From Anaerolineales bacterium (GTDB lineage Bacteria > Chloroflexota > Anaerolineae > Anaerolineales > E44-bin32): a stretch of 64,000 bases of DNA. The translations under genes were made by a program, and so were the position numbers. Positions 1-64,000 of the stretch are shown here, piece by piece. Every line of letters starts with the position of its first letter. Position 1 is the first letter of the stretch. The stretch lies in the NCBI GenBank assembly GCA_049644665.1, contig JBARSI010000155.1:4888-68887 (forward strand), in the 5' to 3' direction. The notes under the pieces are model-generated. The model was not told the origin of the DNA. It did no database searches and saw nothing but the letters and a program-made list of their open reading frames with translations.

Positions 1-234
1 AACCTCCGCCTTTTCGATCCCAGCGGGTCAATCGTGGATAGCGCAAACATCGGAGGCGAGGTTTGGCCAGCCGGCGACTCCAGTTCGCGCTCCAGCATGG
101 AACGTCGGGGGGGGATAGATCAACCCGGAAACTGGGTGACATTCACCGGCTGGGGCGGAAACGGCCAAGACAGCGATGGCAACCCGATCCGCGGCACACC
201 TCGATCTTTTTCGCCTCCCCGACTCCATCTTTGA
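1..234 (+). pseudogene. 5' portion of an LTD-repeat surface protein gene. It is open from the window edge in frame 1 and out of frame with 63..1871.
   Basis: Frame-1 translation from nt 1 reads ..FDPSGSIVDSANIGGEVWPAGDSSSRSSMERRGGIDQPGNWVTFTGWGGNGQDSDGNPIRGTPRS. This matches the C-terminal half of the repeats inside 63..1871 (..MIDSANLVGGSWPGG..TMERRGGDDRRGNWGTFTGWGGNGHDARG..GTPRQ). The frame stops at 232-234, just after a T5 run. Confidence 0.6.
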
Positions 235-1871
235 CCCCGACCACGGGTACTCATTACCCTCCACAGTACTTGCTCATCAACGAAATCGCATGGGTCGGAA
301 CCGTCGCCTCCTCCAGCGACGAGTGGATTGAACTTTTTAACCCAAACACCATCCCCGTTGTTCTTACCGGCTGGTCCCTCAGCGACGACGGGGATACTTC
401 CATCATACTTAATGGCAGCATCGCCCCTTATAGCTACTTCTTGCTGGAGAGAGCGGACGATAACGCCATCTCCAATATCACTGCTGACCAAATCTACTCA
501 GGCAATCTCAATAATAGCGGTGAGCGCTTGAAGCTGCGCGATTCGTCCGGAGCTGTGATCGATACTGCCGATGGTTCTAGTGGCTGGCCTGCGGGTGACA
601 ACAGCACACACGCCAGCATGGAACGGCTCGGAGGCACCGACGTCCCCGGCAACTGGACTTCCTACAGCGGGAGCGGAGGGAGCGGCCGCGATGCCCACGG
701 AGGTCCTGTCCCGGGCACGCCGCGTCAAATGAATTCGCCCTTCCTCACCCCGCCATCCCCAACACCAACTTCTCAACCAACGATCTTTTCTCCGTTATCT
801 GTGATGATCAATGAAGTCGCCTGGGCAGGCACTTATGCCTCAGCGAATGATGAATGGATCGAACTGCACAACCCGGGGACGACCCCGATAGACCTCGCTG
901 GCTGGGTGCTTTCCGATGGCAGCGATTTGCGCGTTGCCCTCGCGGGGACGATTGCAGCCCACGGCTATTTCCTTCTAGAACGAACTGACGATGAAACAGT
1001 TCTTGGTGTCCACGCTGATCAGATCTACAGTGGCGGATTGAGAAACGATGGAGAGACCCTGACATTGAAGGAACCGAGCGGAACCATGATCGATAGCGCA
1101 AATCTGGTTGGGGGCTCCTGGCCCGGAGGCAATCAGGGTACTCACAGGACGATGGAACGCCGGGGAGGCGATGACCGGCGCGGGAATTGGGGAACCTTCA
1201 CCGGCTGGGGCGGAAACGGGCATGACGCCCGGGGAAGGCAGATCCAAGGGACTCCCCGCCAGACAAACTCTTTACTCTTCCCCACCCCTATGCCGACCTG
1301 GATCCCCGGGAAAGTCGTAATCAACGAGGTGCTGATTCGCCCGCATTACGATTGGGAGGGAACCGGCGGGGTTGACCCGAAGGACGAATTTATCGAACTA
1401 CTCAACCTCGGCCCCTTCGCGGTCAACCTGAAGGGTTGGTGGCTGGATGACATCACCGACGCAGGATCGATCCCGCACAAGCTCCCGGGGGTCACTCTTC
1501 GACCCGGTGAATTCGTAGTGTTCTTCCGGGCGCGCACGCGGATTGCGCTGAACGATGGTGGAGATTCTGTCCGCTTGCTCGCGCCCGACGCACGTGTGAT
1601 CGATCAGATCACCTACAAGCGTGTGTGCGCCTACAACTTGTCTTATGGACGTCTACCAGACGGCTCTGGCCATCTACATTACGGCTTATGGCCAACCGCA
1701 GGTGAACCGAACCGTCTCTTTCTTGAGAACGTTTCCGAAACAGAAAATGAAATCGTTGACTTCTGTGTGTTTGGAGAACCCCCTAAACTGCGGTTCCCAC
1801 GCCTCGGGCGCCATCCCGAATTGGTGAACCGGTTAATATCCCAGGGACACCTGATCTGCTCCAATGGCTAG
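63..1871 (+). CDS. Lamin-tail-domain (LTD) repeat protein with three complete LTD modules joined by Pro/Thr-rich linkers. The track start at 63 is probably not the true start.
   Basis: The motif INE(I/V)AW.G....DEWIEL.NP....L.GW.LSD recurs three times. The last module (VVINEVLIRP..DEFIELLNLG..LKGWWLDD..NDGGDSVRLL) is a canonical LTD. Confidence 0.75.
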   Translation: MASRRLQFALQHGTSGGDRSTRKLGDIHRLGRKRPRQRWQPDPRHTSIFFASPTPSLTPTTGTHYPPQYLLINEIAWVGTVASSSDEWIELFNPNTIPVVLTGWSLSDDGDTSIILNGSIAPYSYFLLERADDNAISNITADQIYSGNLNNSGERLKLRDSSGAVIDTADGSSGWPAGDNSTHASMERLGGTDVPGNWTSYSGSGGSGRDAHGGPVPGTPRQMNSPFLTPPSPTPTSQPTIFSPLSVMINEVAWAGTYASANDEWIELHNPGTTPIDLAGWVLSDGSDLRVALAGTIAAHGYFLLERTDDETVLGVHADQIYSGGLRNDGETLTLKEPSGTMIDSANLVGGSWPGGNQGTHRTMERRGGDDRRGNWGTFTGWGGNGHDARGRQIQGTPRQTNSLLFPTPMPTWIPGKVVINEVLIRPHYDWEGTGGVDPKDEFIELLNLGPFAVNLKGWWLDDITDAGSIPHKLPGVTLRPGEFVVFFRARTRIALNDGGDSVRLLAPDARVIDQITYKRVCAYNLSYGRLPDGSGHLHYGLWPTAGEPNRLFLENVSETENEIVDFCVFGEPPKLRFPRLGRHPELVNRLISQGHLICSNG

Positions 1872-1959
1872 ATCGATCTCGCAGATACAAAGAGCGTCCA
1901 TCCATCTATTGACAAGTATTTAGCTCTTTATCAACCATCCGGTTAGCTTTCCGCTTCGA

Positions 1960-2724
1960 TCAATATGGAACTCCATATAGCCCTCCTGGGGCCAGCAGGG
2001 TGTCCCGTATTGGGATCCAGATCATCCAACCCAAAACGACTGTCAACAGCGCGCCGACCAGGAGCAGGGCAGCGAAAGTGCCGATTGTCTTACCCCAGGA
2101 CATGCGGTTGACCGATTTCACAGCCAGAAGGGTGAGCAGTATACTGTAAATCCCAAGTGGAATTACCAGGCAATTTACCCAGGGAATCCAACCGATTGCG
2201 CCGCTGATGAGCGTGATGGGTGCGGTGATAGCCGCCAGGGTATACGCCAATTCAGCGAAGGTTCCGTTTCCCCCGAAGGCGTTTGCTGTAAACTGCACTA
2301 TACCCGAATAGAACAGCATGCCCACAACGCTCATAAGAACAACGAGAGGCAGCCCACAGCCATAAACACCGGCGATCATCAACCCCTCACTGAGTAACAA
2401 TCCCGCTTCATGTTCGAGTGCTTCAAGCAAACTCGGTCTGTCCAAGAGACCTGAAAATAAAAGCTGCACGGATGCGCTGATCAGGTAAGAAATCGCGCTG
2501 GTAATGGCGATCCAACTCAACGCTCGACCGAGCGATCCCTTCGGGTCATCGGCCAAGCTGCGGAACGTTTCTTCGTTTGGACGTGTAAGCGCCAGCCGCC
2601 AGGTTTCAAGCCAGGAATATGCCCTGTACTCGTTTGGAATAACATCACTCCCTGTCTCTGGGGTCATAGCGCCTCCTCCCCTAAAATTAGACCTCGTCAC
2701 GTCGTTCTCGCTTCCCTCATCCAT
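1960..2724 (-). CDS. Multi-pass integral membrane protein, possibly Yip1-like
   Basis: 254-aa ORF with a polar N-terminus followed by about five hydrophobic helices. The family assignment is from memory only. Confidence 0.6.
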   Translation of the reverse strand: MDEGSENDVTRSNFRGGGAMTPETGSDVIPNEYRAYSWLETWRLALTRPNEETFRSLADDPKGSLGRALSWIAITSAISYLISASVQLLFSGLLDRPSLLEALEHEAGLLLSEGLMIAGVYGCGLPLVVLMSVVGMLFYSGIVQFTANAFGGNGTFAELAYTLAAITAPITLISGAIGWIPWVNCLVIPLGIYSILLTLLAVKSVNRMSWGKTIGTFAALLLVGALLTVVLGWMIWIPIRDTLLAPGGLYGVPY

Positions 2725-3232
2725 TAGGTAAGTTTAGCGTACGGAGTTATCGCGTGTGCATCCTGAAGCCCTGCCGGTGTTTCTAATAAAAAAATACTTT
2801 ATCGCCCGCCTGATGGGCATTATGATCGCGGTTTTCTTTGTCCTCATTTATAACCTCAATTTCACCGGTTTTAAGCTAACCGTAGCAAGATCAGCTCTGA
2901 TATTTTGATGATCCAGCCGGCGCTGCTCCGGAAAACTCCGCAAAATGCCACTCGATCTTCACATGGTTTAGCTCCTGTTATGGAATAGTGAGATTCTTCA
3001 CCTCCGCTATGCTTGAACTCTAGATAGGTCCCTCCTTGCCTATGAATTCTTTGCGCTGACAAAATAATTCTAGCTTTCGCCCTCGTGCACCCGTTTTCTC
3101 AGACCCTCGATTATCACTTTCAAAAGAACGTTTAAACACTTAGAATGTTCCTGTCAAATACATATCACACAAGATGACCCTTTCTATCAATACGTTTTTC
3201 CCATCTTTTAAAAGAAAGGCACTGGTTTAAGT

Positions 3233-4276
3233 ATGCATGTTTTAGTTACTGGCAGCAGTGGGTTAATCGGATCGGAAGCCGTCATGTTCTTTAATCAGCT
3301 TGGTTTCCGTATTTACGGCGCTGATAACAACATGCGCGCTGACTTCTTCGGCACCAGAGGGGACACAACCTGGAACCGCAAGCGACTCGAGGAAACTTGT
3401 GTTTATTTCACCCATCACGAAGTAGATATTCGTGATCGAGAAACCGTAGATGCTCTCTTCTCAGAGAATCATTTCGATCTCATCCTGCACGCTGCGGCAC
3501 AGCCGAGCCACGATTTAGCAGCAAAGCGCCCCTTTGACGACTTCGATGTAAACGCAGGTGGCACCCTGAACCTGCTTGAGGCTTGCCGGATACACTGCCC
3601 TGATGCTGTTTTTGTCCACATGAGTACAAACAAGGTATATGGAGATCGCCCTAATAAGATCAAACTCAAGGAGCATGAAACACGCTGGGACTACGACGAC
3701 CCCAAGTATATAAATGGGATCCCTGAGGACTTTCACATTGATCAGAGCCTGCACTCACTGTTCGGCGCTTCAAAACTCGCTGGCGATATCCTTGCACAGG
3801 AGTACGGCCGCTACTTTGGGTTGAAAGTCGGGATATTCAGAGGAGGTTGCCTGACCGGACCGCACCACTCTGGTGTTGAACTTCACGGCTTCCTTAATTA
3901 CCTTGTGCTGGTAGCCCTGAGCGAAGGTCCCTATACCATTTTCGGATATAAAGGAAAACAAGTTCGCGACCAGATCCACAGCCATGATGTGATAAACGCG
4001 TTCTGGCACTTCGCCCAAGATCCAAAGCCTGGAGAGGTATACAACCTGGGCGGCGGCAAGGAAAACGCGGCCAGCCTGATCGAGTGTGTCGATATCATTG
4101 AACAGCTCTCGGGAAAACGCCCGGAACTTACGTATACGGACCAGAATCGCATCGGAGATCACATATGCTATTACTCTGATCTCTCTAAACTCAGGTCTCA
4201 CTATCCGGGATGGGATTTAACATACAACATCGAAGAAATCATTGAAGAGATGATCCTGCTCATGCGTGACCGCTAG
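3233..4276 (+). CDS. Extended-SDR NAD-dependent epimerase/dehydratase, CDP-paratose(tyvelose) 2-epimerase-like
   Basis: Contains [10 protein letters not shown] (TGxxGxxG), HAAAQPSHD and MSTNKVYGD, with overall similarity to RfbE-type epimerases. The YxxxK motif reads FGASK. Confidence 0.8.
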
Positions 4277-4308
4277 AAAACATCAGTGCGAACCTAAAAG
4301 CCCGAAGT

Positions 4309-5532
4309 ATGCGATTAACAATTATTAACCAATTTTATAAGCCGGATTTAGCACCGACGGGGCATATGGCTGCCTCCCTGGCTGAACACAGGGCGAAACA
4401 GGGAGACTATGTCACCGTCATCACCAGCAGCGGTGGCTATGTTTCCGAATCGACCACAACTTCTGGATCGAAGTCGACGAACCCCAGAGTGTATCGCCTG
4501 TGGACACCGCGGCTGGGCAAAGGAACGGCGTTCGCGCGGATCGTGGATTATGTCTCCTTTTACATCTTAGCTTTCATCCGCTCGGTCACTCTTCCAAAGC
4601 AGGACCTCATCATATCGTTGACAACTCCGCCTTTCATCGCCTGGGCGGCCATCGGCCATAAATTATTACATCGGTCTACAAAAGTCGTTCTATGGAACAT
4701 GGATTGTTACCCCGAGATCGCTGAGAGAGCCGGCGTGATCGACAAGGGTGGTTTCTTAAGCCGGCTCTTCCGGAGATTGAACCGTGGATTATTCCGGCGC
4801 CTGGACCAACTCGTTTGCCTCGACGGAGCGATGTTGGATCTTCTCGTATCACAATACGTTTCAACCGAGCATGCTCTATCAACCTGCATCATCCCGAATT
4901 GGGAGAAGGCTTCGCAGTTTCCTCATGATCTCTCTCCCGATCCCTGGGGCGGGGCTGCAGCATCGATCTCAGATGATGCCTTCGTTATTCTCTATCTGGG
5001 AAATGCGGGATTCGGACACCGCTTCGAAACCATCATAGAGGCGGCTAAACTACTAAAAGACGAACCCGTTGCATTCCTCTTTATTGGTGGTGGTGAGAAA
5101 TGGGTGTGGATCGAACAAGCAAAGATCGCAAACGATCTGCGTAATATCCATCTATTCCGTTATATCCACAAAGATCTCACCCCCTCAGCCCTGGCAATGG
5201 CGGATTGCACACTCATCACAATGAACGAATCGGCTCTCGGTGTAATCAGCCCCAGCAAACTGCACGCCTACCTGGCCATGAGCCTGCCCACGCTCTATAT
5301 TGGCCCGGTGGGGAGTAATGTAGACGATGCCATCAAGCGCTATGATGCTGGCGTAACTTTACAGCATGGGGACGTTGATGGCGTTGTCCGCTTTATAAAC
5401 GAGCTTCGGGCTGATTCTGAACACCTTCAAGCTCTGCGCAGTAATGCCCGCCGTGCCTTCGATGATGCCTTCTGTGATACCCAGACGCTGCCGATTTTTG
5501 ACCGGATCCTGGATCAATTGCTTTCTGAATAA
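4309..5532 (+). CDS. GT-B (family 4-like) glycosyltransferase, WcaI-like
   Basis: N-terminus MRLTIINQFYKPDLAPTGHMAASLAEH plus a C-terminal GT1-type fold signature. Sits next to the sugar epimerase. Confidence 0.75.
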   Translation: MRLTIINQFYKPDLAPTGHMAASLAEHRAKQGDYVTVITSSGGYVSESTTTSGSKSTNPRVYRLWTPRLGKGTAFARIVDYVSFYILAFIRSVTLPKQDLIISLTTPPFIAWAAIGHKLLHRSTKVVLWNMDCYPEIAERAGVIDKGGFLSRLFRRLNRGLFRRLDQLVCLDGAMLDLLVSQYVSTEHALSTCIIPNWEKASQFPHDLSPDPWGGAAASISDDAFVILYLGNAGFGHRFETIIEAAKLLKDEPVAFLFIGGGEKWVWIEQAKIANDLRNIHLFRYIHKDLTPSALAMADCTLITMNESALGVISPSKLHAYLAMSLPTLYIGPVGSNVDDAIKRYDAGVTLQHGDVDGVVRFINELRADSEHLQALRSNARRAFDDAFCDTQTLPIFDRILDQLLSE

Positions 5533-5591
5533 ACTTGCTTTTTGATTTTTAGTTTTTGTTGGATCATAAATACTCTTCGCTATGATGCCTC

Positions 5592-5600
5592 TGCTATAAT
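5592..5600 (+). promoter_or_regulatory. Extended -10 element (TGcTATAAT) 9 nt upstream of the gatC ATG, giving a leaderless-type arrangement
   Basis: The sequence reads tgctataat-tcacttgcc-ATG. There is no purine-rich SD between the -10 and the start. Confidence 0.45.
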
Positions 5601-5609
5601 TCACTTGCC

Positions 5610-5897
5610 ATGTCTTTAACTATTGCAGAAGTCCGCCACATCGCAAACCTCGCCAGGCTGCAGCTTACACCTGAGGAGGAACGCCTCTATGCGGAACAAC
5701 TCTCCTCCATCCTCGAATCAGCCGCTCGCCTGCTTGAAGTCGATACCTCACAAATTCCGCCCACGGCAACCGTTCTTACCCTGCGGGCTCCTTTACGACC
5801 TGATATCCCGCGCCCGTGTCCGCCGCGCGAGAAGATCCTCTCGAACGCACCAGAGAAGGAATCGGGGATGTTCCGTGTACCTCCTGTGCTGGATTAA
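5610..5897 (+). CDS. gatC: Asp/Glu-tRNA amidotransferase subunit C
   Basis: 95 aa with IAEVRHIANLARLQLTPEEE, typical of GatC. Lies immediately upstream of gatA. Confidence 0.9.
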   Translation: MSLTIAEVRHIANLARLQLTPEEERLYAEQLSSILESAARLLEVDTSQIPPTATVLTLRAPLRPDIPRPCPPREKILSNAPEKESGMFRVPPVLD

Positions 5898-5943
5898 ATG
5901 ATTCCCGGACGTATCACTTCCGTAGGCTCTATAACCCGACCCT

Positions 5944-7416
5944 ATGACTGCTCTTACTGACTTCTCCCTCCTGGAAGCTGCTTCCGCTCTGCGTAAAGGA
6001 GATGTCAGTTCCTTAGAATTGACGGAAGCCTGTCTGGATCGCATTGAGGCTCTCGAGCCACAGCTCCACGCATTCCTTTCTCAAACCCCGGATCTGGCGA
6101 TCTCTCAGGCGAAAGCCGCAGATCAACGGCTGCAGGATTGGCGCAAAAACAAAGAAGAGCCGCTGCCCCTCACCCACGGCATCCCGGTCGCCATCAAAGA
6201 TGTGCTGTGCCTCGAGGGAGTTCCAACAACATGTGGTTCCCGCATTCTTGAGGGTTTCCGCCCTCCTTACTCGGCGACGAGCGTCGCAAGATTGATCGAC
6301 ACTGGAGCGGTAGTCCTGGGAAAGACTAATACCGACGAGTTCGCTATGGGATCTTCAACTGAGAACTCGGCGTATGGCACGACACACAACCCATGGGACC
6401 TCGGCCGGGTACCCGGCGGATCATCTGGAGGTTCTGCGGCAGCAGTTGCGGCGCGTATGTGTTTCGCCGCCCTGGGGACGGATACGGGGGGATCCGTGCG
6501 CCAACCTGCTTCCTTCTGCGGGATCACAGGACTAAAAACATCCTACGGGCGTGTTTCCCGCTATGGCTTGATTGCCTACGGATCGTCGCTCGATACCGTC
6601 GGAGCCTTAACGCGCTCCGCGGCCGATCTTCTTCCCCTTTTCACAGCAATGGCAGGCCATGATCCCTTAGACTCAACCTGCATGCCAGATCCCGTCCCAG
6701 AGATCTCTCTGGACGGCAGCGCCCTGACAGGTGTACGAATCGGTGTGCCGAAAGAGTATCTTATCGAAGGTATACAGGACGAAGTTGATGCTGCCGTACG
6801 CGCTGCCGTGAAAGTGTATGAGGCGCTCGGCGCTGAAATCCATGAAGTCAGCCTTCCACACACAGACCTCGCCCTGCCGGTGTATTACCTAATCGCTCCC
6901 GCAGAGGCATCTGCCAACCTGGCCCGTTACGACGCGGTCCGGTTCGGTCCACGCATCAAATCTGAACAATTATGGGACCAATATATCGAAACCCGTGGAA
7001 CTCTCTTTGGTCCTGAGGTCAAACGCCGCATCATGCTCGGGACCTATGCTCTTTCTGCCGGGTATTACGATGCGTATTACGGCCAAGCGCAAAAGGTGCG
7101 GACGCTGATTAAGGGTGATTTCGAAACAGTTTTTAAGGAAGTCGACCTGATCGCCTGCCCCGTCGCACCTACAACGGCGTTCCGCATTGGCGAACACAGC
7201 GACGACCCTCTTGCCATGTACATGGAGGACATCTTCACGCTGCCCGCCAATCTCGCCGGGGTCCCGGGGATGGCTTTTCCAGTAGGATTCGATCAAAATA
7301 GACTGCCGATTGGGATGCAGTTGAATGCACCCCACCTGGGCGAGAGGTCACTTTTCCGCGCGGTTCATACCTACCAAACGCAAACGGACTGGCATCTGCG
7401 CAAACCAAATCTATAG
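5944..7416 (+). CDS. gatA: Asp/Glu-tRNA amidotransferase subunit A
   Basis: Carries the amidase signature GGSSGGSAAAVAA and has GatA length. Confidence 0.95.
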   Translation: MTALTDFSLLEAASALRKGDVSSLELTEACLDRIEALEPQLHAFLSQTPDLAISQAKAADQRLQDWRKNKEEPLPLTHGIPVAIKDVLCLEGVPTTCGSRILEGFRPPYSATSVARLIDTGAVVLGKTNTDEFAMGSSTENSAYGTTHNPWDLGRVPGGSSGGSAAAVAARMCFAALGTDTGGSVRQPASFCGITGLKTSYGRVSRYGLIAYGSSLDTVGALTRSAADLLPLFTAMAGHDPLDSTCMPDPVPEISLDGSALTGVRIGVPKEYLIEGIQDEVDAAVRAAVKVYEALGAEIHEVSLPHTDLALPVYYLIAPAEASANLARYDAVRFGPRIKSEQLWDQYIETRGTLFGPEVKRRIMLGTYALSAGYYDAYYGQAQKVRTLIKGDFETVFKEVDLIACPVAPTTAFRIGEHSDDPLAMYMEDIFTLPANLAGVPGMAFPVGFDQNRLPIGMQLNAPHLGERSLFRAVHTYQTQTDWHLRKPNL

Positions 7417-7438
7417 AGTCAAAGGGAAGGGTACAAAT

Positions 7439-8434
7439 ATGAAAATCGTTATCCCCATGGCTGGCTACGGCACACGATTACGCCCTCATACCTGGTCCAA
7501 ACCCAAACCTCTGGTAAGTGTGGCTGGTAAACCCGTCCTTGGCCATGTCCTCGACATGTTCTCAACCCTGCCTGACATCGATGAAGTGATCTTCATCGTC
7601 GGTTACCTGGGTGACCAAGTCGAGACCTACGTCAGCGAGGTTTACGCTGATTTACCGGCTCGCTACGTTGTCCAGGAGCAGATGCTCGGGCAGTCGCACG
7701 CCATATGGCTCGCCCGTGAGGGGCTTGAGGGTCCGATGTGTATGGCCTTTGTGGATACGATTATCGAGGCTGACCTTTCGTTCCTGCCAACCGAGGAAGC
7801 CGGTGCGGTAGCGTGGGTGAAAGAAGTGGAAGACCCGCGTCGGTTCGGTGTGACCGAAGTTGGTGATGATGGCTGGGTGCGGCGCCTGGTTGAGAAACCA
7901 GAGGATTTGAGAAATAACCTCGCTCTGGCTGGCTTCTATTATTTCAATCGGGCGGAAGCCCTTGTCGCCGCCATCGAAAAGCAAATGCAGCAAGGGGACC
8001 AACTTGGAGGGGAGTTCTACCTCGCCGACGCCATCAACGTGATGCTGGAAGAAGGCCTAAAGATGCGCGTCGAAACCGTTCAGGTTTGGAAAGACTGCGG
8101 TAAACCCGACGCTTTACTCGAAACAAACCGGTACCTACTCGACCACGGGCGGGATAACACCGCAGAGGCGCAGCAACGAGATGGGAGCCTTATCATCCCG
8201 CCGGTGTTCATCCATCCCAGCGCCGAGATATCCCAAGCGGTAATTGGACCACATGTCTCGGTAGGATCCAGATGCGTTATACAGAGATCCGTCATCCAGG
8301 ACTCGATTATTGAGAACGAGACAACCATTGAAAATGCCTTGCTCTCGGAGTCTCTCATTGGGCGAGGCGCCCGGATCACCGGCAGATTTAAGATGCTGAA
8401 CATCGGGGATACATCACAGGTGGATGCGTTATAG
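7439..8434 (+). CDS. Sugar-phosphate nucleotidyltransferase with a C-terminal left-handed beta-helix
   Basis: MKIVIPMAGYGTRLRPHTWSKPKPL is the G-x-G-T-R-L motif. An internal ATG at 7439 is preceded by aaagggaagg. The track ORF start at 7325 overlaps gatA. Confidence 0.8.
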   Translation: MKIVIPMAGYGTRLRPHTWSKPKPLVSVAGKPVLGHVLDMFSTLPDIDEVIFIVGYLGDQVETYVSEVYADLPARYVVQEQMLGQSHAIWLAREGLEGPMCMAFVDTIIEADLSFLPTEEAGAVAWVKEVEDPRRFGVTEVGDDGWVRRLVEKPEDLRNNLALAGFYYFNRAEALVAAIEKQMQQGDQLGGEFYLADAINVMLEEGLKMRVETVQVWKDCGKPDALLETNRYLLDHGRDNTAEAQQRDGSLIIPPVFIHPSAEISQAVIGPHVSVGSRCVIQRSVIQDSIIENETTIENALLSESLIGRGARITGRFKMLNIGDTSQVDAL

Positions 8435-8557
8435 TCGCTCGCGATCAAAGGGATGCTGCCGAAGAAGATCTCCCGAAAAATGCTCTGTTCCCTCGATAAT
8501 AATCTCGAAACATGGCCCTTGCGGGATCGGGAAGAACATCGTCCCCCGCATGGCTAA

Positions 8558-8833
8558 GTGCCACTGGCAACCCTATCCGAATTATCCGACGATGTGGACA
8601 ACACTGGACTTATTCCGATGGAACACAATCCCGTCGAATGTCTCTCGGGGCATACCTACGCTGAGCGCCCGATTGCTCTTTGGTGGGAGGGGGAACGATT
8701 AAACATCATCGAGATCGAAGCCCGTTGGCGAATTCCCGGCGGACGTCGTTTCAGGGTGCGGACTGAGACCGGTCAGATTTTTGAACTGTTTTATATCGAT
8801 CTACAAGATGAGTGGCAGATTTCGCTCTTATGA
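8558..8833 (+). CDS. Small hypothetical protein
   Basis: 91-codon ORF with a GTG start (alternative ATG at 8618). No domain recognised. Fits the gap between flanking genes. Confidence 0.4.
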   Translation: MPLATLSELSDDVDNTGLIPMEHNPVECLSGHTYAERPIALWWEGERLNIIEIEARWRIPGGRRFRVRTETGQIFELFYIDLQDEWQISLL

Positions 8834-8951
8834 GCTTTAACCATCTTCCACTTATCAATCAGCGACCTGAAAAACCTTGTCCCGCAAGAATTCGGTGTAC
8901 AGGGATTACAAAAAGAGATCTTTACCTTTAAGACCAGAGGAGTAAAACAGA

Positions 8952-10109
8952 ATGCGTGATTTCGTCGCTCGCCGCATCGCCGGGGTTCCCCCTTCAGGAA
9001 TACGCCGTTTCTTCGACATTGCCGCCACGATGGATGACGTGGTTTCGTTGGGTATTGGCGAGCCTGACTTCGTCACGCCGGAACCCATTCTGAAAGCGGG
9101 GATTAAATCCCTGGAGCAGGGAAAGACACATTACACATCCAACTCGGGCATCCCTGAGCTGCGCCAGGCACTCGCAGAGCACTTAAACCAACTTTACGAT
9201 GTCATCTATGATCCGGAGGACGAGATCCTCGTCACTGTTGGTGTATCGGAAGCGCTTTACCTGGCGCTTGCCGCAGTGCTCGATCCGGGCGATGAAGTCA
9301 TCGTGCCCACACCATGTTTTGTTTCCTACCAGCCAGAGGTAATCTTCGCCGGCGGCACACCCGTTGTCCTGAAAACACATGTAGAGGATGACTTCCAGGT
9401 TTCGGCGTCTGATCTTAAAGCGCTCATAACCCCTAAAACCAAGGCTCTTCTTTTCGGTTATCCCAACAACCCAACCGGCGCAGTGATGAGCCGCGAACGC
9501 CTTCAGGCACTCGCCGAGGTCGCCAAGGAGCATGACCTGCTGGTAATCTCCGATGAGATTTACGATCGCCTCGTGTATGACCACGAACACGTCTGCATCG
9601 CTTCTTTGGATGGGATGCACGATCGGACGATCACACTCGGCGGCTTCTCAAAAGATTACGCCATGACTGGCTGGCGGATAGGTTACGCCGCCGCCCCATC
9701 TCCCATCCTCGGCGCAATGCGCAAGATACACCAATACACCATCATGTCCGCGCCGACAGTATCGCAAGTCGCGGCGCTCGAAGCGCTGCGGATTGGAAAT
9801 GAACACGTCGAGATGATGGTTGCTGAGTACAACCGCCGGCGGCGGCTTATCGTCGACGGTTTTAACGAATTGGGACTCAAGACCTTCGAGCCTCGCGGCG
9901 CTTTCTATGCTTTCCCTTCAGTGGAGGCCAGCGGAATGGAGGATGAGGCTTTCGCCGAGAGGCTGCTCGATGAGGAACGCGTCGCCGTCATCCCTGGCAA
10001 CGCCTTTGGCGCCGATGGGAATTTCGTCCGCTGTTCGTATGCGACTTCATACGAGAAGATTGAGGAGGCGCTGGAGCGAATGCGCCGCTTCATGCAGCGG
10101 CACGGCTGA
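8952..10109 (+). CDS. Class I/II PLP-dependent aminotransferase (aspartate aminotransferase-like)
   Basis: Contains SKDYAMTGWRIGY (PLP-Lys motif) and NPTG. A good SD (agaggag) precedes the ATG. Confidence 0.85.
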   Translation: MRDFVARRIAGVPPSGIRRFFDIAATMDDVVSLGIGEPDFVTPEPILKAGIKSLEQGKTHYTSNSGIPELRQALAEHLNQLYDVIYDPEDEILVTVGVSEALYLALAAVLDPGDEVIVPTPCFVSYQPEVIFAGGTPVVLKTHVEDDFQVSASDLKALITPKTKALLFGYPNNPTGAVMSRERLQALAEVAKEHDLLVISDEIYDRLVYDHEHVCIASLDGMHDRTITLGGFSKDYAMTGWRIGYAAAPSPILGAMRKIHQYTIMSAPTVSQVAALEALRIGNEHVEMMVAEYNRRRRLIVDGFNELGLKTFEPRGAFYAFPSVEASGMEDEAFAERLLDEERVAVIPGNAFGADGNFVRCSYATSYEKIEEALERMRRFMQRHG

Positions 10110-10183
10110 TGTCGGTCGAAGACGGAGTGAAGATATCCATCGTCATTTTATAAACTCGCCTACCGCTGGTATCCTTGTATCCA

Positions 10184-11635
10184 ATGACAAACTCAGCCTT
10201 CGAACCCGTTATCGGCTTAGAGGTGCACGCCGAACTGCTCACGCAGTCGAAGATGTTCTGCGGCTGCGCCGTTGTTGATTCAACAATCGCTGAACCGAAC
10301 ACTTCCGTCTGTGAGATATGCACCGGTATGCCCGGTACGCTTCCGGTTATTAATGAGCGGGCCATCGAGTTCGCCTTGCGAGTTGCCCTGGCTCTGCATT
10401 GTACTATCTCCGAAACGAGCGTGTTTGCACGTAAGAATTACTTTTATCCCGACCTCCCCAAGGGTTACCAGATCTCACAATTCGAACTCCCATTAGCACA
10501 TGATGGCTGGCTCGCCATAGAGACCGAAGCCGGGGAGAAGCGTATCCGCATCCGCCGCGTCCACCTTGAAGAGGATACCGGGAAGCTCTTCCATCGCCAA
10601 GGATATTCGCTCGTCGATTTCAACCGCTCCGGTGTTCCGCTGCTGGAGATCGTCAGCGAACCTGATCTCAGTTCCATAGAAGAGGCAAAGATCTATACAA
10701 CCTCTCTTCGGTCCGTGCTCCGCTATTTGGAGGTGACCAGTGGAGATATGGAGAAGGGTGTCATCCGCTTTGAGGCGAACATCTCCGTCCGCCAAGCGGG
10801 TTCAACCGAGCTGGGCATTCGCACGGAAATCAAGAATCTAAACTCCTTCCGGGCGATGACCCACGCTCTCGCTTATGAGGTCGAGCGCCAGAGTAATATT
10901 CTAAAAGAGGGCGGTGAGATCTCTCAGGAGACTCTCGGCTGGGACGAGGCCAGTTCAAGCACAGTCTCTCAGCGCAGCAAAGAAGAGGCGCATGACTACC
11001 GGTACTTCCCCGAACCCGATTTGCCTCCGCTTCACGTCGAACCGGCTTGGGTTGCGCAGATTCAATCCGAATTGCCAGAACTCCCGCTGGGAAAAAGGCG
11101 GAGGTTCGTGGCGGAATATGGGCTCACAGCCTATGCAGCCGGCGTCCTTACTACCGAGCGTTCGATCGGCGATTATTTTGAGGCCGCTGTAAAATCTGCC
11201 CCCAAGGTGCCTCCGGTAAAAATCGCCAATTGGCTCTCCGGCGACCTCTTCGGTCTGTTGAATCAAGCTGGCATCGAGTTCCAGGACAATGCCATCCCAC
11301 CCGTAGATCTCGCTCGCCTGGTTGAGATGGTCGAATCCGGCGAGGTCAACGCCACGAGCTCTAAAACTGCACTGGCGGAGATGGTCTCATCAGGGAAGCC
11401 CCCTGATGACATCGTCCGCTCTCTTGATCTGAGCATGATCCATGATCCCAAGGTGATTGAGGGAATTGTTCGCCGTGTTCTCGACGAGAATCCTATTCAG
11501 GTAGCGGATTACCTGGGCGGCAATACGGGAGTTCTCCAGTGGCTCTTCGGTCAAATTATGAAGGATGCTGATGGCCGCGCCAATCCAGCAGCCGTGCGCA
11601 CCGCCTTGAGCTCCGCCTTGCATACACTGGAGTAG
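10184..11635 (+). CDS. gatB: Asp/Glu-tRNA amidotransferase subunit B
   Basis: Contains [26 protein letters not shown] and a C-terminal YqeY-like tail. The start may be TTG 10175 or ATG 10184. Confidence 0.9.
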
Positions 11636-11776
11636 AGTATCCAGCGCGGAGGGTGAGAATTGTCACTTGACCCGTGTGTGTAGTGGCTATAGGGTTCATC
11701 TGAGAATACGTCGATGATTCGAGCCCTCGAAATACAACGACTGGCAATTTTAATTTGTTGGAGTTAATTTGATCGA

Positions 11777-11811
11777 GCGGGTACCTGATGCAGGTGCCCG
11801 CATATCATTTT
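11777..11811 (+). terminator. Candidate intrinsic terminator downstream of gatB
   Basis: Hairpin gcgggtacct-gatgc-aggtgcccgc (one G.U pair), followed by atatcatttt. Confidence 0.4.
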
Positions 11812-11975
11812 AGGAGAATGATCTATACGTCTGGCAGAAATTTCTATGTGAAGATTTTGAATAACTCTGCCTACCAGGAAGAAGGTTTGTCCGCGTGCGG
11901 CACTGCACTCCAGGCGCATGCCGCTATTATGGTCCTTTTGTTGCGGGCCAAGAAATCACAAATAAAGGTGATATC

Positions 11976-13250
11976 GTGAACGCATTTGAAATGGCACAAT
12001 CCGAATTCGATAAGGTCGCCGAAGATATCAATTTAGATAAAAGTATCGCTTCCATGTTGCGTTGGCCTCTTCGGGAGTTCAGCTTCCAGATTCCAGTTCG
12101 CATGGACGACGGTAGCATTCAGGTTTTCTTCGGTAACCGCGTGCAGCACAATGACTCCCGCGGTCCTTGCAAGGGGGGTATACGTTTCCACCCAAAGGAA
12201 AATCTTGATGTCACCCGCGCGTTGGCAATGTGGATGACATGGAAATGTGCCATCGTTGACATACCCCTCGGAGGAGGAAAGGGCGGAATAGCTGTGGATC
12301 CTTCCGTTCTCTCCACCGGCGAGAAGGAACGCCTATGTCGTGGATGGATCAACCAGATATGGAAGAACATCGGCCCTCGGAATGATGTACCTGCTCCGGA
12401 TGTGGGCACTACTCCTCAGATGATGGGCTGGATGATGGATGAGTACTCAAAGCTGACCGGCTCGTACAATCCAGGTGTCATAACTGGAAAACCTGTTGGT
12501 GCAGGAGGCTCTGCTGGACGCACTGAAGCGACGGGTTTTGGTGTCGTATATACGATTCGCGAATCCATGAAGCATCTGAATATGGACCCCAGCCAATCAA
12601 CCGCTTCTATCCAAGGATTCGGTAACGTGTCACAGTATGCAGCTATTGGCTTCGTGGATATTCTTGGAGGAAAGGTTGTCGCAGTCTCCTGCTGGGATCA
12701 CAAGGCCAAGGATGCCTTCACATATAGCAAAGCCGACGGAGTTGACCCTCATTTTCTCCAGGGCATCACTGATATCTACGGCACCATCGATCGTGAGAAA
12801 GCAGAGGAAGCAGGCTATCAGGTCGAACATGGAGACGCATGGTTGAGCAAGGACGTTGATGTGCTCATCCCTGCTGCTTTGGAAGCTCAAATCAATAAAG
12901 ATACTGCTGGACAGGTGAGCAAGAAGGTACTCATAATAGCGGAGGGTGCAAACGGCCCCACTACACCAGAAGCGGAGTCCATCTTGCTCAAGAAGGATGT
13001 CTTTTTCATCCCTGACTGCCTATGCAACGCCGGTGGAGTAACGGTCTCCTACTTCGAAGGGGTGCAGAACGACATGAACTGCTATTGGAAACGGGAGGAA
13101 GTCATCGACCGACTCGATGAGACGTTGACGAATGCTTTCAACTCGGTCCTGCAAAAATCTTTGGAGAGGGGAGTATCAACTCGTGACGCTTCCTATATCG
13201 TTGCTATCGATCGTGTGGTAAATGCTATGCAATTCCGCGGCTGGGTTTGA
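11976..13250 (+). CDS. gdh: NAD(P)-dependent glutamate dehydrogenase
   Basis: Glu/Leu/Phe/Val dehydrogenase motifs are present (KGGIRFHP, GGGKGG). GTG 11976 lies 5 nt after AAAGGTG. The N-terminus NAFEMAQSEFD aligns with typical GDH starts. Confidence 0.9.
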   Translation: MNAFEMAQSEFDKVAEDINLDKSIASMLRWPLREFSFQIPVRMDDGSIQVFFGNRVQHNDSRGPCKGGIRFHPKENLDVTRALAMWMTWKCAIVDIPLGGGKGGIAVDPSVLSTGEKERLCRGWINQIWKNIGPRNDVPAPDVGTTPQMMGWMMDEYSKLTGSYNPGVITGKPVGAGGSAGRTEATGFGVVYTIRESMKHLNMDPSQSTASIQGFGNVSQYAAIGFVDILGGKVVAVSCWDHKAKDAFTYSKADGVDPHFLQGITDIYGTIDREKAEEAGYQVEHGDAWLSKDVDVLIPAALEAQINKDTAGQVSKKVLIIAEGANGPTTPEAESILLKKDVFFIPDCLCNAGGVTVSYFEGVQNDMNCYWKREEVIDRLDETLTNAFNSVLQKSLERGVSTRDASYIVAIDRVVNAMQFRGWV

Positions 13251-13270
13251 TTAGTTAAATTTTAAGACGA

Positions 13271-13315
13271 AAAGAGATCCGATGTGAGATATTTTCATCG
13301 GATCTCTTTCATTTA
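13271..13315 (+). terminator. Intrinsic terminator of gdh
   Basis: Perfect 14-bp stem aaagagatccgatg / catcggatctcttt with an 11-nt loop, followed by a T-containing tail. Confidence 0.65.
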
Positions 13316-13777
13316 AGAAAAATCGTTTTTCCAAGAATTGATTACCGATTCGATTTAATCTCAATTTCCCCCAATATAATCATCACTTTTTATATGATTA
13401 ATTAAGAATAGTAGCCGTAGTAGAGGTTGTGAGTATGTTGAGAAAGAAGCAAAAGGCGTTAATTTCACCCATATAGGGGGGTGTACTTAAATAGAGACAG
13501 CATATGTAGGGGCAAAGTGAAGGTTCTGTATCTACAGTGAGCTTGTGGAGAAAAAGTGGAGTAGAGAAGATGAGGTGGGGGATGGCTAGCGGTTGTACTT
13601 TTGGTCCAAACAGCATGGGAAAAAGAGCGCTTTTAGGGAAAGTTATTCAGGCTTTCTCCCCCACCCTGGGCAGATATCCACAGCTTTAATCGAGTTATCC
13701 ACAGGGAATAATGGTCAAGGTCATGGGAGACAACCAGCTTTCTTTCTTCTATTTATATCCCCATGTTCATCCACTAA

Positions 13778-14719
13778 TCAATTGCTGTCATATCCCTCCA
13801 CCCGATTTTTTCTCCGCCTGATCTCGCTTGCATAGGTTCTGCCAAGTGATGGAGAGTGCTCTCTCGCCCAATGGGTAAGTTTTGTCTCTCCTGTTGGAGG
13901 GGAATCCACGTACAGCAGATCAGCCATAAGCCCATCAATTTCATCGCGAGTGATCAAGACATCGCCTACCAATTTCCCGATAAGATTTCCGGCAAGGTAG
14001 CCAATGCTCGGGTGAATAGAGATGATGGGCTTACTAACCCCAATAATCTCTCCAATGGTCTCAACAAGAGATTTGTAGGTGAAGGTTTCGGGTCCAATGG
14101 CATTAACGACAGCATTATCGTTGTGTTCTCCTGCTTCAACAGCCATCCCCGCAAGATCGTCTACGAAAATCGGTTGGAGACGATACTCGCCGTCACCAAA
14201 CATGCCAAACAAGGGCAGCTTTCGCAGCAGCCAGGCTATATTGTTGATGAGAATGTCCTCTTTGCCGAAAAGGACTGTTGGGCGAAGTATTGAATAGGAG
14301 AGCCCCGAGTCTATAAGAGCCTTCTCGAGTCTTGCTTTCCCACTGAAGTACTCCAGATGCGATTTCTCGGATGGGTTGGTTATGCTGATGTGGACAACCC
14401 GCTTGACCCCAGCCTCCCTGGCGGCATCAAACAGAATCATGGTGTTCTTGACGGCATCTTCGTGGCGGAACATCTTGTGATTGAAGCGAACCCAGTAGGT
14501 GTTGTAAAGAACAGATACCCCCTTCAACGTTTCAATCAGTTTCGAGGGGTCGGTAAAATTGAAAGGGAAGGCACGTATCTTCTTTCCGAAAGGGTTTGAG
14601 CGGTGAGGAGAGTTGGTCAGCGTGATTACGCAATAGTCCTTTTCCAATAATCTCCGTGCAATGTATTTTCCTGAGTATCCATACGCCCCGGTAACTGCAT
14701 GGGTTTGTGAATCGCTCAT
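13778..14719 (-). CDS. NAD(P)H-binding atypical SDR (NmrA/NDUFA9-like)
   Basis: N-terminal AVTGAYGYSGKYIARRL Rossmann motif. 313 aa. Confidence 0.7.
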   Translation of the reverse strand: MSDSQTHAVTGAYGYSGKYIARRLLEKDYCVITLTNSPHRSNPFGKKIRAFPFNFTDPSKLIETLKGVSVLYNTYWVRFNHKMFRHEDAVKNTMILFDAAREAGVKRVVHISITNPSEKSHLEYFSGKARLEKALIDSGLSYSILRPTVLFGKEDILINNIAWLLRKLPLFGMFGDGEYRLQPIFVDDLAGMAVEAGEHNDNAVVNAIGPETFTYKSLVETIGEIIGVSKPIISIHPSIGYLAGNLIGKLVGDVLITRDEIDGLMADLLYVDSPPTGETKLTHWAREHSPSLGRTYASEIRRRKNRVEGYDSN

Positions 14720-14828
14720 GTTTGCTCCGTGTAATTAGTGCATAGGCCGGTCAGTTGTGACGGGATGTCTGTTGGAGTCATAGTGTAGCACCTGGTTCGT
14801 TGGATAGAAGGCTGGTTCTTCCTGGAGC

Positions 14829-15022
14829 GAGATTCTTCGTCGCTTCGCTCCTCAGAATGACGGAGTCGGAAGAGGCAGTCATACTGAGAGAAGCGAAGCA
14901 TCTAGTTTTTTGTACAGGAGGCTGGCCGTTCAAGTAACGAAATTCTTCGTCGCGGTGTTTATCCTGCGCAGTCCCCGACCGAAGGGAGCGGGGAGCGAAG
15001 CCGAAGGGATATTCAGAATGAC
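14829..15022. repeat. Cluster of short palindromic intergenic repeats (gagattcttcgtcgcttcgctcctcagaatgac type)
   Basis: The left arm 14829-14861 pairs imperfectly with gtcatactgagagaagcgaagca at 14878-14900. A second degenerate unit runs 14938-15022. A related copy lies at 29603-29626. Confidence 0.6.
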
Positions 15023-15090
15023 AGATGCTCATCTTGATCAAGTTGACTTGCTGCTTAAAGATAAGGGCAGAAACGCCGGTATCCAGTCAG

Positions 15091-15792
15091 TCAAGCCTTG
15101 TATTTTTCGTCAAGCAGAAGAGCGGCGAGGTCCAGGGTTCGTTCTAGAATGACATCCGCTCCGGCTTCTGCGAGTTCCCGCCGATCGCCAAAACCACTGA
15201 GAACGCCAACCGTCTGCGCACCAGCGGCACGCCCGGCGCGGATGTCGACGGTTGTATCGCCAACCATGAGCAGGGATTGTGGAGGAACCCCAAGCTGCTC
15301 CGCAGTCCAAACAATAGGCTGTGGGTGTGGTTTCGCACGGCGCGTTGTTTGGGCGGTAGCCACGCTCTGGAAGTGGTGAGCGAGGGACTCTGCTTCCAGG
15401 ATGGCTGCTGCGCTCAAGCGGTCACGAGATGTAGCGACGGCGAGAGGAAAGTGTGGGCCAAGGTGCTCCAGCGTTGCCCGAGCTCCAGGGATCAGGGTTA
15501 TGTCCCCAACCGAGGCGAGCCCGCGCGAGTGGTGGAGCTTGTCAAGCAGCGGTCCTAAAAACTCATCCAAATTTAATCGATCAAACAAGCCGAGCGCTGC
15601 ATTGACCGGAGTCTCAACGGCCATGACAACGCGACGGGCAAGAGGGGCTGGATTATTGTCGGGCAGGATACGGGAAATGGGGTGCAGCCACCGGGCTGCT
15701 CGCGCGACGTACTTATCGTCTGTGTCAACGAGTGTGCCGTCGAGATCAAAACAGATCGCCTGGATACGAGAGATGTCCAGGTTTGCCGTCAC
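15091..15792 (-). CDS. HAD-superfamily hydrolase (phosphoglycolate phosphatase-like)
   Basis: Motif I is present in ICFDLDGTLVDTD, and MVGDTTVDIRAG is present. 4-nt overlap with the upstream gene. Confidence 0.8.
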   Translation of the reverse strand: MTANLDISRIQAICFDLDGTLVDTDDKYVARAARWLHPISRILPDNNPAPLARRVVMAVETPVNAALGLFDRLNLDEFLGPLLDKLHHSRGLASVGDITLIPGARATLEHLGPHFPLAVATSRDRLSAAAILEAESLAHHFQSVATAQTTRRAKPHPQPIVWTAEQLGVPPQSLLMVGDTTVDIRAGRAAGAQTVGVLSGFGDRRELAEAGADVILERTLDLAALLLDEKYKA

Positions 15793-17174
15793 GAGCTCGC
15801 CTGCACCGGAAGCGGGATAGCCTTCTGCAGGGCGTCTAACGTCCCCTCATCAGGAGCCAGGATCCAGAGCGTCTGGTTGGAGACACGCTCGAAGTATGAG
15901 AAGCCTTTTTCATAGATCCACTGTGCTGAAGTAGTGGAAGAAACCTTGGGATCTCCGAAGCGGACCAGCCCGTAATCTTGAAAAGCAGCGGAGAACTCAT
16001 GCGCATCTCGCATCGTATCCCACTGGGTAATTAATGCTAAGGCCTCAGCGCCGGCATCTTCTTGATAGAAAAACAAGAGCAGGTCACCGCCCCATCCCTC
16101 GGTTGCCAATGAGGCCTGGTCGAGCGGCAAATATTCGTTGAGGAGCATGAGCGAGGCCCACTCGCCGAGCACGTCGTGTACGGGCTTTTGCCACTCGGAG
16201 TTGAGCGCCTCTGCTGTGCTCGGTGAAACGAGAGCTACCGGAGAATCCTTTGGATAACGCTCTGGATGGAGGATCTGCTCGCTTGAAAGAGGAGGATTTT
16301 GATACGCAGCATCAACAGCAGCCCATCCCCCTTCGAGATAAAGAGAGCGGACAAAATGAATACCCCAGAAATAAGGGAAGGTGAGCTCAGATTGTATATA
16401 GGCCGGGGCACTTTTAAACACCGGCATCTCATATTCCGCGAAGAATTCGAGTAGATCCGAGCGATCTTCGTCTCCCGCAAATGTCCGCAACCATTGCTCC
16501 TGGAGCAATGTAGCATCGCCTTCTAACAAGGCCTGGAGGGCAAAACAGCGCTCGCCATCGGCGGCACAGGCGTCGTTGTTGTATTGAAGTCCGTCCCAGA
16601 TATCATAATTTTGGTCTTGAAGAACGTGTGTGTATTCATGTGCGTAAGTGAGACGTTCAACGCCCCCAAATTCAGAGCCACAGATCACGGTCATGTCTTC
16701 ATTTTCGGTGTCGTAGAAGCCGGCAATCTGCTCGTTGAGCAGGTCAGCGTATAGCTGCCACAGATCGATCCCCGGTTCAAGTAAACCAAAAAGAGAGAGC
16801 AGGCGAACATCTTGAATGGCTTCTTCTTGAGTGTAATCACCGAGGAAGTCCTGAATCACACGCTCGCGGAGCTGGTCCGCTGTGAGCAAGCTGCAGTTGA
16901 CGGATTTGTACGGGAGGAGGCCGCGCAGCTGGGTCACCTGGGATTCGATTTCTGTCATCTGGCTGAGAATCTCCGCGTCGAAGGGAGGGCAGGCTGAAGG
17001 GGTTGTCTCCTCTGGTGTCGGGATTGGCGTAGGAGAGGCGATTGTCGCAGTAGGCGTGGGCAACGCAATCGTGGGAGAAGCCGGAATATCTGTTGTGCGC
17101 GCTCTGCTCTGGCAGCTATTCAGCAGCAATGCAGCGGCAAAAAAGATCCAAAGCAGATGATGTTTGTTTCTCAT
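15789..17174 (-). CDS. Secreted lipoprotein, putative HExxH zinc metallopeptidase
   Basis: Signal peptide with lipobox (AALLLNSC), a Pro/Thr linker, and YAHEYTHVLQD (HExxH). Confidence 0.6.
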   Translation of the reverse strand: MRNKHHLLWIFFAAALLLNSCQSRARTTDIPASPTIALPTPTATIASPTPIPTPEETTPSACPPFDAEILSQMTEIESQVTQLRGLLPYKSVNCSLLTADQLRERVIQDFLGDYTQEEAIQDVRLLSLFGLLEPGIDLWQLYADLLNEQIAGFYDTENEDMTVICGSEFGGVERLTYAHEYTHVLQDQNYDIWDGLQYNNDACAADGERCFALQALLEGDATLLQEQWLRTFAGDEDRSDLLEFFAEYEMPVFKSAPAYIQSELTFPYFWGIHFVRSLYLEGGWAAVDAAYQNPPLSSEQILHPERYPKDSPVALVSPSTAEALNSEWQKPVHDVLGEWASLMLLNEYLPLDQASLATEGWGGDLLLFFYQEDAGAEALALITQWDTMRDAHEFSAAFQDYGLVRFGDPKVSSTTSAQWIYEKGFSYFERVSNQTLWILAPDEGTLDALQKAIPLPVQASS

Positions 17175-17290
17175 AAAATTCCCCTATCGGTCGAGATTGT
17201 ATCACCGCTCATGTGGACATCCCAGAAATGCAATTGTCCAAGAGAACGAGTGGATAGATTCTACACATCTCTAAAAGATGCGAAATGGTT

Positions 17291-18901
17291 CTATTGCGCC
17301 GTGAAAGCGATTTTTGGGGAGGGTGGTGGTCTATAACTGTCGTTCCAGAGCCTTGCATAAGCATCTTGTTCGAAGATCCAACGGGCATCGTCCCACCCCA
17401 GTTCAGGCTGCACAACGGCGCGCACGTGATCTATCAGCGGCCAGCCGCCTTGAGGAAGAGTCAATCCCAGGCGAACCCGCCGCATAAGCAGGTCTTCGAG
17501 GTGGACGATTCCCTCGGCGCGTGCGGCCCAACGCAGCTCAGCCCAGAGATAGGGTGATTCGCCGATAGTCTCGAGTTCATTATCTTCCGCACAGGCTATG
17601 ATCGCCGGAGCATCATCACCATATCTGCCGAGCAGCCGCAGGCATACAGCGGGGTCAAAATCGCAGGCCAGAGCGTATTCGCCCGGAGGGTGATTGAACA
17701 CTCGTTGCATGCGATCAGGCAGAGGTTCCCCGGCGAAATATCTGCGAAGGGAGCGCAGAGCGTCGAGTGCCATGATCCGGAAAGTCGTCAATTTACCACC
17801 CGTAACTGTCACCAAACCTCGATCATCCCAGATAACGTGCTCGCGTGATTCGCGAGATGGGTCAACTTTCCCTGTGTCTACAACAGCACGCACGCCAGCG
17901 AAGGTGGACAGAATATCATCAGGGCTGAGCTCAACATCGAAAACTCGACGGAGACCCTCCATGAGGTAGTCAATCTCCTCGATGGCCATTTCGGGCTCCA
18001 TATCAAGGGGGTGGCGGTGTTCGGTATCCGTTGTTCCGTAGAGCGTGACACCCTCCCAGGGTAAGGCAAACACGGGACGACCGTCGCTTGGATGGAGAAA
18101 ACTTACTGCGCGAGTGAGAGGAAGAGCTTGTTGAGGGAATATCAGATGGCTGCCGCGTAATTTTCGCAGGCGAGGTCTCTTATCAATCATGGAACGAACT
18201 GTGTCGGCCCAAGCGCCTGTGGCGTTAATGACTACCCTGGCCTGGATCTCCGCTGTGCGCTCGCGGCGAGAAGTCGAAACGTCGCGCAGTGCAATTCCAC
18301 ATACCGATCCATCGTGCCTGCGCAGCACACTCTCAACCTGAGCATAATTTAGCGCAGCTGCTCCAGCAGCGACGGCTTCGCGAATAACGCGCAATACCAA
18401 TCGCGCATCGTCTGTCTGTGCGTCAAAGTAGCGGTAACCGCCTTGCAGTCCAGCTGAGGCAAGCTGCGGGCAGAGCGACTGAAGACCCTCCGGACCGTAA
18501 TGGCGGTGTCCCCATTGGAGACCCATGAGATCATAGAAAATCAATCCGGCGCCGAATACCCAGCCCGGGATGCGGTCATTAGCGTGATTGACAAGCAGGA
18601 AACCTAGGGGATTGACCAGGCCCCTCCCTTGTTTGAGGAGCGCTTCCCTCTCCCGCACGGAATGGTAGGTCAGGCGAAACTTGGCCTCGCGCAGGTAGCG
18701 GAAACCACCGTGCACCAGCTTAGATGAGCGACTGGATGTGCCGGAGGAGAAATCTTTCCCCTCAACGAGGAGAACTCGCAATCCCATTCGGGTCGCCTCG
18801 CGCAGTATCCCTGCCCCGGTGATTCCTCCGCCTATTACAATGAGATCCCACGGTCCCTCGATGCGAGACCAAGCCTCATCGCGCCATCCTCGCTCCCACA
18901 T
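17291..18901 (-). CDS. glpD: FAD-dependent glycerol-3-phosphate dehydrogenase
   Basis: DLIVIGGGITGAGILREA dinucleotide motif. GlpD-length protein with the C-terminal GlpD domain. Confidence 0.85.
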   Translation of the reverse strand: MWERGWRDEAWSRIEGPWDLIVIGGGITGAGILREATRMGLRVLLVEGKDFSSGTSSRSSKLVHGGFRYLREAKFRLTYHSVREREALLKQGRGLVNPLGFLLVNHANDRIPGWVFGAGLIFYDLMGLQWGHRHYGPEGLQSLCPQLASAGLQGGYRYFDAQTDDARLVLRVIREAVAAGAAALNYAQVESVLRRHDGSVCGIALRDVSTSRRERTAEIQARVVINATGAWADTVRSMIDKRPRLRKLRGSHLIFPQQALPLTRAVSFLHPSDGRPVFALPWEGVTLYGTTDTEHRHPLDMEPEMAIEEIDYLMEGLRRVFDVELSPDDILSTFAGVRAVVDTGKVDPSRESREHVIWDDRGLVTVTGGKLTTFRIMALDALRSLRRYFAGEPLPDRMQRVFNHPPGEYALACDFDPAVCLRLLGRYGDDAPAIIACAEDNELETIGESPYLWAELRWAARAEGIVHLEDLLMRRVRLGLTLPQGGWPLIDHVRAVVQPELGWDDARWIFEQDAYARLWNDSYRPPPSPKIAFTAQ

Positions 18902-18951
18902 GTGTTTTTAGTTTTCCTTTCTCTGTTGGGGGTGCCAGGGGAGGCGAGCGC

Positions 18952-20550
18952 TTAAGACCATGGCCAGCCCTTCCCAGGGTTTAGAATGCCCTGGGGGTCG
19001 AGAGCCTTGCGTGCCCCTTCTAGAAGGCTCAGCCCGGCCGCCCCCTTCTCGTCCTTCATGTAGTTGAGATGATCCATACCTACGCCATGCTGATGGCTGA
19101 TGGTCCCGCCATTGGCAAGGATCTTGACGGATGCAGCGTGTTTGGCCATGCGCCATATTTGCAGAGTCTGCTCAAGCTGCACAGCGATAGGGAATACGTA
19201 GGTGATGTATAGGCTTGCGCCATCGGTGTAGATATGCGAGAGGTGAGAGAAAACGAGAACGCGGGAACCTTCAGATTGAAAAGCCTGTTCAATCGATTGG
19301 ATGACTTCAGTGCGTGCTGCACCAACCCCCCTCCAGGGAAGTGCGGTTTCCAGCGTGTCCAGGGCATAGCCCATATCCCAGAGCGTATTTCGTAGATAAG
19401 GGGTATAGAAACGCGATTTCTCCCACTGGCGACCGATCATTGTTCCGACGGGAAGACCGCCGAAGCGCCGCAGGATCGCGCCGACATCCTGCCGGGCGTT
19501 GGATACGAAGCCATGATTGCCGGTGATGCCGTAAATCAACAACGAGCGGCCAGCGCCGTGCCCAAGAAGACGAAGGCCGTAATCCGCGAAGGTGATGAGC
19601 TTTTCCCTCCCGGCCAGAGCAAGCGTGGTTTCTGTCTCGAGCGGATCGCTCAAACGAGCCATGGAGATTGGTGCATTTGCCTGGGCCAGAGAGCGCGTAG
19701 CCGCCACCCCGCTTTCCCAATCACGGAAAAACGCGCCGAAGAACATCTCCTGATCAGGGAGAGGACTCACCCGGACCTCGGCCTGGGTAATCACACCTAG
19801 ACGCCCTTCCGACCCGAGCACGAGCTGGCGCAGGTCAGGACCAGCCGCGCTGGCCGGCAGCGAGCGTAATTGTATGCTGCCCACCGGAGTCTCCATGGTC
19901 CCGCCGGCGAACAAATCCTCGATTCGGCCGTAGCGGTAGGATTGCTGACCGCTTGAGCGCGTGGCAATCCAGCCGCCGAGCGTCGACAGTTCCCAGGATT
20001 GTGGGAAGTGACCCAGTGTGTAGCCATGGGGCTTGAGCTGCGCCTCGATTTCAGGACCGGTTACGCCTGCAGCGAACATGGCTAGGCGGCTTTCAACATC
20101 CAGGTTTAGCAGCTTGTTCATACACCTCATGTCGACGGTGAGAGAAGGGATATCTCCCGGCAGGGGGTTAATGTGGCCGACGACGCTGGTGCCGCCGCCA
20201 TAGGGTATCAGTGCGCAGCCAATTTCCTGGGCGAAACCAAGGAGTTCCCCGATCTCATCGCTGGTCTCCGGTGTGGCGACACCGTCCGGAAAAGTTTCGA
20301 TATTTCCAGATCGTAATGCAATCCAATCAGGCAGGCTCTGTCCCCGAGCGTGAAGCAAACGGGCCATAGAGTCAGTGGAAATGAGAGGGTGGTCTGGAAG
20401 TCGAGAGGGCGGCACAGCGGCGATGGATGTCTGAAAATCTGCGTCTGGGATATGCGCGCCGGCGCCGAGGAGTCCCTCGAGATACGTACGAGCCGCAAGC
20501 GGTAAATGGTACGTTCTTTTCGTTTCTCCCCAGCCGTTCCAGCGTTGCAT
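18952..20550 (-). CDS. FAD-linked oxidase, alkyl-DHAP synthase (AGPS)-like
   Basis: N-terminal RWNGWG motif as in AGPS. GGGTSVVGH marks a PCMH-type FAD domain. Confidence 0.7.
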   Translation of the reverse strand: MQRWNGWGETKRTYHLPLAARTYLEGLLGAGAHIPDADFQTSIAAVPPSRLPDHPLISTDSMARLLHARGQSLPDWIALRSGNIETFPDGVATPETSDEIGELLGFAQEIGCALIPYGGGTSVVGHINPLPGDIPSLTVDMRCMNKLLNLDVESRLAMFAAGVTGPEIEAQLKPHGYTLGHFPQSWELSTLGGWIATRSSGQQSYRYGRIEDLFAGGTMETPVGSIQLRSLPASAAGPDLRQLVLGSEGRLGVITQAEVRVSPLPDQEMFFGAFFRDWESGVAATRSLAQANAPISMARLSDPLETETTLALAGREKLITFADYGLRLLGHGAGRSLLIYGITGNHGFVSNARQDVGAILRRFGGLPVGTMIGRQWEKSRFYTPYLRNTLWDMGYALDTLETALPWRGVGAARTEVIQSIEQAFQSEGSRVLVFSHLSHIYTDGASLYITYVFPIAVQLEQTLQIWRMAKHAASVKILANGGTISHQHGVGMDHLNYMKDEKGAAGLSLLEGARKALDPQGILNPGKGWPWS

Positions 20551-20664
20551 TGTATCCCCTCTAGGCGTCCGCGACAGAAAGGCAGTGCTTGGTTTCCTTT
20601 GCTGTGCGGTGTGCGTAATCAGGCAAGATTGTATGTGTATTATGCATCAGGATGGATTAGATAT

Positions 20665-21960
20665 CTACCGATCGCCAAGCGCAGCAGACTGAAGAAGAAA
20701 AGCGATGACAGCTGTGCCCAGGGACATGGCGGCGCACAAGTGAAAGATCGTTGCCAGGGGCAGCGAGCCCATGAGCCAGAAGGCTGTCAGGGGACCTAAA
20801 GCGCTGCCTAGATCTCCGAATGTAAATATCATGCTTATGGTTCGCCCAGCCATGTTTGGGGGGACGCGATCGCCGACGAAAGCTGTCGTCATCGCCTGGA
20901 CGATACTGCCTGCTGGAGAGGAGAGTAGAACTCCCAGGAGAGCGACGGGAAAGACAGCGGATCCCATGAACCACAGGCCAATGGCGCCGATGATCAAGGC
21001 TATCCCGATAACAGTCCAGCGTTGACCAATGCGGTCAGAAAAGAACCCAGCGAGCGGAGCGCCCAGCACACTGACGGCGGTCCGCGAGGCGACGAGTGTT
21101 CCCGTGAGTGTTGCAATCGGAATAATAAAACCAAGAACGGAGGCACTCTCCCCCACGAATTGGGAGAGCCAAATAATTGAAGTAGCGGCGATTACACCGG
21201 CGAAGATGAAGCGCATGGTGAAGATGGGAACCGAGGAAATGAGAGCGACACGCCAATGATAACGGGTGCCTTGACGCTGACTCTCATGAGGATTTTCAAT
21301 GGCTGGTGGGACCGTTTCGGGCAGAAAGAAGAACCACATCAAGGCAGCTGCGGCGGTAAGGGCGGCACTGAGCCACAGACCGCCGCGGTAACCGAGCAGG
21401 TCGGTGAACAAACCACCCAACAAGGCAGAAATGCCTATCCCCAGGAAAAACCACATCTGATAGCGTCCACTCAAGTGGCCACGATTATCGCCTCCGGCCA
21501 GGTCAAGGACGATAGCTTGCCCTCCAATCCAAAGACCCGACCAGGCAGCGCCCCACAACACTCGCCCCAGGAGCATCACCCAGAATCCCTCACCTGCGGC
21601 GTAGACCAGAGTCGATAGAGCGCCGACGGCAAGAGACCCAATCATCAACGTTCTTCTAGGAAAACGATCGATCAGCCTACCGACCGGCGTGTTGAAGATG
21701 ATGCGTACGAGCCGGTTCACCCCCAGCAAGATGCCCACCTGGGCAACAGGCACTGCTGCCTGGAGGGCAAATCTCGGATCTGGGAGCACGGTGTAGAGCG
21801 TGCTATCACCCAACAGCGAGACTGCCGTTCCGATACCGAGGACGGTAAGCACCCGGCGAGGAGAGAGACTAAGTGTTGATTTTCTACTTCGAGTGATGTT
21901 TCGCATCGGGGTTTTCATGAAACATGGGGGAATGCTACAGAGCGGTTGGTGTGCTGTCAA
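20665..21960 (-). CDS. MFS transporter
   Basis: About 12 predicted helices and a GRLIDRFPRR-type loop motif. The true start may be one of the internal Met codons at 21918 or 21906. Confidence 0.75.
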   Translation of the reverse strand: MTAHQPLCSIPPCFMKTPMRNITRSRKSTLSLSPRRVLTVLGIGTAVSLLGDSTLYTVLPDPRFALQAAVPVAQVGILLGVNRLVRIIFNTPVGRLIDRFPRRTLMIGSLAVGALSTLVYAAGEGFWVMLLGRVLWGAAWSGLWIGGQAIVLDLAGGDNRGHLSGRYQMWFFLGIGISALLGGLFTDLLGYRGGLWLSAALTAAAALMWFFFLPETVPPAIENPHESQRQGTRYHWRVALISSVPIFTMRFIFAGVIAATSIIWLSQFVGESASVLGFIIPIATLTGTLVASRTAVSVLGAPLAGFFSDRIGQRWTVIGIALIIGAIGLWFMGSAVFPVALLGVLLSSPAGSIVQAMTTAFVGDRVPPNMAGRTISMIFTFGDLGSALGPLTAFWLMGSLPLATIFHLCAAMSLGTAVIAFLLQSAALGDR

Positions 21961-22148
21961 GTATGGAAAGTTGGTGAGGGTTTAGCCAAAGATGATTTAT
22001 CGGCCTTCCTGTCACCTCGACCTTAGGCTGGAGAGGAGGCAGAAGACCGGTAAGAAACAAAAAAACCAATCCATCTAATAGAAAACAACGGGGGTCCACA
22101 GTACGTTGTGAGCCAACGTCTGGATTAGTGATAAGGATTCGACTGCGA

Positions 22149-23393
22149 ATGAAAAGAATAAGAAAGTTGAGACCTATGCTCTTTATTGGATTTCTCTCCA
22201 TTGTCGCCGCTGCGTGTGCGCCATTGACTGCACAGGCCCCGGTGGGGAGTGCATCGCCGGAGGATACTACCGATGAGGTGCTAGAAGCCACAGTTTCCCC
22301 AACGCACATAAAAAACGTAGAGGGCTGTGGTGATCCATTTAAGGGAGTCGAAATCTCCTTCCGTCAGACATTCTGGCTCGAACGGACCAATTTCTGTGAG
22401 CACAGCGTCGATTTAAGCGAAATTTTCACTGGCAACCCTGTCCCCGACGCGATTCCAGCGATCGACAATCCCGTTTTCGAAAACGTCGAAGAGGCGGATG
22501 CGTGGTTGGGAGAAGATTGGCCGGTGATGTTATTTGAGCTCGACGGCGACGTGCGGGCTTACACGCTGGCGATCTTGATTTGGCACGAGATCGTCAACGA
22601 TGCGGTCGCTGGCGAACCGGTGGCCGTAACCTTCTGTCCTCTGTGCAATGCGACAATCGCTTTCAGGCGCACCTTAGATGATGGGCAGGTGCTGGATTTC
22701 GGGACTAGTGGAAACCTGCGCAATTCGGACCTGGTCATGTACGATCGGCAGACGTTCTCCTGGTGGCAGCAGTTCACAGGAGAGGCCATCGTCGGCGATC
22801 TGACGGGCACGGCGCTCGACTTCCTCCCATCACAGATTATCTCGTGGTCTGATTTCAAGGCCTCCCATCCAAACGGTAAGGTTCTCTCACGTGACACAGG
22901 GGCCGTTCGTGACTACGGGGTGAATCCTTACGCTGGGTACGATAGTATTAACAGCAGTCCCTTCTTTCCCGTGGAGGGTGATGATGATCGCCTCCTGCCG
23001 ATGGAGCGTGTGGTTGCGATTGACCTCGACGGGGTCACGATCGCCTATCCATTCAGTCTCCTCAAGAACGAGAACGTTGTCAACGACGAGGTTGCGGGAA
23101 GCTCAATCGTCGTGCTCTGGCAGGCGGGAACGATTTCTGCCTTTGGCAACAACGGACCAGACACTGGTTCAACCGGTGTGTTCAACCGCGATGTCGAGGG
23201 GCAGACTCTAACCTTCGTCGCAAAGACAGGCGGGTTTGAAGACCAGGAGACGGGCACGCACTGGAATCAGCTTGGTCATGCTGTCGCTGGACCCCTGGAG
23301 GGTGCCCAGATTGATCGAATCGTCTCTGGTGAACACTTCTGGTTTTCCTGGGCGGCATTTAAGCCGGACACTGTGGTGTGGTCGTTCCCATAA
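22149..23393 (+). CDS. DUF3179-family secreted lipoprotein
   Basis: Signal/lipobox (IVAAACAP). The DAIPAIDNPVF motif is characteristic of DUF3179. Confidence 0.7.
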   Translation: MKRIRKLRPMLFIGFLSIVAAACAPLTAQAPVGSASPEDTTDEVLEATVSPTHIKNVEGCGDPFKGVEISFRQTFWLERTNFCEHSVDLSEIFTGNPVPDAIPAIDNPVFENVEEADAWLGEDWPVMLFELDGDVRAYTLAILIWHEIVNDAVAGEPVAVTFCPLCNATIAFRRTLDDGQVLDFGTSGNLRNSDLVMYDRQTFSWWQQFTGEAIVGDLTGTALDFLPSQIISWSDFKASHPNGKVLSRDTGAVRDYGVNPYAGYDSINSSPFFPVEGDDDRLLPMERVVAIDLDGVTIAYPFSLLKNENVVNDEVAGSSIVVLWQAGTISAFGNNGPDTGSTGVFNRDVEGQTLTFVAKTGGFEDQETGTHWNQLGHAVAGPLEGAQIDRIVSGEHFWFSWAAFKPDTVVWSFP

Positions 23394-23442
23394 ATTCTAG
23401 TGTTTCCAGCCACGCAACATGGACAACAGCGCCATTAAATAA

Positions 23443-23478
23443 AACCTGCGGGAGGTTGATTTATACCTCCCGCAGGTT
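23443..23478. terminator. Bidirectional intrinsic terminator between convergent genes
   Basis: Perfect 14-bp inverted repeat aacctgcgggaggt / acctcccgcaggtt with an 8-nt loop. An A-run lies on one side and a T-run on the other. Confidence 0.75.
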
Positions 23479-23499
23479 ACTTTTCACTACGGAGGGGAA

Positions 23500-25191
23500 T
23501 TACTTGGTCTTTTTGTACGTAGCGCGCAATTCAGAACGAACACAGTTCCAATCGCCGCCGCAGGCATTATTGAATATACCCTTGACGATGCTTATATCCA
23601 CCCCGTATTGGGCGGCCAGGCGCTCGGCGGTGCGATGGTCCTTATCACTGGTGCCTTCTACCTGGGTTTGATCCATCTCCCTTAATATCTTCCTTACGCA
23701 ACCCCAATTTCCTTCGCAATCAATGAATAGGGCGTTCATATCCCCCGTGTACTCATATTGTTCGGCCAATCGGGCCGCGGTCTTTTCGTTCAGCTCTTCC
23801 TTTCGAGCGGCACGCTCCTCTTCACGAGCGAGTTTCTCTTCGTCACGCAGAAGTTCGCGGTACTCCTGAACGCCCATAGTCAGGATGTTCTCAGCGGTCA
23901 TGCCTTTATCAGCCATGCGGTAAGCCTGGGAGATCTCTCCCCAGCTGTGATCGAAGGACTTTGCCGCTACTATAGCGTCGAGTTCAGCACCGGTGCGCTC
24001 AGCGATCTTGGCCATATGGCGAAGCTCTGAAAGGCTGGTGCCACCATCCAGGTACACGTCCAATGCCGCGGGGTCCATCTCCAGGTCCTGGGCCAGCTTG
24101 TAGAATTGACCCAGTTCGCCGGCTTTGGCGCCCTCGCTCAGGCGTAATAGCGCATCGCTGAGATCCGCTTCATAGCGAACGGCAGCGCGGGCTGCGGTGC
24201 GGATTTCACCCACGGTATTGTCGCCGTTCACGACGAGGTCAAAGAGATCGCGAATGCCGTATTCATCCAACGCATCAGCGAAGCGATTAAGCTGGGTTAT
24301 TGCGCCCCAACTGGAGCCGTCCAGCTTCCAATCGCGGATCTCCTCCCAGGTAAGATCTGGAATCGTCTGAGTAAGTTGATAGGCGTGCCACAAACGGCCG
24401 AAACCGGTATGGTTGCCTGTCAACGCACCTTCGAAGATGTTGAATATATCCTCGCATGTATAGGTAAACTCGGCTCTATCACTGAGGAAGATTATACTGA
24501 CGGCTTCGGCGATCTTTTGCGCAGTGGGATGGCATGCGTCCTGGGGGTCGGCCTCCGGATCTACAACAACGACGGTGAGGGTATCCGTGTGAGAGAGCCC
24601 GCATGTGCCGCTATCGGTGACCGTTACGGCGGCTTTGTAATTACCTCCCGCGGTGTATTTGTATGGAGCAGTGTCGCCGGTCAACCCTGTATCCGGTAAA
24701 TCGTCCTCATCGAGGTCCCAGGAGTAGAAGTAGGGTTCTACCCCACCAGTGACCGAAGTTATGAATTTGATTGACGCCTCTCCCCCGTCGATAGTCAGGA
24801 GCGGTGGGGAGGGCATGCTGTCCAGGGTAACGATGGGTCCGTCTATGGTAACGATGCCTGTTGTTTCTTTCTCAACATCATTGTCGTCGGTGATTGTGAG
24901 ATTCCACTCGAAATCGCCTCCGTGGGGATAGAAGTGAGGCTCAGGCAGTTCGAACAGCCCGGCGGACGGCACGGTAATCGTGTAAATCTCCGTATCACCG
25001 AAATTCAACTCGATAGTGTATGGTCCGGAGCCACCGGAGAAGGCGACAGAGAACGTCAACTGATCGCAGTTCACGCTTGTCGTCACCTCGTCAATGGATA
25101 GCACAAGCACATCCTGAGCGAAGGTGGAAACTGGCGCACCCAGCAGGAGTACTAGAATAATTGCCGCTTGAAAGATTTTTTTACCTGTCAT
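23500..25191 (-). CDS. Secreted protein with PKD-like Ig domains and a helical C-terminal region carrying a duplicated C-x-G-[ND]-W-x-C-V-R motif
   Basis: Start at Met28 of the track ORF, with AAGGAG 7 nt upstream and signal peptide MTGKKIFQAAIILVLLLGAPVSTFA. PKD-like strings are present (GGSGPYTIELNFGD, VTVTDSGTCGLSHTDTLTV). Confidence 0.7.
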   Translation of the reverse strand: MTGKKIFQAAIILVLLLGAPVSTFAQDVLVLSIDEVTTSVNCDQLTFSVAFSGGSGPYTIELNFGDTEIYTITVPSAGLFELPEPHFYPHGGDFEWNLTITDDNDVEKETTGIVTIDGPIVTLDSMPSPPLLTIDGGEASIKFITSVTGGVEPYFYSWDLDEDDLPDTGLTGDTAPYKYTAGGNYKAAVTVTDSGTCGLSHTDTLTVVVVDPEADPQDACHPTAQKIAEAVSIIFLSDRAEFTYTCEDIFNIFEGALTGNHTGFGRLWHAYQLTQTIPDLTWEEIRDWKLDGSSWGAITQLNRFADALDEYGIRDLFDLVVNGDNTVGEIRTAARAAVRYEADLSDALLRLSEGAKAGELGQFYKLAQDLEMDPAALDVYLDGGTSLSELRHMAKIAERTGAELDAIVAAKSFDHSWGEISQAYRMADKGMTAENILTMGVQEYRELLRDEEKLAREEERAARKEELNEKTAARLAEQYEYTGDMNALFIDCEGNWGCVRKILREMDQTQVEGTSDKDHRTAERLAAQYGVDISIVKGIFNNACGGDWNCVRSELRATYKKTK

Positions 25192-25536
25192 ATCTGCAAT
25201 CTCCTTCGCTATCAGCATATATCGCTGTTGATCTTCTAAAGGGAAGAACATTAATAGCCGCTGGCCTCTCACCAGATACTGTTCCTATAATGGATAACGG
25301 ATTATTACACTTGATGTTACAGGGGCGTGGTGGTACTCAGGTACATGTAAAAACGCGCATTCCCGGCAAGCTCAACGTTTCCAGGATGATGCGGAGGCTT
25401 CGGCGTGGAAAGGTGTGATGAATCTGCACCTCATTTCCTTTGCTGCTATTGCGGATAAAAGGGCCATCGCCAAACAAGATGATGAAAAGTCGCACAAGAG
25501 AGCCAATTTATGACGGATCGGAGAAAATAGAATGCA

Positions 25537-26022
25537 TCACCCAGCAAGCAGTGTCCCCAGTAATCCAACCAGGAGAGGGGTTGACAAGCCGAGACCTAGT
25601 CGGATCACGGTGAAGCGCCAGCCAAGGAACGGGAGCTCAAAGGAGATAGAGAGCAAGGCGAGAGTGGCCCAGGATGTGATCATCGCCAGCGTCGGCCCCA
25701 GACCGGCACCAGATTTGAAAAGAATGGCGATGAGAGGAAAGACCACATACGGTCCGCCGGGGAGGAGCATGCCGGCGGCTGTCCCGATCAGCACGCCTCG
25801 CAACCCAGTTCCGGGACCCATCCAATTTTGGACAAGGGACTGAGGTTCGAGGGCGTTGACATAACCGACGATGATGAAGGCGATTATCAACAGCGGCAAT
25901 GTGCGCTTCAACGTTTTCCATCCGCCCACAGCGCCTTTAACGTGGCTTCCGTCTTGGCGGCGCCAGGCGATAATCAGAAGGCCAAGAGCGATCAAGATTA
26001 GGATGACGGTGGACTCGATCAT
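25537..26022 (-). CDS. Membrane permease subunit (half-transporter, paralogue of the upstream ORF)
   Basis: 161 aa with 4-5 helices. LPGGPYVVFPLIAILFKSGAGLG parallels IPGGPYVYYPIAGSLLQSGAGLG in 26019..26555. Confidence 0.6.
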   Translation of the reverse strand: MIESTVILILIALGLLIIAWRRQDGSHVKGAVGGWKTLKRTLPLLIIAFIIVGYVNALEPQSLVQNWMGPGTGLRGVLIGTAAGMLLPGGPYVVFPLIAILFKSGAGLGPTLAMITSWATLALLSISFELPFLGWRFTVIRLGLGLSTPLLVGLLGTLLAG

Positions 26023-26555
26023 TGCACGGCCTCGCGGATGCGCTCAATTGTATTCCCGAACAGGGTTTCGGTGAGGTAGCCGAGCAGTGGGGGGAAGATT
26101 AACGTCAGGGCGTAACGCACGAGCGTCAAGCGGGGTCCAAGCAATGCGAACTCGTAGGGAAGCCGCGATACAGACCAAAGATTCTTGGCGGTGACGAAGG
26201 CCACCAGCACGCCCAATCCCGCGCCGGATTGCAGCAGACTGCCGGCGATCGGGTAGTACACATAGGGTCCGCCGGGGATCAATGCGCCCCCGATGCAGCC
26301 AAGCAAGATGCCGCGCCAGCCTGCACTGGTCGCGAGCCAGCGCTCCACTAACTCCTTTGAGATAAGAACATTAGTTAAACCAGCCGTAAGAAAAGCGGCG
26401 ATCAGCATCGGTGTGACAGAAACGAGGGTTCGCAGACCAAGCCTCAATCCCTCCAGCGCAAGGTCCTGCCCACCCCTCAACCAGGCGACGCCTGCTAGGG
26501 CGAGCGCCACACCAGAAAGGGAAACCATTGTCCAATCAATCTTGAGCTTTTTCAT
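26019..26555 (-). CDS. Membrane permease subunit (half-transporter)
   Basis: 178 aa. ATGA overlap with the downstream paralogue. The 'two-component permease' family call is from memory only. Confidence 0.6.
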   Translation of the reverse strand: MKKLKIDWTMVSLSGVALALAGVAWLRGGQDLALEGLRLGLRTLVSVTPMLIAAFLTAGLTNVLISKELVERWLATSAGWRGILLGCIGGALIPGGPYVYYPIAGSLLQSGAGLGVLVAFVTAKNLWSVSRLPYEFALLGPRLTLVRYALTLIFPPLLGYLTETLFGNTIERIREAVQ

Positions 26556-26689
26556 AGAATAGTGGTGGGATTGTCTATTGAGAGGGCAAGAAGAGCAAAT
26601 GGAAAGGAGACTGGTTTGGGCACGAGCAATCCGATAATTATTATCCGCTCATCCACACTCTTAAATTAATCACCCCGCAGGGAAATTGA

Positions 26690-27826
26690 TCAGGCGTAGA
26701 GTGTTTGCACTGCCGCAATCAGCGAATTAGCATCCGCCAGGTCGTTGTAGCCCTGGAAGGAAAAACGCAAGAATGAGCGATTCTGCCATTGATGGACGGG
26801 TACCTCGATGCTGTACTCCTCAAGCAGGCGGCGCTGGATATCGTGATTGGGTTCTGGCAGCTCAACCGCAGCCATCTGCAAGGCCCATTCCTGTGATTCA
26901 GTCAACTTGGTAGTTCCAAATATATCAAGTAGACGATTCCTCGTATCCTCAGCCAGTTCGATGCAGTGACGGCGGACATTATCCCATCGATGTTTGCGTT
27001 GAAACTCGATCGCAGCCGGGACTGATAGGAAAGCCGCAATATCGCGTGTGCCCTGCCATTCATGATGGTCGATGAAACGCGATGTTCCCGGTTGTTCAGC
27101 CTCCCAACCCCAACTTACAACCAGAGGCTCGAGGATGTCCTGCAATTCTGGGCGTGCGTACAGGAAGGATGCACCTTTCGGTGCGCAGAGCCATTTATGG
27201 CAGGCGCCGGTGTAGACATCGGCGCCGAGCTCTGCCAGATTGAGATGAATCTGACCTGGGGCGTGGGCGCCGTCGACAATGGTTATGATTCCCGCATCGC
27301 GCGCCCGTGCACAAAGCTCTTCTACGGGAAATTTTAAGGCCGTCGGACTGGTGATGTGGCTGATGAAAATCACCCGTGTGTGTTCGTTTACTCTGGACCA
27401 GAAATGTTCAATAAAGTCTTCGTCTTCCTGAATTGGAAGTGGGATCGCGCGCCTGATGTAGTGTGCGCCGCGACGATTGCAGATAAAGCGCCAGGTCCGG
27501 TCCACAGCGCCGTATTCGTGGTCAGTGGTGAGGATCTCGTCTCCTGTTCCAAGTTTAAGGCTGCGCGCGACCATGTTGATCGCCGTCGTGGGGTTAGGGA
27601 AATATACCAGGTCATCTGCTCCGCAACCGACGTATTCGGCTAGAGCAGTACGTGCCTCGGCCATTAATCCCGGCGCTCTTCGGTCGAGGAAATCCACCGG
27701 CTGGCGCTCGAGTTGGAGCTGCCATTCCTGATAAGCCTCGAAAACAGGTCTTGGACAAGCACCAAATGAACCGTGATTCAAGTAGATTAAAGCAGGGTCG
27801 AGGAGGAAGAGTTGACGTAAATCCAT
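26690..27826 (-). CDS. Class V PLP aminotransferase (isopenicillin-N epimerase / cysteine desulfurase-like)
   Basis: From Met81 of the track ORF: MDLRQLFLLDPALIYLNHGSFGACPRPV. Contains the typical HKW (CHKWLCAPKG) PLP-Lys motif. Confidence 0.75.
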   Translation of the reverse strand: MDLRQLFLLDPALIYLNHGSFGACPRPVFEAYQEWQLQLERQPVDFLDRRAPGLMAEARTALAEYVGCGADDLVYFPNPTTAINMVARSLKLGTGDEILTTDHEYGAVDRTWRFICNRRGAHYIRRAIPLPIQEDEDFIEHFWSRVNEHTRVIFISHITSPTALKFPVEELCARARDAGIITIVDGAHAPGQIHLNLAELGADVYTGACHKWLCAPKGASFLYARPELQDILEPLVVSWGWEAEQPGTSRFIDHHEWQGTRDIAAFLSVPAAIEFQRKHRWDNVRRHCIELAEDTRNRLLDIFGTTKLTESQEWALQMAAVELPEPNHDIQRRLLEEYSIEVPVHQWQNRSFLRFSFQGYNDLADANSLIAAVQTLYA

Positions 27827-28090
27827 ACAAGAACCCCTTTCTTTGAGTACAAACACTGTACTACTTTCGATACTTTTATGCACCCCCGGTGCCCAGGGAG
27901 TTGTTGATTCGCAGCCCAGATAATCAACGATCGCTGACCTAGCGATCTTCCATGATTCAAGATTAGATGAGAGTTTTTTATATTGAAGCAAGAGATACAG
28001 ATCGTGGTCATGTTCCTGGCGAGAATCAAAAGCAGGGAGCGTAGATTTGCACCCTACAATGCTCATCTTAGTTAAATAATACTCAGTAAC

Positions 28091-29206
28091 TCAGGGTAGG
28101 AAATTGTGCGGGTTTACCCGCCCCCAGACATCGCTGCGCATCTCGAAATGCAGGTGAGGGCCGGATGAGTTCCCTGTGATCCCCATCGTGCCGATTGTAC
28201 CGCCCTTGAAGACAGCTTGACCGCAGCCGACGTTGATCGTATCGAGGTGTGCATAAAGTGTTTGCCAGCCATTACCGTGGTCGATCACTACCACGTAGCC
28301 ATACCCATAGTTATTCCAACCCGAATAGACTACGACTCCATTATCGGAGGCGAAAATGCCGTGACCGATGGCGCCTCCAATGTCAATCGCTTCGTGGACG
28401 CCAGGAATGTAGGGATATCCCGAGAGCCATCGTGAGGAAGTAGGCCAGTCGAAAAAAGCCGTCCCAATCGGGCCGCTGGACACGGAACCGCAGAATCCCG
28501 GGCCCAAGATGCTAGCCGCGGCCGGGTTAGAGCGGGTGATGGTGACCATCTGCCAGGTCGGCGCATCGCGGCGCCCACCGGTTATGAGAATGAGCGAGCC
28601 ATCCTCGATGCCCGGATTGGCGAAGTCCACGTCGAAGCCGAGGTTGTTCCCGGGCCACTCGAGGATCGCCTCCGGTTCGGCGTGAAAAGTCCCGGCTACC
28701 TTTGAGATATTATCGCCCTCCGACCAGGAGTAAAGGACGCCATCGACGGGTGGGATATTGAGTTCCTGACCCGGCTTTAGCGTATGCGGATCTTGCTCGA
28801 GCGTGTACCAGTTCCCCCATAGGACAGACTCTGCTTTAAGACCATATTTTTCGGCGATGCCGAACAGGGTGTCGCCTTTCTGAACCAGATATTTTTGGAT
28901 GTCGAATCGTGGCCGGTCGGGGATGATCGTATGCAAATCGGCCTTAAGGTAAATACCGCTGGTCTCTCCCCCGGGATCGAAGGAAGGCAGAATTTCGGGG
29001 TCGAGAGTGCTTACGGGATCTGGGGCTGCAGTCTCGACGGATGCGGTCTCATTACCAAGAGCGGTGTCCGGGGAAAGGGTTTCGGGATCTGAACTCGTTG
29101 CGCAGCTCGCCGCAAGAATTAGGACCATGCTTGCCAGAACGATTTTGATCCGGCTGGCGATGGAGATTAAATGATCTGGGTCAAGGCAAATATCCCGCGT
29201 GCGCAT
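28091..29206 (-). CDS. LysM-domain M23 metalloendopeptidase lipoprotein
   Basis: LysM domain (YLVQKGDTLFGIAEKYGL). M23 motifs HEAIDIGG and GPHLHFEMR. Lipobox ILAASC. The start is uncertain (29206 or 29269). Confidence 0.8.
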   Translation of the reverse strand: MRTRDICLDPDHLISIASRIKIVLASMVLILAASCATSSDPETLSPDTALGNETASVETAAPDPVSTLDPEILPSFDPGGETSGIYLKADLHTIIPDRPRFDIQKYLVQKGDTLFGIAEKYGLKAESVLWGNWYTLEQDPHTLKPGQELNIPPVDGVLYSWSEGDNISKVAGTFHAEPEAILEWPGNNLGFDVDFANPGIEDGSLILITGGRRDAPTWQMVTITRSNPAAASILGPGFCGSVSSGPIGTAFFDWPTSSRWLSGYPYIPGVHEAIDIGGAIGHGIFASDNGVVVYSGWNNYGYGYVVVIDHGNGWQTLYAHLDTINVGCGQAVFKGGTIGTMGITGNSSGPHLHFEMRSDVWGRVNPHNFLP

Positions 29207-29602
29207 TTTTGATGGTCTCCGGCGCGTGATCATATCAGCGCAGAAGATCACGGTCAAGACGGCAAGCAAACAATTGATTTCAGAGCATGAGAACTGAAGG
29301 GAAAGCGGGGTCCAGGTTTCCGCTTGCGCGAATACTATGATCGTTTATCCAGCTTGCGCACAAGTTGACTCCGAACATGCTCTCAGGGGTGGCATTGTTC
29401 TTGCATGATTCTCGCATGAATCGAAGGTAGTATCTTGTGTCAAGCGTCAAGAATCAAACCGAGATCGCTATGCCAGGATTCCTATTTGGATAATCTTTCA
29501 AAAGGCCCAGAATGTAGTGGCAGGGAAATTTCTCCGCTATGCCAGTTGAGCGACCGTTGGAAGTGAAGAATCTCGGTTATGCTTTAAGACGTGAGGTCTG
29601 GC

Positions 29603-29626
29603 GAGAATCTTCGTCGCTCCTCAGAA
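29603..29626. repeat. Isolated degenerate copy of the 14.8-kb palindromic repeat family
   Basis: gagaatcttcgtcgctcctcagaa compares with gagattcttcgtcgc(ttcg)ctcctcagaa at 14829. Confidence 0.5.
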
Positions 29627-29702
29627 GGAAAACACTCCGATATGCCCGAGTAGTTCAGTGGCGGGTTTGATTAAACGTCCGGTTGTTAAGGGAAGTATCT
29701 GA

Positions 29703-30800
29703 ATGAAGGTTAGATCGATATGCCGCTCTGCAATCATTGGCCTGTTATTTGGGTTAATGCTGGGTGCCTGTATGTCTCCCGGGGTCTCTCCTGAGGTGGA
29801 AAAACCCGAGACGAATACTGCACCAACGGCAACGTTGACGATTGAGCCGCTGGTGACCCCTCAGAGCGCAGAAGGAGCCCGACGGGAAGCTGCCATACCC
29901 GCCGCGCCGCGCCCCCCGGTTTTCCCGACGACAGCTCCAGAACCCGAAGTAACATGGCGGCCCCCGCCGTACCCTGTCCCCTGGGCCATTCAACCGGAGG
30001 ACCATTTTTTCTTCGGCCGTCCCATCCCTTCGGGGGAGGTCAATTGGCCAAACGCGCAATATCGGTACGGCAGCACACTATTGGGTGCGGAGAACATGCA
30101 CACAGGGGTCGACATGGGCGCAGAGCGGGGCACACAGGTATTGGCGGCCGGTCACGGCGAGGTAGTCTGGGCAGGGTATGGCCTGTACCGCGGGATTGAT
30201 GATCCTACGGACCCGTACGGTCTAGCGATAGCGGTTCGCCACGACTTCGGTTATAAGGGGCAAACACTCTACACTGTATATGCCCATTTAGGATCGATAT
30301 CAGTCTGGAGTGGCCAACGGGTGAAGATGGGAGATTTGCTGGGCACGGTAGGCGAAACGGGCCACGCTACTGGTCCTCACCTTCATTTTGAAATTCGACT
30401 GGGAGAGAATCGCTACTTCAGCACCCGCAACCCCGAGTTGTGGATAGTTCCCCCAGATGGCTGGGGAGCCCTGGCGGGCCGCGTGGAGAACTCCTTTGGC
30501 GGGGACCTTCGCGAGCAGTTGATCCAGATTCGGTCTCTAGAAACAGACCAGCGCTGGGACGTTTGGACGTATGCCGAAGGCACAGTACATCCGGACGATT
30601 TCTACAACGAGAATTTTGTGATCAGCGACCTCCCCGCAGGCCCATATGAGGTAAGAATTGATTTTGTTGGGCGACCGTTCACAGCGCAATTCCTGCTCCT
30701 GCCCGGCAGGGTAAATTTCCTGACCTTCCATGGGCGGGACGGTTTTGTGATCGAGCCGACGCCGACCCCGGTCGACTTGACCCGCCCTCCAGGCCCTTAG
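29703..30800 (+). CDS. M23 metalloendopeptidase lipoprotein
   Basis: Lipobox LMLGAC. M23 motifs HTGVDMGA and GPHLHFEIR. Confidence 0.8.
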   Translation: MKVRSICRSAIIGLLFGLMLGACMSPGVSPEVEKPETNTAPTATLTIEPLVTPQSAEGARREAAIPAAPRPPVFPTTAPEPEVTWRPPPYPVPWAIQPEDHFFFGRPIPSGEVNWPNAQYRYGSTLLGAENMHTGVDMGAERGTQVLAAGHGEVVWAGYGLYRGIDDPTDPYGLAIAVRHDFGYKGQTLYTVYAHLGSISVWSGQRVKMGDLLGTVGETGHATGPHLHFEIRLGENRYFSTRNPELWIVPPDGWGALAGRVENSFGGDLREQLIQIRSLETDQRWDVWTYAEGTVHPDDFYNENFVISDLPAGPYEVRIDFVGRPFTAQFLLLPGRVNFLTFHGRDGFVIEPTPTPVDLTRPPGP

Positions 30801-30961
30801 ACGGCAGACGGAGCACACCCCCCCGCCCGTAGCTTTCCGATACTCGAAATTCATCGATTAACATCAAGAAAACATCCGATAGACGCTTATGTATAATTAT
30901 TTTTGCAGGGATGGATGTCGCCATTGGTATGTGACACCCGTCACATTGTCAGGGCGACCTT

Positions 30962-31000
30962 TTGAGTTAATATAAGGGTACCCTAATTATAGGGTTCCCT
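30962..31000 (+). promoter_or_regulatory. Candidate promoter (TTGAGT ... ATTATA) overlapped by tandem AGGGTACCCT / AGGGTTCCCT dyads. This is a possible operator of the downstream DtxR-like regulator.
   Basis: A perfect 10-bp palindrome AGGGTACCCT (~30975-30984) is followed by a 6-bp AT spacer and the near-copy AGGGTTCCCT (~30991-31000). It lies about 40 nt upstream of ATG 31040. Confidence 0.3.
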
Positions 31001-31039
31001 CTTTTAGGGAGGTGGAGTTAATTGTTAAGGGGAAGCAGG

Positions 31040-31726
31040 ATGAAAGAGCTGCATGAGTTCGCCGAGAGCGAAGAGATGTATTTGAAGACAATTGCCGAGA
31101 TTTCTCGTCATGGAAATCTTGTTCCGGTTACAAATATCGCTGACCGGCTTCGTATCTCGACCGTTTCCGCAAGCGAAATGGTACACCGCCTGCAGGATCG
31201 CGGTTTGCTTGAGCACACACCATACAAGGGTGTGAGGCTGACGGCTGATGGCCGGGATCGGGCGAATGGCATACTGCGCCGACACCGCTTATGGGAATGC
31301 TTTTTGATGGAACACCTCGAGCTTCCTTGGAATCTGGTACACGATCTTGCCTGCAAATTAGAGCATGTTAGCGAGGATGTGTTGACGGATGCATTGGATG
31401 AGTTCCTTGGCCTCCCTTCTTTTTGCCCACATGGCAACCCCATCCCGCCCTCCCGTGGTGTCCTTGAAATTAGGGCGGCAACGCCGCTTTCTGATCTCGA
31501 TGTTGGACAGGAGGGAGTCGTCCTGTGTATCCGCGAGGAGGAAACTGAGATATTGAAGTATCTTGATGCTCGCACAGTCCGACCCGGAAGCCGGGTTCGA
31601 ATCGAGGAGATAGCACCGTATGATGGACCTCGCTCGGTCTTGGTGGGAGGAGAAAAGCAGGTTCTGGGCCGTGAGGTAGCAGAGCATATTCTCGTCGAGT
31701 TAGTGCACGAAAATGAAACGGAGTGA
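31040..31726 (+). CDS. DtxR/IdeR-family metal-dependent repressor with a C-terminal SH3/FeoA-like domain (Fe-type ligand set)
   Basis: The strings EEMYLKTIAEIS, RRHRLWECFL and VHDLACKLEHVS correspond to DtxR M10, H79, E83, H98, C102, E105 and H106. Confidence 0.8.
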   Translation: MKELHEFAESEEMYLKTIAEISRHGNLVPVTNIADRLRISTVSASEMVHRLQDRGLLEHTPYKGVRLTADGRDRANGILRRHRLWECFLMEHLELPWNLVHDLACKLEHVSEDVLTDALDEFLGLPSFCPHGNPIPPSRGVLEIRAATPLSDLDVGQEGVVLCIREEETEILKYLDARTVRPGSRVRIEEIAPYDGPRSVLVGGEKQVLGREVAEHILVELVHENETE

Positions 31727-31729
31727 CTT

Positions 31730-32149
31730 TTGAGCCCAGACACAGAACGCGAATATAAAATCAGACTTCTCGGCGATGTGCCATCTGGTGGTCGCGTGCG
31801 CATGGTTGGGTTTGCGCGCCATGGCAGGAGATCTCGGCGCCTGGCAGAAATGGGAATTAACCCTGGTACTGAAATCACGGTTATTCAGGCGGATCCCGGG
31901 CAACCGCTGTTGCTGAGGGTGCGCGGATCACAGTTGGCGATTGATCGCATGGTAGCTAATCATTTACTCGTCGTCCCTCTGGAGGCGATGCCTAAATTGT
32001 TACATGGGTGGAGGGGCTGGCACCGCCGCGGCCGCGGGGGTGGTCCAAGAGGGCGCGGGTGGAGAAGCGGCCGACCTCGAAGGGGGAGAAATAAAGCATT
32101 CCATGATGTTGCCCCGCTGCGAGCCGATAGAGATGAAGATGAAGCGTAA
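31730..32149 (+). CDS. feoA: FeoA-domain protein with a 55-aa Arg/Gly-rich C-terminal tail
   Basis: TTG start. FeoA fold string VRMVGFARHGRRSRRLAEMGINPGTEITVIQADPGQPLLLRVRGSQLAIDRMVANHLLV. There is no stop until 32149. Confidence 0.65.
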   Translation: MSPDTEREYKIRLLGDVPSGGRVRMVGFARHGRRSRRLAEMGINPGTEITVIQADPGQPLLLRVRGSQLAIDRMVANHLLVVPLEAMPKLLHGWRGWHRRGRGGGPRGRGWRSGRPRRGRNKAFHDVAPLRADRDEDEA

Positions 32150-32681
32150 TGCGGATCTAATAATTGCTTTGGCCGGCAACCCAAATGCCGGAAAAACCAC
32201 GGTATTTAATCGACTCACCGGCTCGCGGCAGCATACCGGGAACTGGCCCGGAAAAACGATTGAACGGAAAAGCGGGCGATACAAGCACGCCGGCTTGTCG
32301 ATAGAGGTCGTTGACCTTCCGGGGACGTACAGTCTGGCGGCGTATTCCGAAGAGGAGATTGTGGCGCGCGATTTTCTACTTGAGGGACAATCGGACGCCG
32401 TTGTGGTCGTGGTAGACGCCTCAAATCTTGAGCGAAACTTATATCTTGTAGTGCAGATCCTTGAGTTGCAGCTTCCAGTCCTCGTAGCTTTGAACATGAC
32501 GGATATGGCAGAGATGATTGGTTTCGAGATTGATGTCGAAAAAATGTCAGATGGGCTGGGCGGTGTCCCGGTGATCCGAATGGCAGCCGCTCGCGGGATG
32601 GGGATTGAAGAATTGAAAGAAGCGATACTCCTTTACACGAAAGAACAAGTCATAAACCCTTCGCCGGACCCGATTGTATGA
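32133..32681 (+). CDS. feoB: FeoB N-terminal GTPase domain as a stand-alone ORF
   Basis: G1 is GNPNAGKT, G3 is DLPG and G4 is NMTD. Ends with an ATGA overlap onto the next ORF. The start is ambiguous (32103, 32133 or 32139). Confidence 0.8.
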   Translation: MKMKRNADLIIALAGNPNAGKTTVFNRLTGSRQHTGNWPGKTIERKSGRYKHAGLSIEVVDLPGTYSLAAYSEEEIVARDFLLEGQSDAVVVVVDASNLERNLYLVVQILELQLPVLVALNMTDMAEMIGFEIDVEKMSDGLGGVPVIRMAAARGMGIEELKEAILLYTKEQVINPSPDPIV

Positions 32682-34378
32682 CGAACCCTGACTCCAAACC
32701 TGCTTTTCAGATCGATTATGGACTTGTGATCGAGCCTGAAATTGAGAAACTGAGAGCGCTCATTGAAGAGCGCTTCGTGCTCCCGGATCAAATTAAATCG
32801 CGCTGGCTTGCTGTAAAGGCGCTTGAAGGGGAGACAGATCTTCTCGAGCACTTTCTCGGTGTCGAAGATGCCCGTGTTGTACTCGCACAGGTTCATACGA
32901 TCCGCAAGCGGCTCGAGGCGCAGATCCCCGAAGGGCTGGAGATTGCCATTGCTGACGGCCGCTATGAGCGTGTGGGTAGGATTGTGGAACATTCACTTAC
33001 GCGCCCTAAGGAACCTGCCCACTCGCGCGCAGAGCAGGCAGACCGGATTGTCACTCATCCGTGGTTGGGAATCCCGATATTTATGGTCGTGATGTATCTG
33101 GTCTTCAGCCTGGTTGTGAACGTATCAGAGCCGTACCTGGAGTGGATCGACGCGGTTATTTCGGGGCCGATTTCAAGCTGGGCAGGAGCTTTGCTTTCTC
33201 TAATTGGTGCCTCCACCTGGTTGCGTGGGTTAATCCTGGATGGCGCGATTGCGGGCGTCGGTGGTGTTCTGATTTTTGTCCCAGGTCTCGTGGTTTTGTT
33301 TGCTTTCATCGGTCTACTAGAGGATAGCGGGTATTTGGCCCGTATAGCGTTTGTGATGAATCGCTTCCTCGCATTCTTGGGCCTAAACGGTAAGAGCTTT
33401 GTGCCATTAATTCTTGGCTTTGGCTGTGCGGTCCCAGGGATTTATGCCACGCGAACGCTGGAGGGACGCCGTGACCGTTTACTCACGGCGTTGCTGGTGC
33501 CGTTGATGTCGTGCTCGGCGCGGCTTCCTGTGTATGTTGTGTTTGGGATGGCTTTCTTCGGCCGAAGCGCGGATCGGGTCATATGGGGTTTATACGCGCT
33601 CGGAATTGCAATGGCGGTCTTGTTGGGTTTTCTATACTCGCGCACGTTGCTTCGATCTTCTGAAGAGATGGCTTTCCTGATGGAGTTGCCCTCTTATCGC
33701 CTGCCAAGAGTGAGCAATTTGTGGATCCATGTCTCGCTGAGGACGGGCGAATTTCTGCGCAACGCAGGGACATTAATCCTGGCTGCATCTCTGGCTGTAT
33801 GGCTGCTTCTGAACGTTCCGCCTAAAGCTACAGAATTAGAGCAGAGCGCATTTGGGAAAGTCAGCGGTTTTGTCGCCCCCGTGCTGAAACCAACGGGTTT
33901 TGGGACCTGGGAGGCTTCAGGATCGCTATTAACAGGCATGGTCGCCAAAGAGCTTGTGATCGCGACGATGACACAGATCTATCTGGATGAGCCCGGAGAG
34001 AGCGAAGCAGAAAGTGAGATCGATCCGTTTCAGGACCTGGTAGATATTGGAAGGGGCTTTGTCGGGGCTACTATTCGCGCAGGGGAGCGGTTATTGGACA
34101 CCCTCACTCCCGGGGTCCAACTCTTTGGAGGCGAAGGCGAGAGAGAAGAAGAGGGTACGGCACTCAGTTTTGTATTACACGAGTCCTTCACCCCTCTTTC
34201 CGCTCTGGCGTTCATCGTATTCGTCTCGCTTTACACGCCCTGCATGGCCACGCTGGGGGCCATCCGCGCGGAATTCGGTGGGTGGTGGGCGGTCTTTTCC
34301 GCGGTAAGCCAGACCGGGATGGCCTGGCTTGTAGCGACGCTTATTTTTCAACTGGGCCATTTGTTAGGTTTTTCCTAA
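32678..34378 (+). CDS. feoB: FeoB helical (GDI-like) domain plus membrane domain
   Basis: About 10 helices with the Gate motifs GFGCAVPGIYATRTL and LYTPCMATLGAI. Confidence 0.85.
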   Translation: MTNPDSKPAFQIDYGLVIEPEIEKLRALIEERFVLPDQIKSRWLAVKALEGETDLLEHFLGVEDARVVLAQVHTIRKRLEAQIPEGLEIAIADGRYERVGRIVEHSLTRPKEPAHSRAEQADRIVTHPWLGIPIFMVVMYLVFSLVVNVSEPYLEWIDAVISGPISSWAGALLSLIGASTWLRGLILDGAIAGVGGVLIFVPGLVVLFAFIGLLEDSGYLARIAFVMNRFLAFLGLNGKSFVPLILGFGCAVPGIYATRTLEGRRDRLLTALLVPLMSCSARLPVYVVFGMAFFGRSADRVIWGLYALGIAMAVLLGFLYSRTLLRSSEEMAFLMELPSYRLPRVSNLWIHVSLRTGEFLRNAGTLILAASLAVWLLLNVPPKATELEQSAFGKVSGFVAPVLKPTGFGTWEASGSLLTGMVAKELVIATMTQIYLDEPGESEAESEIDPFQDLVDIGRGFVGATIRAGERLLDTLTPGVQLFGGEGEREEEGTALSFVLHESFTPLSALAFIVFVSLYTPCMATLGAIRAEFGGWWAVFSAVSQTGMAWLVATLIFQLGHLLGFS

Positions 34379-34398
34379 GCGAGGAACAGAAAGAATCT

Positions 34399-34698
34399 AT
34401 GCTGGCACAAATCCTGGCGGAATTTGATCGCGAACGAAGCCCTCTATCGAGCCGTGAGTTGGCAAGTGTGCTCGGCAAAGACCTCGCAGCAATTGAGGGA
34501 ATGCTTGAAACGCTGGTGAGGTCAGGACGGTTGGTGGAACTGGGGAATGATGGACCCTGTGATAAATGTCCAGCACAAGGTCTTTGTATTGTTCTCCCAC
34601 TTGAGGGGCGCCGATTTTACCTTGTGCCGCACGAAGGGACGGAGATCCTCGAAGAACACGGATATTGTTGGGAAGCAAGAGATCGAGGAAGGGCATAG
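34399..34698 (+). CDS. feoC: FeoC-like small winged-helix protein with a Cys cluster
   Basis: MLAQILAEFDRERSPLSSRELASVLGKDLAAIEGMLETLVRSGRLV followed by GPCDKCPAQGLC. SD gaggaaca lies upstream of ATG 34399. Confidence 0.6.
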   Translation: MLAQILAEFDRERSPLSSRELASVLGKDLAAIEGMLETLVRSGRLVELGNDGPCDKCPAQGLCIVLPLEGRRFYLVPHEGTEILEEHGYCWEARDRGRA

Positions 34699-35459
34699 TG
34701 AACCTGTATTCTTGGAACGTTAACGGCATACGCGCGGCCCAGAAGAAGGGATTCTTGGAATGGGTGACCAAGACGCGCCCTGATGTGATTTGCCTCCAGG
34801 AGACAAAGGCGCAACCCGAGCAACTGGATCAAACTTTGCTCGAGCCAGAGGGCTACAAATCTTATTGGGCATCGGCAGAACGCAAAGGGTACAGCGGGGT
34901 CGCTCTGTATACCCGAATTGAACCGATGAGTGTGCAGGTGGGCCTTAGGATAGAGGAGTTCGACCGCGAGGGCCGAACCATCCTGGCAGATTACGATGAT
35001 TTTGTCCTGCTGACGACCTATGTTCCTAACGGCTCCCGCGACCACAGTCGGGTTCCTTTCAAAATGGCATATAAAAAGGCGCTGCTCGATACTTGCAACG
35101 CCCTGCGATCCGAAGGCCGCAGCGTAATATTCTGTGGTGATATCAACACGGCTCATCGCGAGATAGACCTGGCGCGCCCCAAACAGAACCAGAAATCGAC
35201 CGGCTTCCTCCCCGTCGAGAGGGAGTGGATCGATGCCGTCGTCGAACAAGGCTACATCGACACCTTCCGCGAACAGCACCCCGAGCGTGCCGCGTATAGC
35301 TGGTGGGCTTATTGGGGCGGAGCGCGCGAGCGCGATGTGGGTTGGCGGCTGGACTACTTCTTCGTCACCGCGGATCTCGCAGAAAATATTATCTCCGCTG
35401 AAATACATCTTGACGTCCTTGGCTCGGATCATTGCCCGGTCAGCCTGACGCTCCGTTGA
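34698..35459 (+). CDS. xth: Exodeoxyribonuclease III
   Basis: Contains NVNGIRA, CLQETK, GDINTAHREIDL and SDHCPV. GTG 34698 overlaps the feoC stop by 1 nt and follows GAGGAAGGG. Confidence 0.9.
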   Translation: MNLYSWNVNGIRAAQKKGFLEWVTKTRPDVICLQETKAQPEQLDQTLLEPEGYKSYWASAERKGYSGVALYTRIEPMSVQVGLRIEEFDREGRTILADYDDFVLLTTYVPNGSRDHSRVPFKMAYKKALLDTCNALRSEGRSVIFCGDINTAHREIDLARPKQNQKSTGFLPVEREWIDAVVEQGYIDTFREQHPERAAYSWWAYWGGARERDVGWRLDYFFVTADLAENIISAEIHLDVLGSDHCPVSLTLR

Positions 35460-35534
35460 TGTACGATCTGGGTTAAACGGTCTTCTCCCTCGATCGAGTT
35501 ACCCCTTATTCCCCAAAATAGATTGCACCCGCTC

Positions 35535-35586
35535 TTGACAGACGCACACTTTAATGCAAGATAGTAGTTAGTAGACGAACTACTAT
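35535..35586 (+). promoter_or_regulatory. Candidate promoter (TTGACA -35) with a perfect 9-bp inverted repeat, ATAGTAGTT-N8-AACTACTAT, over the -10/TSS region
   Basis: TTGACA lies at ~35535-35540. The dyad lies at ~35561-35586, 17 nt upstream of the trmB-like ATG. Confidence 0.45.
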
Positions 35587-35602
35587 TCTGGGCGAGGCGG
35601 AT

Positions 35603-36406
35603 ATGGATCTGGTTGCTGAGTTAAATAGCATTGGTTTTACAGAATCTGAGGCGAAGGTGTACCTCGTATTGCTGCGCAACAACCCGGCCACGGGCTATCA
35701 ATTAAGTAAAGTGTCTGGTGTGCCGCGCTCGATGGTGTATGAGGCCCTCGGCCGCCTTGACGCGCGTGGTGCAGTGTTGAAATCTGCCGAGGCGAAAGCC
35801 ACGCTCTATCGTCCCCTCCCTCCGGAGGCCTTGTTAGAGAGCGTGAACATGGAGCACCACAGAAAGATGCAGTCGCTTTCAGGCGGCCTCTCTCGCATCT
35901 ATGAAACCGGATCGGGGGATCTTCTCTGGACGATTACGGGAGAGACTTCAGCGATCTCCTATGCCGCCGATATGATTCAATCGGCACAGACCGAGTTAAT
36001 GCTTGTGCTCTCTGACCCGGGGTTGATGGAACTTCAAGATGTGGTGCAGGTTGCATGCGATCGCGGTGTTCGCGTAAGTGCTTTGCTCACGGGCGACCTT
36101 AAGTTGGGGTGCGGAGAGGTGGCGTACCACCCGCCGCATGAGAGTGAGCTGCAGGAATTAACCGACACCATTGTTGTGGTGGCAGATGAGCAGGAAGCTT
36201 TGATTGCCAGCGGGAACGAAGAGATGAGCGCCACGGTCACAACCAATCGCAACCTGGTCTTGATCGCCCGCCAATTTGTCTGGATGGAATTGTTTGCTCA
36301 GCGAATCTACTCTCGCCTTGATAAGGATTTGATTGCCAAATTAAACCCAGAGGACCAAAAGCTAATTAATGGATTCGCACCAGTGATGGGAAAGCGGGTG
36401 GGCTGA
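35603..36406 (+). CDS. TrmB-family transcriptional regulator
   Basis: N-terminal HTH LNSIGFTESEAKVYLVLLRNNPATGYQLSKVSGVPRSMVYEALGRLDARGAV, plus a TrmB-type C-terminal domain. Confidence 0.8.
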   Translation: MDLVAELNSIGFTESEAKVYLVLLRNNPATGYQLSKVSGVPRSMVYEALGRLDARGAVLKSAEAKATLYRPLPPEALLESVNMEHHRKMQSLSGGLSRIYETGSGDLLWTITGETSAISYAADMIQSAQTELMLVLSDPGLMELQDVVQVACDRGVRVSALLTGDLKLGCGEVAYHPPHESELQELTDTIVVVADEQEALIASGNEEMSATVTTNRNLVLIARQFVWMELFAQRIYSRLDKDLIAKLNPEDQKLINGFAPVMGKRVG

Positions 36407-36407
36407 A

Positions 36408-37157
36408 ATGGAAGCATCCCTATTAAATGCCTTCTGGGCGGCAGTGATCACCACGTTGGCGACGGGGCTTGGCGGGTTGCCCTTCGTCTTTATGCGCCGT
36501 TTTCCTGCCCGGCTTGCTCACTTGGCATGGGCAGTCGCCGGCGGGATGATGCTTGCGGCGTCTGTTTTTAACCTGATCTTCCCCGGGATCGAGGATGGTG
36601 GATTCAACATCGTAGCCGTCGGCATGCTCGCTGGAGCCCTGATCTTCGGCCTGGCCTCGCGGCGGATAGCGCACCACGATTTTACAATAAGCGGGGTGAG
36701 CGGCGCGGGAGGGAATCGCATCGCTCTGGTTCTTGGGACAATGTTCTTCCACAGCTTTCCCGAAGGCCTGGCGGTAGGCGTAGCTTTCGGATCGGGGGAA
36801 ACCCACCTGGGCATAATCATCACTATCGCCATCGCAATTCACAACATACCCGAGGGAATTGCGGTCTCACTGCCGCTGCGCGCCGAGGGGGTCAGCGGCT
36901 GGAAGTGTGTCGGCTGGTCAATATTCTCGAGCTTGCCTCAGCCGATAGCGGTGATTCCAGCCTACCTGGCCGTGGTTGCATTTCGACCGATTCTTCCCTT
37001 CGCCTTTGGTTTCGCAGCCGGGGCGATGTTCTTTCTCGTCCTCAGCGAGATGATCCCGGAGAGCCTGGCCAGCGATGTGCAGCGGCAAACGAGCGCGCTG
37101 GCAGCAATGGGCGGATTCATCGCCATGATGCTCTTTCAGAACGTATTCATTATGTGA
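36408..37157 (+). CDS. zupT: ZIP-family divalent metal transporter (ZupT-like)
   Basis: Contains HSFPEGLAVG and HNIPEGIAV, with 8 helices. Starts 1 nt after the regulator's stop. Confidence 0.85.
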   Translation: MEASLLNAFWAAVITTLATGLGGLPFVFMRRFPARLAHLAWAVAGGMMLAASVFNLIFPGIEDGGFNIVAVGMLAGALIFGLASRRIAHHDFTISGVSGAGGNRIALVLGTMFFHSFPEGLAVGVAFGSGETHLGIIITIAIAIHNIPEGIAVSLPLRAEGVSGWKCVGWSIFSSLPQPIAVIPAYLAVVAFRPILPFAFGFAAGAMFFLVLSEMIPESLASDVQRQTSALAAMGGFIAMMLFQNVFIM

Positions 37158-37170
37158 TCCTGTCCTCCTC

Positions 37171-37200
37171 TTGTAATTTAGTTTCAACTAATATTATAAT
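37171..37200 (+). promoter_or_regulatory. Sigma-70-type promoter (TTGTAA-N18-TATAAT) with the inverted repeat TTAGTT-tc-AACTAA in the spacer
   Basis: The repeat sits at ~37178-37191, between the -35 (37171-76) and the -10 (37195-200). The leader to ATG 37357 is about 150 nt. Confidence 0.5.
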
Positions 37201-37356
37201 AAGGCCATACTTAATTCTCGAATTGGTTGATCCGCTTCACCATGTTGAGAATCTCCACAGGACCACCCGCGCTCAGGGCGTTAAGGGGCACGGAGGGATT
37301 CTTACAGGGGTTGGCCACGAGGCAGGGAATGTGTTCCGAAAGGAAACGAGAGCGGT

Positions 37357-38367
37357 ATGAGTGATTCGTTAATAACACTGTTAATTGGACTTGGCATGCT
37401 ATCTATCGGCCTGTGGTTTCTTTGGCCGGAGGACGGTCTTTTTGCGCGCTGGCAGCGGGGGCGAAAGATGAACGCCCGCATCCGCCGCGAGGACGCATTG
37501 AAACACATCCACAGCTGTGATATGGGCGGATCACCGGCATCGATCCAGAGCATTGCCGGCGCATTAGGAGTCCACCTCAACGAGGCGTTAGCTACACTAT
37601 CTGAGCTTGAAGCGCATAATTTGGCACTTATAAGCAACGGCGGTATCCGCTTGACGCCCGCAGGTCGTGAGTCGGCGCTGTATATTTTACGGGCACATCG
37701 CATGTGGGAGCGATACCTGGCAGATGAGACTGGATACAGCGAACAGGAATGGCATGATATCGCCGAGCGTTATGAACACGAACTGACACCCTCTGAGGTT
37801 GAAGCGCTCTCAGCGCGCTTGGGGTATCCCACACATGATCCACACGGGGACCCCATACCCGCGGCAGATGGTGAGATTGTCCATCATGGTGGTGAGCCGC
37901 TCACCGCAGCCGAGGTTGATGTCCCCCTGCGCATCGTACACCTTGAGGATGAGCCGGACGTGGTCTACGCTCAGCTCGTCGCCGAAGGGTTGCACCCAGG
38001 CATGATTCTGCGTCTCGTCGAACGAACGCCCGAGCGGCTGCGCTTCTGGGCCGGGGGTGACGAACACACCCTGGCTCCAGTGGTCGCGGCGAATATCTCT
38101 GTCTTGGCTCTTGCCATGGCGGAGGCTGAGGAACCCGTCGGCAAGCCGTTGAGCCACTTACAGTCCGGCGAATCAGCTGTTGTCCTATCGATTTCACCGG
38201 CAAGTCGTGGTCTGGATCGTCAACGGTTGCTCGACTTGGGCCTGTTGCCGGGAACCAAAGTGGGCGTCGAGTTGGTTGGTCCGGGTGGAGATCCGAAAGC
38301 CTACCGGATACGAGGAGCGCTGATCGCTCTGCGACAAGACCAGGCCAATCGCATATTGGTTGAATGA
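37357..38367 (+). CDS. DtxR-family regulator (Mn-type ligand set) with an N-terminal hydrophobic helix, an SH3-like domain and a terminal FeoA domain
   Basis: LITLLIGLGMLSIGLWFLW is followed by RWQRGRK. The ligand strings are REDALKHIH, RAHRMWERYL and WHDIAERYEHELT. C-terminal FeoA string: SGESAVVLSISPASRGLDRQRLLDLGLLPGTKVGVELVGPGGDPKAYRIRGALIALRQDQANRILV. Confidence 0.75.
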   Translation: MSDSLITLLIGLGMLSIGLWFLWPEDGLFARWQRGRKMNARIRREDALKHIHSCDMGGSPASIQSIAGALGVHLNEALATLSELEAHNLALISNGGIRLTPAGRESALYILRAHRMWERYLADETGYSEQEWHDIAERYEHELTPSEVEALSARLGYPTHDPHGDPIPAADGEIVHHGGEPLTAAEVDVPLRIVHLEDEPDVVYAQLVAEGLHPGMILRLVERTPERLRFWAGGDEHTLAPVVAANISVLALAMAEAEEPVGKPLSHLQSGESAVVLSISPASRGLDRQRLLDLGLLPGTKVGVELVGPGGDPKAYRIRGALIALRQDQANRILVE

Positions 38368-38379
38368 GGAGTGAGTGGG

Positions 38380-39222
38380 ATGGTAGATAAGAAAAAGAAT
38401 GCTCCGCTGGACGAATGTGCAAGCTGCCCAGTACATAATGCTGCAAACCTATTGAAGCTGGGTGTCGACATGCAGGATTGGGATTATGTCGTCGCACTGG
38501 CGGGTAATCCCAATACCGGAAAAAGTACCGTGTTTAATGCCCTCACAGGTCTACACCAGCACACAGGCAATTGGCCTGGGAAGACTGTCACCCGGGCCGA
38601 AGGTGGCTTTGAGTACGCCGATCGGCGCTTTAAATTAGTGGACCTTCCCGGCACATATTCGCTGTTATCGATCTCGCTCGATGAGGAGATCGCCCGGGAT
38701 TTCATCCTCTTTGGTCAACCGGACGTCACCGTGGTGGTTGTGGACGCAACTCGATTGGAGCGGAATCTGAACCTGGTGATCCAGGTATTGGAGATTACCG
38801 ATCGGGCTGTCATCTGTCTGAATTTAATGGACGAGGCTCACCGCCACGGGTTGGTGGTGGATGAACGCAGCCTTTCACGCGATCTGGGTGTTCCTGTTGT
38901 GCCCACATCGGCGCGTTATGACAAGGGACTGGATGAATTGGTTGCAACGATTAGTAACGTCGCTTCCGGTAAGTTCGCATACCGTCCGCACAGAATCCAG
39001 GCAGTCTCGCGCGCGCTGGAAAGCTCTATCAAGACCCTAACCAAAGAAGTGAGAACGGTCTACCCGGATCTACCAAATCCCCGTTGGGTGGCGATGCGCC
39101 TCCTCGATGGAGATGAACGAATCATCGAGGCAATAATCAAGGGCGAATTGGGTGACCTGAGACAAGCGGACGATGAAATCTCGGGCGCGGACATGGGGCA
39201 GATGCAGGAGGCAGTTTCGTGA
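38380..39222 (+). CDS. FeoB-paralogue GTPase domain plus part of the helical domain, as a stand-alone ORF
   Basis: Contains [13 protein letters not shown] and NLMD. GAGGAG lies 8 nt upstream of ATG 38380. Ends in a GTGA overlap with the next ORF. Confidence 0.8.
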
Positions 39223-40658
39223 GCGGGAAGCGAGCGGCATCTCCCGAGAAACTCTTGAAGTCTGCCCAGGCACTCCGCTGGGAGGTGGGCAGCAACGTGC
39301 ATGAGGCGCTCACCGAGGCCATATACACTGACGCGGCGAGCATTGCCGATCGAGCCGTGAGACGCTCTGATGTGAGTCCGAAGTTTGATCTCGATCGGAC
39401 GATTGACAAGATCGTGACTCACCGGTTCTGGGGATTCCCGGTCATGATCCTGCTCTTCGCTCTCGTCTTCTGGATCACCATCACCGGGGCGAATGTTCCC
39501 TCTGGTTGGCTCGCCTCTCTGCTGCTTGGAAAAGGGCATCCCTGGTTGTCGGAAGTCGCCTTGTTGCTAGGCTTCCCGCTCTGGTTGAAAGGGCTGCTGA
39601 TTGACGGGATGTACCTTGCAACAGCCTGGGTTATTAGCGTGATGCTGCCACCGATGGCGATCTTCTTCCCGCTTTTCACCCTATTAGAGGACTTCGGGTA
39701 CTTGCCGCGCGTTGCTTTCAACTTGGATAACGCTTTTAAGAAATCCGGCGCTCATGGCAAACAGGCGCTCAGCATGATGATGGGCTTCGGCTGCAACGCC
39801 GCCGGTGTGATCGCAACGCGCATAATCGATAGTCCGCGCGAAAGGCTCATCGCCATCATCACCAATAACTTCGCACTCTGCAACGGCCGATGGCCGACCC
39901 AGATCCTTTTAGCGACGATCTTTATCGGCGCCCTGGTTCCCGCTCAACTCGCAGGGATCATCTCCTCCCTCGCGGTAGTTGGGATAGCCGTTTTGGGAGT
40001 CTTATTAACTTTCCTTGCCAACTTGATACTCTCGCGCACGATGCTCCGCGGGCAGCCATCCAGTTTCAGCATGGAACTTCCGCCATATCGGCCGCCGCGA
40101 ATCTTGCAGACGATCTATACCTCGCTCATAGATCGAACAATCTATGTGCTTTGGCGGGCAATCGTGTTTGCGATGCCGGCGGGCGCTGTAATCTGGTTGA
40201 GCGCGAATATCACCGTCAGTGGAGTGACACTAGCCGAGCACCTCGTTCGCTTCCTCAACCCCGCGGGCATCCTCTTAGGATTGAATGGGGTGATTTTACT
40301 GGCTTATGTCGTTGCCATCCCGGCGAATGAAATCGTCATTCCAACGATCTTGATGTTGACTGTTTTGATGACCGGCGCTTCGGGTTTTGATGCTGGGGAA
40401 GGGGTTATGTTTGAGCTTGACTCGAATGCGAGTACTTTGGCCCTGCTTCAGGCAGGAGGTTGGACATTGCTGACGGCGGTAAATTTGATGTTGTTCAGCC
40501 TGGTGCACAACCCCTGCAGTACGACAATCTACACGATCTATAAAGAAACCGGAAGTTTGAAATGGACCACCGTGGCGACGATTATGCCCGTTATATTAGG
40601 TGTTCTGATGACATTCTTTGTGGCTCAGATATGGCGGGTTGTGGCTGGTTTTCTGTGA
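39219..40658 (+). CDS. FeoB-paralogue membrane domain
   Basis: Contains [15 protein letters not shown] and [12 protein letters not shown]. About 10 helices. Confidence 0.8.
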
Positions 40659-40736
40659 TCGTATCTACGACGTGGTTGTTTGTGCCACATGTTAGTTGAC
40701 CGATCCCGAATCAGAGCGGACGAGCGGAGTTAGATT

Positions 40737-41411
40737 ATGCGCGAACAGCTAACGCATGCACACGAGGACTATCTTAAGGCCATCTATAAGTTATCGGCCA
40801 TAGGCGGGCGAGCCACGACGACGGAGCTTGCCAAGCTATTAAACGTCACCCCAGCCTCGGTCACCGGAATGGTACAGAGACTGGCGAGCGACGATCCCTC
40901 TTGGGTCGATTATCAGAAACACCGTGGGGTCTCGCTAACTCCGCAAGGAGAACGTGCGGCGCTGGAGATCATCCGCCATCATCGTTTGATAGAGATGTTC
41001 TTGCATGAGATCCTTGGTTACCCATGGGAAGAAGTACATGATGAAGCGGAACGACTGGAGCATGTGATCTCTGAGAAATTTGAGGAGCGGATCGCCAAGG
41101 TATTGGGTGACCCCACTCACGACCCTCATGGGGACCCCATCCCCACGCGCGATCTAAAAATCCCTCCAGCATGTGATATGCGCTTGAGTGATTTGCGCCC
41201 GGATCAACAGGCAATGGTCATGAGGGTGCACGATTCAGACTCTGATTTTCTACGACACCTTGCCGGGTTGGGACTGAAGCCGGAGACGAAGCTATCAATT
41301 CTGGAGCATTCCCCTTTCGACGATAACCTGAAGATTCAAGTCAACGGTCAGCCTGAGCCGATAATACTGGGGAGAAAGATCACACAGCAAGTTTTTGTAG
41401 ATATCATCTAG
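40737..41411 (+). CDS. DtxR/MntR-family repressor with an SH3/FeoA-like C-terminal domain (Mn-type ligand set)
   Basis: Contains HEDYLKAIYKLS (Asp at the DtxR M10 position), RHHRLIEMFL and VHDEAERLEHVIS (Glu at the C102 position). Confidence 0.8.
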   Translation: MREQLTHAHEDYLKAIYKLSAIGGRATTTELAKLLNVTPASVTGMVQRLASDDPSWVDYQKHRGVSLTPQGERAALEIIRHHRLIEMFLHEILGYPWEEVHDEAERLEHVISEKFEERIAKVLGDPTHDPHGDPIPTRDLKIPPACDMRLSDLRPDQQAMVMRVHDSDSDFLRHLAGLGLKPETKLSILEHSPFDDNLKIQVNGQPEPIILGRKITQQVFVDII

Positions 41412-41534
41412 CCACTTTGAATGCAGCCCATTCCAGTAAAACCTTATACGGGACGCTTTGGTCGAGGATCATTGGAAAAACAATCCTGTGGAGCGTCTCT
41501 TTTGTCGGTGCGTCACCCCGAGGAATAGTTTGTG

Positions 41535-41540
41535 TATAAT
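41535..41540 (+). promoter_or_regulatory. TATAAT box 8 nt upstream of the helicase ATG (leaderless-type)
   Basis: The sequence reads tgtgTATAATcccaaacgATG. No SD is present. Confidence 0.4.
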
Positions 41541-41548
41541 CCCAAACG

Positions 41549-44080
41549 ATGCCCATAGAAGAAGCGCTGGAACGGCTAAGGCTTGACCCAGTATTTATGA
41601 AGAATGTCTCAGCATGGGAGCGGATCACTGCTCGGCCAGCTCGCTATGCAGAATTCCCTCCGCAGGTATCTTCACGGCTGATCGACGCCTTGCGGCGCAA
41701 GGATATGGCGCCGCTATATTCGCACCAGGCTGCGGCCGTAGAGGCAGCCCTGAGGGGAGAGAATGTTGTAGTTGTTACTGGTACAGCATCCGGCAAGACG
41801 CTTTGCTACAACCTGCCGGTGCTGCATACACTGCTTTCTGACCCAGAAGCGCGCGGCCTATATCTCTTTCCTACGAAAGCACTCTCTCAGGATCAATCGG
41901 CTGGCCTAAATAGTTTCCTCGAGGCGCTGAACGCTGCCGAGCAGATCCCGGTACGGACCTATGATGGCGACACCCCGCGCGCGCGCCGCCGGGCCATACG
42001 CGATGACGTCCGCATCTTAATCACAAACCCCGACATGCTCCATGCGGGTATCTTGCCTCACCACCCGCGCTGGGCGGCATTGTTCGAGAATCTGCGCTGG
42101 GTCGTGCTCGATGAGCTGCACGTTTACAGGGGCATCTTCGGATCGAACGTCGCCAATCTCCTGCGGCGCTTGCGCCGAGTGTGTAGGTTCTACAAATCAG
42201 ACCCGACATTCATCCTCACCTCTGCCACCATCGCCAACCCGAAGGAACTGGCCGAACGCCTGATTGAATCGCCGGTGACCCTGGTGTCGCAGGACATGGA
42301 CGGCTCACCGCGGGCCGAGAAGCACGTGGTGATCTATAACCCGCCGGTCATTGATCCGGCGTTAGGGATTCGCCGGGCGTATACTCTTGAATCAACGCGT
42401 GTTGCCGAGTTGTTTCTTAAGGAAAAGGTACAGACAGTGGTGTTTGCTCGGGCGCGCATGACCACCGAGGTACTCCTTGGATATTTGCGCGATTCGTACG
42501 AACTGATGAATGGCGACCCAATTGCGATACGCGGCTATCGGGGCGGGTATCTACCGCTCGAACGCAGAGAAATTGAAAGAGGGCTGCGGAGTGGTGAGGT
42601 TCTCGGTGTGGTCGCGACGAACGCATTGGAGTTAGGCGTCGACATCGGTCAATTAGGCGCTGCCGTAATCGCCGGCTACCCGGGCACGATAGCCAGCCTT
42701 TGGCAGCAGGTGGGGCGCGCAGGCCGGCGCAGCGAGGTGTCGGCCGCGGTGCTGATCGCCTCGGCTGCCCCGCTCGATCAATTCGTAGCCACTCACCCGT
42801 TCTACTTATTTGAACGCTCGCCGGAAATGGGGTTGATCAATCCAGACAACCTGGCGATCCTGCTGCGCCATTTGCGCTGTGCTGCCTTCGAACTGCCCTT
42901 TGAAGTCGACGAGAGGTTCGGTTCTGTAGAAGACGTATCGGTGCTTCTTGATTTTCTGGCCGATGAAGGCGACCTGCATCGGTCGAATGGGAGCTATCAC
43001 TGGGTGGCTGACACCTATCCAGCAGAAGGAGTTTCACTGCGCGCAAGCAGCGATGAGACCGTGGTGATCCAGGATGTGGGCGGCGGACGACCGACTGTGA
43101 TCGGAGAGGTGGATTCTGCGACAGCCCCGATTCTGCTCCACGAGGGGGCAGTTTATATTCATGAAGGACGGACCTACCTCGTAAGAAACCTTGAGTGGGA
43201 CAAGGCCATCGCCGCGGTTGAGCCAGCCCAGCTTGACTACTACACGGATGCATCGGAGACAGTCGACCTAGAAGTGCTCAAAGTGTATGAGGCCGATGAA
43301 AATACGCCTGCAAGCCGTGCCCATGGCTGGGTGCGCGTCACGGCTCAGACCGTCTCCTATCGAAAAATCAAACGCTATACTCATGAGACTCTCGGGTATG
43401 GCGTAATTGATTTGCCGCCGCGCGAGTTTGAGACCAGTGCTTATTGGATGTGGATTGCGCCGGAGATGGTCGAGCAGATGGAGGCGGAAGGCGTACTGCT
43501 CCCGCCTCAGGATTATGGTCCCAGTTGGGCGAGCGCCCGTAAAGCTGCTCGTACAAGAGACAGCTTTCACTGTCGGCAGTGTAATGCACCGGAACGCGAG
43601 GCGAGGGCACATGACGTCCACCACATCCGGGCATTCCGCGAGTTCAATTTCATCCCCGGTGAAAATCAAAATGACCGCCTGGCGAATCAAATAGACAACC
43701 TGATCACGCTCTGTTCGCTCTGTCATCAAAGAGCCGAATCTGCGCGCGGCAAGCGCAGCGCGTTAGGTGGGTTAGCCTACGCCATTCGTAATATTGCACC
43801 GCTCTACCTGATGTGCGATCCGCGCGATCTGGGAGCACTTACGTCGGTGCGCGATAAACAGACCAGAGCGCCGACAATAACGCTCTACGATCGGATTCCG
43901 GAAGGACTTGGGTTGGCGGAGCGGCTTTATGAAATGCACGACGAATTGCTGGCCGGCGCACTCGATCTTGTGCGGGGCTGCCGTTGTCAGGATGGCTGCC
44001 CGGCTTGTGTGGGGCCGGTCGCTCCAGGCGGCGGAGAGGTGAAGGTCCTGACAGCTAGATTGCTGGATGCATTGCTCTAG
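41549..44080 (+). CDS. YprA/MrfA-type DEAD/DEAH-box helicase with a C-terminal Zn-binding DUF1998 domain and an inserted HNH nuclease motif
   Basis: Walker A is GTASGKT and the DEAD box reads VLDELH. Helicase_C string: GGYLPLERREIERGL. HNH string: CRQC..HDVHHI..DNLITLCSLCHQ. C-terminal DUF1998 string: YLMCDPRDLG..LYD..PEGLGL..GCRCQDGCPACVGP. Confidence 0.85.
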   Translation: MPIEEALERLRLDPVFMKNVSAWERITARPARYAEFPPQVSSRLIDALRRKDMAPLYSHQAAAVEAALRGENVVVVTGTASGKTLCYNLPVLHTLLSDPEARGLYLFPTKALSQDQSAGLNSFLEALNAAEQIPVRTYDGDTPRARRRAIRDDVRILITNPDMLHAGILPHHPRWAALFENLRWVVLDELHVYRGIFGSNVANLLRRLRRVCRFYKSDPTFILTSATIANPKELAERLIESPVTLVSQDMDGSPRAEKHVVIYNPPVIDPALGIRRAYTLESTRVAELFLKEKVQTVVFARARMTTEVLLGYLRDSYELMNGDPIAIRGYRGGYLPLERREIERGLRSGEVLGVVATNALELGVDIGQLGAAVIAGYPGTIASLWQQVGRAGRRSEVSAAVLIASAAPLDQFVATHPFYLFERSPEMGLINPDNLAILLRHLRCAAFELPFEVDERFGSVEDVSVLLDFLADEGDLHRSNGSYHWVADTYPAEGVSLRASSDETVVIQDVGGGRPTVIGEVDSATAPILLHEGAVYIHEGRTYLVRNLEWDKAIAAVEPAQLDYYTDASETVDLEVLKVYEADENTPASRAHGWVRVTAQTVSYRKIKRYTHETLGYGVIDLPPREFETSAYWMWIAPEMVEQMEAEGVLLPPQDYGPSWASARKAARTRDSFHCRQCNAPEREARAHDVHHIRAFREFNFIPGENQNDRLANQIDNLITLCSLCHQRAESARGKRSALGGLAYAIRNIAPLYLMCDPRDLGALTSVRDKQTRAPTITLYDRIPEGLGLAERLYEMHDELLAGALDLVRGCRCQDGCPACVGPVAPGGGEVKVLTARLLDALL

Positions 44081-44108
44081 AAACACAGGATCAGAAGCTC
44101 GATAAAAC

Positions 44109-44140
44109 GAACCCTCTGCATCCCAGCAGAGGGCTCTTTT
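44109..44140 (+). terminator. Intrinsic terminator of the helicase gene
   Basis: Hairpin gaaccctctgc-atccca-gcagagggctc followed by ttttcg. Confidence 0.65.
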
Positions 44141-44287
44141 CGCTTGAATTCACTTTATGTGGTGCAGCTTCCCCCTCGGAATATGAGAGACGATCAAAAC
44201 ACAAGGTTGTGCTAAGAAGAATCGCTCAACTGGCGTGCAGATGATATCAAGTACCCATATGTCACAAATGATTTGGGCGCGCTGGCT

Positions 44288-44518
44288 TCATTCTTCCACC
44301 ACCAGGCAAGTAAGCGTGTCTACTACACCCGGAATGGGTTGGATGCGGGCGGCCATGATTTTACCCAATGCCTTGATATCCTCCGCCATCACGATGGCCA
44401 CTGCGTCATAGGGGCCAAAGGCCATATTCGCCTCAATCACACCATCCACACGGCGGAGATGCTCAACAACTTGTTCAATCTGCCCGGTGTTAATTGTAAT
44501 CAATATATACGCTTTCAT
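44288..44518 (-). CDS. Stand-alone Lrp/AsnC ligand-binding (RAM) domain protein
   Basis: 76 aa: MKAYILITINTGQIEQVVEHLRRVDGVIEANMAFGPYDAVAIV.. Confidence 0.7.
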   Translation of the reverse strand: MKAYILITINTGQIEQVVEHLRRVDGVIEANMAFGPYDAVAIVMAEDIKALGKIMAARIQPIPGVVDTLTCLVVEE

Positions 44519-44534
44519 TGTATGTCCTTTCGGT

Positions 44535-45380
44535 TCAACGTTCGGAATGGCGCAAAAATATAGACCAGTACACTGCGGCGACGAAGATCGAGCCGCCGAT
44601 GATATTGCCGATAGTCACCGGGAGTAGGTTATTCATTAAGAAATTACCCCAGGTAAGCTTTGTGAGTTCTAGGCTTGTTGTGGCGATAAAAGCCGGGTCG
44701 AAAGCCTTGATCATCAATCCGACAGGTACAAAATACATATTAGCGACGCTGTGTTCAAAGCCGGCGGCAACGAAAGCCGTGATCGGAAAAATGATTGTAG
44801 CGATTTTGTCGATCGTGCTGCGGGCGCTGAAGGTGAGCCACACCGCCAGACAAACCAGGATGTTGCATAGGATGCCGAGCATCAATGCCTGAAACCAATC
44901 CAAATTGACTTTGCCATTGGCAATTGCTAACGCGCTAGCTCCGACCATACCTCCGCCGAAGGTGTATTGCCGGCTTAAGAAGATCAGGATTGCCGTTCCA
45001 ACGGAGCCCACGAAATTGCCTGCGTAGACGATTCCCCAGTTGCACAGCAATGCTTTTGTGCTCACTTTGCGGCTTGCCCAGGCCATGACGATAAGGTTGT
45101 TTCCCGTGAAAAGCTCAGCGCCGCCGATGACCACAAGAACCAGCCCAAGGCAAAAAACGAAGCCGACGAGGAGCTTCGTTACGCCGAATGGCAGCTCGCT
45201 CGATGTCCCGGCGGAGATTGTGGTGGCGAAGATCGCGCCTAAGGCGATAAAAGCCCCCGCCAGGATAGCTAAGACGAAGGTGCGCAGCACTGGAGCTTCT
45301 GCCTTGCTCACCCCGATATATTCGGCTCGGCGTGCCATCTCTGGGGGGAGCAGGGCGTCGATACTCAGTTCTCTATTCAT
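44535..45380 (-). CDS. Formate/nitrite transporter family channel
   Basis: FNT-type six-helix protein. GAELFTGN and FEHSVANMY motifs are present. Confidence 0.85.
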   Translation of the reverse strand: MNRELSIDALLPPEMARRAEYIGVSKAEAPVLRTFVLAILAGAFIALGAIFATTISAGTSSELPFGVTKLLVGFVFCLGLVLVVIGGAELFTGNNLIVMAWASRKVSTKALLCNWGIVYAGNFVGSVGTAILIFLSRQYTFGGGMVGASALAIANGKVNLDWFQALMLGILCNILVCLAVWLTFSARSTIDKIATIIFPITAFVAAGFEHSVANMYFVPVGLMIKAFDPAFIATTSLELTKLTWGNFLMNNLLPVTIGNIIGGSIFVAAVYWSIFLRHSER

Positions 45381-45481
45381 GGCTGGTTACCCTTCCGCTA
45401 AGTATAGATTGTCAGACAACCGAACGATACCCCCGACGGCGATGTCCGGCAAGGAACAAAGGTCACTTGTGAAAAATGTAA

Positions 45482-46471
45482 CTAAACTGATTGGGCAGGG
45501 TGTCGCCGCGAGGCGCTGAGCAGCACAGCGGCCGCGAGTACAAGCCCCCCGCCCAAGGTTTGTATTGTGGTGAGGAATTCCCCTAGAAAAACCATGGCAA
45601 GAAGAACGGTGAAGACCGGTTCGAGCGTGCTGAGAAGCGATGCGGTTGTTGGGCCGACGCGCTGCATCCCGGCTAAGAAAGCCCCCAGGGCCAGGATCGT
45701 GCTGAGAGTCACCATCCCTAAAAGGATGAGGACACCCTCGAACCCTATTTTAAAATTCAGATTATGGGAGAAGGCGCCCGCGATTGTGAAGCTGATCGCT
45801 GCACCGAGCGAAATCCATACCAGACTCCCCCAGGGTTCTGCCGGGCGTGAGTACCGATCGACACTTATGATGTAAGCGGCATACCAAATTGCGGATCCTA
45901 TCACCAAAGCTACACCGATCAAGTCAATAGACCCGCTACTGGCGTTTTGTAGAATTTGAACTGGGTTAAGGGTGAGGATCACTCCGAAAGACGCTAGTGC
46001 GAGAGCGACCCACTCTCGAACGCTCAGGGCACGGTGGTTAAGGATCCAGTTTAACAGGGCTACGAAGGCAGGGTATACGTATAACAGCATTGAACTAATG
46101 GAGGCAGAGTTTCGTTCAAGGGCGGCGAAGTAGAGTGCGGATTGCCCGGCGTAGCCGACCGCGCCGAGCAGAAGGAGAATAGCCACCTGGCGGGCATCGA
46201 AAATCAACTTGCGGCGGTGGAAGAAATACAGATACACCGCCAATAGAACAGCGGCTCCAGTGAATCGAAGACTCAAGATTGTCACAATGTTGATATCGGT
46301 GTTGAAGGCAAGCTTCCCTAATATCGAGAGACTGGCAAATCCTGCAGCGGATACGGTGCACAGGCCTGCGCCAGTGAGTCTGGATCGATCCTCGTCGCCG
46401 CCATTGCGTTGTGTCGACGCGAATAAAATAGAGGATTGGGGCGATCCGTTGGCGGAGTCAACTTGGTCCAT
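45482..46471 (-). CDS. EamA/DMT-family transporter
   Basis: Ten helices in two EamA repeats. Start moved to Met44 (46471) to avoid overlap with the divergent lipA. Confidence 0.75.
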   Translation of the reverse strand: MDQVDSANGSPQSSILFASTQRNGGDEDRSRLTGAGLCTVSAAGFASLSILGKLAFNTDINIVTILSLRFTGAAVLLAVYLYFFHRRKLIFDARQVAILLLLGAVGYAGQSALYFAALERNSASISSMLLYVYPAFVALLNWILNHRALSVREWVALALASFGVILTLNPVQILQNASSGSIDLIGVALVIGSAIWYAAYIISVDRYSRPAEPWGSLVWISLGAAISFTIAGAFSHNLNFKIGFEGVLILLGMVTLSTILALGAFLAGMQRVGPTTASLLSTLEPVFTVLLAMVFLGEFLTTIQTLGGGLVLAAAVLLSASRRHPAQSV

Positions 46472-46540
46472 GGCAATGAGTATACTTACGCTCTTTCGAT
46501 TACCAAGCGCGTGATAAAAGAACCCACCAGGGTTTCGCGG

Positions 46541-46546
46541 TAGAAT
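46541..46546 (+). promoter_or_regulatory. TAGAAT box placed 7 nt before the in-frame ATG 46554 of lipA (leaderless-type)
   Basis: The sequence reads cggTAGAATgtctttt-ATG. The track start ATG 46545 lies inside the box itself. Confidence 0.35.
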
Positions 46547-47522
46547 GTCTTTTATGCATGAGGGAACCATGAAAGATAACGAAATCAAAGGTGATATCAT
46601 ACCGATATCCAGTCAGGATCTACCGCCCCGGCGGCGACCGGAATGGATTAAGGTGAGCGCACCCTCGGGCGATGCCTACGAGCGCCTGCGAGGCATGATG
46701 CGTTCCAAGTCGTTACATACCGTTTGTGAAGAGGCCCGCTGTCCGAACATGGGGGAATGCTGGGGTTCCGGGACGGCGACGTTTTTGCTTATGGGTGACG
46801 TGTGCACGCGCTCATGCGGCTTCTGCGATATAGCCACCGGGCGCCCCGCCCCGTTAGACTGGCTCGAGCCTGAGCGAGTAGCGCGCGCCGTACAGGCGAT
46901 GGATCTACGCCACGCAGTAATTACCAGCGTAAATCGCGATGAGCGCTCCGACGGCGGCGCACCGGTTTTTGCGATGGTTATCCAGAGAATCCGTGAATTG
47001 CAGCCAGGCTGCTCCATCGAAGTTCTCATCCCGGACTTCAAAGGTTCTATCGAATCGCTGAAGATCGTTATGGATGCCCGACCTGAGATTCTCAACCACA
47101 ACGTTGAGACCGTGCCGCGGCTCTTTAAGAAAGTTCAACCGCAGGATCATTTTGAGTGGGCGCAGGCTACACTTACCAACGCTAAGAAATTAGACTCGGA
47201 GGTGCTCACGAAGTCAGGCATGATGGTTGGGTTGGGAGAGACCATGGAAGAAGTCAAGGCGGTCATGGATGACCTTTGCTCTTGGGGGGTCGACATCCTC
47301 ACCATTGGTCAGTATCTCCAACCCACGAAAGAGCATCTCCCGATCGAACGCTACTATACCCCGGAGGAGTTCGAAGAGTTCGAGCGTTACGGTAGGGATA
47401 TCGGTTTCAGGTGGGTTGAAAGCGGACCGCTGGTGCGTTCTTCTTACCACGCTGAGCAGCAGGTGCGAGCCTTGAGTGTGGTCCACCGAAAGCTATATGA
47501 GGGTGAAAAGAAAAACTCGTGA
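46545..47522 (+). CDS. lipA: Lipoyl synthase
   Basis: Contains [12 protein letters not shown] and the radical-SAM motif [10 protein letters not shown]. The likely real start is ATG 46554. Confidence 0.95.
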
Positions 47523-47601
47523 AAGCGCCCGTCACTAATTGAATGCAGAATGCACGGGCGGCAGAAGGCCAGGCTTCAAGTAAGTCTCACGGAGTCCGAC
47601 G

Positions 47602-48228
47602 ATGATTGAACTGAGGGTTTTATCCGTTGGCGAATACCAGACGAACTGCTATCTACTCGTTGACACCGAATCGTATGAAGGAGTACTAATCGACCCCGGA
47701 GATGAAGCGCAGGAGATTCTCGATTGGTTAGGAAACACAAGCATTACCAGCATCTTGCTTACCCACGGACATCCGGATCACGTTGGGGCGCTTCAGACGG
47801 TAAGGCAGTCATTGGGGGTCAAAGTGGGGATCCACCCAGCCGATGCTGACACTTTTTCCATACCGGCTGATTTTAAATTATCAAAAGGCGATGTTTTCGG
47901 GTTGGGGGACGCTCACATCGAGGTTGTTCATGTTCCCGGCCATACACCCGGAAGTGTCGCTTTAAAGCTCATCGAAGCTGATGGATTCCAACATGCCCTG
48001 TCCGGGGATGCGATTTTCCCCGGAGGGCCAGGACATACGAAGACCCCTGAGGCGCTGGCGACAGCGCTCGAATCATTGACCCGCACGGTCTTCACCTGGT
48101 CTGATTCGGTTCGATTGCACCCAGGGCATGGGGAGTCGACGACAGTGGGAGCAGAACGCGCAGCCTTCGAAGCCTTCCGGGACAAATTGCTCCCGCCCGA
48201 TCTCTGCGGCGATGTTGCCTGGGGTTGA
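47602..48228 (+). CDS. MBL-fold metallo-hydrolase (glyoxalase II-like)
   Basis: Contains the THGHPDHVG motif. Confidence 0.8.
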   Translation: MIELRVLSVGEYQTNCYLLVDTESYEGVLIDPGDEAQEILDWLGNTSITSILLTHGHPDHVGALQTVRQSLGVKVGIHPADADTFSIPADFKLSKGDVFGLGDAHIEVVHVPGHTPGSVALKLIEADGFQHALSGDAIFPGGPGHTKTPEALATALESLTRTVFTWSDSVRLHPGHGESTTVGAERAAFEAFRDKLLPPDLCGDVAWG

Positions 48229-48447
48229 TGAATATCGGGACGCAAGGGGAGCGGATGGATAACGTATGAAAAAGCCCGGTTTGATTGGGTTAGGATTTAT
48301 ACGACATTCTTCTGATGAGTACAATCAAAGGTCAGGCACGAACAATCTTACAGCCATCCCATGGTGGCACCCCTGCTCCAGGGTTTGCAAATCCAACCCC
48401 ACTTAATGAAGTGGACCGTAGCTGAAATAGCCGCCATGTGAGGTGTA

Positions 48448-48864
48448 ATGGGCGAATACCGTTTTTTTCATTCGATTGAGATCCGCTATGGGGATATTGA
48501 TGCACAGCGCCACGTAAACAATGCCCGCCACTTCACCTACATGGAGCAGGCGCGATCGAAGTACATCAAGGAGCTTGGTTTATGGGAGGGATCAGACTTT
48601 GACGCGATCGGGATTATCCTGGCGGAGCAGAGCTGCCGTTACATTAACCCAATCCAATTAGAGAGCGATATTAGAGTAGGGGTTCGTACCGTGCGTCTCG
48701 GGGAGAAAAGCATGGAGACTCAATACTCAATACAGGATGCTCAAACAGGAGAAGAACTGGCTGTTGGGCAGGCAATATTGGTTGCATATGATTACCAACT
48801 GGGGAAATCCATCCCCATTCCAGATGACTGGCGGGTCGTCATCACATCTTTTGAAGGTATGTAA
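48448..48864 (+). CDS. Hotdog-fold acyl-CoA thioesterase (YbgC/4HBT-like)
   Basis: 138 aa. N-terminal IEIRYGDIDAQRHVNNARHF is typical of 4HBT thioesterases. Confidence 0.75.
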   Translation: MGEYRFFHSIEIRYGDIDAQRHVNNARHFTYMEQARSKYIKELGLWEGSDFDAIGIILAEQSCRYINPIQLESDIRVGVRTVRLGEKSMETQYSIQDAQTGEELAVGQAILVAYDYQLGKSIPIPDDWRVVITSFEGM

Positions 48865-48986
48865 AATTCCAGTCAGAAGGAATACGCGAGGTTTCGCGAC
48901 GCTATAGTCGGACGGTTTCGCTTTATCAAGTTACATTACCCGCGATACCATCTCGATCGATGCGGGATTATGAGAGGAATCGAAAA

Positions 48987-49991
48987 ATGCATTTAGATGT
49001 GTCGCTTCCCCCGGTGTCACTTAAGGATGTCCCGGCTATAGCCGCGGCGGTTGAGGGGATGCGCTTTGATGGTCTCTGGTCAGCAGAGACCCAGCATGAC
49101 CCTTTTCTCCCCTTGGCTCTGGTTGCAGAGCACACGAGCGAGATTCGTTTTGGTACCGCGGTGGCGATCGCGTTCGCTCGCAGCCCGGCGAATGTTGCCC
49201 ATACGGCATGGGATTTAGCGGCCGCATCGCAAGGGCGATTTATCTTGGGGTTGGGGACGCAAGTCAAACCGCATATTGAGCGGCGCTTTGGGATGACCTG
49301 GCCCGATTCACCCGTAGGTAAACTGCGCGAGTTCGTTATGGCCGTGCGCGCATTCTGGTCAGCGTGGCAAAAGGACGAAAGACTGAATTATCGGGGTGAT
49401 TATTACAAACTCACATTGATGACGCCTTTCTTTAACCCCGGACCGATTAGTCACCCTGAAATACCGATCTATTTGGCAGGGGTGAATCCCGGGATGTGTC
49501 GATTGACGGGAGAAGTGGCCGATGGTTTCCATGTCCACCCACTGCACACGGAGCGCTATCTGCGCGAAGTTATCCGGCCCGCGATCGCGGAAGGCGCCAA
49601 GCGAGCTGGACGAGATGAAAGCAAAATCGAGCTTTCAACCTCCACATTTATCGTGACGAACGCACAGCAGAATGCGTTTGTGCGTTCGCAAATCGCATTT
49701 TACGCATCCACACCATCCTATCGCCGAGTGATGTCGCTCCATGGGTGGAATGACACTGCCGAAGAACTTTCTTCCCTGGCTCGACAGGGAGAGTGGGAGG
49801 CGATGCCAGATTTGGTGGATGATGAAATGTTGGCGACCTTCGCAGTGGTTGAGAAGTCCGATGCGCTGGCAGGCGCGATCAAAAAGCGCTATGAGGGGCT
49901 GGTGGACAGGATCACGCCATATAGGGCGTTTCTCCCCGGCGATGACGATGAGTTCTGGCGCGTCCTCGTTGATGCCTGGAGGCGAAACTGA
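48987..49991 (+). CDS. Luciferase-like (LLM class), probably F420-dependent, oxidoreductase
   Basis: LLM fold strings FDGLWSAETQHDPF and RFILGLGTQVKPH. SD GAGAGGAA lies before ATG 48987. Confidence 0.7.
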   Translation: MHLDVSLPPVSLKDVPAIAAAVEGMRFDGLWSAETQHDPFLPLALVAEHTSEIRFGTAVAIAFARSPANVAHTAWDLAAASQGRFILGLGTQVKPHIERRFGMTWPDSPVGKLREFVMAVRAFWSAWQKDERLNYRGDYYKLTLMTPFFNPGPISHPEIPIYLAGVNPGMCRLTGEVADGFHVHPLHTERYLREVIRPAIAEGAKRAGRDESKIELSTSTFIVTNAQQNAFVRSQIAFYASTPSYRRVMSLHGWNDTAEELSSLARQGEWEAMPDLVDDEMLATFAVVEKSDALAGAIKKRYEGLVDRITPYRAFLPGDDDEFWRVLVDAWRRN

Positions 49992-51073
49992 TCATCGTAG
50001 ATGGCCATGAAGATCTGGCGTGGAACGCGCTCACTTTCGATCGTGATTACACACGTTCCGCTCTTGAGACACGGGCGAAGGAAGAGGGGACATCCATACC
50101 AGAGTGGAACGGTGACACGCTGCTTGGTTGGCCGGAGTGGGTACGGGGCGGCGTAGCGGTCGTATTCGCTACGCTCTTCTCTGCGCCACTTAGATGGAAG
50201 AAAGAGTCCTGGGATGTTAGATGTTACGCTGATGCCGAGGAGGCGCATTCGCTCTACCGCTCCGATCTGGCGTATTACCATCAACTGGTAGACGAACATT
50301 CCGAGAAGTTCCGTTTAATCCTCGACAAACACGACCTTGGAATCACAGAGTCGATCTGGCAGAAGGCGGAGGATGAGCAAAGCGTGGGTATGGTTTTGCT
50401 CATGGAAGGTGCGGATGGCGTTCGGTCACCGGAAGAACTGCAAGAGTGGTTCGATGGGGGCGTTAGGATTCTGGGCCCTGCTTGGGCCGCCACGCGATAC
50501 GCTGGGGGGACTGGAGAACCGGGTCCTCTAACGAATCTCGGCCGCGAGCTGCTGGACGTCATGGCCGAGGTTGGAATGGTCCTGGATTTATCGCATCTGG
50601 CCGAAGAGGGGGCTGTAGAAGCGCTGGATCGTTTCCAAGGATCGATCCTGGTCTCACATACAAGCCCGCTCACCCTTGTGCCCAATGCGGAGAAACCCGA
50701 ACGGCACATCACCGACCTCGTTATCCGACTAACCGCCGAACGGGACGGGGTGATTGGTTTAGTGCTGGGGAATCGCTTCTTGAAAGATGGGTGGGAGCCT
50801 TCGCAAGGTAGAGCTATCGTAACACTTGCGGACGTTGCTATGGGGATCGATTATATTTGCCAGATGCTGGGAAATGCTATGCACGTTGGCTTAGGAAGTG
50901 ATTTTGATGGAGGTTTTGGCTTGGACAAAGTCCCGCAGGGGCTTGACAGTGTCGCTGACTTGCGGTTAATTGGCGAGTCGCTTGACGCACGCGGCTATAA
51001 TCAAAAAGATATCGAAGGAATACTTGGGGAAAACTGGCTGCGATTTTTACATAGAGCATTACCGGAGAGCTAA
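49988..51073 (+). CDS. M19-family (renal-type) dipeptidase. The start codon is non-canonical or undefined.
   Basis: The frame is open from 49973. Translation LIIVDGHEDLAWN.. carries the N-terminal HxD zinc motif and continues without a stop into the track ORF 50384..51073 (LLMEGADG, VSHTSP, GLGSDFDGG). Confidence 0.7.
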   Translation: MIIVDGHEDLAWNALTFDRDYTRSALETRAKEEGTSIPEWNGDTLLGWPEWVRGGVAVVFATLFSAPLRWKKESWDVRCYADAEEAHSLYRSDLAYYHQLVDEHSEKFRLILDKHDLGITESIWQKAEDEQSVGMVLLMEGADGVRSPEELQEWFDGGVRILGPAWAATRYAGGTGEPGPLTNLGRELLDVMAEVGMVLDLSHLAEEGAVEALDRFQGSILVSHTSPLTLVPNAEKPERHITDLVIRLTAERDGVIGLVLGNRFLKDGWEPSQGRAIVTLADVAMGIDYICQMLGNAMHVGLGSDFDGGFGLDKVPQGLDSVADLRLIGESLDARGYNQKDIEGILGENWLRFLHRALPES

Positions 51074-51078
51074 CTTTT

Positions 51079-51543
51079 ATGCCCGCACTCACTCGATTGC
51101 AGACACGTCTTGCGCGACTCTGGATGACGGTAATGTTCATCGGCCTCCTGATCTTTATGGTCGGCATACAACCCGATCTCATCGGAATGAACCGCAGCGT
51201 TGCTGTTGGCTTTGTCCAGATCGGTGTCTGGCTGACGGGGCTGGCGATTCTGCTCGTGGCGGCTTATTCAACTGTGCGGATGGTACGCAACGGCAAACCC
51301 ACCTCTTTACGAGCTGACATTGGAATCAGGCTAATCGCGACAGGCTACGTCGTCGCTGCGGTCGGGTCGCTGGCCGACTTCATCGGTGTGGGCTCTCATC
51401 GAATGCCCGCGGTCTACTTTGGACCTATTCAGTTGATTGGGTTGGTATCGGGTGTGTTTCTCAGCCTGCTCGGTGTGATCCTCTATATGCCCTGGACAAA
51501 GAAATTAGAGACTGAAGAAAGTGTGCCAGAACCAGACGAATAG
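51079..51543 (+). CDS. Small integral membrane protein (4 helices), hypothetical
   Basis: 154-aa hydrophobic ORF that starts 5 nt after the dipeptidase stop. Confidence 0.55.
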   Translation: MPALTRLQTRLARLWMTVMFIGLLIFMVGIQPDLIGMNRSVAVGFVQIGVWLTGLAILLVAAYSTVRMVRNGKPTSLRADIGIRLIATGYVVAAVGSLADFIGVGSHRMPAVYFGPIQLIGLVSGVFLSLLGVILYMPWTKKLETEESVPEPDE

Positions 51544-51730
51544 ACTCCAAATCAAGGGAGCGAATGGCTCCATTGCCCCCCACCGGTTGTAAAAGCGCGT
51601 CCAACATTGGCTAGGAATCGGCCTTTCAACAAGGCCGGTTTCGGTTAAAGGCTTCAATAAGAGCTGAGGGCGCCGGGTCATTGGGGAGATAAGCGGGGAA
51701 TCGACTTGTCTGGGTATTTGAGAGTTTGTG

Positions 51731-52783
51731 CTACTCAGTCATTTTCTCGCTGGAGTGACCGGGGAAGACTTTTCCATCAGGCTTGATCGCGGCATAGGCA
51801 TAGTTGACCGCTACGGTGACCTGGCCGTAGCCAACGACGATTAAATTGAGCGGATCGAGATCCTCTTGTAGAGCGACGTCGCCAGCAGCGTATACTCCCG
51901 GGAGATTAGTTTCCATCTTACTATTGACTTTAATGTAGCGGCGGCCGATTGTTTCCAGCCCCCACTCACGAATAGGTCCGAGGTCGGCTTTGAATCCAAG
52001 AGCCAGGATGCCGGCATCGACATCGATTGTTGTTTCGTTGTCTGTACGATTGTCGAAAAGCACAGCGCGTTCAAGGCGTTCGTCACCCTGAAACTCGCGC
52101 AATTCATAGAAGACACGGGTATCGACGGACGATTCCATCAAGGCATTCACGGAAGTATCGTGTGCGCGAAAACCCTCGCGACGATGAATCAAGGTCACAC
52201 GCTCGGCAACCGGCTCAAGCGCTAACGACCAGTCCACAGCGCTGTCGCCGCCTCCCACGATGAGTACGCGCATCCCGGCAAAGTCGTTGATATCCTTGAC
52301 CCAATAATACACACCCTTATCTTCAAAGCGCGTAATACTCTCGTTATTAAGTTTGGTTGGACGGAAGGCGCCAATACCTGCGGCGATCACGACAGTGCGA
52401 GAGTAGTGGATGCCCTTGTCAGTCTCGAGGATCCAGCACTCCTGCCCATAATCATCTCCAGGGAATGGTGCGAGCGTGAGCTTTATGGCTCTTTCTTCAA
52501 GCGCCATAGTCGGCTTCCACTGAGAGGCTTGCTCGGTCAGGCACGAGGCAAGCTCCTTCGAAAGAATCTCAGGAAAACCTGGAGTGTCGAATATCATCTT
52601 ATCGGGATATAGCGCGATCAACTGACCGCCGGGTTGCGGTAGAGCATCGATGACCTTGACCTTCATCTCGCGCAGACCGGCGTAGAAAGCCCCAAAGAGT
52701 CCCGTAGGACCGGCGCCGACAAATGTGATATCAAATAATTCAGCTATATTCTTGGGACTCATCATTTTTGGAGAATCCTCCAT
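51731..52783 (-). CDS. Thioredoxin-reductase-like ferredoxin-NADP+ reductase (YumC type)
   Basis: Contains DITFVGAGPTGLFGAFYAG, PGGQL and the second Rossmann motif VGGGDSAVDW. Confidence 0.8.
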   Translation of the reverse strand: MEDSPKMMSPKNIAELFDITFVGAGPTGLFGAFYAGLREMKVKVIDALPQPGGQLIALYPDKMIFDTPGFPEILSKELASCLTEQASQWKPTMALEERAIKLTLAPFPGDDYGQECWILETDKGIHYSRTVVIAAGIGAFRPTKLNNESITRFEDKGVYYWVKDINDFAGMRVLIVGGGDSAVDWSLALEPVAERVTLIHRREGFRAHDTSVNALMESSVDTRVFYELREFQGDERLERAVLFDNRTDNETTIDVDAGILALGFKADLGPIREWGLETIGRRYIKVNSKMETNLPGVYAAGDVALQEDLDPLNLIVVGYGQVTVAVNYAYAAIKPDGKVFPGHSSEKMTE

Positions 52784-52900
52784 ACTGCGCAGACTGACAA
52801 AAGCAGATTATAAAGGCACTAAAGAAGGAGCCTCAATTGGAAATGCGGCCAGGTTCATGGGAATTGCCCCCTCCTAGGTGATTGTTCTAAGCGCCGGCAG

Positions 52901-53689
52901 TTAAGTGCCGGCCAGGAAAAATATCACCACTAAAGCAAGAGCTGACAGAAACCCGGAGGCCGCGAAGAAAAGCACTCGGGTTGCACTCCATGGCCGCCGA
53001 TCCACCAATCGGCCATCGTCCACCGACGCCCAGGTAACCTCATAGCGGGGTCCAAGGAACAAAGTGAGGGCAGCGCCAGCCAGCAAACCGCCCAGATGAC
53101 CCCAATTGTCAATTCCATCCACAACAAGACCGAAGCCCAAATTTAAAAGAGCCACAAAAACGATTTGGCGTAATTGTTGACGGCCAAAACGACCGAACAG
53201 ATCACGGTGAAGGTACAAGAAAGCTCCCAACGATCCAAGTAGTCCGAAGATTGCCCCGGAAGCGCCGGCCGAGCGGTATGGGCTGAAAGCCAGGCTTAGA
53301 ACAACTCCCGCGATTCCGCAAAGCAAGTAGACAGCAACAAAACGAGCTGTGCCGAAGAAGCGTTCCACGGCTGGGCCTATTGCGTAGAGCGAGTACATAT
53401 TGATAAAGACGTGAGGAATTGAGAGGTGCAGGAAAACCGGGGTAACGAAACGCCAGATTTCACCAGCCAGGATTTCGGGACGGGATTTTGCCCCCAACTC
53501 TAACAACCAATCGATTTGAAAAAACTCTATCGAAAGGAATTGCCCCATAAAAAAGGCTAGCGTGATCGCGATTAAGCTATAAGTGCCAGGGAATTGTTTG
53601 AAACCAGGGCGTGATTTTGTGGGTTGTGCATCAGGCCTAGCGGGAGGGAGAGACATGGTGGGATCCTGCGGCGGAATTCCTTGTGTCAC
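52901..53689 (-). CDS. Rhomboid-family intramembrane serine protease
   Basis: Contains GASGAIFGLLG (catalytic Ser) and the downstream His in WGHLGG. Confidence 0.85.
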   Translation of the reverse strand: MTQGIPPQDPTMSLPPARPDAQPTKSRPGFKQFPGTYSLIAITLAFFMGQFLSIEFFQIDWLLELGAKSRPEILAGEIWRFVTPVFLHLSIPHVFINMYSLYAIGPAVERFFGTARFVAVYLLCGIAGVVLSLAFSPYRSAGASGAIFGLLGSLGAFLYLHRDLFGRFGRQQLRQIVFVALLNLGFGLVVDGIDNWGHLGGLLAGAALTLFLGPRYEVTWASVDDGRLVDRRPWSATRVLFFAASGFLSALALVVIFFLAGT

Positions 53690-54303
53690 AGGCGCACTTG
53701 CCTCGGGTTCGAACGGCGGTGTTCGGACTCGATGATTGCTGCAATTGCTCCTACCGTTTCGTCGAGATGTCCATCGGCGTTAACTACGTAGTAGTCGAAG
53801 AGATCTACCTTATATAATTCCTCGCGCGCGGTATCGATCCGCAGCTGAAGCATCTCCTCGGATTCCGTTCGGCGCGCCTTCAAGCGTGCGATGAGCTCCT
53901 CCTCCGTCTGCGTCGAAAGAAATATCAACAATGCCTCGGGATAGAGTTGGCGGATAGTTTCAGCGCCTTGCACGTCGAGGCGCATGACGACATCCCGACC
54001 GCTGGCGAAAGCATCCCGCACTTGCTGCCTGGGGATCCCTTTATGCTCATTATAGACAAGCGCATGTTCAAGCAGCTCGTCCCGTTCGATCATCTCGAGA
54101 AACTCATCCGGGGAGACAAAGAAATAATCGACTCCCTCAACTTCACCCTCCCTCTTCGGTCGCGATGTTGCTGTGACCACGAAGTGAAAAGGTAGTTGGA
54201 GCTCCTTCATGCGCTGAAGGACAGTGTCCTTCCCAACGCCTGAGGGCCCGGAAATTACGACGAGCAGAGGTTGCTGTTGTTTATTGATGAACTCACGGTA
54301 CAT
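53686..54303 (-). CDS. gmk: Guanylate kinase
   Basis: P-loop ISGPSGVGKDT and GMP-binding motifs are present. Confidence 0.9.
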   Translation of the reverse strand: MYREFINKQQQPLLVVISGPSGVGKDTVLQRMKELQLPFHFVVTATSRPKREGEVEGVDYFFVSPDEFLEMIERDELLEHALVYNEHKGIPRQQVRDAFASGRDVVMRLDVQGAETIRQLYPEALLIFLSTQTEEELIARLKARRTESEEMLQLRIDTAREELYKVDLFDYYVVNADGHLDETVGAIAAIIESEHRRSNPRQVRL

Positions 54304-54306
54304 GTA

Positions 54307-54335
54307 TTGATGCCTCCCGCCGCGGTCAGTATAAT
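54307..54335 (+). promoter_or_regulatory. Sigma-70-type promoter TTGATG-N17-TATAAT
   Basis: Lies about 20 nt upstream of the GGAGGT SD and ATG 54355. Divergent from gmk. Confidence 0.5.
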
Positions 54336-54354
54336 CTATTTACCGGAGGTTAAA

Positions 54355-54729
54355 ATGCCGACGTATGATTATAGGTGCCGTGAGTGTGGTAGGCACAACT
54401 CGATTTATCAGACATATGAGGAATACGATATTGCCTCTGTGGTTTGCCAGTATTGCAGCAGCCAAAAACTAGAGCGAATTATTGACAGAATTAGAGTCGC
54501 GCGTTCGGAAGAATCTCGAATTGAATCACTGGCGGATCCGAGTTCTTGGGGAGATGTAGACGAGTCCGATCCCCGTTCAATGGCAAAGATGATGCGCAAA
54601 ATGGGTGACGAATTGGGCGAAGAGATGCCGCAGGAATTTGATGAGGTCATCGGGCGACTTGAGTCTGGCGAGAGTCCAGAAGAGATTGAGAAGAACCTCC
54701 CCGATCAAGGAATGGAAAATGGCTATTAG
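54355..54729 (+). CDS. FmdB-family zinc-ribbon protein with an acidic tail
   Basis: MPTYDYRCRECG....CQYC is the CxxC...CxxC ribbon. Confidence 0.75.
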   Translation: MPTYDYRCRECGRHNSIYQTYEEYDIASVVCQYCSSQKLERIIDRIRVARSEESRIESLADPSSWGDVDESDPRSMAKMMRKMGDELGEEMPQEFDEVIGRLESGESPEEIEKNLPDQGMENGY

Positions 54730-54785
54730 GCTGAAGTATCGAATGCAGTAGAATGTCCCCTCTGGCCCTCCCCAATTTCTGTGCT

Positions 54786-55421
54786 TCATCCAGCTCCCGC
54801 GAGTATCGCCCGCACTCGTTCGGCGACGGTCAACCCGAGCTTCATGTGTTCAGAAGCCTCAAGGTGGAAACCGTCAATGTCGCTGGAGCGGATAACCTCG
54901 CCGGCATTTAGAAAAGCACAACCGAAATCCGCCGCGATCGACATGTACCGTTCGGCAAATAAGTGCGATTGGGCCACTACACCCGCAAGGGTCTCTGTTT
55001 CATCGGCCAGTGATCCGATGGGTGGGGGAGCAAGAAGAAGAATGGCGGGATTACCCCCTCCAGGACCTGCTCCGCTGTGGTGGATGATGTCCAATAAAAC
55101 ATCGATCCCCTCACCTACGTCATAAGGAGAAACGGAGAATCTCATTATTAGATCATTGGTGCCCAACATCAGGATAACGAGATCCACGGGGCAGTGGTTT
55201 GCGAGGGTGGCACCGAGATCGGCTTTGCCGTTTGAAAAACCATATAGCGGGTTACCCTCGACAGCCGTTCTTCCGTTTAAGCCTTCTTCAATTACCCTAT
55301 AGTCATCACCCAGTTCATTGCGTAGAACGCCAGGCCAGCGCACATCAACCGGATAACGTTCACCGGTAGCCGGGTTAAAACCCCAGGTGTTTGAATCGCC
55401 AAAACATAGCAATGTGATCAA
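54786..55421 (-). CDS. SGNH/GDSL hydrolase
   Basis: Block I is CFGDSNTWG. Block V is DGFHL. Confidence 0.8.
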   Translation of the reverse strand: MITLLCFGDSNTWGFNPATGERYPVDVRWPGVLRNELGDDYRVIEEGLNGRTAVEGNPLYGFSNGKADLGATLANHCPVDLVILMLGTNDLIMRFSVSPYDVGEGIDVLLDIIHHSGAGPGGGNPAILLLAPPPIGSLADETETLAGVVAQSHLFAERYMSIAADFGCAFLNAGEVIRSSDIDGFHLEASEHMKLGLTVAERVRAILAGAG

Positions 55422-55548
55422 TTTCGTTTTCCTTCTTTGAGACCGCTTCTATTATTGAAAGGGAACTGGGCCGCAGGAGAATCCCGCCTGGCCATCATCG
55501 AAAGCCCGGGTACGAGTAATAGGTTGTACCTTGAGGGCGGTTTCCCGG

Positions 55549-56190
55549 CTATCCGTTCGTATCTACCGGTTCTGACTTCAAGCGGGCCATTACTGTGCGT
55601 CGAATTTCTTCTTGAAGTGTCTCAAAGGATTGCTCGGCGCTGAGGATAACCCAGCGTGCTGGAGCTTCGGCAGCTAGTTCGAGATAACCATGACGTACGC
55701 GGCGGTGGAAGTCGACGTCGTATGCGTCCATGCGGTTCCAGTTTCCGTCAGCCTCGCGGCGGCGCAACCCTTCTTCGACGGGAAGGTCGAGCAACAGTGT
55801 GAGATCGGGAGTGAGGCCACTAGTTGCGAAGTTGGTGATCGCCTTTAGTATTTCCAATGGTAAGCGTTGGCCATATCCCTGATAGGCCAGTGAAGAGTCA
55901 AAGAAACGGTCAGAGATGACGGTCAAGCCGATTTCCAGATTGGGGCGAATAACCTCGGCAATATGCTGCGCGCGTGAAGCGGAGAAGAGCAGAAACTCTG
56001 TGCGCGCATCCATGTCTGTGTTCTCGAGCTCCATAATCACATTCCGGATCTGATCTCCTATCGGAGAACCGCCAGGCTCACGGGTGAGCAGAACCTCGAT
56101 GTTTTCGGCGCGCAGGTACTCTGCAAGGAAATGTGCCTGCGATGATTTTCCCCCTCCGTCCGGCCCCTCCAACGTGATAAACAGATTCAT
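55549..56190 (-). CDS. tmk: Thymidylate kinase
   Basis: Contains ITLEGPDGGGKSS and the DRF motif. Confidence 0.9.
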   Translation of the reverse strand: MNLFITLEGPDGGGKSSQAHFLAEYLRAENIEVLLTREPGGSPIGDQIRNVIMELENTDMDARTEFLLFSASRAQHIAEVIRPNLEIGLTVISDRFFDSSLAYQGYGQRLPLEILKAITNFATSGLTPDLTLLLDLPVEEGLRRREADGNWNRMDAYDVDFHRRVRHGYLELAAEAPARWVILSAEQSFETLQEEIRRTVMARLKSEPVDTNG

Positions 56191-57782
56191 TTGCGAAAAA
56201 TCCTCACGCGTCTTAGTGGTTCCTTCCCGTAGGAATGTGAAACAAGGTTTGCCTGGCGAGCCAATTGATGCTGCAACCGGCGGAAGTAGGAGGATGTGGG
56301 GGAGAGATCGATAGATCGAGTGCCATCGAGAACTCTCTGAATTGCGTTGTTCGCATCCTCAAGTGCCTTTTCCATGGATGGGTCGTCGACGCTCGATGAA
56401 CGTAAGTTGTAGAGGTCAATCAGGAACCCCTCCATCTGATTGACGGTATTGGAGCGCAGAACATAAATTGGCATCCGCCGGTTTTCTGCGTCCTTGATCA
56501 CTCGTGGGCGTTTACGGAAATTGGATCTCAGGGTAACAAGCACTTCTGCATTACCAAGAGAATCTGCCAGAACCGAGGGTACGCCCAGGCGCTTGGATGC
56601 CTGGCGTAAGCGGTTGCGTGCGACGCCGAAGGGAAAGATACGGATTGGGGTCAGGGGTTTTCCGGGCATGTGGGGTGCAGTGGGCGAATAAGGGAGTCCC
56701 TCAGTGTTATTCTGCGGAGCGGTAGGGAGAGCGGCCTGCCGCCGATAACCAGACTGCGGAGCGTGGCTGGCTGGTGCCGCCGCCCTGGGTGTTTCGATTT
56801 GTATTTCTCCGTTCTTGTCGCGGTAGCGCAATTCGGGATGCAGTGGTCGTCCACGCAGCATGGCATCGACGGCGGCAGAGACATCGTGATGGACTGCTAC
56901 TCGTTCGCGGTCCAGGATCTCGACCAGAACATTAAAAGTAGGTGCTGCGCGGCGCTCAAGGACTGTCTTTTGTGTGCCGCGTCGACGCGCCTCATCATCT
57001 GACAGCGTCACTGACTCTATGCCGCCGATTAGGTCCGAGAGGGTTGGATTGAGCAGCAAGTTCTCAAGCGTGTTTCCATGGGCGGTGCCGATTAGTTGAA
57101 CGCCGCGCTCCGCGATCGTCCGCGCCGCGATTGCCTCAAGCTCGCGTCCGATCTCGTCGATCACGATCACTTCTGGATTGTGATTTTCCACGGCCTCGAT
57201 CATTACCTCATGCTGAAGCGTAGGTTCTCGCACCTGCATGCGACGGGCGCGACCAATAGCTGGATGTGGTACGTCGCCGTCTCCGGCGATCTCGTTGGAG
57301 GTATCTACAATGACGACCCGTTTTTCGTCTGCCAGGATGCGCGCCGCCTCTCGCAGCATTGTGGTTTTGCCGACGGCGGGGCGACCGAGGAGGAGGACGC
57401 TGGTGCCGCTCGTAATGAAATCCTGGATAATGTCGATCGTTCCGTAAACGGCTCTGCCCACACGGCACGTAAGGCCGATGATTTCCCGGTGCCGGTTGCG
57501 TATGGCCGAGATACGGTGCAGGGTGCGCTCGATGCCGGCGCGGTTGTCGGCGTCGTAGTCGCCGATGCGGGACACGACATACTCGATCTCCGCAGAAGAT
57601 ACTTCTCGTTCGCTGAGTTCAACCTCACCATCGGTGAACCTCGCAGTGGGAACGCGTCCCAGATCGATGATGATCTCCAGCAGGTCATCGGGGCGATTGA
57701 TCTTCTCAAGCGCACTGGTGAATTCGGGGGGCAGGACATTGAGGATGTCGGTTAAGTTATCGGTAATGCGTTTCTGGGTCAT
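56187..57782 (-). CDS. AAA ATPase with a C-terminal R3H domain (Ycf45/SpoIIIAA-like)
   Basis: Walker A is GRPAVGKTT, Walker B is VIVIDEIG, and the terminal R3H-like string is SHSYGKEPLRRVRIF. Confidence 0.7.
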   Translation of the reverse strand: MTQKRITDNLTDILNVLPPEFTSALEKINRPDDLLEIIIDLGRVPTARFTDGEVELSEREVSSAEIEYVVSRIGDYDADNRAGIERTLHRISAIRNRHREIIGLTCRVGRAVYGTIDIIQDFITSGTSVLLLGRPAVGKTTMLREAARILADEKRVVIVDTSNEIAGDGDVPHPAIGRARRMQVREPTLQHEVMIEAVENHNPEVIVIDEIGRELEAIAARTIAERGVQLIGTAHGNTLENLLLNPTLSDLIGGIESVTLSDDEARRRGTQKTVLERRAAPTFNVLVEILDRERVAVHHDVSAAVDAMLRGRPLHPELRYRDKNGEIQIETPRAAAPASHAPQSGYRRQAALPTAPQNNTEGLPYSPTAPHMPGKPLTPIRIFPFGVARNRLRQASKRLGVPSVLADSLGNAEVLVTLRSNFRKRPRVIKDAENRRMPIYVLRSNTVNQMEGFLIDLYNLRSSSVDDPSMEKALEDANNAIQRVLDGTRSIDLSPTSSYFRRLQHQLARQANLVSHSYGKEPLRRVRIFRK

Positions 57783-58753
57783 AGGCTGTATGTGTGCATC
57801 GATGATGGTGTGTGCTGAACGACGTTGGTAAAAGGCGCAGATGGCTCGGGTTGTGTCCCGTCGAGCGCTGGAATCTCTACTCGGACTTGACGGCGTATTG
57901 GAGCGGCGAGGCGCTTAACCATTACCGCCTGGCTGCTGCATGTCTCGAAACCGAGTCGGTTAAGTGATTGGTTGAGTCCTCCCTGGTATGAACGAACGCA
58001 GATAAAAAGCGGGCGTTTCTGGCTGGGTGACAAGCTGAGCATGATTCCCGTTAAAAGCTCATCGCCTAACTCGGCCGCAGGGTGGAAATAGGGCTGTACC
58101 CAGATACCTTGCGGTCCGTGCTCAACGTCCAAATAACCGAGCAACTCACCCTGTGACCAGTATACAAGACCTCGCCCGGCACGGGATGGAGGAGGTTCGA
58201 CTTGCTGGACCAGGGCTGGGACAAGGTTGGTGTATAGGCTTTGAATCGCGATGCAGTCGCGGTCTATGGCCGGACGCCAAGTCTCCTCGTGCCGAGCTGG
58301 TTCACCCTCGACAACTCTCTCAAGCCTTAAAATCCGTTGCCGTGAATAGATCGCGAAACCTGCTGCGTGTAAGCCATCGAAGGCGGGGTCGCGCTCGTCG
58401 ATCTCGGCGATTAAAGCGTGTGCGCCCCGCTCTCCCGCCATATGGGCCATTGCCTCAAGCAGGCTGATCCCTTCAGGCTTAGAGAGAATCTCGCACGGAC
58501 TGATAAACACCAGACGTGCAGGAAGCTGATTGTTGCGAATTAGAAATTGGCCTGCAGCTGATAATTCACCTGAATAGTCAGCACGGGAAACCAGGGTGCA
58601 AACATTAGGGCCAGGGATGAGTGTGCCTAGCGGCTGGTGCCTCAGTGTATGTACACCACGCGTATACATGAGCTTGGAGTCAAGGCACATCCCGCTATTG
58701 CGGATTCGATGTAAGAGTATCAGGTCGCGCCAATCATATAGGCGAATAGTCAT
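57779..58753 (-). CDS. Hypothetical protein, possibly a tandem GNAT-like fold
   Basis: 324-aa ORF, translationally coupled (4-nt overlap) to the R3H ATPase. The fold guess rests only on weak motif resemblance. Confidence 0.5.
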   Translation of the reverse strand: MTIRLYDWRDLILLHRIRNSGMCLDSKLMYTRGVHTLRHQPLGTLIPGPNVCTLVSRADYSGELSAAGQFLIRNNQLPARLVFISPCEILSKPEGISLLEAMAHMAGERGAHALIAEIDERDPAFDGLHAAGFAIYSRQRILRLERVVEGEPARHEETWRPAIDRDCIAIQSLYTNLVPALVQQVEPPPSRAGRGLVYWSQGELLGYLDVEHGPQGIWVQPYFHPAAELGDELLTGIMLSLSPSQKRPLFICVRSYQGGLNQSLNRLGFETCSSQAVMVKRLAAPIRRQVRVEIPALDGTQPEPSAPFTNVVQHTPSSMHTYSL

Positions 58754-58756
58754 AGA

Positions 58757-59341
58757 TCACGTTTTCAGAAGGGACAGGAAGTAGCGGTGAAAGCGATCGT
58801 CCCCGGTTAATTCCGGATGAAAGCTTGTGGCAAGGAAATGTCCCTGCTTGGCGGCAACGATAATGCCATTATCGTTGCTTTCGGGCAAGCGGGCGAGAAT
58901 ATCGGCCTCGGGTCCGACACGGGCGATCAGGGGGGCGCGGATGAAAATCGCCGGGAACGGCGTCTCGGGATTTTCCAGGACGGGCACGTGAATATCAGCC
59001 TCAAAGCTATCAGCCTGGCGACCGAAGGCATTGCGTTCGACCGTGATGTCCATTAATCCCAATAGATGCTGCCGTTCTCGGGCGTCTTTCGATAGGAAAA
59101 TTGCGCCGGCGCATGTGCCCCAGATAGGTCGCTTTTGGCCGAAGGCACGCAGTGGGTCCAGCAGGTCGAATGCGTTGGCAAGTTTCCCGATCGTCGTCGA
59201 TTCGCCCCCTGGAATAATCAAGGCTTCAATGTCATCCAGATGGGAAGGCAGTCGAATCTCAACACCCTCCACTCCCAGTCTGTGCAAAAAGGCAAGGTGC
59301 TCGGTGAAATCTCCCTGCAGCGCCAGGACGCCCACCTTCAT
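58757..59341 (-). CDS. pdxT: PLP synthase glutaminase subunit
   Basis: Contains [20 protein letters not shown] (catalytic Cys) and FHPE. Confidence 0.9.
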   Translation of the reverse strand: MKVGVLALQGDFTEHLAFLHRLGVEGVEIRLPSHLDDIEALIIPGGESTTIGKLANAFDLLDPLRAFGQKRPIWGTCAGAIFLSKDARERQHLLGLMDITVERNAFGRQADSFEADIHVPVLENPETPFPAIFIRAPLIARVGPEADILARLPESNDNGIIVAAKQGHFLATSFHPELTGDDRFHRYFLSLLKT

Positions 59342-59883
59342 GATCCTGCCACCTTTTGTTTCCCGCTCCAGGCTTCGATCTCCATTGCGAAAACGGAGGT
59401 TTGCTGCAATTCCGTATCTGTTATGGGAGAGTAATCCTCGCCCGGTTTCAACTGCGGGAAATATTTATCGAGCAGACCCTGTAACCCGTATTGTTGTTCC
59501 GAGGCATCGTCTGCAATGCGAGCGTTCCCGAACACCGTCACGCTGGCATACTCGTTGCTGAATTCAATCGCCGTCTCGGCGGGAAGGAGTTGACCCATGG
59601 TTGCGACGCTGAAGCATATCTTGGGGTTGGTTTCAATGTTACTTCGTGCGCGACCCTCGAGGGCTGTGTGGAAATAGATGCGCTGGTTCTTCTCGTCGTA
59701 CCAGAAGAGGTTTGCGTGAATGAAAGGTTGATTCTCACACGTGGTAGCGATAAAGCCGAACCGAGACTCGCGCAGAAATGCCCTTATCTCAGCCTGGTCT
59801 TTAATTTGCCGGTCGTGCCTTCGTATCCGGGTTCTATCGTCTGCGGAGTGGAGAATCGCCGCCCTCCCAAAGAAATCTACCAA
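59338..59883 (-). CDS. Pyridoxamine-5'-phosphate-oxidase-fold FMN-binding protein (Pyridox_ox_2 / NimA-like)
   Basis: [66 protein letters not shown] matches the split-barrel family pattern. Confidence 0.7.
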
Positions 59884-60764
59884 CCTCTCTCGGCCAACCG
59901 TTCATTCTCGGGAAGATCCGCCACTTCAATGCCGACCATCGGTTCGCCCAGGCCTTTGCTGATCTCAGCCAGGATATTCGGGTCGTTGTAGTGTGTAACA
60001 GATTCCACAATCGCCTTTGCGCGCTGAGGAGGATCGCTCGATTTAAAAATGCCCGAGCCGACAAAAACACCATCCACACCAAGCTGCATCATGAGCGCGG
60101 CGTCGGCTGGGGTGGCGATTCCTCCGGCGGCGAAATTGACAACAGGAAGATGTCCCAAGGCCTTGGTTTCCTTGATCAACCCGAATGGGGCGCCGATCTC
60201 TTTGGCGAAAGTCATCAACTCATCGTCAGGCATATTCTTAAGCCGGCGGATCGCGCCTAAAACAGAGCGCGCGTGTCGGACAGCCTCAACGATGTCACCC
60301 GTTCCGGCTTCGCCTTTCGTGCGGATCATCGCTGCACCCTCTCCAATGCGGCGTAAGGCTTCGCCCAGGTTGCGGCAGCCGCATACGAAGGGGATCTTAA
60401 ACACGTGTTTATCGATGTGGTGAGCTTCGTCCGCTGGCGTTAATACCTCTGACTCGTCGATGAAGTCAACCCCAAGAGCCTCAATGATCTGGGCCTCAAC
60501 GAAATGACCGATCCTGCACTTCGCCATCACCGGGATTGTGACAGTCTCCATGATCTCCTGGATAAGTGCCGGGTCGCTCATACGAGCCACGCCTCCGTGG
60601 GCGCGTATGTCAGCGGGGACGCGCTCTAACGCCATCACGGCAACGGCGCCGGCCTGCTCGGCGATGCGGGCGTGTTCTGCCGTGACCACATCCATGATCA
60701 CGCCACCCTTAAGCATCTGGGCCAAGCCTTTCTTAACAGTGAAGGTGCCTACTTCCTTTTCCAT
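59877..60764 (-). CDS. pdxS: PLP synthase lyase subunit
   Basis: From Met40 of the track ORF: [33 protein letters not shown] is present. High-identity PdxS motifs run throughout. Confidence 0.95.
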
Positions 60765-60853
60765 AATTATCTCCGTGCAAGTGTCTAATAACCTTAATCC
60801 GATTCTACCACGATAGACAATATGCCCTGAAGTCGACCCCAAGCATTTGCTGC

Positions 60854-60924
60854 TTGACACATAAACGTCAGCGATGTACAATTAGTACAATAATACAAAG
60901 AGACAATGATACAATTGGGACAAT
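60854..60924 (+). promoter_or_regulatory. Strong promoter (TTGACA-N17-TACAAT) followed by a phased array of six [T/G]ACAA[T/A] hexamers
   Basis: Hexamers start at ~60877, 60886, 60894, 60902, 60910 and 60919 (spacing 9, 8, 8, 8, 9). The first two also form TGTAC-N5-GTACA. Confidence 0.5.
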
Positions 60925-60930
60925 AATCAA

Positions 60931-61341
60931 ATGTTTACAGAATTGGATTTCCGAAGTCATATCCCGATCTATACACAAATGGTAGAGCGAATAAAGCACC
61001 TGGTTGCATCCGGTGTGCTAGAGCCAGGCGATCAATTGCCTACCGTGCGGCAGATGGCGGCGGAATTGAGAGTCAATTTCAATACGATCGCCCGCGCCTA
61101 CCGCATACTCGATGAAGAAGGTGTGATCTCCACACAGCAGGGTCGCGGGACTTATGTATTGGAGCCTATGCCACCGGAAAGAGCCTCACGGATCCGCGGC
61201 GCTGCGTTGGAGGGGATGACGAAATCCTTCCTGGAGCACGCACATCAAGTGGGATTCAAGCCGGAGGAAGTTTCGATGTTGCTGGATGAATTGATTGAAT
61301 CCTGGCGAGAAGAAGGCGAGCCGCCTACGGCCGAGGATTGA
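60931..61341 (+). CDS. Short GntR-family (YtrA-like) transcriptional regulator
   Basis: Contains GDQLPTVRQMAAELRVNFNTIARAYRILDEEGVISTQQGRGTYV. 136 aa with no large effector domain. Confidence 0.8.
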   Translation: MFTELDFRSHIPIYTQMVERIKHLVASGVLEPGDQLPTVRQMAAELRVNFNTIARAYRILDEEGVISTQQGRGTYVLEPMPPERASRIRGAALEGMTKSFLEHAHQVGFKPEEVSMLLDELIESWREEGEPPTAED

Positions 61342-61379
61342 TCGGATCTTATTCAATAAAGTAGAAAGGATGGATAACA

Positions 61380-62351
61380 ATGGGTAAACGACGTTCTATC
61401 TCTGAGCTAGAAGCCATTCGTATCTCAGACAAGGAAACGCGCACACGCATCCCCGGCGTAGCGCTCTTGTTCTTCCTTGTTCTATTACTGCTCGCGGGGT
61501 TAGCGCTGTTTTTGTTAGTGAAATACGACGCACGAGATATTTGGGTTTGGGTGACGGCAGGGACGAGCGCCTTGATCGCCACGTACGTTCTCCTGGCGCT
61601 TAAGGTGGCCGACCAATGGGAAAAGGCGGTGGTGCTGCGCTTCGGCCGCTTCACGGGCCTGCGAGGGCCGGGAATCTTCTGGATCGTGCCAGTTATTGAT
61701 CGGATTCCGGTTTGGATCGATCACCGCGTGATGGTGACTGCATTTAGCGCGGAGAAGACGCTCACGAAGGATACTGTTCCTGTGGATGTTGACGCGGTTC
61801 TCTTTTGGTTGGTCTGGGATGCTGAAAAAGCGGCGTTAGAGGTGGAGAACTATCGAGTGGCAATCGCCTGGGCCGCGCAGACCGCTCTACGGGAGGTGAT
61901 CGGGCAGATGGATTTGGCCGACATCCTGATTGGTCGGGCGCGCATGGACCGCGATCTTCAGAAGATTATTGATGAGCGGACAACGCCCTGGGGGGTGACC
62001 GTGCAGTCCGTCGAGATCCGCGATGTTGTAATCCCACAAGAATTAGAGGATGCAATGAGCAGGCAGGCGCAGGCGGAACGCGAGCGCCAGGCGCGAGTGA
62101 TTTTGGGTGAATCCGAAAAGCAGATCGCGCAATCCTTCGCTGACGCCTCTCAAGCGTATCTCAATAACCCGACCGCACTGCACTTGCGGGCGATGAATAT
62201 GCTCTTTGAAGGGCTAAAAGAGAAGGGAGCGCTCGTGATCGTGCCCTCCAGCGCCGTAGACACCATGAACCTGGGAGCCGTAGCAGGCATAACTTCGTTA
62301 GCGGCAGTAACCGGTTCTGTAGACGAACACATCGAACAGGGGGGTAGGTAA
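61380..62351 (+). CDS. SPFH/band-7 (stomatin-like) membrane protein
   Basis: N-terminal TM helices followed by an SPFH core (WEKAVVLRFGRFTGLRGPGIFWIVPVIDR). Confidence 0.85.
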   Translation: MGKRRSISELEAIRISDKETRTRIPGVALLFFLVLLLLAGLALFLLVKYDARDIWVWVTAGTSALIATYVLLALKVADQWEKAVVLRFGRFTGLRGPGIFWIVPVIDRIPVWIDHRVMVTAFSAEKTLTKDTVPVDVDAVLFWLVWDAEKAALEVENYRVAIAWAAQTALREVIGQMDLADILIGRARMDRDLQKIIDERTTPWGVTVQSVEIRDVVIPQELEDAMSRQAQAERERQARVILGESEKQIAQSFADASQAYLNNPTALHLRAMNMLFEGLKEKGALVIVPSSAVDTMNLGAVAGITSLAAVTGSVDEHIEQGGR

Positions 62352-62582
62352 GTGTCACCGAATAACGAATATCGAGTTGAGGTTCTCGGGGGTTCGATGG
62401 TAAGCGCAAAGCCCGAAGACATGGAAGCCATGCTCAATGAAGCCGCGGAAGATGGCTGGGTGTTTATGGCTACCGCGCCTCAAAATAACTCGGCGCGACT
62501 CTGGGTCATATTGCAGCGACCGCTTCGAGAAGCGCGTAAAAGAACACGGCGAAGCGGCCACTGGTTTTCTGAGTGGGGATAA
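62352..62582 (+). CDS. Small DUF4177-like protein
   Basis: 76 aa. The GTG start abuts the SPFH stop. YRVEVLGG...LNEAAEDGWVFMA resembles DUF4177 (from memory). Confidence 0.5.
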   Translation: MSPNNEYRVEVLGGSMVSAKPEDMEAMLNEAAEDGWVFMATAPQNNSARLWVILQRPLREARKRTRRSGHWFSEWG

Positions 62583-62593
62583 GCGAGAAGAGT

Positions 62594-62645
62594 GGGTGTT
62601 TCACGTGAAACAAAGTTATCAGGTTTCACGTGAAACATTTCGTTG
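62594..62645 (+). terminator. Twin-palindrome hairpin: two copies of GTTTCACGTGAAAC. Probably an intrinsic terminator and possibly a protein-binding site.
   Basis: The copies lie at ~62598-62611 and ~62623-62636. Each is self-complementary, so they also pair with each other (14-15 bp stem, 11-nt loop), followed by atttcgtt. Confidence 0.55.
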
Positions 62646-62881
62646 GGCGCGGAAACTTGGATGATGGCTGGAATTATTTGTTCTATTCATTATTAAGTGC
62701 TGGCAGGACGGGCATCCTCATTTCATAGAAGAAACAGGATAGAATAATGGCGCTGCGGCAGAGGTCCGGGGGCTCCTGGGCTGCGGCGTTGGGTGTGTGG
62801 TTCGGGCCGCGTCCAGCGAGGCTCTTTGAGTCGTCTTGATAATGAAGTGTCCGCCTCGCAGGTCTCCGGGAGTTACCTAAT

Positions 62882-63757
62882 ATGCTCGCTGCAGCGCATT
62901 TATTCAACGGTTTGTTGATGATCGCTATTCCCCTGACGCTGGGAGTCTTCTTGGCGAGGCGAAGCCGGCTTAGTTGGAGTTTGTTCGGCGCGGGGGCGTT
63001 GACCTTTGTCGCTTCGCAGATTTTCCATATCCCCTTCAATAATCTGGTTCTGACGCCCTTTGTGACAGGGCGGGGAATGTTCGCGGTTGGCGGGCTGGCG
63101 TTTATGGGTGCCGCGCTGCTGTATGGTCTTTCTGCGGGTATATTCGAAGAGGTGGCGCGCTTTGTCGTCATGCGTCGCTGGGCACACAAAGCTCGAAATT
63201 TACCGAAAGCGCTTATGTTTGGGGCTGGTCATGGTGGAATTGAAGCGATTATCCTTGGCGGGCTGGTTCTGTACGGCTTCTTTCAAGCCGTGGCCTTGCG
63301 CGGGGTGGATCTTTCAAAGTCTCTGCCCCCAGAGCAGGTGGAAGCGGCCGCGACACAGTTGGCGCTTTATTGGGGGATGCCCTGGTATCAGGCCCTGTTG
63401 GGTGCCGTCGAGCGAGTGGGCGCGATATGTTTTCACTTAAGCGCAAGCGCGTTGGTGCTCCAGAGTGTGCGGCGCGGTGGATGGGGCTGGTTGGTGGGAG
63501 CTGTAGCGTGGCATACGCTGTTCAACGCAGCGATCCTAATCGTCATGAATCGATGGGGCGTCTACGCGGCCGAGGGGACCGTCATCGTTGGTGCAGGAAT
63601 TAGCCTGCTCATTCTTTACGCAATGAAAAAGAAAGACGGACCGGGAGAAATGATCGAAAAACGAGCGCTGAATACGAAGCCGCCTCACGCAGAGGTGCAA
63701 CGGGTCAGCGAAGATGAAGTATCAGATGATAGTCTGGAAGATAGCCGCTACGCTTGA
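62882..63757 (+). CDS. YhfC-family intramembrane metalloprotease-like protein
   Basis: Multi-pass protein with FEEVARF (EExxR) and GAGHGGIEA motifs, as recalled for YhfC/CPBP-type proteins. Confidence 0.6.
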   Translation: MLAAAHLFNGLLMIAIPLTLGVFLARRSRLSWSLFGAGALTFVASQIFHIPFNNLVLTPFVTGRGMFAVGGLAFMGAALLYGLSAGIFEEVARFVVMRRWAHKARNLPKALMFGAGHGGIEAIILGGLVLYGFFQAVALRGVDLSKSLPPEQVEAAATQLALYWGMPWYQALLGAVERVGAICFHLSASALVLQSVRRGGWGWLVGAVAWHTLFNAAILIVMNRWGVYAAEGTVIVGAGISLLILYAMKKKDGPGEMIEKRALNTKPPHAEVQRVSEDEVSDDSLEDSRYA

Positions 63758-63811
63758 CATTGAGCGGAGCTGTTGCGAGCTGGGCAGCGATCTAGTTTGA
63801 GGAGAATGAGA

Positions 63812-64000
63812 ATGATTGTTGCGAAGGGATTAACCAAGCGCTTTGGTGACGTGTTGGCAGTTGACGACCTGGATATGGATGTCAAGCCGGGTGAGATCTT
63901 TGGTTTCTTGGGGCCAAATGGCGCGGGGAAGACGACGACGATCCGTATGCTGGGCGCGTTGATTGCACCGACTTCGGGAGAGGCCAGCGTCGCCGGGTAT
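63812..64000 (+). CDS. ABC transporter ATP-binding protein (5' partial, runs off the window)
   Basis: [43 protein letters not shown] (Walker A). GGAG lies 7 nt upstream. Confidence 0.85.

Follow-up and report, generated by a model that had tools for sequence, protein, structure and literature searches.

Why should about 10 kb of one bacterial chromosome encode two Feo-type importers, a ZIP permease and several putative regulators with differing metal ligands? We analysed this locus within a 64-kb stretch of an Anaerolineales (Chloroflexota) chromosome, the window, in whose numbering all positions are given. Open reading frames and Pfam domains identified 12 genes between 31040 and 41411, all on the forward strand and in the order given in an earlier note on this DNA. 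On the best explanation, two independent Feo-type importers lie here beside a separate TrmB-ZIP unit. One importer is an ordinary iron-type system; the second is divergent and probably under Mn control.

An iron-type Feo operon and a TrmB-ZIP unit

The first operon and its promoter region contain the following features.

30930..30945 (no strand): perfect CRP/FNR-family palindrome TGTGA-N6-TCACA, read from the sequence, within inverted repeat I1
30946..30973 (+): promoter-like site of R1-feoA-feoB-feoC-xth, TTGTCA-16 nt-TAATAT (consensus scan; a consensus match only)
30975..31000 (no strand): 26-bp palindrome AGGGTACCCTA-N4-TAGGGTTCCCT, inverted repeat I2, 91% complementary, directly after the -10
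31040..31726 (+): R1, soluble DtxR/IdeR-type regulator (Pfam PF01325, PF02742 and PF04023; PDB relatives)
31730..32149 (+): FeoA of system 1 (Pfam FeoA, 3.6e-16)
32133..32681 (+): FeoB1 G-domain protein, 182 aa, a separate polypeptide (Pfam FeoB_N, 5e-63)
32678..34378 (+): FeoB1 helical domain and permease, 566 aa (Pfam FeoB_Cyto, Gate x2 and FeoB_C)
34399..34698 (+): FeoC-like winged-helix protein with a Cys-rich segment (Pfam FeoC, 29.6 bits, cut-off 21)
34698..35459 (+): exodeoxyribonuclease III, Xth (Pfam Exo_endo_phos, 4.8e-37)

R1 combines Fe_dep_repress and Fe_dep_repr_C domains with a C-terminal SH3/FeoA-like domain, and its primary metal site is of the Fe type (Met, Cys, Glu and His). 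The palindrome AGGGTACCCTA-N4-TAGGGTTCCCT, largely kept in an 89%-identical relative (L001), is a candidate R1 operator. R1 is an IdeR/DtxR-type repressor that probably closes the operon at plentiful Fe(II) via this palindrome beside the -10. The TGTGA-N6-TCACA palindrome lies just upstream of the -35 and may represent an activator site; its counterpart in L001, TATGA-N6-TCATA, differs by one matching change in each arm and remains a palindrome. The Arg/Gly-rich C-terminal tail of the system 1 FeoA (~55 aa) is also conserved in L001, from whose gene call the start of the FeoB1 G-domain protein was fixed. The FeoB1 G and permease genes share an ATGA overlap, and the split is also found in the close relatives L001-L003. 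The helical and permease protein scores 357 bits against TIGR00437, above the cut-off of 315. L001 likewise has the 99-aa FeoC-like gene and the 1-nt overlap between the feoC stop and the xth start, which suggests that xth is probably co-transcribed.

The iron-type operon is followed by the TrmB-ZIP unit.

35561..35586 (no strand): palindrome ATAGTAGTTAGT-N2-ACGAACTACTAT, inverted repeat I1, 92% complementary, upstream of the TrmB-like gene
35603..36406 (+): TrmB-family regulator (Pfam TrmB and Regulator_TrmB)
36408..37157 (+): ZIP-family (ZupT-like) divalent-metal permease (Pfam Zip)

The TrmB-like gene, which ends 1 nt before the ZIP gene, is mostly deleted in L001, and the palindrome upstream is a candidate TrmB operator. 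The ZIP protein scores 88 bits against NCBIfam ZupT, below the cut-off. In L051 and L083, a ZIP gene adjoins a gene resembling the repressor R4 described below.

The second Feo operon and its probable repressor

The remaining four genes and their promoter contain the following features.

37171..37200 (+): promoter-like site, TTGTAA-18 nt-TATAAT (consensus scan, 10/12 matches)
37178..37191 (no strand): operator TTAGTTTCAACTAA (TTAG-N6-CTAA), inside the promoter spacer, of the DR2539 operator form
37357..38367 (+): R3, 336 aa, DtxR-like protein with a membrane anchor and twin SH3/FeoA domains (Pfam PF02742 and PF04023)
37366..37422 (+): R3 N-terminal TM helix, residues 4-22 (helix 4-22 in the AlphaFold model)
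37489..37866 (+): R3 DtxR-like core, residues 45-170, a degenerate winged helix and a dimerisation/metal domain
37909..38112 (+): R3 first SH3, residues 185-252, equivalent to the DtxR ancillary domain
38146..38364 (+): R3 C-terminal FeoA domain, residues 264-336 (Pfam FeoA, 7.6e-19)
38371..39222 (+): FeoB' G and helical domains, 283 aa, a separate polypeptide (Pfam FeoB_N, 1.5e-60, and FeoB_Cyto)
38416..38436 (+): CxxCPxH motif (CASCPVH), FeoB' residues 16-22, in an N-terminal extension ~25 residues before the P-loop
39219..40658 (+): FeoB' permease, 479 aa (Pfam Gate x2 and FeoB_C)
40737..41411 (+): R4, soluble DtxR/MntR-type repressor of the DR2539 kind (Pfam PF01325, PF02742 and PF04023)

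These genes would form a Mn-type operon, R3-feoB'(G+helical)-feoB'(TM)-R4. R4 is probably its last gene, and no strong terminator was found in the gap between the FeoB' permease and R4 (40658 to 40737).

The earlier note had contrasted the ligand motifs of three regulators, all of which we recovered: EEMYL and HDLACKLEH in R1, EDALK and HDIAERYEH in R3, and EDYLK and HDEAERLEH in R4. Its reading depended, by a test set beforehand, on the Asp and Glu being homologous to DtxR M10 and C102, and a formal alignment shows that they are. This alignment (A6) used DtxR and Bacillus subtilis MntR (verified identical to 1bi0_A and 1on1_A) as references, with DR2539, Mycobacterium tuberculosis MntR, ScaR and SloR sequences taken from phmmer outputs. 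The M10 column holds Met in R1, D46 in R3 and D11 in R4; the C102 column holds Cys, E137 and E105, respectively. All six Mn regulators aligned have Asp and Glu in these columns.

Among solved structures, the closest to R4 are Mn sensors: Deinococcus DR2539, the best PDB match (phmmer, 1.2e-44), M. tuberculosis MntR and ScaR. R4 and DR2539 have the same recognition helix (helix 3), PASVTGM. The R4 ligands D11, H82, E86, H101, E105, E108 and H109, together with a DPHGD motif (D129/H131/D133, numbered with the first residue of THDPHGD as 127), reproduce the Asp/Glu/Glu/His primary site and the binuclear His/Glu/His/Asp/His/Asp ancillary site of DR2539, whose ligands are listed in bioRxiv 10.1101/2024.02.12.579695.

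TTAG-N6-CTAA has one exact match in the window, within the second Feo promoter, which is followed by a leader of ~150 nt. The promoter block is conserved in L001, where the operator arms are kept and the spacer has changed. The DR2539 operator on dr1709/mntH, ATTTTAGTCGCGCCTAAAAT (bioRxiv 10.1101/2024.02.12.579695), shares the form of the window operator. Of 68 loci, 32 have the exact pattern upstream of the R3-FeoB' module; the expected number is 0.22, and none of 500 shuffles gave more than 3. Variants of particular lineages are TTAA-N6-TTAA (10 loci) and TTGA-N4-TCAA (4 loci). R4 with Mn(II), perhaps also Fe(II), would bind this site and repress the operon, R4 included. The Asp/Glu columns, the Mn-sensor relatives of R4 and the DR2539-type operator together support the prediction of the earlier note that the second FeoB is controlled by Mn or a metal other than Fe.

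The FeoB' G domain is 51% identical to that of FeoB1, and its gene overlaps the permease gene by GTGA. The permease is divergent from canonical FeoB (TIGR00437 173 bits, cut-off 315), with 28% identity to FeoB1 over 334 residues. Because the splits of FeoB1 and FeoB' are conserved in relatives, they are not frameshift artefacts. The two FeoBs are divided at different domain boundaries, a refinement of the earlier gene list. Most of 73 FeoB' homologues, from various phyla, share CxxCPxH, which FeoB1 lacks, and the gate cysteines, as read from translations, are retained in FeoB'.

R3, a membrane-anchored DtxR-FeoA fusion

We examined the R3 family using alignment A1 and an alignment of 71 sequences. 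The transmembrane segment, marked as doubtful in the earlier note, is real: 66 of the 71 homologues carry a hydrophobic 18-mer ~22 residues ahead of EDALK, and in the other five little sequence precedes EDALK, either because the contig starts within the gene or because a later start codon was chosen. An R3-type TM helix is also present in 127 of the best 150 cluster representatives. The linker that follows is basic (net charge +4.4), which predicts an N-out/C-in topology. R3 has the full set of Mn-type ligands (D46, H114, E118, H133, E137, E140, H141, D161, H163 and D165), nearly invariant among the 71 homologues and matching the primary and binuclear ancillary sites of DR2539. Its AlphaFold model (pLDDT 87) has Mn-bound M. 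tuberculosis MntR, SloR, ScaR and DR2539 as best Foldseek matches, the last with an rmsd of 1.3 A. The first SH3 is acidic (mean net charge -5) with an invariant IVH-EDEP motif. The FeoA domain is basic (+3.6) and one of the best-conserved parts of R3; in the PDB it matches the FeoA proteins 2k4y, 2k5f and 7r7b.

The helix-turn-helix (HTH) is the least conserved folded part of R3, with an entropy of 2.43 versus 1.43 bits for the metal domain; the respective values for R4-like neighbours in the same genomes are 1.78 and 1.32 bits. Its net charge is -0.3, versus +2.4 in R4-like proteins, and the DtxR DNA-binding domain PF01325 was not detected in R3 by Pfam search. R4-like proteins retain the residues by which DR2539 contacts DNA (Y12, A37, P38, S40, T42, R46 and K47), whereas the Y12 equivalent is Ala in 57 of 71 R3 proteins, and the window R3 has H73, L74, E76, L78, S82 and E83 at contact positions. 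Across phyla, the operator and R4 helix 3 are conserved, but R3 helix 3 is not. From these sequence comparisons, R3 is probably neither a fourth DNA-binding regulator nor a classical repressor.

Some observations count against this. Many R3 homologues retain Arg or Lys at two helix-3 positions, and the HTH is no more canonical in R3-family members lacking the TM helix than in those bearing it. PgMntR of Porphyromonas gingivalis, the only characterised relative of R3, binds its own promoter DNA in vitro although its EDTLK motif, like R3, misses the Tyr12 equivalent, so that loss of canonical contacts is no proof of lost DNA binding. Moreover, in about half of the loci the operator is present with no R4-like gene within 6 kb; at these loci, the protein acting on it must be either R3 or a regulator encoded farther away.

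The R3-FeoB' module and its metal

R3 belongs to the PgMntR twin-FeoA subfamily. PgMntR has twin FeoA domains and an operon in common with the Mn transporter FeoB2 (FB2), making the P. gingivalis precedent closer than the earlier note stated, and the supplementary alignment of the PgMntR paper includes full-length homologues from Anaerolinea, Roseiflexus, Ignavibacterium and Melioribacter. R3 differs from PgMntR in its conserved N-terminal membrane anchor and lost DNA-contact residues.

A FeoB'-type gene lies directly downstream of R3 in all 76 R3-bearing loci, from at least eight phyla (Chloroflexota, Ignavibacteriota, Acidobacteriota, Gemmatimonadota, Bacteroidota, Verrucomicrobiota and others). 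These FeoBs score far higher with the FeoB' query than with the FeoB1 query, and FeoB' is encoded by two genes in 53 loci, from various phyla, and as one fused protein in the other 23. In 27 of the 76 loci the module is directly preceded by a gene for a soluble R4-like protein, and 39 have such a gene somewhere in the flanking sequence retrieved. No separate FeoA gene was found in the R3-FeoB' modules of the 76 loci, where the FeoA domain of R3 is the only one. In Actinomycetospora (L077), a soluble DtxR and a stand-alone 79-aa FeoA precede the same FeoB'. The conserved unit is the fusion of TM helix, DtxR-like core, SH3 and FeoA followed by the divergent FeoB, not the 10-kb island; the island described earlier is present, but occurs whole in close relatives only, the functional conserved unit being a module of three to four genes.

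FeoB' is consistently paired with PgMntR-family proteins, and in P. gingivalis the protein of this family is found with the Mn transporter FeoB2; by analogy, FeoB' is most likely a Mn(II) importer. Its orthology to P. gingivalis FeoB2 is based solely on synteny. The ligand signatures do not prove specificity, as DR2539 is reported to be a dual Mn(II)/Fe(II) repressor (PMC3327659) and PgMntR binds both Mn and Fe(II), the latter tightly. Also, CxxCPxH and the retained gate cysteines of FeoB' are soft ligands, a better match for Fe(II) or Zn(II) than for Mn(II). The explanation as a whole, an Fe unit beside a Mn-type unit with R4 as repressor and R3 as the FeoA partner of FeoB', has in our judgement a somewhat better than even chance of being correct.

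R3, held in the membrane by its N-terminal helix and with its metal-binding and dimerisation core intact, would serve as the FeoA partner of FeoB' and as a tethered metal sensor that acts post-translationally. Its DtxR-like core would signal cytosolic metal straight to the transporter: metal binding to the core may cause the first SH3 to dock and the FeoA domain to be repositioned. Through this putative allosteric contact, the FeoB' G protein and permease would be turned down within seconds, in addition to the slower transcriptional control by R4.

Gene content and distribution of the island

The twelve genes between 31040 and 41411 all lie on the + strand, and ORFs and Pfam domains placed them in the order that the earlier note had claimed.

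Genes of the island, from ORFs and Pfam domains
31040-31726, +, R1, a DtxR/IdeR-type regulator with PF01325, PF02742 and a FeoA/SH3 domain
31730-32149, +, FeoA of system 1
32133-32681, +, FeoB1 G-domain protein, 182 aa
32678-34378, +, FeoB1 helical domain, two Gate motifs and FeoB_C, 566 aa, with an ATGA overlap with the G gene
34399-34698, +, FeoC
34698-35459, +, exonuclease III (Xth)
35603-36406, +, TrmB-family regulator
36408-37157, +, ZIP permease
37357-38367, +, R3, the DtxR-like/SH3/FeoA fusion
38371-39222, +, G and helical protein of FeoB' (the second, divergent FeoB), 283 aa
39219-40658, +, FeoB' permease, 479 aa, with a GTGA overlap with the preceding gene
40737-41411, +, R4, a soluble DtxR/MntR-type regulator

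The two FeoBs are split at different points, FeoB1 after the G domain and FeoB' after the helical domain. Ordinary chromosomal genes flank the island (M23 peptidases, an aminotransferase, an MrfA-like helicase, a formate/nitrite transporter and lipoyl synthase), GC content is even across the region, and the nearest relatives are Anaerolineales metagenome bins. An origin as a mobile element is unlikely given the uniform GC content, the absence of tRNA genes and housekeeping flanks that are syntenic with L001, a close relative with 89% identity. The gene after R4 (41549-44080) encodes the helicase, an 843-aa protein with DEAD, Helicase_C, HRQ1 winged-helix and MZB zinc-binding domains; it carries an inserted HNH nuclease domain and keeps its position in L001.

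For comparison with other genomes, one genome per species was scanned, and the resulting 80 loci were mapped by phmmer with the window proteins as queries. A FeoB'-type gene lay immediately downstream of the R3 homologue in all 76 R3-bearing loci (76/76), so that the gene linkage is a direct observation. The permeases of these modules scored ~500-780 bits with the FeoB' query vs ~100-130 bits with the FeoB1 query. FeoB' was split in 53 loci, always into ~270 + 475 aa, and fused (~740-760 aa) in 23, mainly from Acidobacteriota and Gemmatimonadota. Carriers belong to Chloroflexota, Ignavibacteriota, Acidobacteriota, Gemmatimonadota, Bacteroidota, Verrucomicrobiota and Calditrichota, together with an actinobacterial bin, and include the cultured Bacteroidota Maribacter caenipelagi and M. 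polysiphoniae. Of the 76 loci, 27 had a soluble R4-like gene as the upstream neighbour and 39 had one somewhere in the fetched flanks; 29 of 35 such neighbours have Asp or Asn at position 11 together with Glu at position 105. R3 homologues are abundant: those of ~340 aa with E <= 1e-30 formed 375 clusters at 50% identity, spanning at least eight phyla, and ~85% of the class is membrane-anchored. At one locus (L077, Actinomycetospora chlora, 5965-9243), a split FeoB' follows two separate genes, one for a soluble DtxR-type protein of 239 aa and one for a FeoA of 79 aa, which looks like an unfused version of the module.

The earlier note had treated the 10-kb island as a unit. Its gene order and content hold, but the full island (the system 1 genes, xth, ZIP and the module) was found only in L001-L003, close relatives that have lost most of the TrmB gene, and more distant Chloroflexota carry the three-gene module alone. 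The conserved object is this R3-FeoB'(-R4) module, not the island. The same comparison bears on another reading, in which assembly errors, frameshifts or gene decay produced the split FeoBs and the odd fusion, and chance brought the genes together. FeoB splits are unusual, the lineage is uncultured and close matches are confined to metagenomes, as this reading would have it. Against it, independent assemblies show identical gene boundaries, including the 4-nt start/stop overlaps, and frameshift artefacts are excluded because these boundaries are conserved; moreover, the FeoB' split is seen again in several phyla, every G motif and gate motif is intact, and R3 homologues of full length fill hundreds of clusters. 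Such conservation effectively refutes this reading already, leaving it a very small probability.

Metal-binding sites, the iron-type system and a candidate operator

DtxR and B. subtilis MntR served as alignment references (identical to PDB 1bi0_A and 1on1_A), and the alignment also took in R1, R3, R4 and, from phmmer output, DR2539 (the Deinococcus radiodurans Mn regulator), M. tuberculosis MntR, ScaR and SloR. At the DtxR M10 column, R1 has Met, R3 has Asp46 and R4 has Asp11, and all six Mn regulators aligned have Asp. At the C102 column, the corresponding residues are Cys, Glu137 and Glu105, and Glu in all six Mn regulators. Columns H79, E83, E105 and H106 are invariant across the whole alignment. 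The earlier note had read the Met and Cys of R1 as an iron-type primary site and the Asp and Glu of R3 and R4 as a Mn-type signature homologous to M10 and C102, and formal alignment bears out all three points; its own test, whether the Asp and Glu are homologous to these ligands, is thereby resolved in favour of homology. Since the Met/Cys regulator and a canonical FeoABC sit in the same island, the ligand contrast is systematic.

R1 is built like DtxR/IdeR iron-dependent repressors, with three domains and a Met/Cys/Glu/His primary site, and the His/Glu/His ancillary ligands of DtxR (C. diphtheriae) and IdeR (M. tuberculosis) are also present. It scored 107.6 bits against a cut-off of 290 for the NCBIfam DtxR equivalog NF053665 and is therefore, by this score, a family member and not an orthologue of actinobacterial DtxR. 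Unlike DtxR and IdeR, it has a ScaR/TaIdeR-like CPHG motif, and its candidate operator fits the 19-bp iron box poorly. From the Met/Cys ligands, we infer that R1 probably represses its own operon, R1-feoA-feoB-feoB-feoC-xth, at a 26-bp palindrome beside the -10 element. System 1 resembles canonical FeoABC of the E. coli/Vibrio type in having FeoA, FeoB (G, helical, two Gate motifs, FeoB_C) and FeoC in canonical order. It differs in the split of FeoB1 after the G domain into two overlapping genes, in an Arg/Gly-rich tail on FeoA, in a lead regulator that is DtxR-type and not Fur-type, and in the xth gene at the operon end. The FeoA tail (31976-32149, residues ~83-139) comprises ~55 aa with an acidic DRDEDE end. 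It is kept in L001, and its coding sequence extends 17 nt into the FeoB G gene.

A perfect palindrome of the CRP/FNR family, TGTGA-CACCCG-TCACA, is found at 30930-30945, ~42 nt ahead of the transcription start that follows from the promoter match of the R1/Feo operon, a class-II-like position. The L001 version, TATGA-CACTCG-TCATA, shows a symmetric double change that preserves the palindrome, which suggests that a CRP/FNR-type regulator may also activate the iron-type Feo operon. FNR activates feo in E. coli. At the other end of the operon, xth shares one base with feoC, the last of its stop codon, and is thus probably transcribed together with the iron importer genes. Three unrelated loci (L017, L025 and L049) also have an Xth homologue close to the R3-FeoB' module, and metal uptake may be linked to DNA repair through Xth.

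The TrmB-family gene (35603-36406) is a short 5' remnant in L001 (8754-9060), where its promoter region and ZIP are retained and a palindrome with 12-nt arms (35561-35586 in the window) is also degraded. ZIP is a polytopic membrane protein with PF02535 at 64 bits (cut-off 35), and it missed the ZupT equivalog cut-off. In a Chloroflexota bin (L051, 12-2415, order ZIP-R4-R3-FeoB') and in Winogradskyella (L083, 5989-7491, order R4-like-ZIP), ZIP stands directly beside an R4-like, MntR-type gene; this association therefore recurs outside the lineage of the window.

R4 matched PF01325 (2.1e-15) and PF02742 (6.3e-33), both over cut-off. Its primary site (D11, E105, E108, H109) aligns with the ligands of DR2539, M. 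tuberculosis MntR, ScaR, SloR and B. subtilis MntR, and its ancillary site consists of H82, E86, H101 and D129, H131 and D133 of the motif THDPHGD, numbered from the motif start at residue 127. The best solved relative is DR2539 (1.2e-44), followed by M. tuberculosis MntR and ScaR. DR2539 builds its primary site from Asp11, Glu102, Glu105 and His106 and its binuclear ancillary site from His79, Glu83, His98, Asp126, His128 and Asp130, and its Lys14 takes the place of the Glu that builds the MntR binuclear centre (bioRxiv 10.1101/2024.02.12.579695). All of these site residues, including the Lys and the D-x-H-x-D motif, are present in our alignment of both R4 and R3. R4 thus resembles DR2539 (PDB 8pvt/8pvz/8pw0) in its Asp/Glu/Glu/His primary site, its binuclear ancillary site, the Lys at the MntR Glu11 position and a recognition helix with PASVTGM in common and Gly at the Q43 position (helix 3 reads TPASVTGM in R4 vs APASVTGM in DR2539). 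The two differ in the wing residue, Tyr59 in DR2539 and His in R4, and in their targets, as DR2539 controls an NRAMP importer and R4 stands in a Feo-type operon.

Candidate control elements upstream of R3
37171-37200, promoter match TTGTAA-18-TATAAT of the second Feo operon
37178-37191, candidate operator TTAGTTTCAACTAA, within the promoter spacer
37201-37356, leader of ~150 nt between promoter/operator and the R3 start codon, ~75% conserved with L001

The candidate operator is the sole exact TTAG-N6-CTAA of the 64-kb window. The site of DR2539 on the mntH (dr1709) promoter, ATTTTAGTCGCGCCTAAAAT, is also of this form, and DR2539 reads the operator thymines through Ala37 and Pro38 of helix 3 (bioRxiv 10.1101/2024.02.12.579695). 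Within the window alone, the element is not significant (2 matches vs 1.5 expected with two mismatches; 1 vs 0.43 for the exact core), and its case therefore rests on position and on enrichment across loci. Of 68 regions, 32 had TTAG-N6-CTAA no more than 160 nt ahead of the module, where shuffles gave 0.22 expected and a maximum of 3 in 500. In L001, the arms are retained and the spacer is different. Lineage variants include TTAA-N6-TTAA in Ignavibacteriota and Bacteroidota and TTGA-N4-TCAA in some Acidobacteriota. The operator was also found at many loci without an adjacent R4-like gene, and in about half of the loci no R4 is nearby. In the window, we found no strong terminator ahead of R4. 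We consider R4 likely to be a metal-dependent repressor acting at this operator; when loaded with Mn(II), it would bind TTAG-N6-CTAA and repress the R3-feoB'-feoB'-R4 operon. An Rfam scan of the island (E <= 1) found no riboswitch in the leader. Its sole match, a Glutamine-II riboswitch at 39072-39122 (-) inside the FeoB' G gene, reached 26.1 bits against a gathering score of 33 and was set aside as chance.

The R3 fusion and the divergent FeoB'

R3 combines PF02742, a C-terminal PF04023 and two SH3 folds, as determined from Pfam and from an AlphaFold model with a pLDDT of 87.

Layout of the R3 model
residues 4-22, TM helix
residues 28-56, long basic helix running straight into DtxR helix 1
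thereafter, winged helix, then dimerisation domain, then two SH3 domains

In a Foldseek comparison, the R3 core superposed on Mn-bound M. tuberculosis MntR, SloR and ScaR and, with an rmsd of 1.3 A, on DR2539. The membrane anchor is found throughout the family: a hydrophobic segment occurs in 66 of 71 genome homologues, fixed ~22 residues before EDALK, and in 127 of the 150 best cluster representatives. The five homologues without it have short N-termini before EDALK, by truncation at a contig start or a later start codon. With its conserved N-terminal TM helix, R3 is not of the soluble cytoplasmic type. Because the linker after the helix is basic (+4.4) and only ~3 residues precede it, the protein body is placed in the cytoplasm. 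A cleavable signal peptide is unlikely, as a basic n-region is absent and the basic residues follow the helix. Among the 71 homologues, the ligands D46, H114, E118, H133, E140, H141, D161, H163, D165, H195 and D198 are invariant or nearly so; the E137 column has Glu in 56 of 71, Asp in 6 and His in 5.

The metal domain and the winged helix of R3 have fared differently, as is apparent from a comparison with R4 and the R4-like neighbours.

R3 family compared with R4 and R4-like neighbours of the same genomes
PF01325 match: none in R3; present in R4
HTH entropy: 2.43 bits in the R3 family; 1.78 bits in R4-like neighbours
Metal-domain entropy: 1.43 bits in the R3 family; 1.32 bits in R4-like neighbours
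HTH net charge: -0.3 in the R3 family; +2.4 in R4-like neighbours
DR2539 DNA-contact residues: in the R3 family, Tyr12 replaced by Ala in 57/71 and never aromatic, Pro38 and Thr42 positions variable; kept in R4-like neighbours

The winged-helix fold is retained in the model, yet PF01325 is undetected and the DR2539 contact residues are lost, the window R3 having His73, Leu74, Glu76, Leu78, Ser82 and Glu83 at contact positions. Among the cluster representatives compared, a canonical HTH was no more frequent in TM-less than in TM-bearing members, so that the anchor does not sort the family into DNA binders and non-binders. Judging from these residues, we lean slightly towards an R3 that does not bind DNA. 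The earlier note had counted four regulators; the R1, TrmB-like, R3 and R4 genes are all present, but the fusion, with its degenerate HTH, is probably not a transcription factor. Apart from this correction and that of the island as a unit, the overall interpretation of the note has support in silico.

The C-terminal FeoA domain of R3 (PF04023, 7.6e-19, residues 264-336) has FeoA matches in the PDB and is encoded beside feoB. It is basic (+3.6), is conserved as well as the metal domain and is the only FeoA in the module. It forms the fourth domain of a 336-aa membrane-anchored protein and is not a small stand-alone cytoplasmic protein. NCBIfam holds no model for R3 or FeoB'.

In FeoB', a G domain (FeoB_N), a helical domain, two Gate motifs and FeoB_C were all found. 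Its two parts (G part 210 bits, TM part 173 bits) fall below the TIGR00437 cut-off of 315.65, and the TM part of FeoB1 alone reached 357; the split lowers the FeoB' scores, but by this comparison its permease is clearly more divergent than that of FeoB1. FeoB' is not a single GTPase-permease polypeptide, being encoded by two overlapping genes here as in the other split loci. The gate cysteines are retained (GFGCN and NPCS, read from the translations). Neither FeoB permease part matched PDB sequences at E <= 0.01. The N-terminal extension of FeoB' carries Cys-x-x-Cys-Pro-x-His (38416-38436, residues 16-22), followed by N-L-x-K/R-L-G. This motif lies ~25 residues before the P-loop, recurs in most of 73 homologues across phyla (L004-L081), is missing in several Gemmatimonadota FeoB' and has no counterpart in FeoB1. 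It may be a metal-binding or partner-binding element.

Relation to known systems and a possible role for R3

The idea of a Mn-transporting Feo system has precedent in FeoB2 (FB2) of Porphyromonas gingivalis (Dashper et al. 2005, cited in PMC8749426), as the earlier note said. The R3 family alignment contains the motifs RAHRLWERYLAD, HxEDEP and CRGxxRRRLxDLG, and because the homologues in PMC4805248 S1 Fig, which we used for motifs and genus list only, have the same motifs, the last of them as CRGxxRRRLLDLG, R3 belongs to the subfamily of PgMntR (PG1044), encoded with the Mn transporter FB2. Shared architecture agrees: in PgMntR, too, two SH3/FeoA domains, of which the second is basic, follow a DtxR-like core (PMC4805248), and the M10 position has Asp in an ED-x-LK motif without the family Tyr. 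By the conserved pairing, FeoB' would be the counterpart of FB2, and the locus is a PgMntR/FeoB2-type operon plus a DR2539-type repressor. Zhang et al. noted 41 uncharacterised full-length PgMntR homologues (PMC4805248), with Anaerolinea, Roseiflexus, Ignavibacterium, Melioribacter, Formosa and Cytophaga among the genera of S1 Fig, where hydrophobic N-termini are visible. The word 'transmembrane' is absent from the text of that paper. The differences are considerable. PgMntR is soluble, whereas R3 and most of its family have an N-terminal TM helix; the C102 position is Cys in PgMntR and Glu in R3; PgMntR binds DNA in vitro, and helix 3 of the window R3 is acidic. Unlike the PgMntR system, the window co-encodes the separate canonical MntR-type repressor R4, and FeoB' is split in two genes where FB2 has been reported as a single transporter.

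Two other comparisons concern the tethers. The FeoAB fusions of Bacteroides fragilis and P. gingivalis (PMC8980893) likewise hold FeoA near the FeoB G domain, so proximity of FeoA to FeoB appears to matter; there, FeoA is attached to the FeoB N-terminus, and in the module to a membrane-anchored DtxR-like dimer. As the survey of FeoA fusions explicitly dropped FeoA-DtxR fusions from its data set (PMC8980893), the class has gone unexamined. In the literature searched, we found no description of the membrane anchor and degenerate DNA-binding surface of R3, nor of the co-encoded DR2539-type repressor and operator, the breadth of the module or the CxxCPxH extension of FeoB'. ToxR and CadC are winged-helix proteins on a single TM helix with a functional DNA-binding domain and a periplasmic sensor. 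R3 shares the winged helix and the single-TM tether with them, but exposes only ~3 residues outside, and its sensor is cytoplasmic and metalloregulator-like.

As for the metal, we somewhat favour Mn as the cargo of FeoB'. Both systems might instead import Fe(II), with FeoB' as a second iron transporter of other affinity or for another condition and with R3 and R4 sensing Fe(II) despite their Asp and Glu. Iron is the cargo of most characterised FeoBs (PMC8749426), PgMntR binds Fe(II) with high affinity (PMC4805248), and DR2539 is reported as a dual repressor responsive to Mn(II) and Fe(II) (PMC3327659); the gate cysteines and Cys-x-x-Cys-Pro-x-His suit softer metals, and both systems may therefore carry iron. 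We nevertheless consider this unlikely. An Fe-type regulator and a canonical FeoABC are already in the island, Mn selectivity in solved Mn sensors goes with an Asp/Glu primary site and a binuclear ancillary site, the operator is of the form found on the Deinococcus Mn importer gene mntH, and the sole characterised FeoB paired with a twin-FeoA DtxR protein accumulates Mn.

More open to argument is whether R3 is a true fourth transcription factor, a membrane-tethered, Mn-responsive repressor like PgMntR that binds the operator of the operon alone or alongside R4, its FeoA domain merely stabilising the fold. PgMntR, of the same twin-FeoA architecture, binds its own promoter, and its second FeoA domain is required for DNA and Mn binding (PMC4805248). 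Since this binding, seen in vitro, occurs without a Tyr12 equivalent as well, R3 could be such a repressor; the winged-helix fold kept in the model, the operators at loci lacking an adjacent R4-like gene, and the frequent Arg or Lys at two helix-3 positions of the family point the same way. However, helix 3 is variable in R3 though the operator is conserved across phyla, while co-encoded R4-like proteins retain the helix 3 of DR2539. The window R3 has Glu at two phosphate- or base-contact positions and Ala for the conserved Tyr12, PF01325 goes undetected, and the N-terminus of helix 1, which faces DNA in DR2539, is extended by the long helix to the anchor. A Feo-type transporter would, moreover, be left without a FeoA partner. 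We rate this role for R3 as possible but rather doubtful. It is improbable that R3 instead sequesters R4, with R3/R4 heterodimers at the membrane taking the active repressor off DNA and coupling transporter status to transcription. The two genes occur together in 39 of 76 loci, the PF02742 dimerisation domain is well conserved in both, and it is well established that transport proteins can sequester regulators at the membrane, as with Mlc-PtsG. Half of the loci have no nearby R4, however, and heterodimers leave the strict conservation of the C-terminal FeoA and its strict adjacency to FeoB' unexplained.

We propose that R3 serves FeoB' as its FeoA partner and gauges metal post-translationally. 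In a broader and less probable form of this proposal, R3 stands for a widespread class in which a metalloregulator fold would have left DNA and been tied to the membrane; its DtxR-like dimer would sense cytosolic Mn(II), and its FeoA domain would switch the separate G protein and permease. In the DtxR family, a metal bound at the ancillary site makes the SH3 domain dock against the dimerisation domain (bioRxiv 10.1101/2024.02.12.579695). Such docking in R3 could reposition its FeoA domain relative to the G protein, presuming that R3 and FeoB' make contact, and would give rapid feedback on transport, whichever way the effect is directed. In the broader form of the proposal, the FeoB' clade, marked by its N-terminal CxxCPxH, would constitute a major and hitherto unrecognised family of Mn(II) importers in environmental bacteria.

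The module bears on two open questions in bacterial metal uptake: the action of FeoA on FeoB, and the means by which Feo transport is rapidly turned down. It offers a natural experiment, with FeoA built into one protein together with a membrane anchor and a metal-sensing fold that is well understood, and with a G protein and a permease that can be purified separately and mixed. A membrane-anchored sensor-FeoA of wide spread and a naturally split GTPase/permease make FeoA/FeoB coupling directly testable, and the hypothesis can be tested directly because cultured carriers exist (Maribacter caenipelagi, M. polysiphoniae and Melioribacter roseus). Our results suggest that the Mn-transporting FeoB2 of P. 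gingivalis may be no oddity, but the visible tip of a large clade that extends across Chloroflexota, Acidobacteriota, Gemmatimonadota, Ignavibacteriota, Bacteroidota and Verrucomicrobiota. If this is true, 'FeoB' annotations in metagenomes, for example in surveys of iron genes, would read differently.

Follow-up and report, generated by a model that had tools for sequence, protein, structure and literature searches.

The 64,000-nt window, by which we mean the whole stretch of DNA analyzed here, contains two Feo systems within one 10-kb island, and no further FeoB copy was found in it. In both systems, FeoB is distributed over two ORFs, a G-domain protein (G1 or G2) and a membrane protein (M1 or M2), which are accompanied by the following genes and features:

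31022..31726, plus strand: DtxR-family metalloregulator with a C-terminal FeoA/SH3-like domain (Pfam Fe_dep_repress, Fe_dep_repr_C, and FeoA); first gene of system 1
31730..32149, plus strand: FeoA of system 1, 139 aa, with the FeoA domain (Pfam) at residues 14-82
32139..32681, plus strand: G1, stand-alone FeoB G-domain subunit, 180 aa (FeoB_N); alternative start at 32133
32678..32681, plus strand: ATGA stop/start overlap of G1 and M1
32678..34378, plus strand: M1, helical (GDI/S) domain and membrane subunit, 566 aa (Pfam FeoB_Cyto, Gate, FeoB_C, Gate)
34399..34698, plus strand: FeoC-like winged-helix protein with a CDKCPAQGLC motif (Pfam FeoC, E=7.8e-07); last gene of system 1
37357..38367, plus strand: 336-aa protein with an N-terminal hydrophobic helix, a DtxR-like dimerization domain, and a C-terminal FeoA domain (Pfam Fe_dep_repr_C and FeoA); directly upstream of system 2
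38380..39222, plus strand: G2, 280 aa, G domain with helices one to three of the helical domain (FeoB_N, and FeoB_Cyto profile positions 4-46 of 90)
39206..39222, plus strand: AGGAGG Shine-Dalgarno site (39206-39211) and GTGA stop/start overlap of G2 and M2 (39219-39222)
39219..40658, plus strand: M2, 479 aa, membrane subunit with the final helix or helices of the helical domain (Pfam Gate, FeoB_C, Gate)
40737..41411, plus strand: DtxR-family regulator with a C-terminal FeoA domain (Pfam), downstream of system 2

Gene content of the two systems

An earlier note on this DNA had described the FeoB ORFs, the ends of their peptides, and both 4-nt overlaps exactly. In system 1, the sole Pfam domain of G1 is FeoB_N (E=2.6e-63); its four GTPase motifs are present as GNPNAGKT, GKTI, DLPG, and NMTD, and its C-terminus, ...PSPDPIV, is followed by the TGA stop at 32679-32681. 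Judging by its homologues, which begin with MK/MR-RN, G1 most likely starts at the ATG at 32139 or at 32133; a start at 32004, which would give a long upstream extension, was rejected as coding, both on account of these homologue starts and because the extension has a stop in L090, one of two syntenic metagenome-assembled genomes (MAGs; L089 and L090). The 3' end of feoA overlaps the G1 start by 11-17 nt and encodes an Arg/Gly-rich tail with the C-terminal end DRDEDEA, the frame of which is open and conserved in both syntenic MAGs. M1 starts with the ATG at 32678 (N-terminus MTNPDSKPAFQIDYG...), carries FeoB_Cyto (PF17910) at residues 14-107, and has its gate cysteines in GFGC and YTPC; the Shine-Dalgarno-like sequence at this junction is only weak. 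A DtxR-FeoA regulator also lies upstream of split FeoB in L001-L005, L089, and L090, and the FeoC gene occupies the same position in L001, L003-L005, and L090.

The 336-aa protein of system 2, which carries the only FeoA domain directly upstream of this system, gave no HTH match in the Pfam search and matches positions 45-250 of an NCBIfam MntR-like model; its counterpart is conserved, at 336-344 aa, in L006, L007, L089, and L090. G2 matches FeoB_N (PF02421) with E=1.5e-60, has intact G1-G4 GTPase motifs, and bears a conserved N-terminal CxxCPxH extension of ~35 aa. It aligns to residues 5-227 of 3k53 (E=8.5e-53), and its AF2 model comprises the G domain (residues 36-196), helices at 211-227, 234-242, and 246-254, and a disordered stretch at 260-280. 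The AGGAGG site lies 7 nt before the GTG start of M2, in which the gate cysteines are present in GFGC and HNPC; the single-chain AF2 model of M2 was poor (mean pLDDT of 47) and was not used. The position of the downstream DtxR-FeoA regulator is conserved in L007, L089, and L090. Both systems are thus flanked by a FeoA ORF or FeoA-domain regulators, with a FeoC-like ORF after M1, and the same association is seen in relatives. Scans for promoters and terminators gave counts within the shuffled expectation, and hence we draw no operon boundaries from them.

Break sites and their recurrence in related genomes

Each ORF pair covers the FeoB models without loss or duplication. On the NCBIfam model PRK09554, G1 takes up positions 3-170 and M1 173-714, while G2 takes up 5-212 and M2 continues from 223. 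Against TIGR00437, with an equivalog cut-off of 315.65 bits, M1 scores 357.5, and the other single ORFs fall below the cut-off (G1 216.4, G2 210.4, and M2 173.4, the last covering positions 235-594); the summed scores of both pairs would exceed it. The domains expected together on one FeoB polypeptide thus lie on two ORFs per system, as they do in the relatives, and both M1 and M2 carry two Gate stretches and FeoB_C. The break in system 1 falls in the linker between the G and helical domains, leaving the helical (GDI/S) domain (PF17910) whole on M1, whereas that in system 2 falls in a variable loop inside the helical domain, which is divided between G2 and the N-terminus of M2. Residue 12 of M2 aligns to residue 68 of M1, so that the second break lies only ~45-55 FeoB positions after the first and not about 100 residues, as had been estimated earlier; the rest of the 100-aa length difference between G2 and G1 is made up by the ~35-aa N-terminal extension and a disordered tail of ~20 aa on G2.

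A survey of FeoB architecture in relatives, a check suggested in the earlier note, found that the same breaks recur in related genomes. All of them fall at two alignment sites, the linker and the variable loop, the latter being a place where length also varies in fused relatives, and they define two types of split FeoB:

Type 1 (linker break): a G-only protein of ~170-195 aa, directly followed by a ~560-aa FeoB_Cyto-Gate-FeoB_C-Gate protein; found in system 1 of the window and in L001-L005, L009, L011, L012, L018, L031, L034, L046, L064, L089, and L090
Type 2 (helical-loop break): a ~260-290-aa protein with the G domain and half the helical domain, directly followed by a ~465-485-aa membrane protein with the last helix or helices of that domain at its start; found in system 2 of the window and in L006, L007, L071, L078, L087, L089, and L090

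The type 2 break site is also used in L017, in another FeoB subfamily. The same operons and breaks are present in dozens of assemblies that were produced independently, by different projects and with different technologies, most of them MAGs, including those of Chloroflexota, Dehalococcoidia, Chloroflexus, Calditrichaceae, Hydrogenedentota, Bacillota, and Syntrophaceticus, and one such split-type G ORF is present on 135 contigs. WP_318777926.1 is an example from RefSeq. The best 120 homologues of G1 are all 166-297 aa long, those of G2 263-319 aa, and those of M2 457-492 aa, the last set with no G domain in any member (a comparison that covered these three ORFs). A whole-library HMMER search with G1, tried as a test of length, was set aside: the closest representatives of its 50%-identity clusters ranged from 145 to 849 aa and included many contig-end fragments, so that length could not tell true G-only proteins from fragments. 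The same search recovered fused FeoBs of 743-751 aa with 62-64% G-domain identity to G1, and the membrane parts of some close fused relatives are 63-65% identical.

The junctions themselves vary, with overlaps of 4, 8, 10, and 13 nt and spacers of 2 to 53 nt. At the system 1-type junction, the ATGA overlap is kept in L089, L090, L009, L031, L046, and L064, with GTGA in L018, other short overlaps in L011, and spacers in L001, L003, L012, and L034; at the system 2 junction, L006, L007, L089, and L090 have retained GTGA or ATGA. Some junctions in relatives are preceded by a Shine-Dalgarno-like sequence of the GGAGG type. This variation in overlap and spacer length, together with the several GGAGG-type sites, means that the genes are separate cistrons in every case. 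The two syntenic MAGs keep both 4-nt overlaps. Translational coupling by overlap, as read earlier from the two junctions of the window, is not universal among the relatives.

Selection, rival explanations, and origin of the split

Against distant split relatives, synonymous sites are saturated, and dN/dS was therefore calculated against the closer L089 and L090 (dS of ~0.5). It ranges from 0.06 to 0.16 across all four ORFs (G1, 0.14-0.16; M1, 0.13; G2, 0.10-0.11; M2, 0.06-0.12), and the GTPase and gate motif residues are invariant across the alignments. In every split locus, the membrane gene sits next to the G gene on the same strand, and in most cases the two overlap. Among the split loci, the distances of the G part correlate with those of the membrane part at r=0.86, a value reached by 0 of 1,000 permutations.

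These observations bear on several other accounts of the split. A single-nucleotide indel would suffice to close either junction in the window, and a few nanopore-based MAGs (L019 and L084) do have probable frameshift errors inside the feoB membrane gene; yet we give practically no credence to the view that sequencing or assembly errors have split single feoB genes, given the independent assemblies with identical breaks, the equally short best homologues of G1, G2, and M2, the recurrence of one G ORF on 135 contigs, and the retention of the junction structure at a dS of ~0.5. Further, the 27-53-nt spacers of some relatives hold stops, in some cases with Shine-Dalgarno-like sites, and no single-base indel could close them. 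The dismissal of artefact in the earlier note is accordingly borne out by the persistence of the breaks across phyla, the spacer junctions, and the purifying selection. It is exceedingly improbable that an intact feoB has degenerated into pseudogenes at these loci: two Feo systems in one 10-kb island could provide the redundancy that relaxes selection, but the low dN/dS of all four ORFs, the invariant catalytic and gate motifs, the absence of internal stops, and the conservation of the architecture across classes and phyla speak against decay. Very little likelihood likewise attaches to programmed -1 ribosomal frameshifting or stop-codon bypass that would yield full-length FeoB, with the G-only product as a by-product or regulator. 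The downstream ORF does lie in the -1 frame at both overlaps, the geometry needed for such a frameshift; however, no slippery heptamer precedes either stop (CCG ATT GTA TGA and GCA GTT TCG TGA), the spacers and the other overlap lengths and frames of relatives leave no common recoding signal, and system 2 has a canonical AGGAGG and GTG for independent initiation. It is also quite unlikely that, once FeoB had been split, the G subunit took on a different function as a free soluble GTPase, leaving the membrane subunit as a permease without a G domain. The alignment of the variable G tails, in which no conserved docking peptide is visible, would agree with such a parting of ways; against it stand the constant adjacency of the genes, the tightly correlated divergence of the two parts, and the incomplete helical domain on each system 2 subunit, which makes structural sense only when the two are combined.

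The origin of the split was considered on a neighbor-joining tree of 81 loci, built with p-distance-type corrections and midpoint rooting. Systems 1 and 2 belong to different FeoB subfamilies, with membrane parts 26% identical. In the tree they occupy two distinct clades, both with a bootstrap value of 100%, and fused FeoBs occur in both. This placement and the different break sites uphold the earlier claim of independent fissions and support separate origins of the two architectures within two old FeoB subfamilies. The fissions had been viewed as a feature of this lineage; they are instead old and widespread, with type 1 found across classes of Chloroflexota and type 2 across at least four phyla. 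Fused and split loci are intermingled in the tree, and Fitch parsimony requires at least eight state changes among the 81 taxa, although several relevant nodes have only 55-80% support, which leaves the exact number and direction of events uncertain. The split state may go back to the ancestor of the system 1 clade, with later re-fusions, as parsimony reconstructs the root of the clade as split, with three re-fusions, and its basal branch, L003 of Dehalococcoidia, is itself split. The same two observations could be taken to mean that the split represents the original state of FeoB as a whole, a G protein and a Gate-domain permease prior to their fusion. Within the limits of midpoint rooting and neighbor joining, we consider this unlikely: all outgroup clades and the root of the tree reconstruct as fused, the system 2-type splits are nested within fused lineages, and in system 2 the break runs through a folded domain, a position not easily explained if two proteins had been independent at the outset.

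Predicted assembly and relation to known systems

Taken as a whole, the sequence evidence indicates that both FeoBs of the window are naturally encoded as separate GTPase and membrane genes and that this is a conserved, recurrent variant rather than a sequencing error. We consider it highly probable that both loci specify a genuine two-subunit FeoB, in which a soluble GTPase and a separately translated membrane subunit reassemble noncovalently into the equivalent of the canonical single-chain protein. That this assembly is functional can reasonably be inferred from the purifying selection, the intact motifs, the strict adjacency, and the co-evolution of the halves; we likewise infer that the subunits associate physically, that control by GTP acts in trans, and that Fe2+ is the substrate. 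The genes would be cotranscribed, with their translation linked by the 4-nt stop/start overlaps in this genome, and the FeoA domains and DtxR-type regulators, together with FeoC in system 1, would be produced alongside the split FeoB. Since the system 1 chain is cut in the linker between the G and helical domains, G1 would dock on the helical domain carried by M1, using a contact surface that in NFeoB lies within a single chain. For system 2, the G domain would keep the first three helices and M2 the last one or more, such that assembly completes the helical bundle. Both architectures probably belong to a broader pattern, in which FeoB toggles between fused and split states at the two permissive sites.

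The pairs retain the features of canonical single-chain FeoB (e.g., that of Escherichia coli; PRK09554/TIGR00437), namely, the order of G domain, helical GDI/S domain, two Gate motifs with their cysteines, and FeoB_C, as well as the linkage to feoA, feoC, and an iron-responsive regulator. They differ from it in that the polypeptide is cut at model positions ~170/173 in system 1 and ~212/223 in system 2 and in that system 2 adds the N-terminal CxxCPxH extension. The natural G subunits resemble the crystallized NFeoB fragments of Pyrococcus furiosus (3k53), Methanocaldococcus jannaschii (2wjg), and Thermotoga maritima (3a1s); those, however, are laboratory truncations of fused proteins, whereas the present ones are genomic, and that of system 2 ends inside the helical domain and not after it. 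FeoA-FeoB fusions of the Bacteroides fragilis type (Sestok et al. 2022, PMC8980893) are another natural case of shifted Feo domain boundaries and show that the parts of the system can be joined covalently or kept apart, though the change observed here, a fission, runs in the opposite direction. Architectures with FeoA and NFeoB and no TM segments have been regarded as possible sequencing errors (PMC8980893); the TM-less G proteins described here are conserved, with an adjacent membrane partner. The split feo operon of Helicobacter, in which feoA and feoB lie apart in the genome while FeoB is intact and function is retained (Gomez-Garzon and Payne 2023, PMC10353542), is a comparable evolutionary division of the Feo system, but in the present case FeoB itself is divided and its pieces are adjacent. 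Full-text literature searches, with the main Feo reviews outside their reach, returned no description of split FeoB, and an earlier mention is possible.

How N-terminal GTP binding and hydrolysis control the passage of Fe2+ via FeoB, and whether the latter is a gated channel or an active transporter, are long-standing questions. A PDB sequence search with M1 returned no matching chain, which left no solved structure onto which to map the membrane part, and no membrane-domain structure was seen for the family. A parallel is offered by ABC importers with separate NBD and TMD genes, in which a soluble nucleotide-hydrolyzing subunit docks on a membrane subunit and of which fused and unfused versions coexist; their fold and mechanism are different, and we draw the comparison as an analogy and not as homology. 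Natural split FeoBs would supply matched soluble and membrane partners, optimized by evolution to work in trans, and hence a test system for the control of the pore by the GTPase, whose subunits could be separately purified, titrated, and mutated and set beside close fused relatives. As for the chain itself, the two sites at which it repeatedly breaks mark structurally permissive points. More speculatively, and with considerable doubt, one might envisage that the covalent tether between GTPase and pore is dispensable, having been broken and remade many times, and that the G subunit can come off the membrane subunit and rebind it, as a regulator whose attachment depends on its nucleotide state. 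Such a regulator would allow variable stoichiometry or cross talk between coresident systems; Hantke's "living fossil" idea is said to have envisaged a prokaryotic G-protein/effector pair of this kind.

The findings also have a bearing on annotation. Databases already list such proteins under names like "FeoB small GTPase domain-containing protein" and "nucleoside recognition domain-containing protein"; we suggest that these G-only and membrane-only proteins be treated as two halves of one transporter and not discarded as truncations or sequencing errors.

Architecture of the two split FeoB systems

The window encodes FeoB as two pairs of consecutive ORFs, and no third FeoB copy was found within its 64 kb.

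32139..32681, forward strand: G1, the G-domain ORF of system 1, with protein end ...PSPDPIV and stop TGA 32679-32681
32678..34378, forward strand: M1, the helical and membrane ORF of system 1, starting at ATG 32678 in an ATGA overlap with the G1 stop
38380..39222, forward strand: G2, the G domain and half of the helical domain of system 2, with the frame open from GTG 38371 and stop TGA 39220-39222
39219..40658, forward strand: M2, the membrane ORF of system 2, starting at GTG 39219 in a GTGA overlap with the G2 stop

The ORF listing and direct reading of the sequence recover these ORFs, their peptide ends, and both overlaps as the earlier note gave them. The start of G1 is most likely 32139 or 32133, and direct reading places an AGGAGG 7 nt 5' of the M2 start. 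In Pfam searches, G1 matches FeoB_N alone and M1 matches FeoB_Cyto, Gate, FeoB_C, and Gate; G2 matches FeoB_N and the first half of FeoB_Cyto (profile positions 4-46 of 90), and M2 matches Gate, FeoB_C, and Gate. Full-length FeoB models from NCBIfam are tiled by each ORF pair with nothing lost or duplicated, PRK09554 being covered at 3-170 by G1 and 173-714 by M1, and at 5-212 by G2 and from 223 by M2. Because the breaks fall at 170/173 versus 212/223, that of system 2 comes only about 50 model positions after that of system 1, not about 100 residues as had been proposed; two parts of G2 make up the rest of its length difference from G1, a conserved ~35-aa extension at the N-terminus and a ~20-aa tail that is disordered. 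Both systems retain intact GTPase motifs and the two gate cysteines, and the motif residues are invariant across the homologue alignments. By domain content, both systems are FeoB in every respect but the single polypeptide. With G domains 51% identical and membrane parts 26% identical, they are old paralogues.

Conservation and evolutionary history of the splits

The view that the splits are not sequencing artefacts is borne out by equally short homologues, by spacer junctions in relatives, and by low dN/dS. Every one of the best 120 homologues has 166-297 aa for G1, 263-319 aa for G2, and 457-492 aa, without a G domain, for M2. Genomic context analysis recovered the system 1 operon (DtxR-FeoA, FeoA, a G gene of ~175 aa, a membrane gene of ~560 aa, and FeoC) in other Chloroflexota and Dehalococcoidia, and the system 2 operon (DtxR_C-FeoA, a G gene of ~280 aa, a membrane gene of ~478 aa, and DtxR-FeoA) in other Chloroflexota. 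In several relatives, the G and membrane genes do not overlap and lie 27-53 nt apart, some of them with a GGAGG-type site 5' of the second start; a single-base error cannot explain those junctions. Two independent MAGs, L089 (NCBI) and L090 (ENA), are syntenic across the whole island and keep both overlaps, and against them dN/dS is 0.06-0.16 for all four ORFs at a dS of ~0.45-0.6. One split G ORF, from Syntrophaceticus, was seen on 135 contigs, and one from Chloroflexus has a RefSeq WP accession. On these sequence comparisons, split FeoB is a genuine and conserved form of a well-known transporter and looks functional.

The databases already list proteins identical to G1 and G2, on a 93-kb contig of the Anaerolineales MAG from which the window derives, as “FeoB small GTPase domain-containing protein,” and the pieces also carry the names “nucleoside recognition domain-containing protein” and “ferrous iron transporter B.” Full-text literature searches turned up no paper describing split FeoB, which may nonetheless have been mentioned before, and it is absent from an evolutionary survey of Feo (PMC8749426). 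Sestok et al. (2022) considered that TM-less FeoA-NFeoB architectures were perhaps sequencing errors (PMC8980893).

To survey their distribution, GTDB was scanned with each species represented by a single genome, and the 80 closest G-domain loci were sorted by ORF structure. Among them, the type 1 split (at the G/helical linker, as in system 1) occurs in Anaerolineales, Anaerolinea, Ca. Villigracilis, Chloroflexus, “Chloroflexia,” and Dehalococcoidia, and type 2 (in a helical-domain loop, as in system 2) in Chloroflexota, Calditrichaceae, Ignavibacteriales, Hydrogenedentota, and Syntrophaceticus (Bacillota). A single Dehalococcoidales locus of a third subfamily, L017, is broken at the type 2 site. 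The splits attributed earlier to this lineage are real but not private to it. Both types have close fused relatives: those of the system 1 type, with membrane parts 41-48% identical, fall within Chloroflexota, and those of the system 2 type (63-65%) in Gemmatimonadota and Verrucomicrobia. Extra frame breaks within feoB, in its helical or membrane portion, were seen at two loci from nanopore-derived MAGs, L019 (4534-4724) and L084 (4729-6158), and are probably assembly indels; single nanopore-MAG loci are therefore unreliable for fused/split calls. L084 was excluded from the tree, and L019 was retained and scored as type 1.

In a bootstrapped neighbor-joining tree of 81 concatenated sequences, systems 1 and 2 fall in separate clades, each with 100% support and each with fused and split members. 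With their different break sites, this upholds the claim of two independent fissions, and the conclusion that these two architectures are independent is robust. Fitch parsimony on this tree requires at least eight fused/split changes: the system 2 clade accounts for three fissions, the system 1 clade for either three re-fusions after a split root or four fissions, and L017 for one further change; event number and direction are only estimates because some nodes are moderately supported and the approach is a simple one.

Break sites and predicted reassembly

In the junction alignment, all breaks lie at only two sites: the linker preceding a conserved xD-YGxxxExEI, where the helical domain begins, and a variable-length loop past the RWxAxKLLExD helix, a loop that differs in length among fused proteins too. 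The AF2 model of G2 (pLDDT 74) has the G domain, three helical-domain helices, and then the disordered tail, and G2 aligns with residues 5-227 of 271 of P. furiosus NFeoB (3k53). Among split loci, divergence of the G part correlates strongly with that of the membrane part (r=0.86; 0/1000 permutations as high), so that each pair of genes evolves as a single unit. We propose that the two products of each pair most likely come together again, without a covalent link, as a FeoB-like unit: the system 1 G subunit would bind to the helical domain borne by its membrane partner, and in system 2, the two chains together would complete the helical bundle.

The 4-nt overlaps suggest that translation is coupled in this genome; given the relatives with spacers, such overlap-based coupling is dispensable. 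Programmed frameshifting, which would yield full-length FeoB from the two frames, is unlikely, as neither window junction has a slippery site and junction geometry varies among relatives. At an ATGA-type overlap, a 1-nt indel is enough to join or part the genes, which makes frequent switching between fused and split states mechanistically easy; Gomez-Garzon et al. argue likewise for feoA-feoB in V. cholerae (PMC8749426). Split FeoB is of interest chiefly as a natural tool for the unsolved coupling of the FeoB GTPase to the pore.

Neighboring features of the metal-homeostasis island

The two systems lie in a metal-homeostasis island (31022-41411).

31022-31726, 37357-38367, and 40737-41411: three DtxR-family proteins with FeoA/SH3-like C-terminal domains
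31985-32149: C-terminal tail of the system 1 FeoA, ~55 aa, Arg/Gly-rich, ending in DRDEDEA, its last codons overlapping the G1 start
34399-34698: FeoC-like winged-helix ORF 3' of M1, with the cysteine motif CDKCPAQGLC
35603-36406: TrmB-like regulator, between the two Feo systems
36408-37157: ZIP transporter, between the two Feo systems

L090 has largely the same gene order; in L089, the ZIP gene and both split systems are present, with different genes in the TrmB place. The FeoA tail frame is open and conserved in both; the alternative frame, used by some gene callers to extend G1 to 192-239 aa, has a stop in L090. FeoC genes also lie 3' of split FeoB in Chloroflexota and Dehalococcoidia relatives; a published survey places FeoC mostly in Gammaproteobacteria (PMC8749426).

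The 336-aa protein encoded directly upstream of G2 (37357-38367) has a hydrophobic helix at its N-terminus (MSDSLITLLIGLGMLSIGLWFLWP), a DtxR/MntR-like core in which Pfam finds no HTH, and a C-terminal FeoA domain, and is kept in L006, L007, L089, and L090. System 2 has no stand-alone FeoA, and this DtxR-FeoA hybrid, possibly membrane anchored, may therefore substitute. The N-terminal extension of G2 (38380-38490) has invariant C13, C16, P17, and H19 (CxxCPxH) followed by an NLLKLGVDM helix, and may provide the GTPase with a metal-binding knuckle. It recurs at L006, L007, L078, L084, L052, and L076, in split members (Chloroflexota, Calditrichaceae, and Ignavibacteriales) and fused members (Haloferula and one Gemmatimonadota) of its subclade, and is missing in the subclade's Bacillota members. 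In the syntenic upstream region of L089 (3431-4449) and L090 (3352-4370), an ArsP_1-family permease is encoded by two neighboring ORFs, 178 and 161 aa long, and, from this arrangement, may be another split membrane protein.

Follow-up and report, generated by a model that had tools for sequence, protein, structure and literature searches.

How FeoB transporters are regulated and what FeoA does for them are long-open questions in bacterial iron and manganese uptake. The closest known system to the gene analyzed here, and its sole characterised relative, is PgMntR (PG1044) of Porphyromonas gingivalis, which belongs to the twin-FeoA subfamily of DtxR proteins (Zhang et al., 2016; PMC4805248). In that paper, PgMntR shifted a fragment of its own promoter in EMSA but neither of two control fragments, and Mn2+ improved the binding. 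The binding needed 0.7-1 uM protein, was not lost in EDTA and relied on the second FeoA domain, which is basic (PMC4805248). As PgMntR without its second FeoA domain also no longer bound Mn (PMC4805248), this domain is coupled to the metal sites. The paper treats PgMntR as a soluble repressor, its main text contains no mention of a transmembrane or hydrophobic segment, and the sections consulted propose no FeoA-type role towards FeoB2. Its supplementary alignment includes homologues with hydrophobic N-termini from Anaerolinea, Roseiflexus, Ignavibacterium, Melioribacter, Cytophaga and Formosa. The function of FeoA itself has been approached in the natural FeoAB fusion of Bacteroides fragilis, in which FeoA binds the G domain of FeoB in a nucleotide-dependent manner, stabilises the GTP-bound form and slows GTP hydrolysis (PMC8980893). 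The survey accompanying that work excluded the architectures in which DtxR and FeoA are combined.

We analyzed an open reading frame at positions 37357-38367 on the + strand of a 64-kb stretch of DNA (the whole of which is hereafter the window); it starts with ATG and encodes 336 amino acids plus a stop codon. The predicted protein is composed, in order, of an anchor helix, a basic linker, a DtxR/MntR core, an SH3-like domain and a FeoA domain, and thus has the twin-FeoA architecture, i.e., a DtxR core and two SH3/FeoA-like domains in one chain. Pfam assigned Fe_dep_repr_C to residues 100-168 (3e-25) and FeoA to residues 264-336 (8e-19), and the alignment with the NCBIfam MntR model spanned residues 45-250. 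The AlphaFold2 model (pLDDT 87) comprises a helix of residues 4-22, a second helix of residues 28-57, a winged HTH, the dimerisation helices and two beta domains (190-251 and 273-335). The top structures retrieved by Foldseek were MntR, ScaR, SloR, IdeR and DR2539, and approximately 210 columns were aligned with full-length MntR, ScaR and IdeR. Proteins of this anchored type were found in at least eight phyla, namely Chloroflexota, Ignavibacteriota, Acidobacteriota, Gemmatimonadota, Bacteroidota, Verrucomicrobiota, Calditrichota and Actinomycetota, and cultured Maribacter strains are among the carriers. A search with the N-terminal 105 residues yielded 293 clusters (50% identity) at E <= 1e-3 and 66 at E <= 1e-10, which should be taken as a rough lower bound on the family size, since many of the matches are fragments and the top match (P0121) is an unrelated repeat protein of 1745 amino acids. 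We regard the protein as a single-pass, membrane-anchored member of the twin-FeoA branch of DtxR/MntR and, jointly with this, as a membrane-anchored metal sensor that acts towards the FeoB encoded next downstream as an accessory subunit of the FeoA type; we put the probability of this reading at roughly one half.

The link to FeoB lies in the last domain (residues 264-336; 38146-38364, + strand; PF04023, 7.6e-19), which scored 68 bits against a cut-off of 23, and the PDB matches of which include the FeoA structures 2k4y, 2k5f and 7r7b. An earlier note on this DNA had claimed a second genuine FeoA domain in a system lacking a separate feoA gene, and both statements hold. No frame for a stand-alone FeoA was found between 34300 and 41700, and none of the 64 assessable related loci carried a separate feoA. 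In every one of these 64 loci, a gene of the target type sits directly 5' of feoB, the latter being split in 44 and fused in 20, and the overlap between the two genes is often 4 nt. In the window, FeoB is split into an N-terminal polypeptide with the G domain plus the helical domain (38371-39222, + strand; Pfam FeoB_N, 1.5e-60) and a membrane polypeptide (39219-40658, + strand; Pfam Gate and FeoB_C), the start of which overlaps the stop of the former by 4 nt. Only 3 nt separate the stop codon of the target gene from the earliest possible start of FeoB-N; the likely start is ATG at 38380, with a Shine-Dalgarno sequence (GAGGAG) that overlaps the target stop codon. Furthermore, the FeoA domain shares 56% identity with the FeoA that stands alone in locus L071 (Actinomycetospora), where the operon is unfused (MntR, FeoA, FeoBN and FeoBC) and FeoA occupies the equivalent position. 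Judging from the sequence and gene order, the downstream FeoB very probably has its FeoA partner in the last domain of the target.

The combination of a membrane anchor with the FeoA domain otherwise missing from the neighbouring transporter makes it probable that the protein tunes the transporter directly instead of working as a usual gene repressor. We envisage that the dimeric DtxR core would still bind cytoplasmic Mn2+ or Fe2+, with Asp46 and Glu137 making the ligand set MntR-like, and that metal occupancy would alter how the C-terminal FeoA domain engages the G domain of FeoB. Import would then be adjusted post-translationally by the metal already in the cell, that is, by product feedback, while the anchor and the fixed linker of 21 residues would keep the sensor beside the transporter. 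Control over transcription of the operon is probably separate: a canonical soluble paralogue, such as that encoded at 40737-41411, would read a TTAG-N6-CTAA operator in the promoter.

The winged-helix domain (residues 45-100; 37489-37656, + strand), which contributes D46 to the metal ligands and carries H50, H52 and C54 as residues specific to the family, has the DtxR fold with degenerate DNA-reading positions. The HTH had been described as complete; this stands for the fold and all the metal ligands but not for the DNA-contact residues, which are mostly replaced, and the Pfam model of the DtxR DNA-binding domain (PF01325) found no match in the target. Likewise, the conserved DNA-reading motif (P-A-S-V-T-x-M-x-K/R-K/R, together with the wing Tyr/Lys) is not preserved in the target, which does have the fold. 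Compared with DR2539, the closest solved relative, only 2 of 12 DNA-contact positions are kept, the substitutions being Y12>A, T27>I, A37>H, P38>L, A39>N, S40>E, T42>L, R46>S, K47>E and Y59>N. The decay is not confined to a single sequence: entropy was 2.60 bits in the recognition helix of the family versus 1.55 in that of the canonical neighbours, and 2.4 versus 1.6 bits in the wing. The rise is selective to these two elements, as the dimerisation domain is conserved to the same degree as in canonical regulators, and for helices alpha1 and alpha2 the conservation even exceeds that in the latter. The retention of the winged-helix fold and the high conservation of alpha1 and alpha2 imply that the domain retains some function.

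A promoter-like site (TTGTAA, an 18-nt spacer and TATAAT; 37171-37200, + strand), a consensus match at 10 of 12 positions, was the best in the 199-nt gap separating the ZIP gene from the target gene. Inside its spacer lies a predicted DtxR-type operator of the 6-2-6 form located by a pattern search, the palindrome TTAGTTTCAACTAA (TTAG-N6-CTAA; 37178-37191). TTAG-N6-CTAA occurs once in the 64-kb window, a count that carries no significance by itself, as 34% of shuffled windows contained at least one such box. The significance of the operator rests instead on the enrichment across loci: 30 of 69 related loci carried a box of the same class upstream of the operon, and 32 of 43 boxes fell within 4% of the DNA (66-fold, p = 4e-35). 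The operator recurs across phyla. A riboswitch was considered for the leader of approximately 150 nt (37205-37356) and rejected, as Rfam gave no match at E <= 1 and the leader folded no more stably than shuffled sequences (z = -0.33). Downstream of feoB, the window encodes a canonical soluble DtxR/MntR-type regulator of 224 amino acids with an intact HTH (40737-41411, + strand; PF01325, PF02742 and FeoA; NCBIfam MntR, 4.7e-67). Canonical genes of this kind (~220 amino acids) were present in 37 of 73 related loci and lay directly upstream in 23. A conserved operator requires a conserved reading head, and the canonical neighbours alone possess one. Thus, the target is unlikely to be the reader, and the regulator at 40737-41411 likely reads the predicted operator, as far as sequence can tell.

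The same evidence has to be set against a reading in which the target is a membrane-tethered, metal-dependent autorepressor that binds TTAG-N6-CTAA while anchored, in the way ToxR or CadC attach to DNA at the membrane, and also supplies FeoA to FeoB. The in vitro binding of PgMntR to its own promoter fragment, enhanced by Mn2+, is consistent with such a protein (PMC4805248), and so are the position of the operator within the promoter of the target gene, the retained winged-helix fold and the basic linker, which sits where the N-terminal residues of DR2539 contact the DNA backbone. In addition, several loci have no canonical regulator nearby; in approximately 17, the operator lies directly upstream of a target-type gene and no canonical regulator was found within 7 kb, and there the target-type protein may regulate its own gene. 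On the other hand, 10 of 12 DNA-contact positions are replaced, the winged HTH of the target bears a net charge of -4, and the recognition helix is variable in spite of the conserved operator, while half of the related loci (37/73) encode canonical regulators in which the reading head is conserved. Moreover, the alpha1 N-terminus, which rests on the DNA in DR2539, would here be held only ~16-20 residues from the bilayer. Taken together, we consider this alternative possible but unlikely. The earlier note had proposed a tethered repressor that couples transport to transcription. The tether and the FeoA domain of that proposal stand, and a coupling of transport to metal sensing by the target is likely, but the word repressor is doubtful for a protein that keeps 2 of 12 contacts, as is a transcriptional coupling through the target protein itself.

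What the core has kept is its set of metal ligands. The dimerisation and metal-binding domain (residues 101-170; 37657-37866, + strand; PF02742, 3e-25) holds the ligands H114, E118, H133, E137, E140 and H141, and the set of D46, H114, E118, H133, E/D137, E140 and H141 is invariant or nearly so across the family. The matching positions in DtxR are M10/D8, H79, E83, H98, C/E102, E105 and H106. It is followed by the first SH3-like domain, the usual third domain of DtxR (residues 186-252; 37912-38112, + strand), which is covered by the NCBIfam MntR model up to residue 250 and by the AlphaFold2 model, and bears an invariant H-x-EDEP...AQ motif. Both the dimerisation and metal-binding core and the SH3-like domain behind it had been expected from the first inspection, and PF02742 with the full ligand set in the one case, and NCBIfam MntR, AlphaFold2 and Foldseek in the other, agree with that expectation. 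Several intact metal sites held at the membrane beside a transporter could also serve another purpose, namely to accept Mn2+ or Fe2+ at the cytoplasmic exit of FeoB and pass it on as a chaperone instead of working as a regulatory switch. H50 and C54, which lie on the same helical face as the ligand D46, fit such a role, and each PgMntR monomer binds three Mn or two Fe at high affinity (PMC4805248). However, the picomolar-to-nanomolar affinities of PgMntR fit sensing better than hand-over, and a metal acceptor has no known precedent in the DtxR family. The present data do not separate the acceptor from the feedback model, and we regard it as improbable that the core is a chaperone.

The anchor (residues 4-23; 37366-37425, + strand) was recognized from Kyte-Doolittle hydropathy, the AlphaFold2 helix of residues 4-22 and conservation. 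Its best 19-residue window (residues 4-22) scored 2.13, and no second membrane helix comparable to it was predicted in the whole protein by Kyte-Doolittle and AlphaFold2; the hydrophobic peak at 237-257 (1.77) was discarded, as AlphaFold2 models it as a beta strand plus a linker. A signal peptide was also rejected on account of the acidic or neutral N-region, the hydrophobic stretch of 19-20 residues, the strongly positive segment after it and the lack of a lipobox Cys. The N-terminal tail (MSDS, 3-4 residues) has a net charge of -1 and is predicted to be outside, while residues 24-44 (PEDGLFARWQRGRKMNARIRR) have a net charge of +5. Across related loci, the mean charge was -0.46 in the tail and +4.56 in the 20 residues past the helix, a distribution from which, by the positive-inside rule, an N-out, C-in topology is predicted. 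All 119 close homologues of full length possess the anchor helix, as do 63 of the 68 loci from other phyla that could be assessed. The helix drifts in sequence across phyla but stays conserved as a hydrophobic helix, and this conservation rules out a chance origin. The hydrophobic helix and positive cluster reported from the sequence, and the membrane tether built on them, are thus upheld by hydropathy, AlphaFold2, charge and homologues alike, and a uniform start at the equivalent of Met38 was not seen among the latter.

The anchor is followed by a juxtamembrane WP-x-x-G motif and a basic helix (RWQRGRKMNARIRR; residues 24-44; 37426-37488, + strand), recognized from conservation and AlphaFold2, which continues into DtxR helix alpha1 as one unbroken helix of residues 28-57. 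In alignment A2, P24 and G27 never vary and at least 90% of the sequences keep W32 and R41, and most loci, irrespective of phylum, have a linker of 21 residues. This Arg-rich linker could touch DNA phosphates, a counterpoint to the loss of the DNA-reading residues. The nature of the linker also bears on the idea that the target is an anchored pro-repressor freed by proteolysis. Such a DtxR-like domain, joined to a membrane protein and set free by cleavage, has a documented precedent in YtgC-YtgR of Chlamydia (PMC5599777), but the linker here is a conserved continuous helix (pLDDT 86-93 by 10-residue block) rather than a flexible cleavage region, the protein has no periplasmic or intramembrane sensing domain, and the conserved neighbourhood contains no protease gene. 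Adding to this the degenerate DNA-reading residues and the anchorless members, which arose several times with the rest of the protein unchanged, we find proteolytic release very improbable. That translation starts at an in-frame ATG (Met38; 37468), leaving the hydrophobic segment as an untranslated leader of an ordinary soluble regulator, is scarcely credible even though anchorless relatives are known (e.g., PgMntR, L061, L066, L069 and L075), since relatives have L, V, S, I or T in place of Met38, the upstream frame is open with the hydrophobic helix and invariant M1, P24 and G27 down to ~40% identity, and the anchorless relatives carry upstream stop codons and have nearest kin with the helix; the soluble product suggested earlier as an alternative is accordingly rejected.

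The anchor, the domain order, the intact ligand set, the strict linkage to a feoB without feoA and the decay of the DNA-reading residues are established, and the pinning of a FeoA domain together with a metal sensor at the membrane beside FeoB recurs in many phyla. We tentatively propose, at less than even odds, that this branch of the DtxR family, spread over at least eight phyla, gave up sequence-specific DNA binding and now acts as a metal-sensing subunit that gates FeoB via the fused FeoA domain. If true, this would be the first description of a product-feedback (trans-inhibition-like) mechanism in Feo transport, a post-translational metal feedback brought about by the conversion of a transcription-factor fold to a transporter subunit. 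It would also offer a natural handle on the function of FeoA, and hundreds of proteins labelled as 'DtxR family transcriptional regulator' would need re-annotation. The result further suggests that the PgMntR data, in which DNA binding was weak, persisted without metal and required the second FeoA domain, merit re-reading.

As the FeoA-type subunit proposed here, the target can be compared with several known systems. Like a stand-alone FeoA, its FeoA domain has the SH3-like fold and is encoded directly 5' of feoB with translational coupling. In B. fragilis FeoAB, FeoA is fused to FeoB, whereas in the target it is fused to a membrane-anchored metal sensor. With the canonical repressors (DtxR, IdeR, MntR, ScaR and DR2539), the target has the three-domain fold in common (Foldseek E of 1e-16 to 1e-10; 39-40% identity and 1.3 A rmsd over ~135 aligned residues for DR2539), as well as the metal-ligand positions and the type of operator in the promoter, but it differs from them in the N-terminal membrane helix, the basic linker, the extra FeoA domain and the largely replaced DNA-contact residues. 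In Chlamydia YtgC-YtgR, a DtxR-like domain is likewise joined to the membrane element of a metal importer, which ties sensing to transport, and permease-repressor fusions have been reported from 11 phyla (PMC5599777). YtgR, however, resides on the C-terminus of a multi-pass ABC permease and becomes a DNA-binding repressor after cleavage (PMC5599777), while the target has one N-terminal anchor helix, no permease domain and no sign of cleavage. ToxR and CadC are also single-pass membrane proteins with a cytoplasmic winged-helix domain, but are arranged in the order of DNA-binding domain, helix and periplasmic sensor domain (PMC6320335, PMC7888679); in the target, the helix is N-terminal with ~4 residues outside, all of the domains are on the positive, cytoplasmic side, and sensing would be cytoplasmic.

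The comparison with PgMntR is the most intimate one. PgMntR (PMC4805248) has the same order of DtxR core, SH3/FeoA-like domain and second FeoA domain as the target, and is encoded in the FB2 operon, in which FeoB2, the Mn transporter, has no FeoA of its own, as is the case for the FeoB next to the target. Ligands of mixed Mn/Fe type are present in both proteins, with Cys in PgMntR at the position of Glu137, and the recognition helix of PgMntR, tentatively read by machine from S1 Fig, appeared to be family-like rather than canonical. On the other hand, PgMntR has 310 amino acids and starts ~18 residues before the ED.LK motif, and thus lacks the membrane helix of the target; its soluble character is not shared by the target and most of the relatives, in which the N-terminal membrane helix is conserved. 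Thus, we regard the anchored form as a variation on the known twin-FeoA DtxR type, for which we infer a mechanism of metal feedback on FeoB.

The DtxR-like protein is encoded on the + strand (37357-38367; ATG start, 336 amino acids), as the earlier note had it. Pfam assigned residues 100-168 to the DtxR dimerisation and metal-binding domain (3e-25) and residues 264-336 to a FeoA domain (7.6e-19; 68 bits against a cut-off of 23), and the Pfam search found no match to the DtxR DNA-binding domain PF01325 in the protein. Residues 45-250 aligned to the NCBIfam model of Thermus-type MntR with a score under the model's cut-off. The structure model (AlphaFold2; alignment of 32 sequences, mean pLDDT of 87) comprised a helix at residues 4-22, a short break (23-27), a single long helix (28-57), a winged HTH (helix-turn-helix), dimerisation helices, a beta domain (190-251), a linker of low confidence, and a second beta domain (273-335). 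Foldseek matched this model to MntR of M. tuberculosis, ScaR, SloR, IdeR and DtxR in the PDB; the closest solved relative was DR2539, a DtxR-type repressor of Deinococcus (39-40% identity and 1.3 A rmsd over ~135 aligned residues). A sequence search of the PDB was concordant, and also matched the last domain to solved FeoA proteins. Across the family, the metal ligands D46, H114, E118, H133, E140 and H141 show little or no variation, and 88% of the members have Glu or Asp at position 137. The ligand set, with Asp46 and Glu137, resembles those of Mn-type sensors, and it appears quite likely that metal binding is kept. The family also bears a specific motif, EDALK-H-I-H-x-C-E (residues H50, H52, C54 and E55 at 37504-37521), in which H50 and C54, at i+4 and i+8 from D46, share a face of helix alpha1 with this ligand; their counterparts in the canonical neighbours, i.e., the ordinary soluble DtxR/MntR proteins with an intact HTH encoded in the same loci, are A/T/S and L/I. 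This motif could form an additional metal site or serve as a new interface.

The hydrophobic segment (residues 4-22) has a Kyte-Doolittle score of 2.13, with a net charge of -1 over the four residues preceding it and +5 over residues 24-44. According to the earlier note, the idea would be refuted by helix-less homologues uniformly starting at the equivalent of Met38; the opposite was found. Among the best 120 database hits, which are 55-92% identical and come mainly from Anaerolineae and further Chloroflexota, all 119 full-length homologues carry the helix at the equivalent position, followed by the conserved motif F/L-W/R-P-x-x-G-L-x-x-R-W-x-R. A wider survey scanning one genome per species recovered relatives in Chloroflexota, Ignavibacteriota, Acidobacteriota, Gemmatimonadota, Bacteroidota (including cultured Maribacter strains), Verrucomicrobiota, Calditrichota and Actinomycetota. 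In a separate search of representative sequences, a 1745-aa repeat protein (P0121) came top with 22 weak matches to query residues 44-87, but was set aside as probably spurious because its sequence looks like that of an unrelated, secreted repeat protein. In the 73 loci with a family member, the helix was found in 63, five members were fragments, and five were scored as helix-less. One of the last (L026) is truncated by the contig start. In the remaining four (L061, L066, L069 and L075, from Verrucomicrobiota, an unclassified bacterium and Gemmatimonadota), which lack the anchor, stop codons lie upstream, and the helix is present in their closest relatives, implying secondary losses; L075 still retains the helix-end remnant AFWYRFRP. 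The anchor was thus lost on several occasions, also in Porphyromonas, Prevotella and Tannerella. Across the 63 helix-bearing loci, the N-tail has on average 4.3 residues and a charge of -0.46, as opposed to +4.56 over the 20 residues past the helix, and the helix end is separated from the ED.LK motif by 21 residues in most of them. Such a pattern is expected of an anchor in N-out, C-in orientation that a connector of constant length links to its domain, and not of a signal peptide or an untranslated leader. Thus, we regard the segment with high confidence as a membrane anchor, conserved and single-pass, which places the bulk of the protein on the cytoplasmic side; the tether postulated in the earlier note holds in this respect.

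The gene is followed by those for the FeoB G-domain polypeptide (38371-39222) and the FeoB membrane polypeptide (39219-40658), and its stop codon TGA (38365-38367) sits within GAGGAG, the Shine-Dalgarno sequence of FeoB-N. No stand-alone FeoA frame was found between 34300 and 41700 of the window. A family gene lies directly 5' of feoB in all 64 loci with downstream DNA, often with a 4-nt overlap, and no separate feoA was found within 7 kb in any of them. In 44 of these loci FeoB is split; the other 20 encode it as one polypeptide of ~750 aa, a form occurring in Acidobacteriota, Gemmatimonadota and other phyla. Actinomycetospora chlora JCM 17979 (L071, 6965-10243) encodes an ordinary 239-aa MntR, a 79-aa FeoA, FeoB-N and FeoB-C of the same split type. 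The last domain of the fused protein shares 56% identity with this FeoA, to which the first SH3-like domain gave no match, and the locus looks like a pre-fusion state of the module. The linkage to feoB, the lack of a separate feoA and the identity to the L071 FeoA together suggest that the last domain is the FeoA of the downstream system, as had been supposed, fused to a DtxR-type protein; a FeoA role toward FeoB is likely.

The DNA-reading head is another matter. The earlier note read the protein as a repressor with a complete HTH; the metal ligands and the modelled winged-HTH fold agree with this, but the unmatched PF01325 and the contact residues make it doubtful. When the contacts in the DR2539-DNA complex (bioRxiv 10.1101/2024.02.12.579695) were transferred via a HMMER alignment, only two of 12 positions were kept (S26 to S62 and Q28 to Q64), the others being changed (Y12 to A47, T27 to I63, A37 to H73, P38 to L74, A39 to N75, S40 to E76, T42 to L78, R46 to S82, K47 to E83, and Y59 to N94). 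A set of 70 family members of broad phylogenetic spread was then examined alongside 45 canonical DtxR/MntR proteins from the same loci. Entropy was higher in the family for the turn and recognition helix (2.60 against 1.55 bits) and the wing (2.37 against 1.61), whereas the dimerisation domain was conserved to the same degree (1.44 and 1.37), and helices alpha1 (1.59 against 1.77) and alpha2 (1.76 against 2.01) varied less in the family. The canonical proteins retain P-A-S-V-T-x-M-x-K/R-K/R and the wing Tyr, while no recognition-helix or wing consensus was found in the alignment of the anchored family. In the window protein, the winged HTH carries a net charge of -4. Judged from these comparisons, the DNA-reading parts of the family have decayed, and specific DNA binding is somewhat more probably lost than retained.

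Of the promoter-like sites upstream of the gene, the best (37171-37200) consists of TTGTAA at 37171 and TATAAT at 37195-37200, and its spacer holds the perfect palindrome TTAGTTTCAACTAA (37178-37191), the only TTAG-N6-CTAA within the window. The same class of box stands just upstream of the first gene of the operon, either the anchored type or a canonical regulator placed before it, in 30 of 69 related loci from many phyla (e.g., L034 at 6245, L059 at 6185 and L065 at 6298), and 32 of 43 boxes fall within the 4% of DNA upstream of the operon (66-fold enrichment; binomial p = 4e-35). With the DtxR/IdeR-type consensus aT-TTAGGC-wa-GCCTAA-At (ATTTAGGCwaGCCTAAAT), this box is the predicted, conserved operator of this FeoB class. 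Of the 73 loci, 37 encode canonical regulators, which in 23 cases lie immediately upstream in the same orientation. For an operator to stay constant across phyla, its reading head must be conserved as well; only the canonical neighbours possess such a head, and this favours the canonical paralogue as the putative repressor. The assignment is not proven, since in ~17 loci the box precedes the anchored gene and no canonical regulator is encoded within 7 kb.

We propose, with a probability of roughly 0.5, that the protein is an anchored, metal-sensing FeoA subunit. The dimeric core would sense cytoplasmic Mn2+ or Fe2+, metal occupancy would change the engagement of the FeoB G domain by the FeoA domain, and the outcome would be post-translational feedback on metal import, with the anchor and the 21-residue connector keeping the sensor beside the transporter. 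The step from metal occupancy to the G domain draws on a natural FeoA-FeoB fusion, in which FeoA stabilises the GTP-bound state (PMC8980893), and on PgMntR (PG1044) of Porphyromonas gingivalis, which loses both Mn binding and DNA binding upon removal of its second FeoA domain, so that this domain is linked to the metal sites (PMC4805248). The main rival, the tethered autorepressor of the earlier note, is favoured by gel shifts reported for PgMntR, in which its own promoter fragment was shifted at 0.7-1 uM, also by the apo-protein in 1 mM EDTA, and two control fragments were not (PMC4805248); set against the decayed reading head, we consider it rather unlikely. An anchored pro-repressor freed by cleavage and a metal acceptor at the FeoB exit are less likely still. 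A soluble product starting at Met38 (37468) is rejected, as the Met38 column is not conserved and M1, P24 and G27 are invariant.

The anchored gene is one of three of the DtxR family within the surrounding ~10 kb (31022-41411), together with a Cys-type gene at 31022 and a Glu-type gene at 40737 (an ordinary DtxR/MntR regulator of 224 aa, 40737-41411); this stretch also holds two Feo systems, a ZIP transporter (36408-37157) and a TrmB-type regulator (35603-36406). The other Feo system (31022-34378) encodes a DtxR of its own, FeoA as a separate protein and FeoB in split form, and is separated from the first by an unrelated ORF (34665-35459). Both FeoBs (32004-34378 and 38371-40658) comprise a G-domain and a membrane-domain polypeptide with genes overlapping by 4 nt. 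The FeoA ORF of the other system (31730-32149) extends into a long Arg/Gly-rich tail (…HGWRGWHRRGRGGGPRGRGWRSGRPRRGRNK…) overlapping the longest FeoB-N ORF (from 32004) by ~146 nt; the tail may be genuine, or else one start or end of FeoA/FeoB-N is miscalled. Just upstream of the TrmB-type regulator gene lies a 12-nt inverted repeat, ATAGTAGTTAGT / ACGAACTACTAT (35561-35586; 92% complementary, 2-nt gap), which may be its operator.

The twin-FeoA subfamily of DtxR, to which PgMntR belongs, is already known. DtxR-FeoA architectures were excluded by a survey of FeoA fusions (PMC8980893) and go unmentioned in a study of Feo evolution, and only one further paper in the literature searched names PgMntR. 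In the same literature, we found no description of the anchor, its near-universality, the strict pairing with feoA-less feoB or the decay of the DNA head. The PgMntR paper reports 41 full-length homologues from three phyla, and its main text mentions no transmembrane or hydrophobic segment; in its supplementary alignment, hydrophobic N-termini are seen for Formosa, Melioribacter, Capnocytophaga, Cytophaga, Ignavibacterium, Thermophagus, Roseiflexus and Anaerolinea, but not for Porphyromonas, Prevotella, Tannerella and Opitutaceae (PMC4805248). PgMntR is nevertheless the closest characterised protein: its gene lies within the operon of FeoB2, a manganese transporter, and the protein dimerises independently of metal, with each monomer binding three Mn or two Fe (PMC4805248). 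The locus at 31022-41411 resembles the division of P. gingivalis into FeoB1 (Fe) and FeoB2 (Mn). The Chlamydia permease-repressor fusion YtgC-YtgR offers a precedent for a DtxR domain joined to a membrane transporter, but differs in acting after cleavage (PMC5599777).
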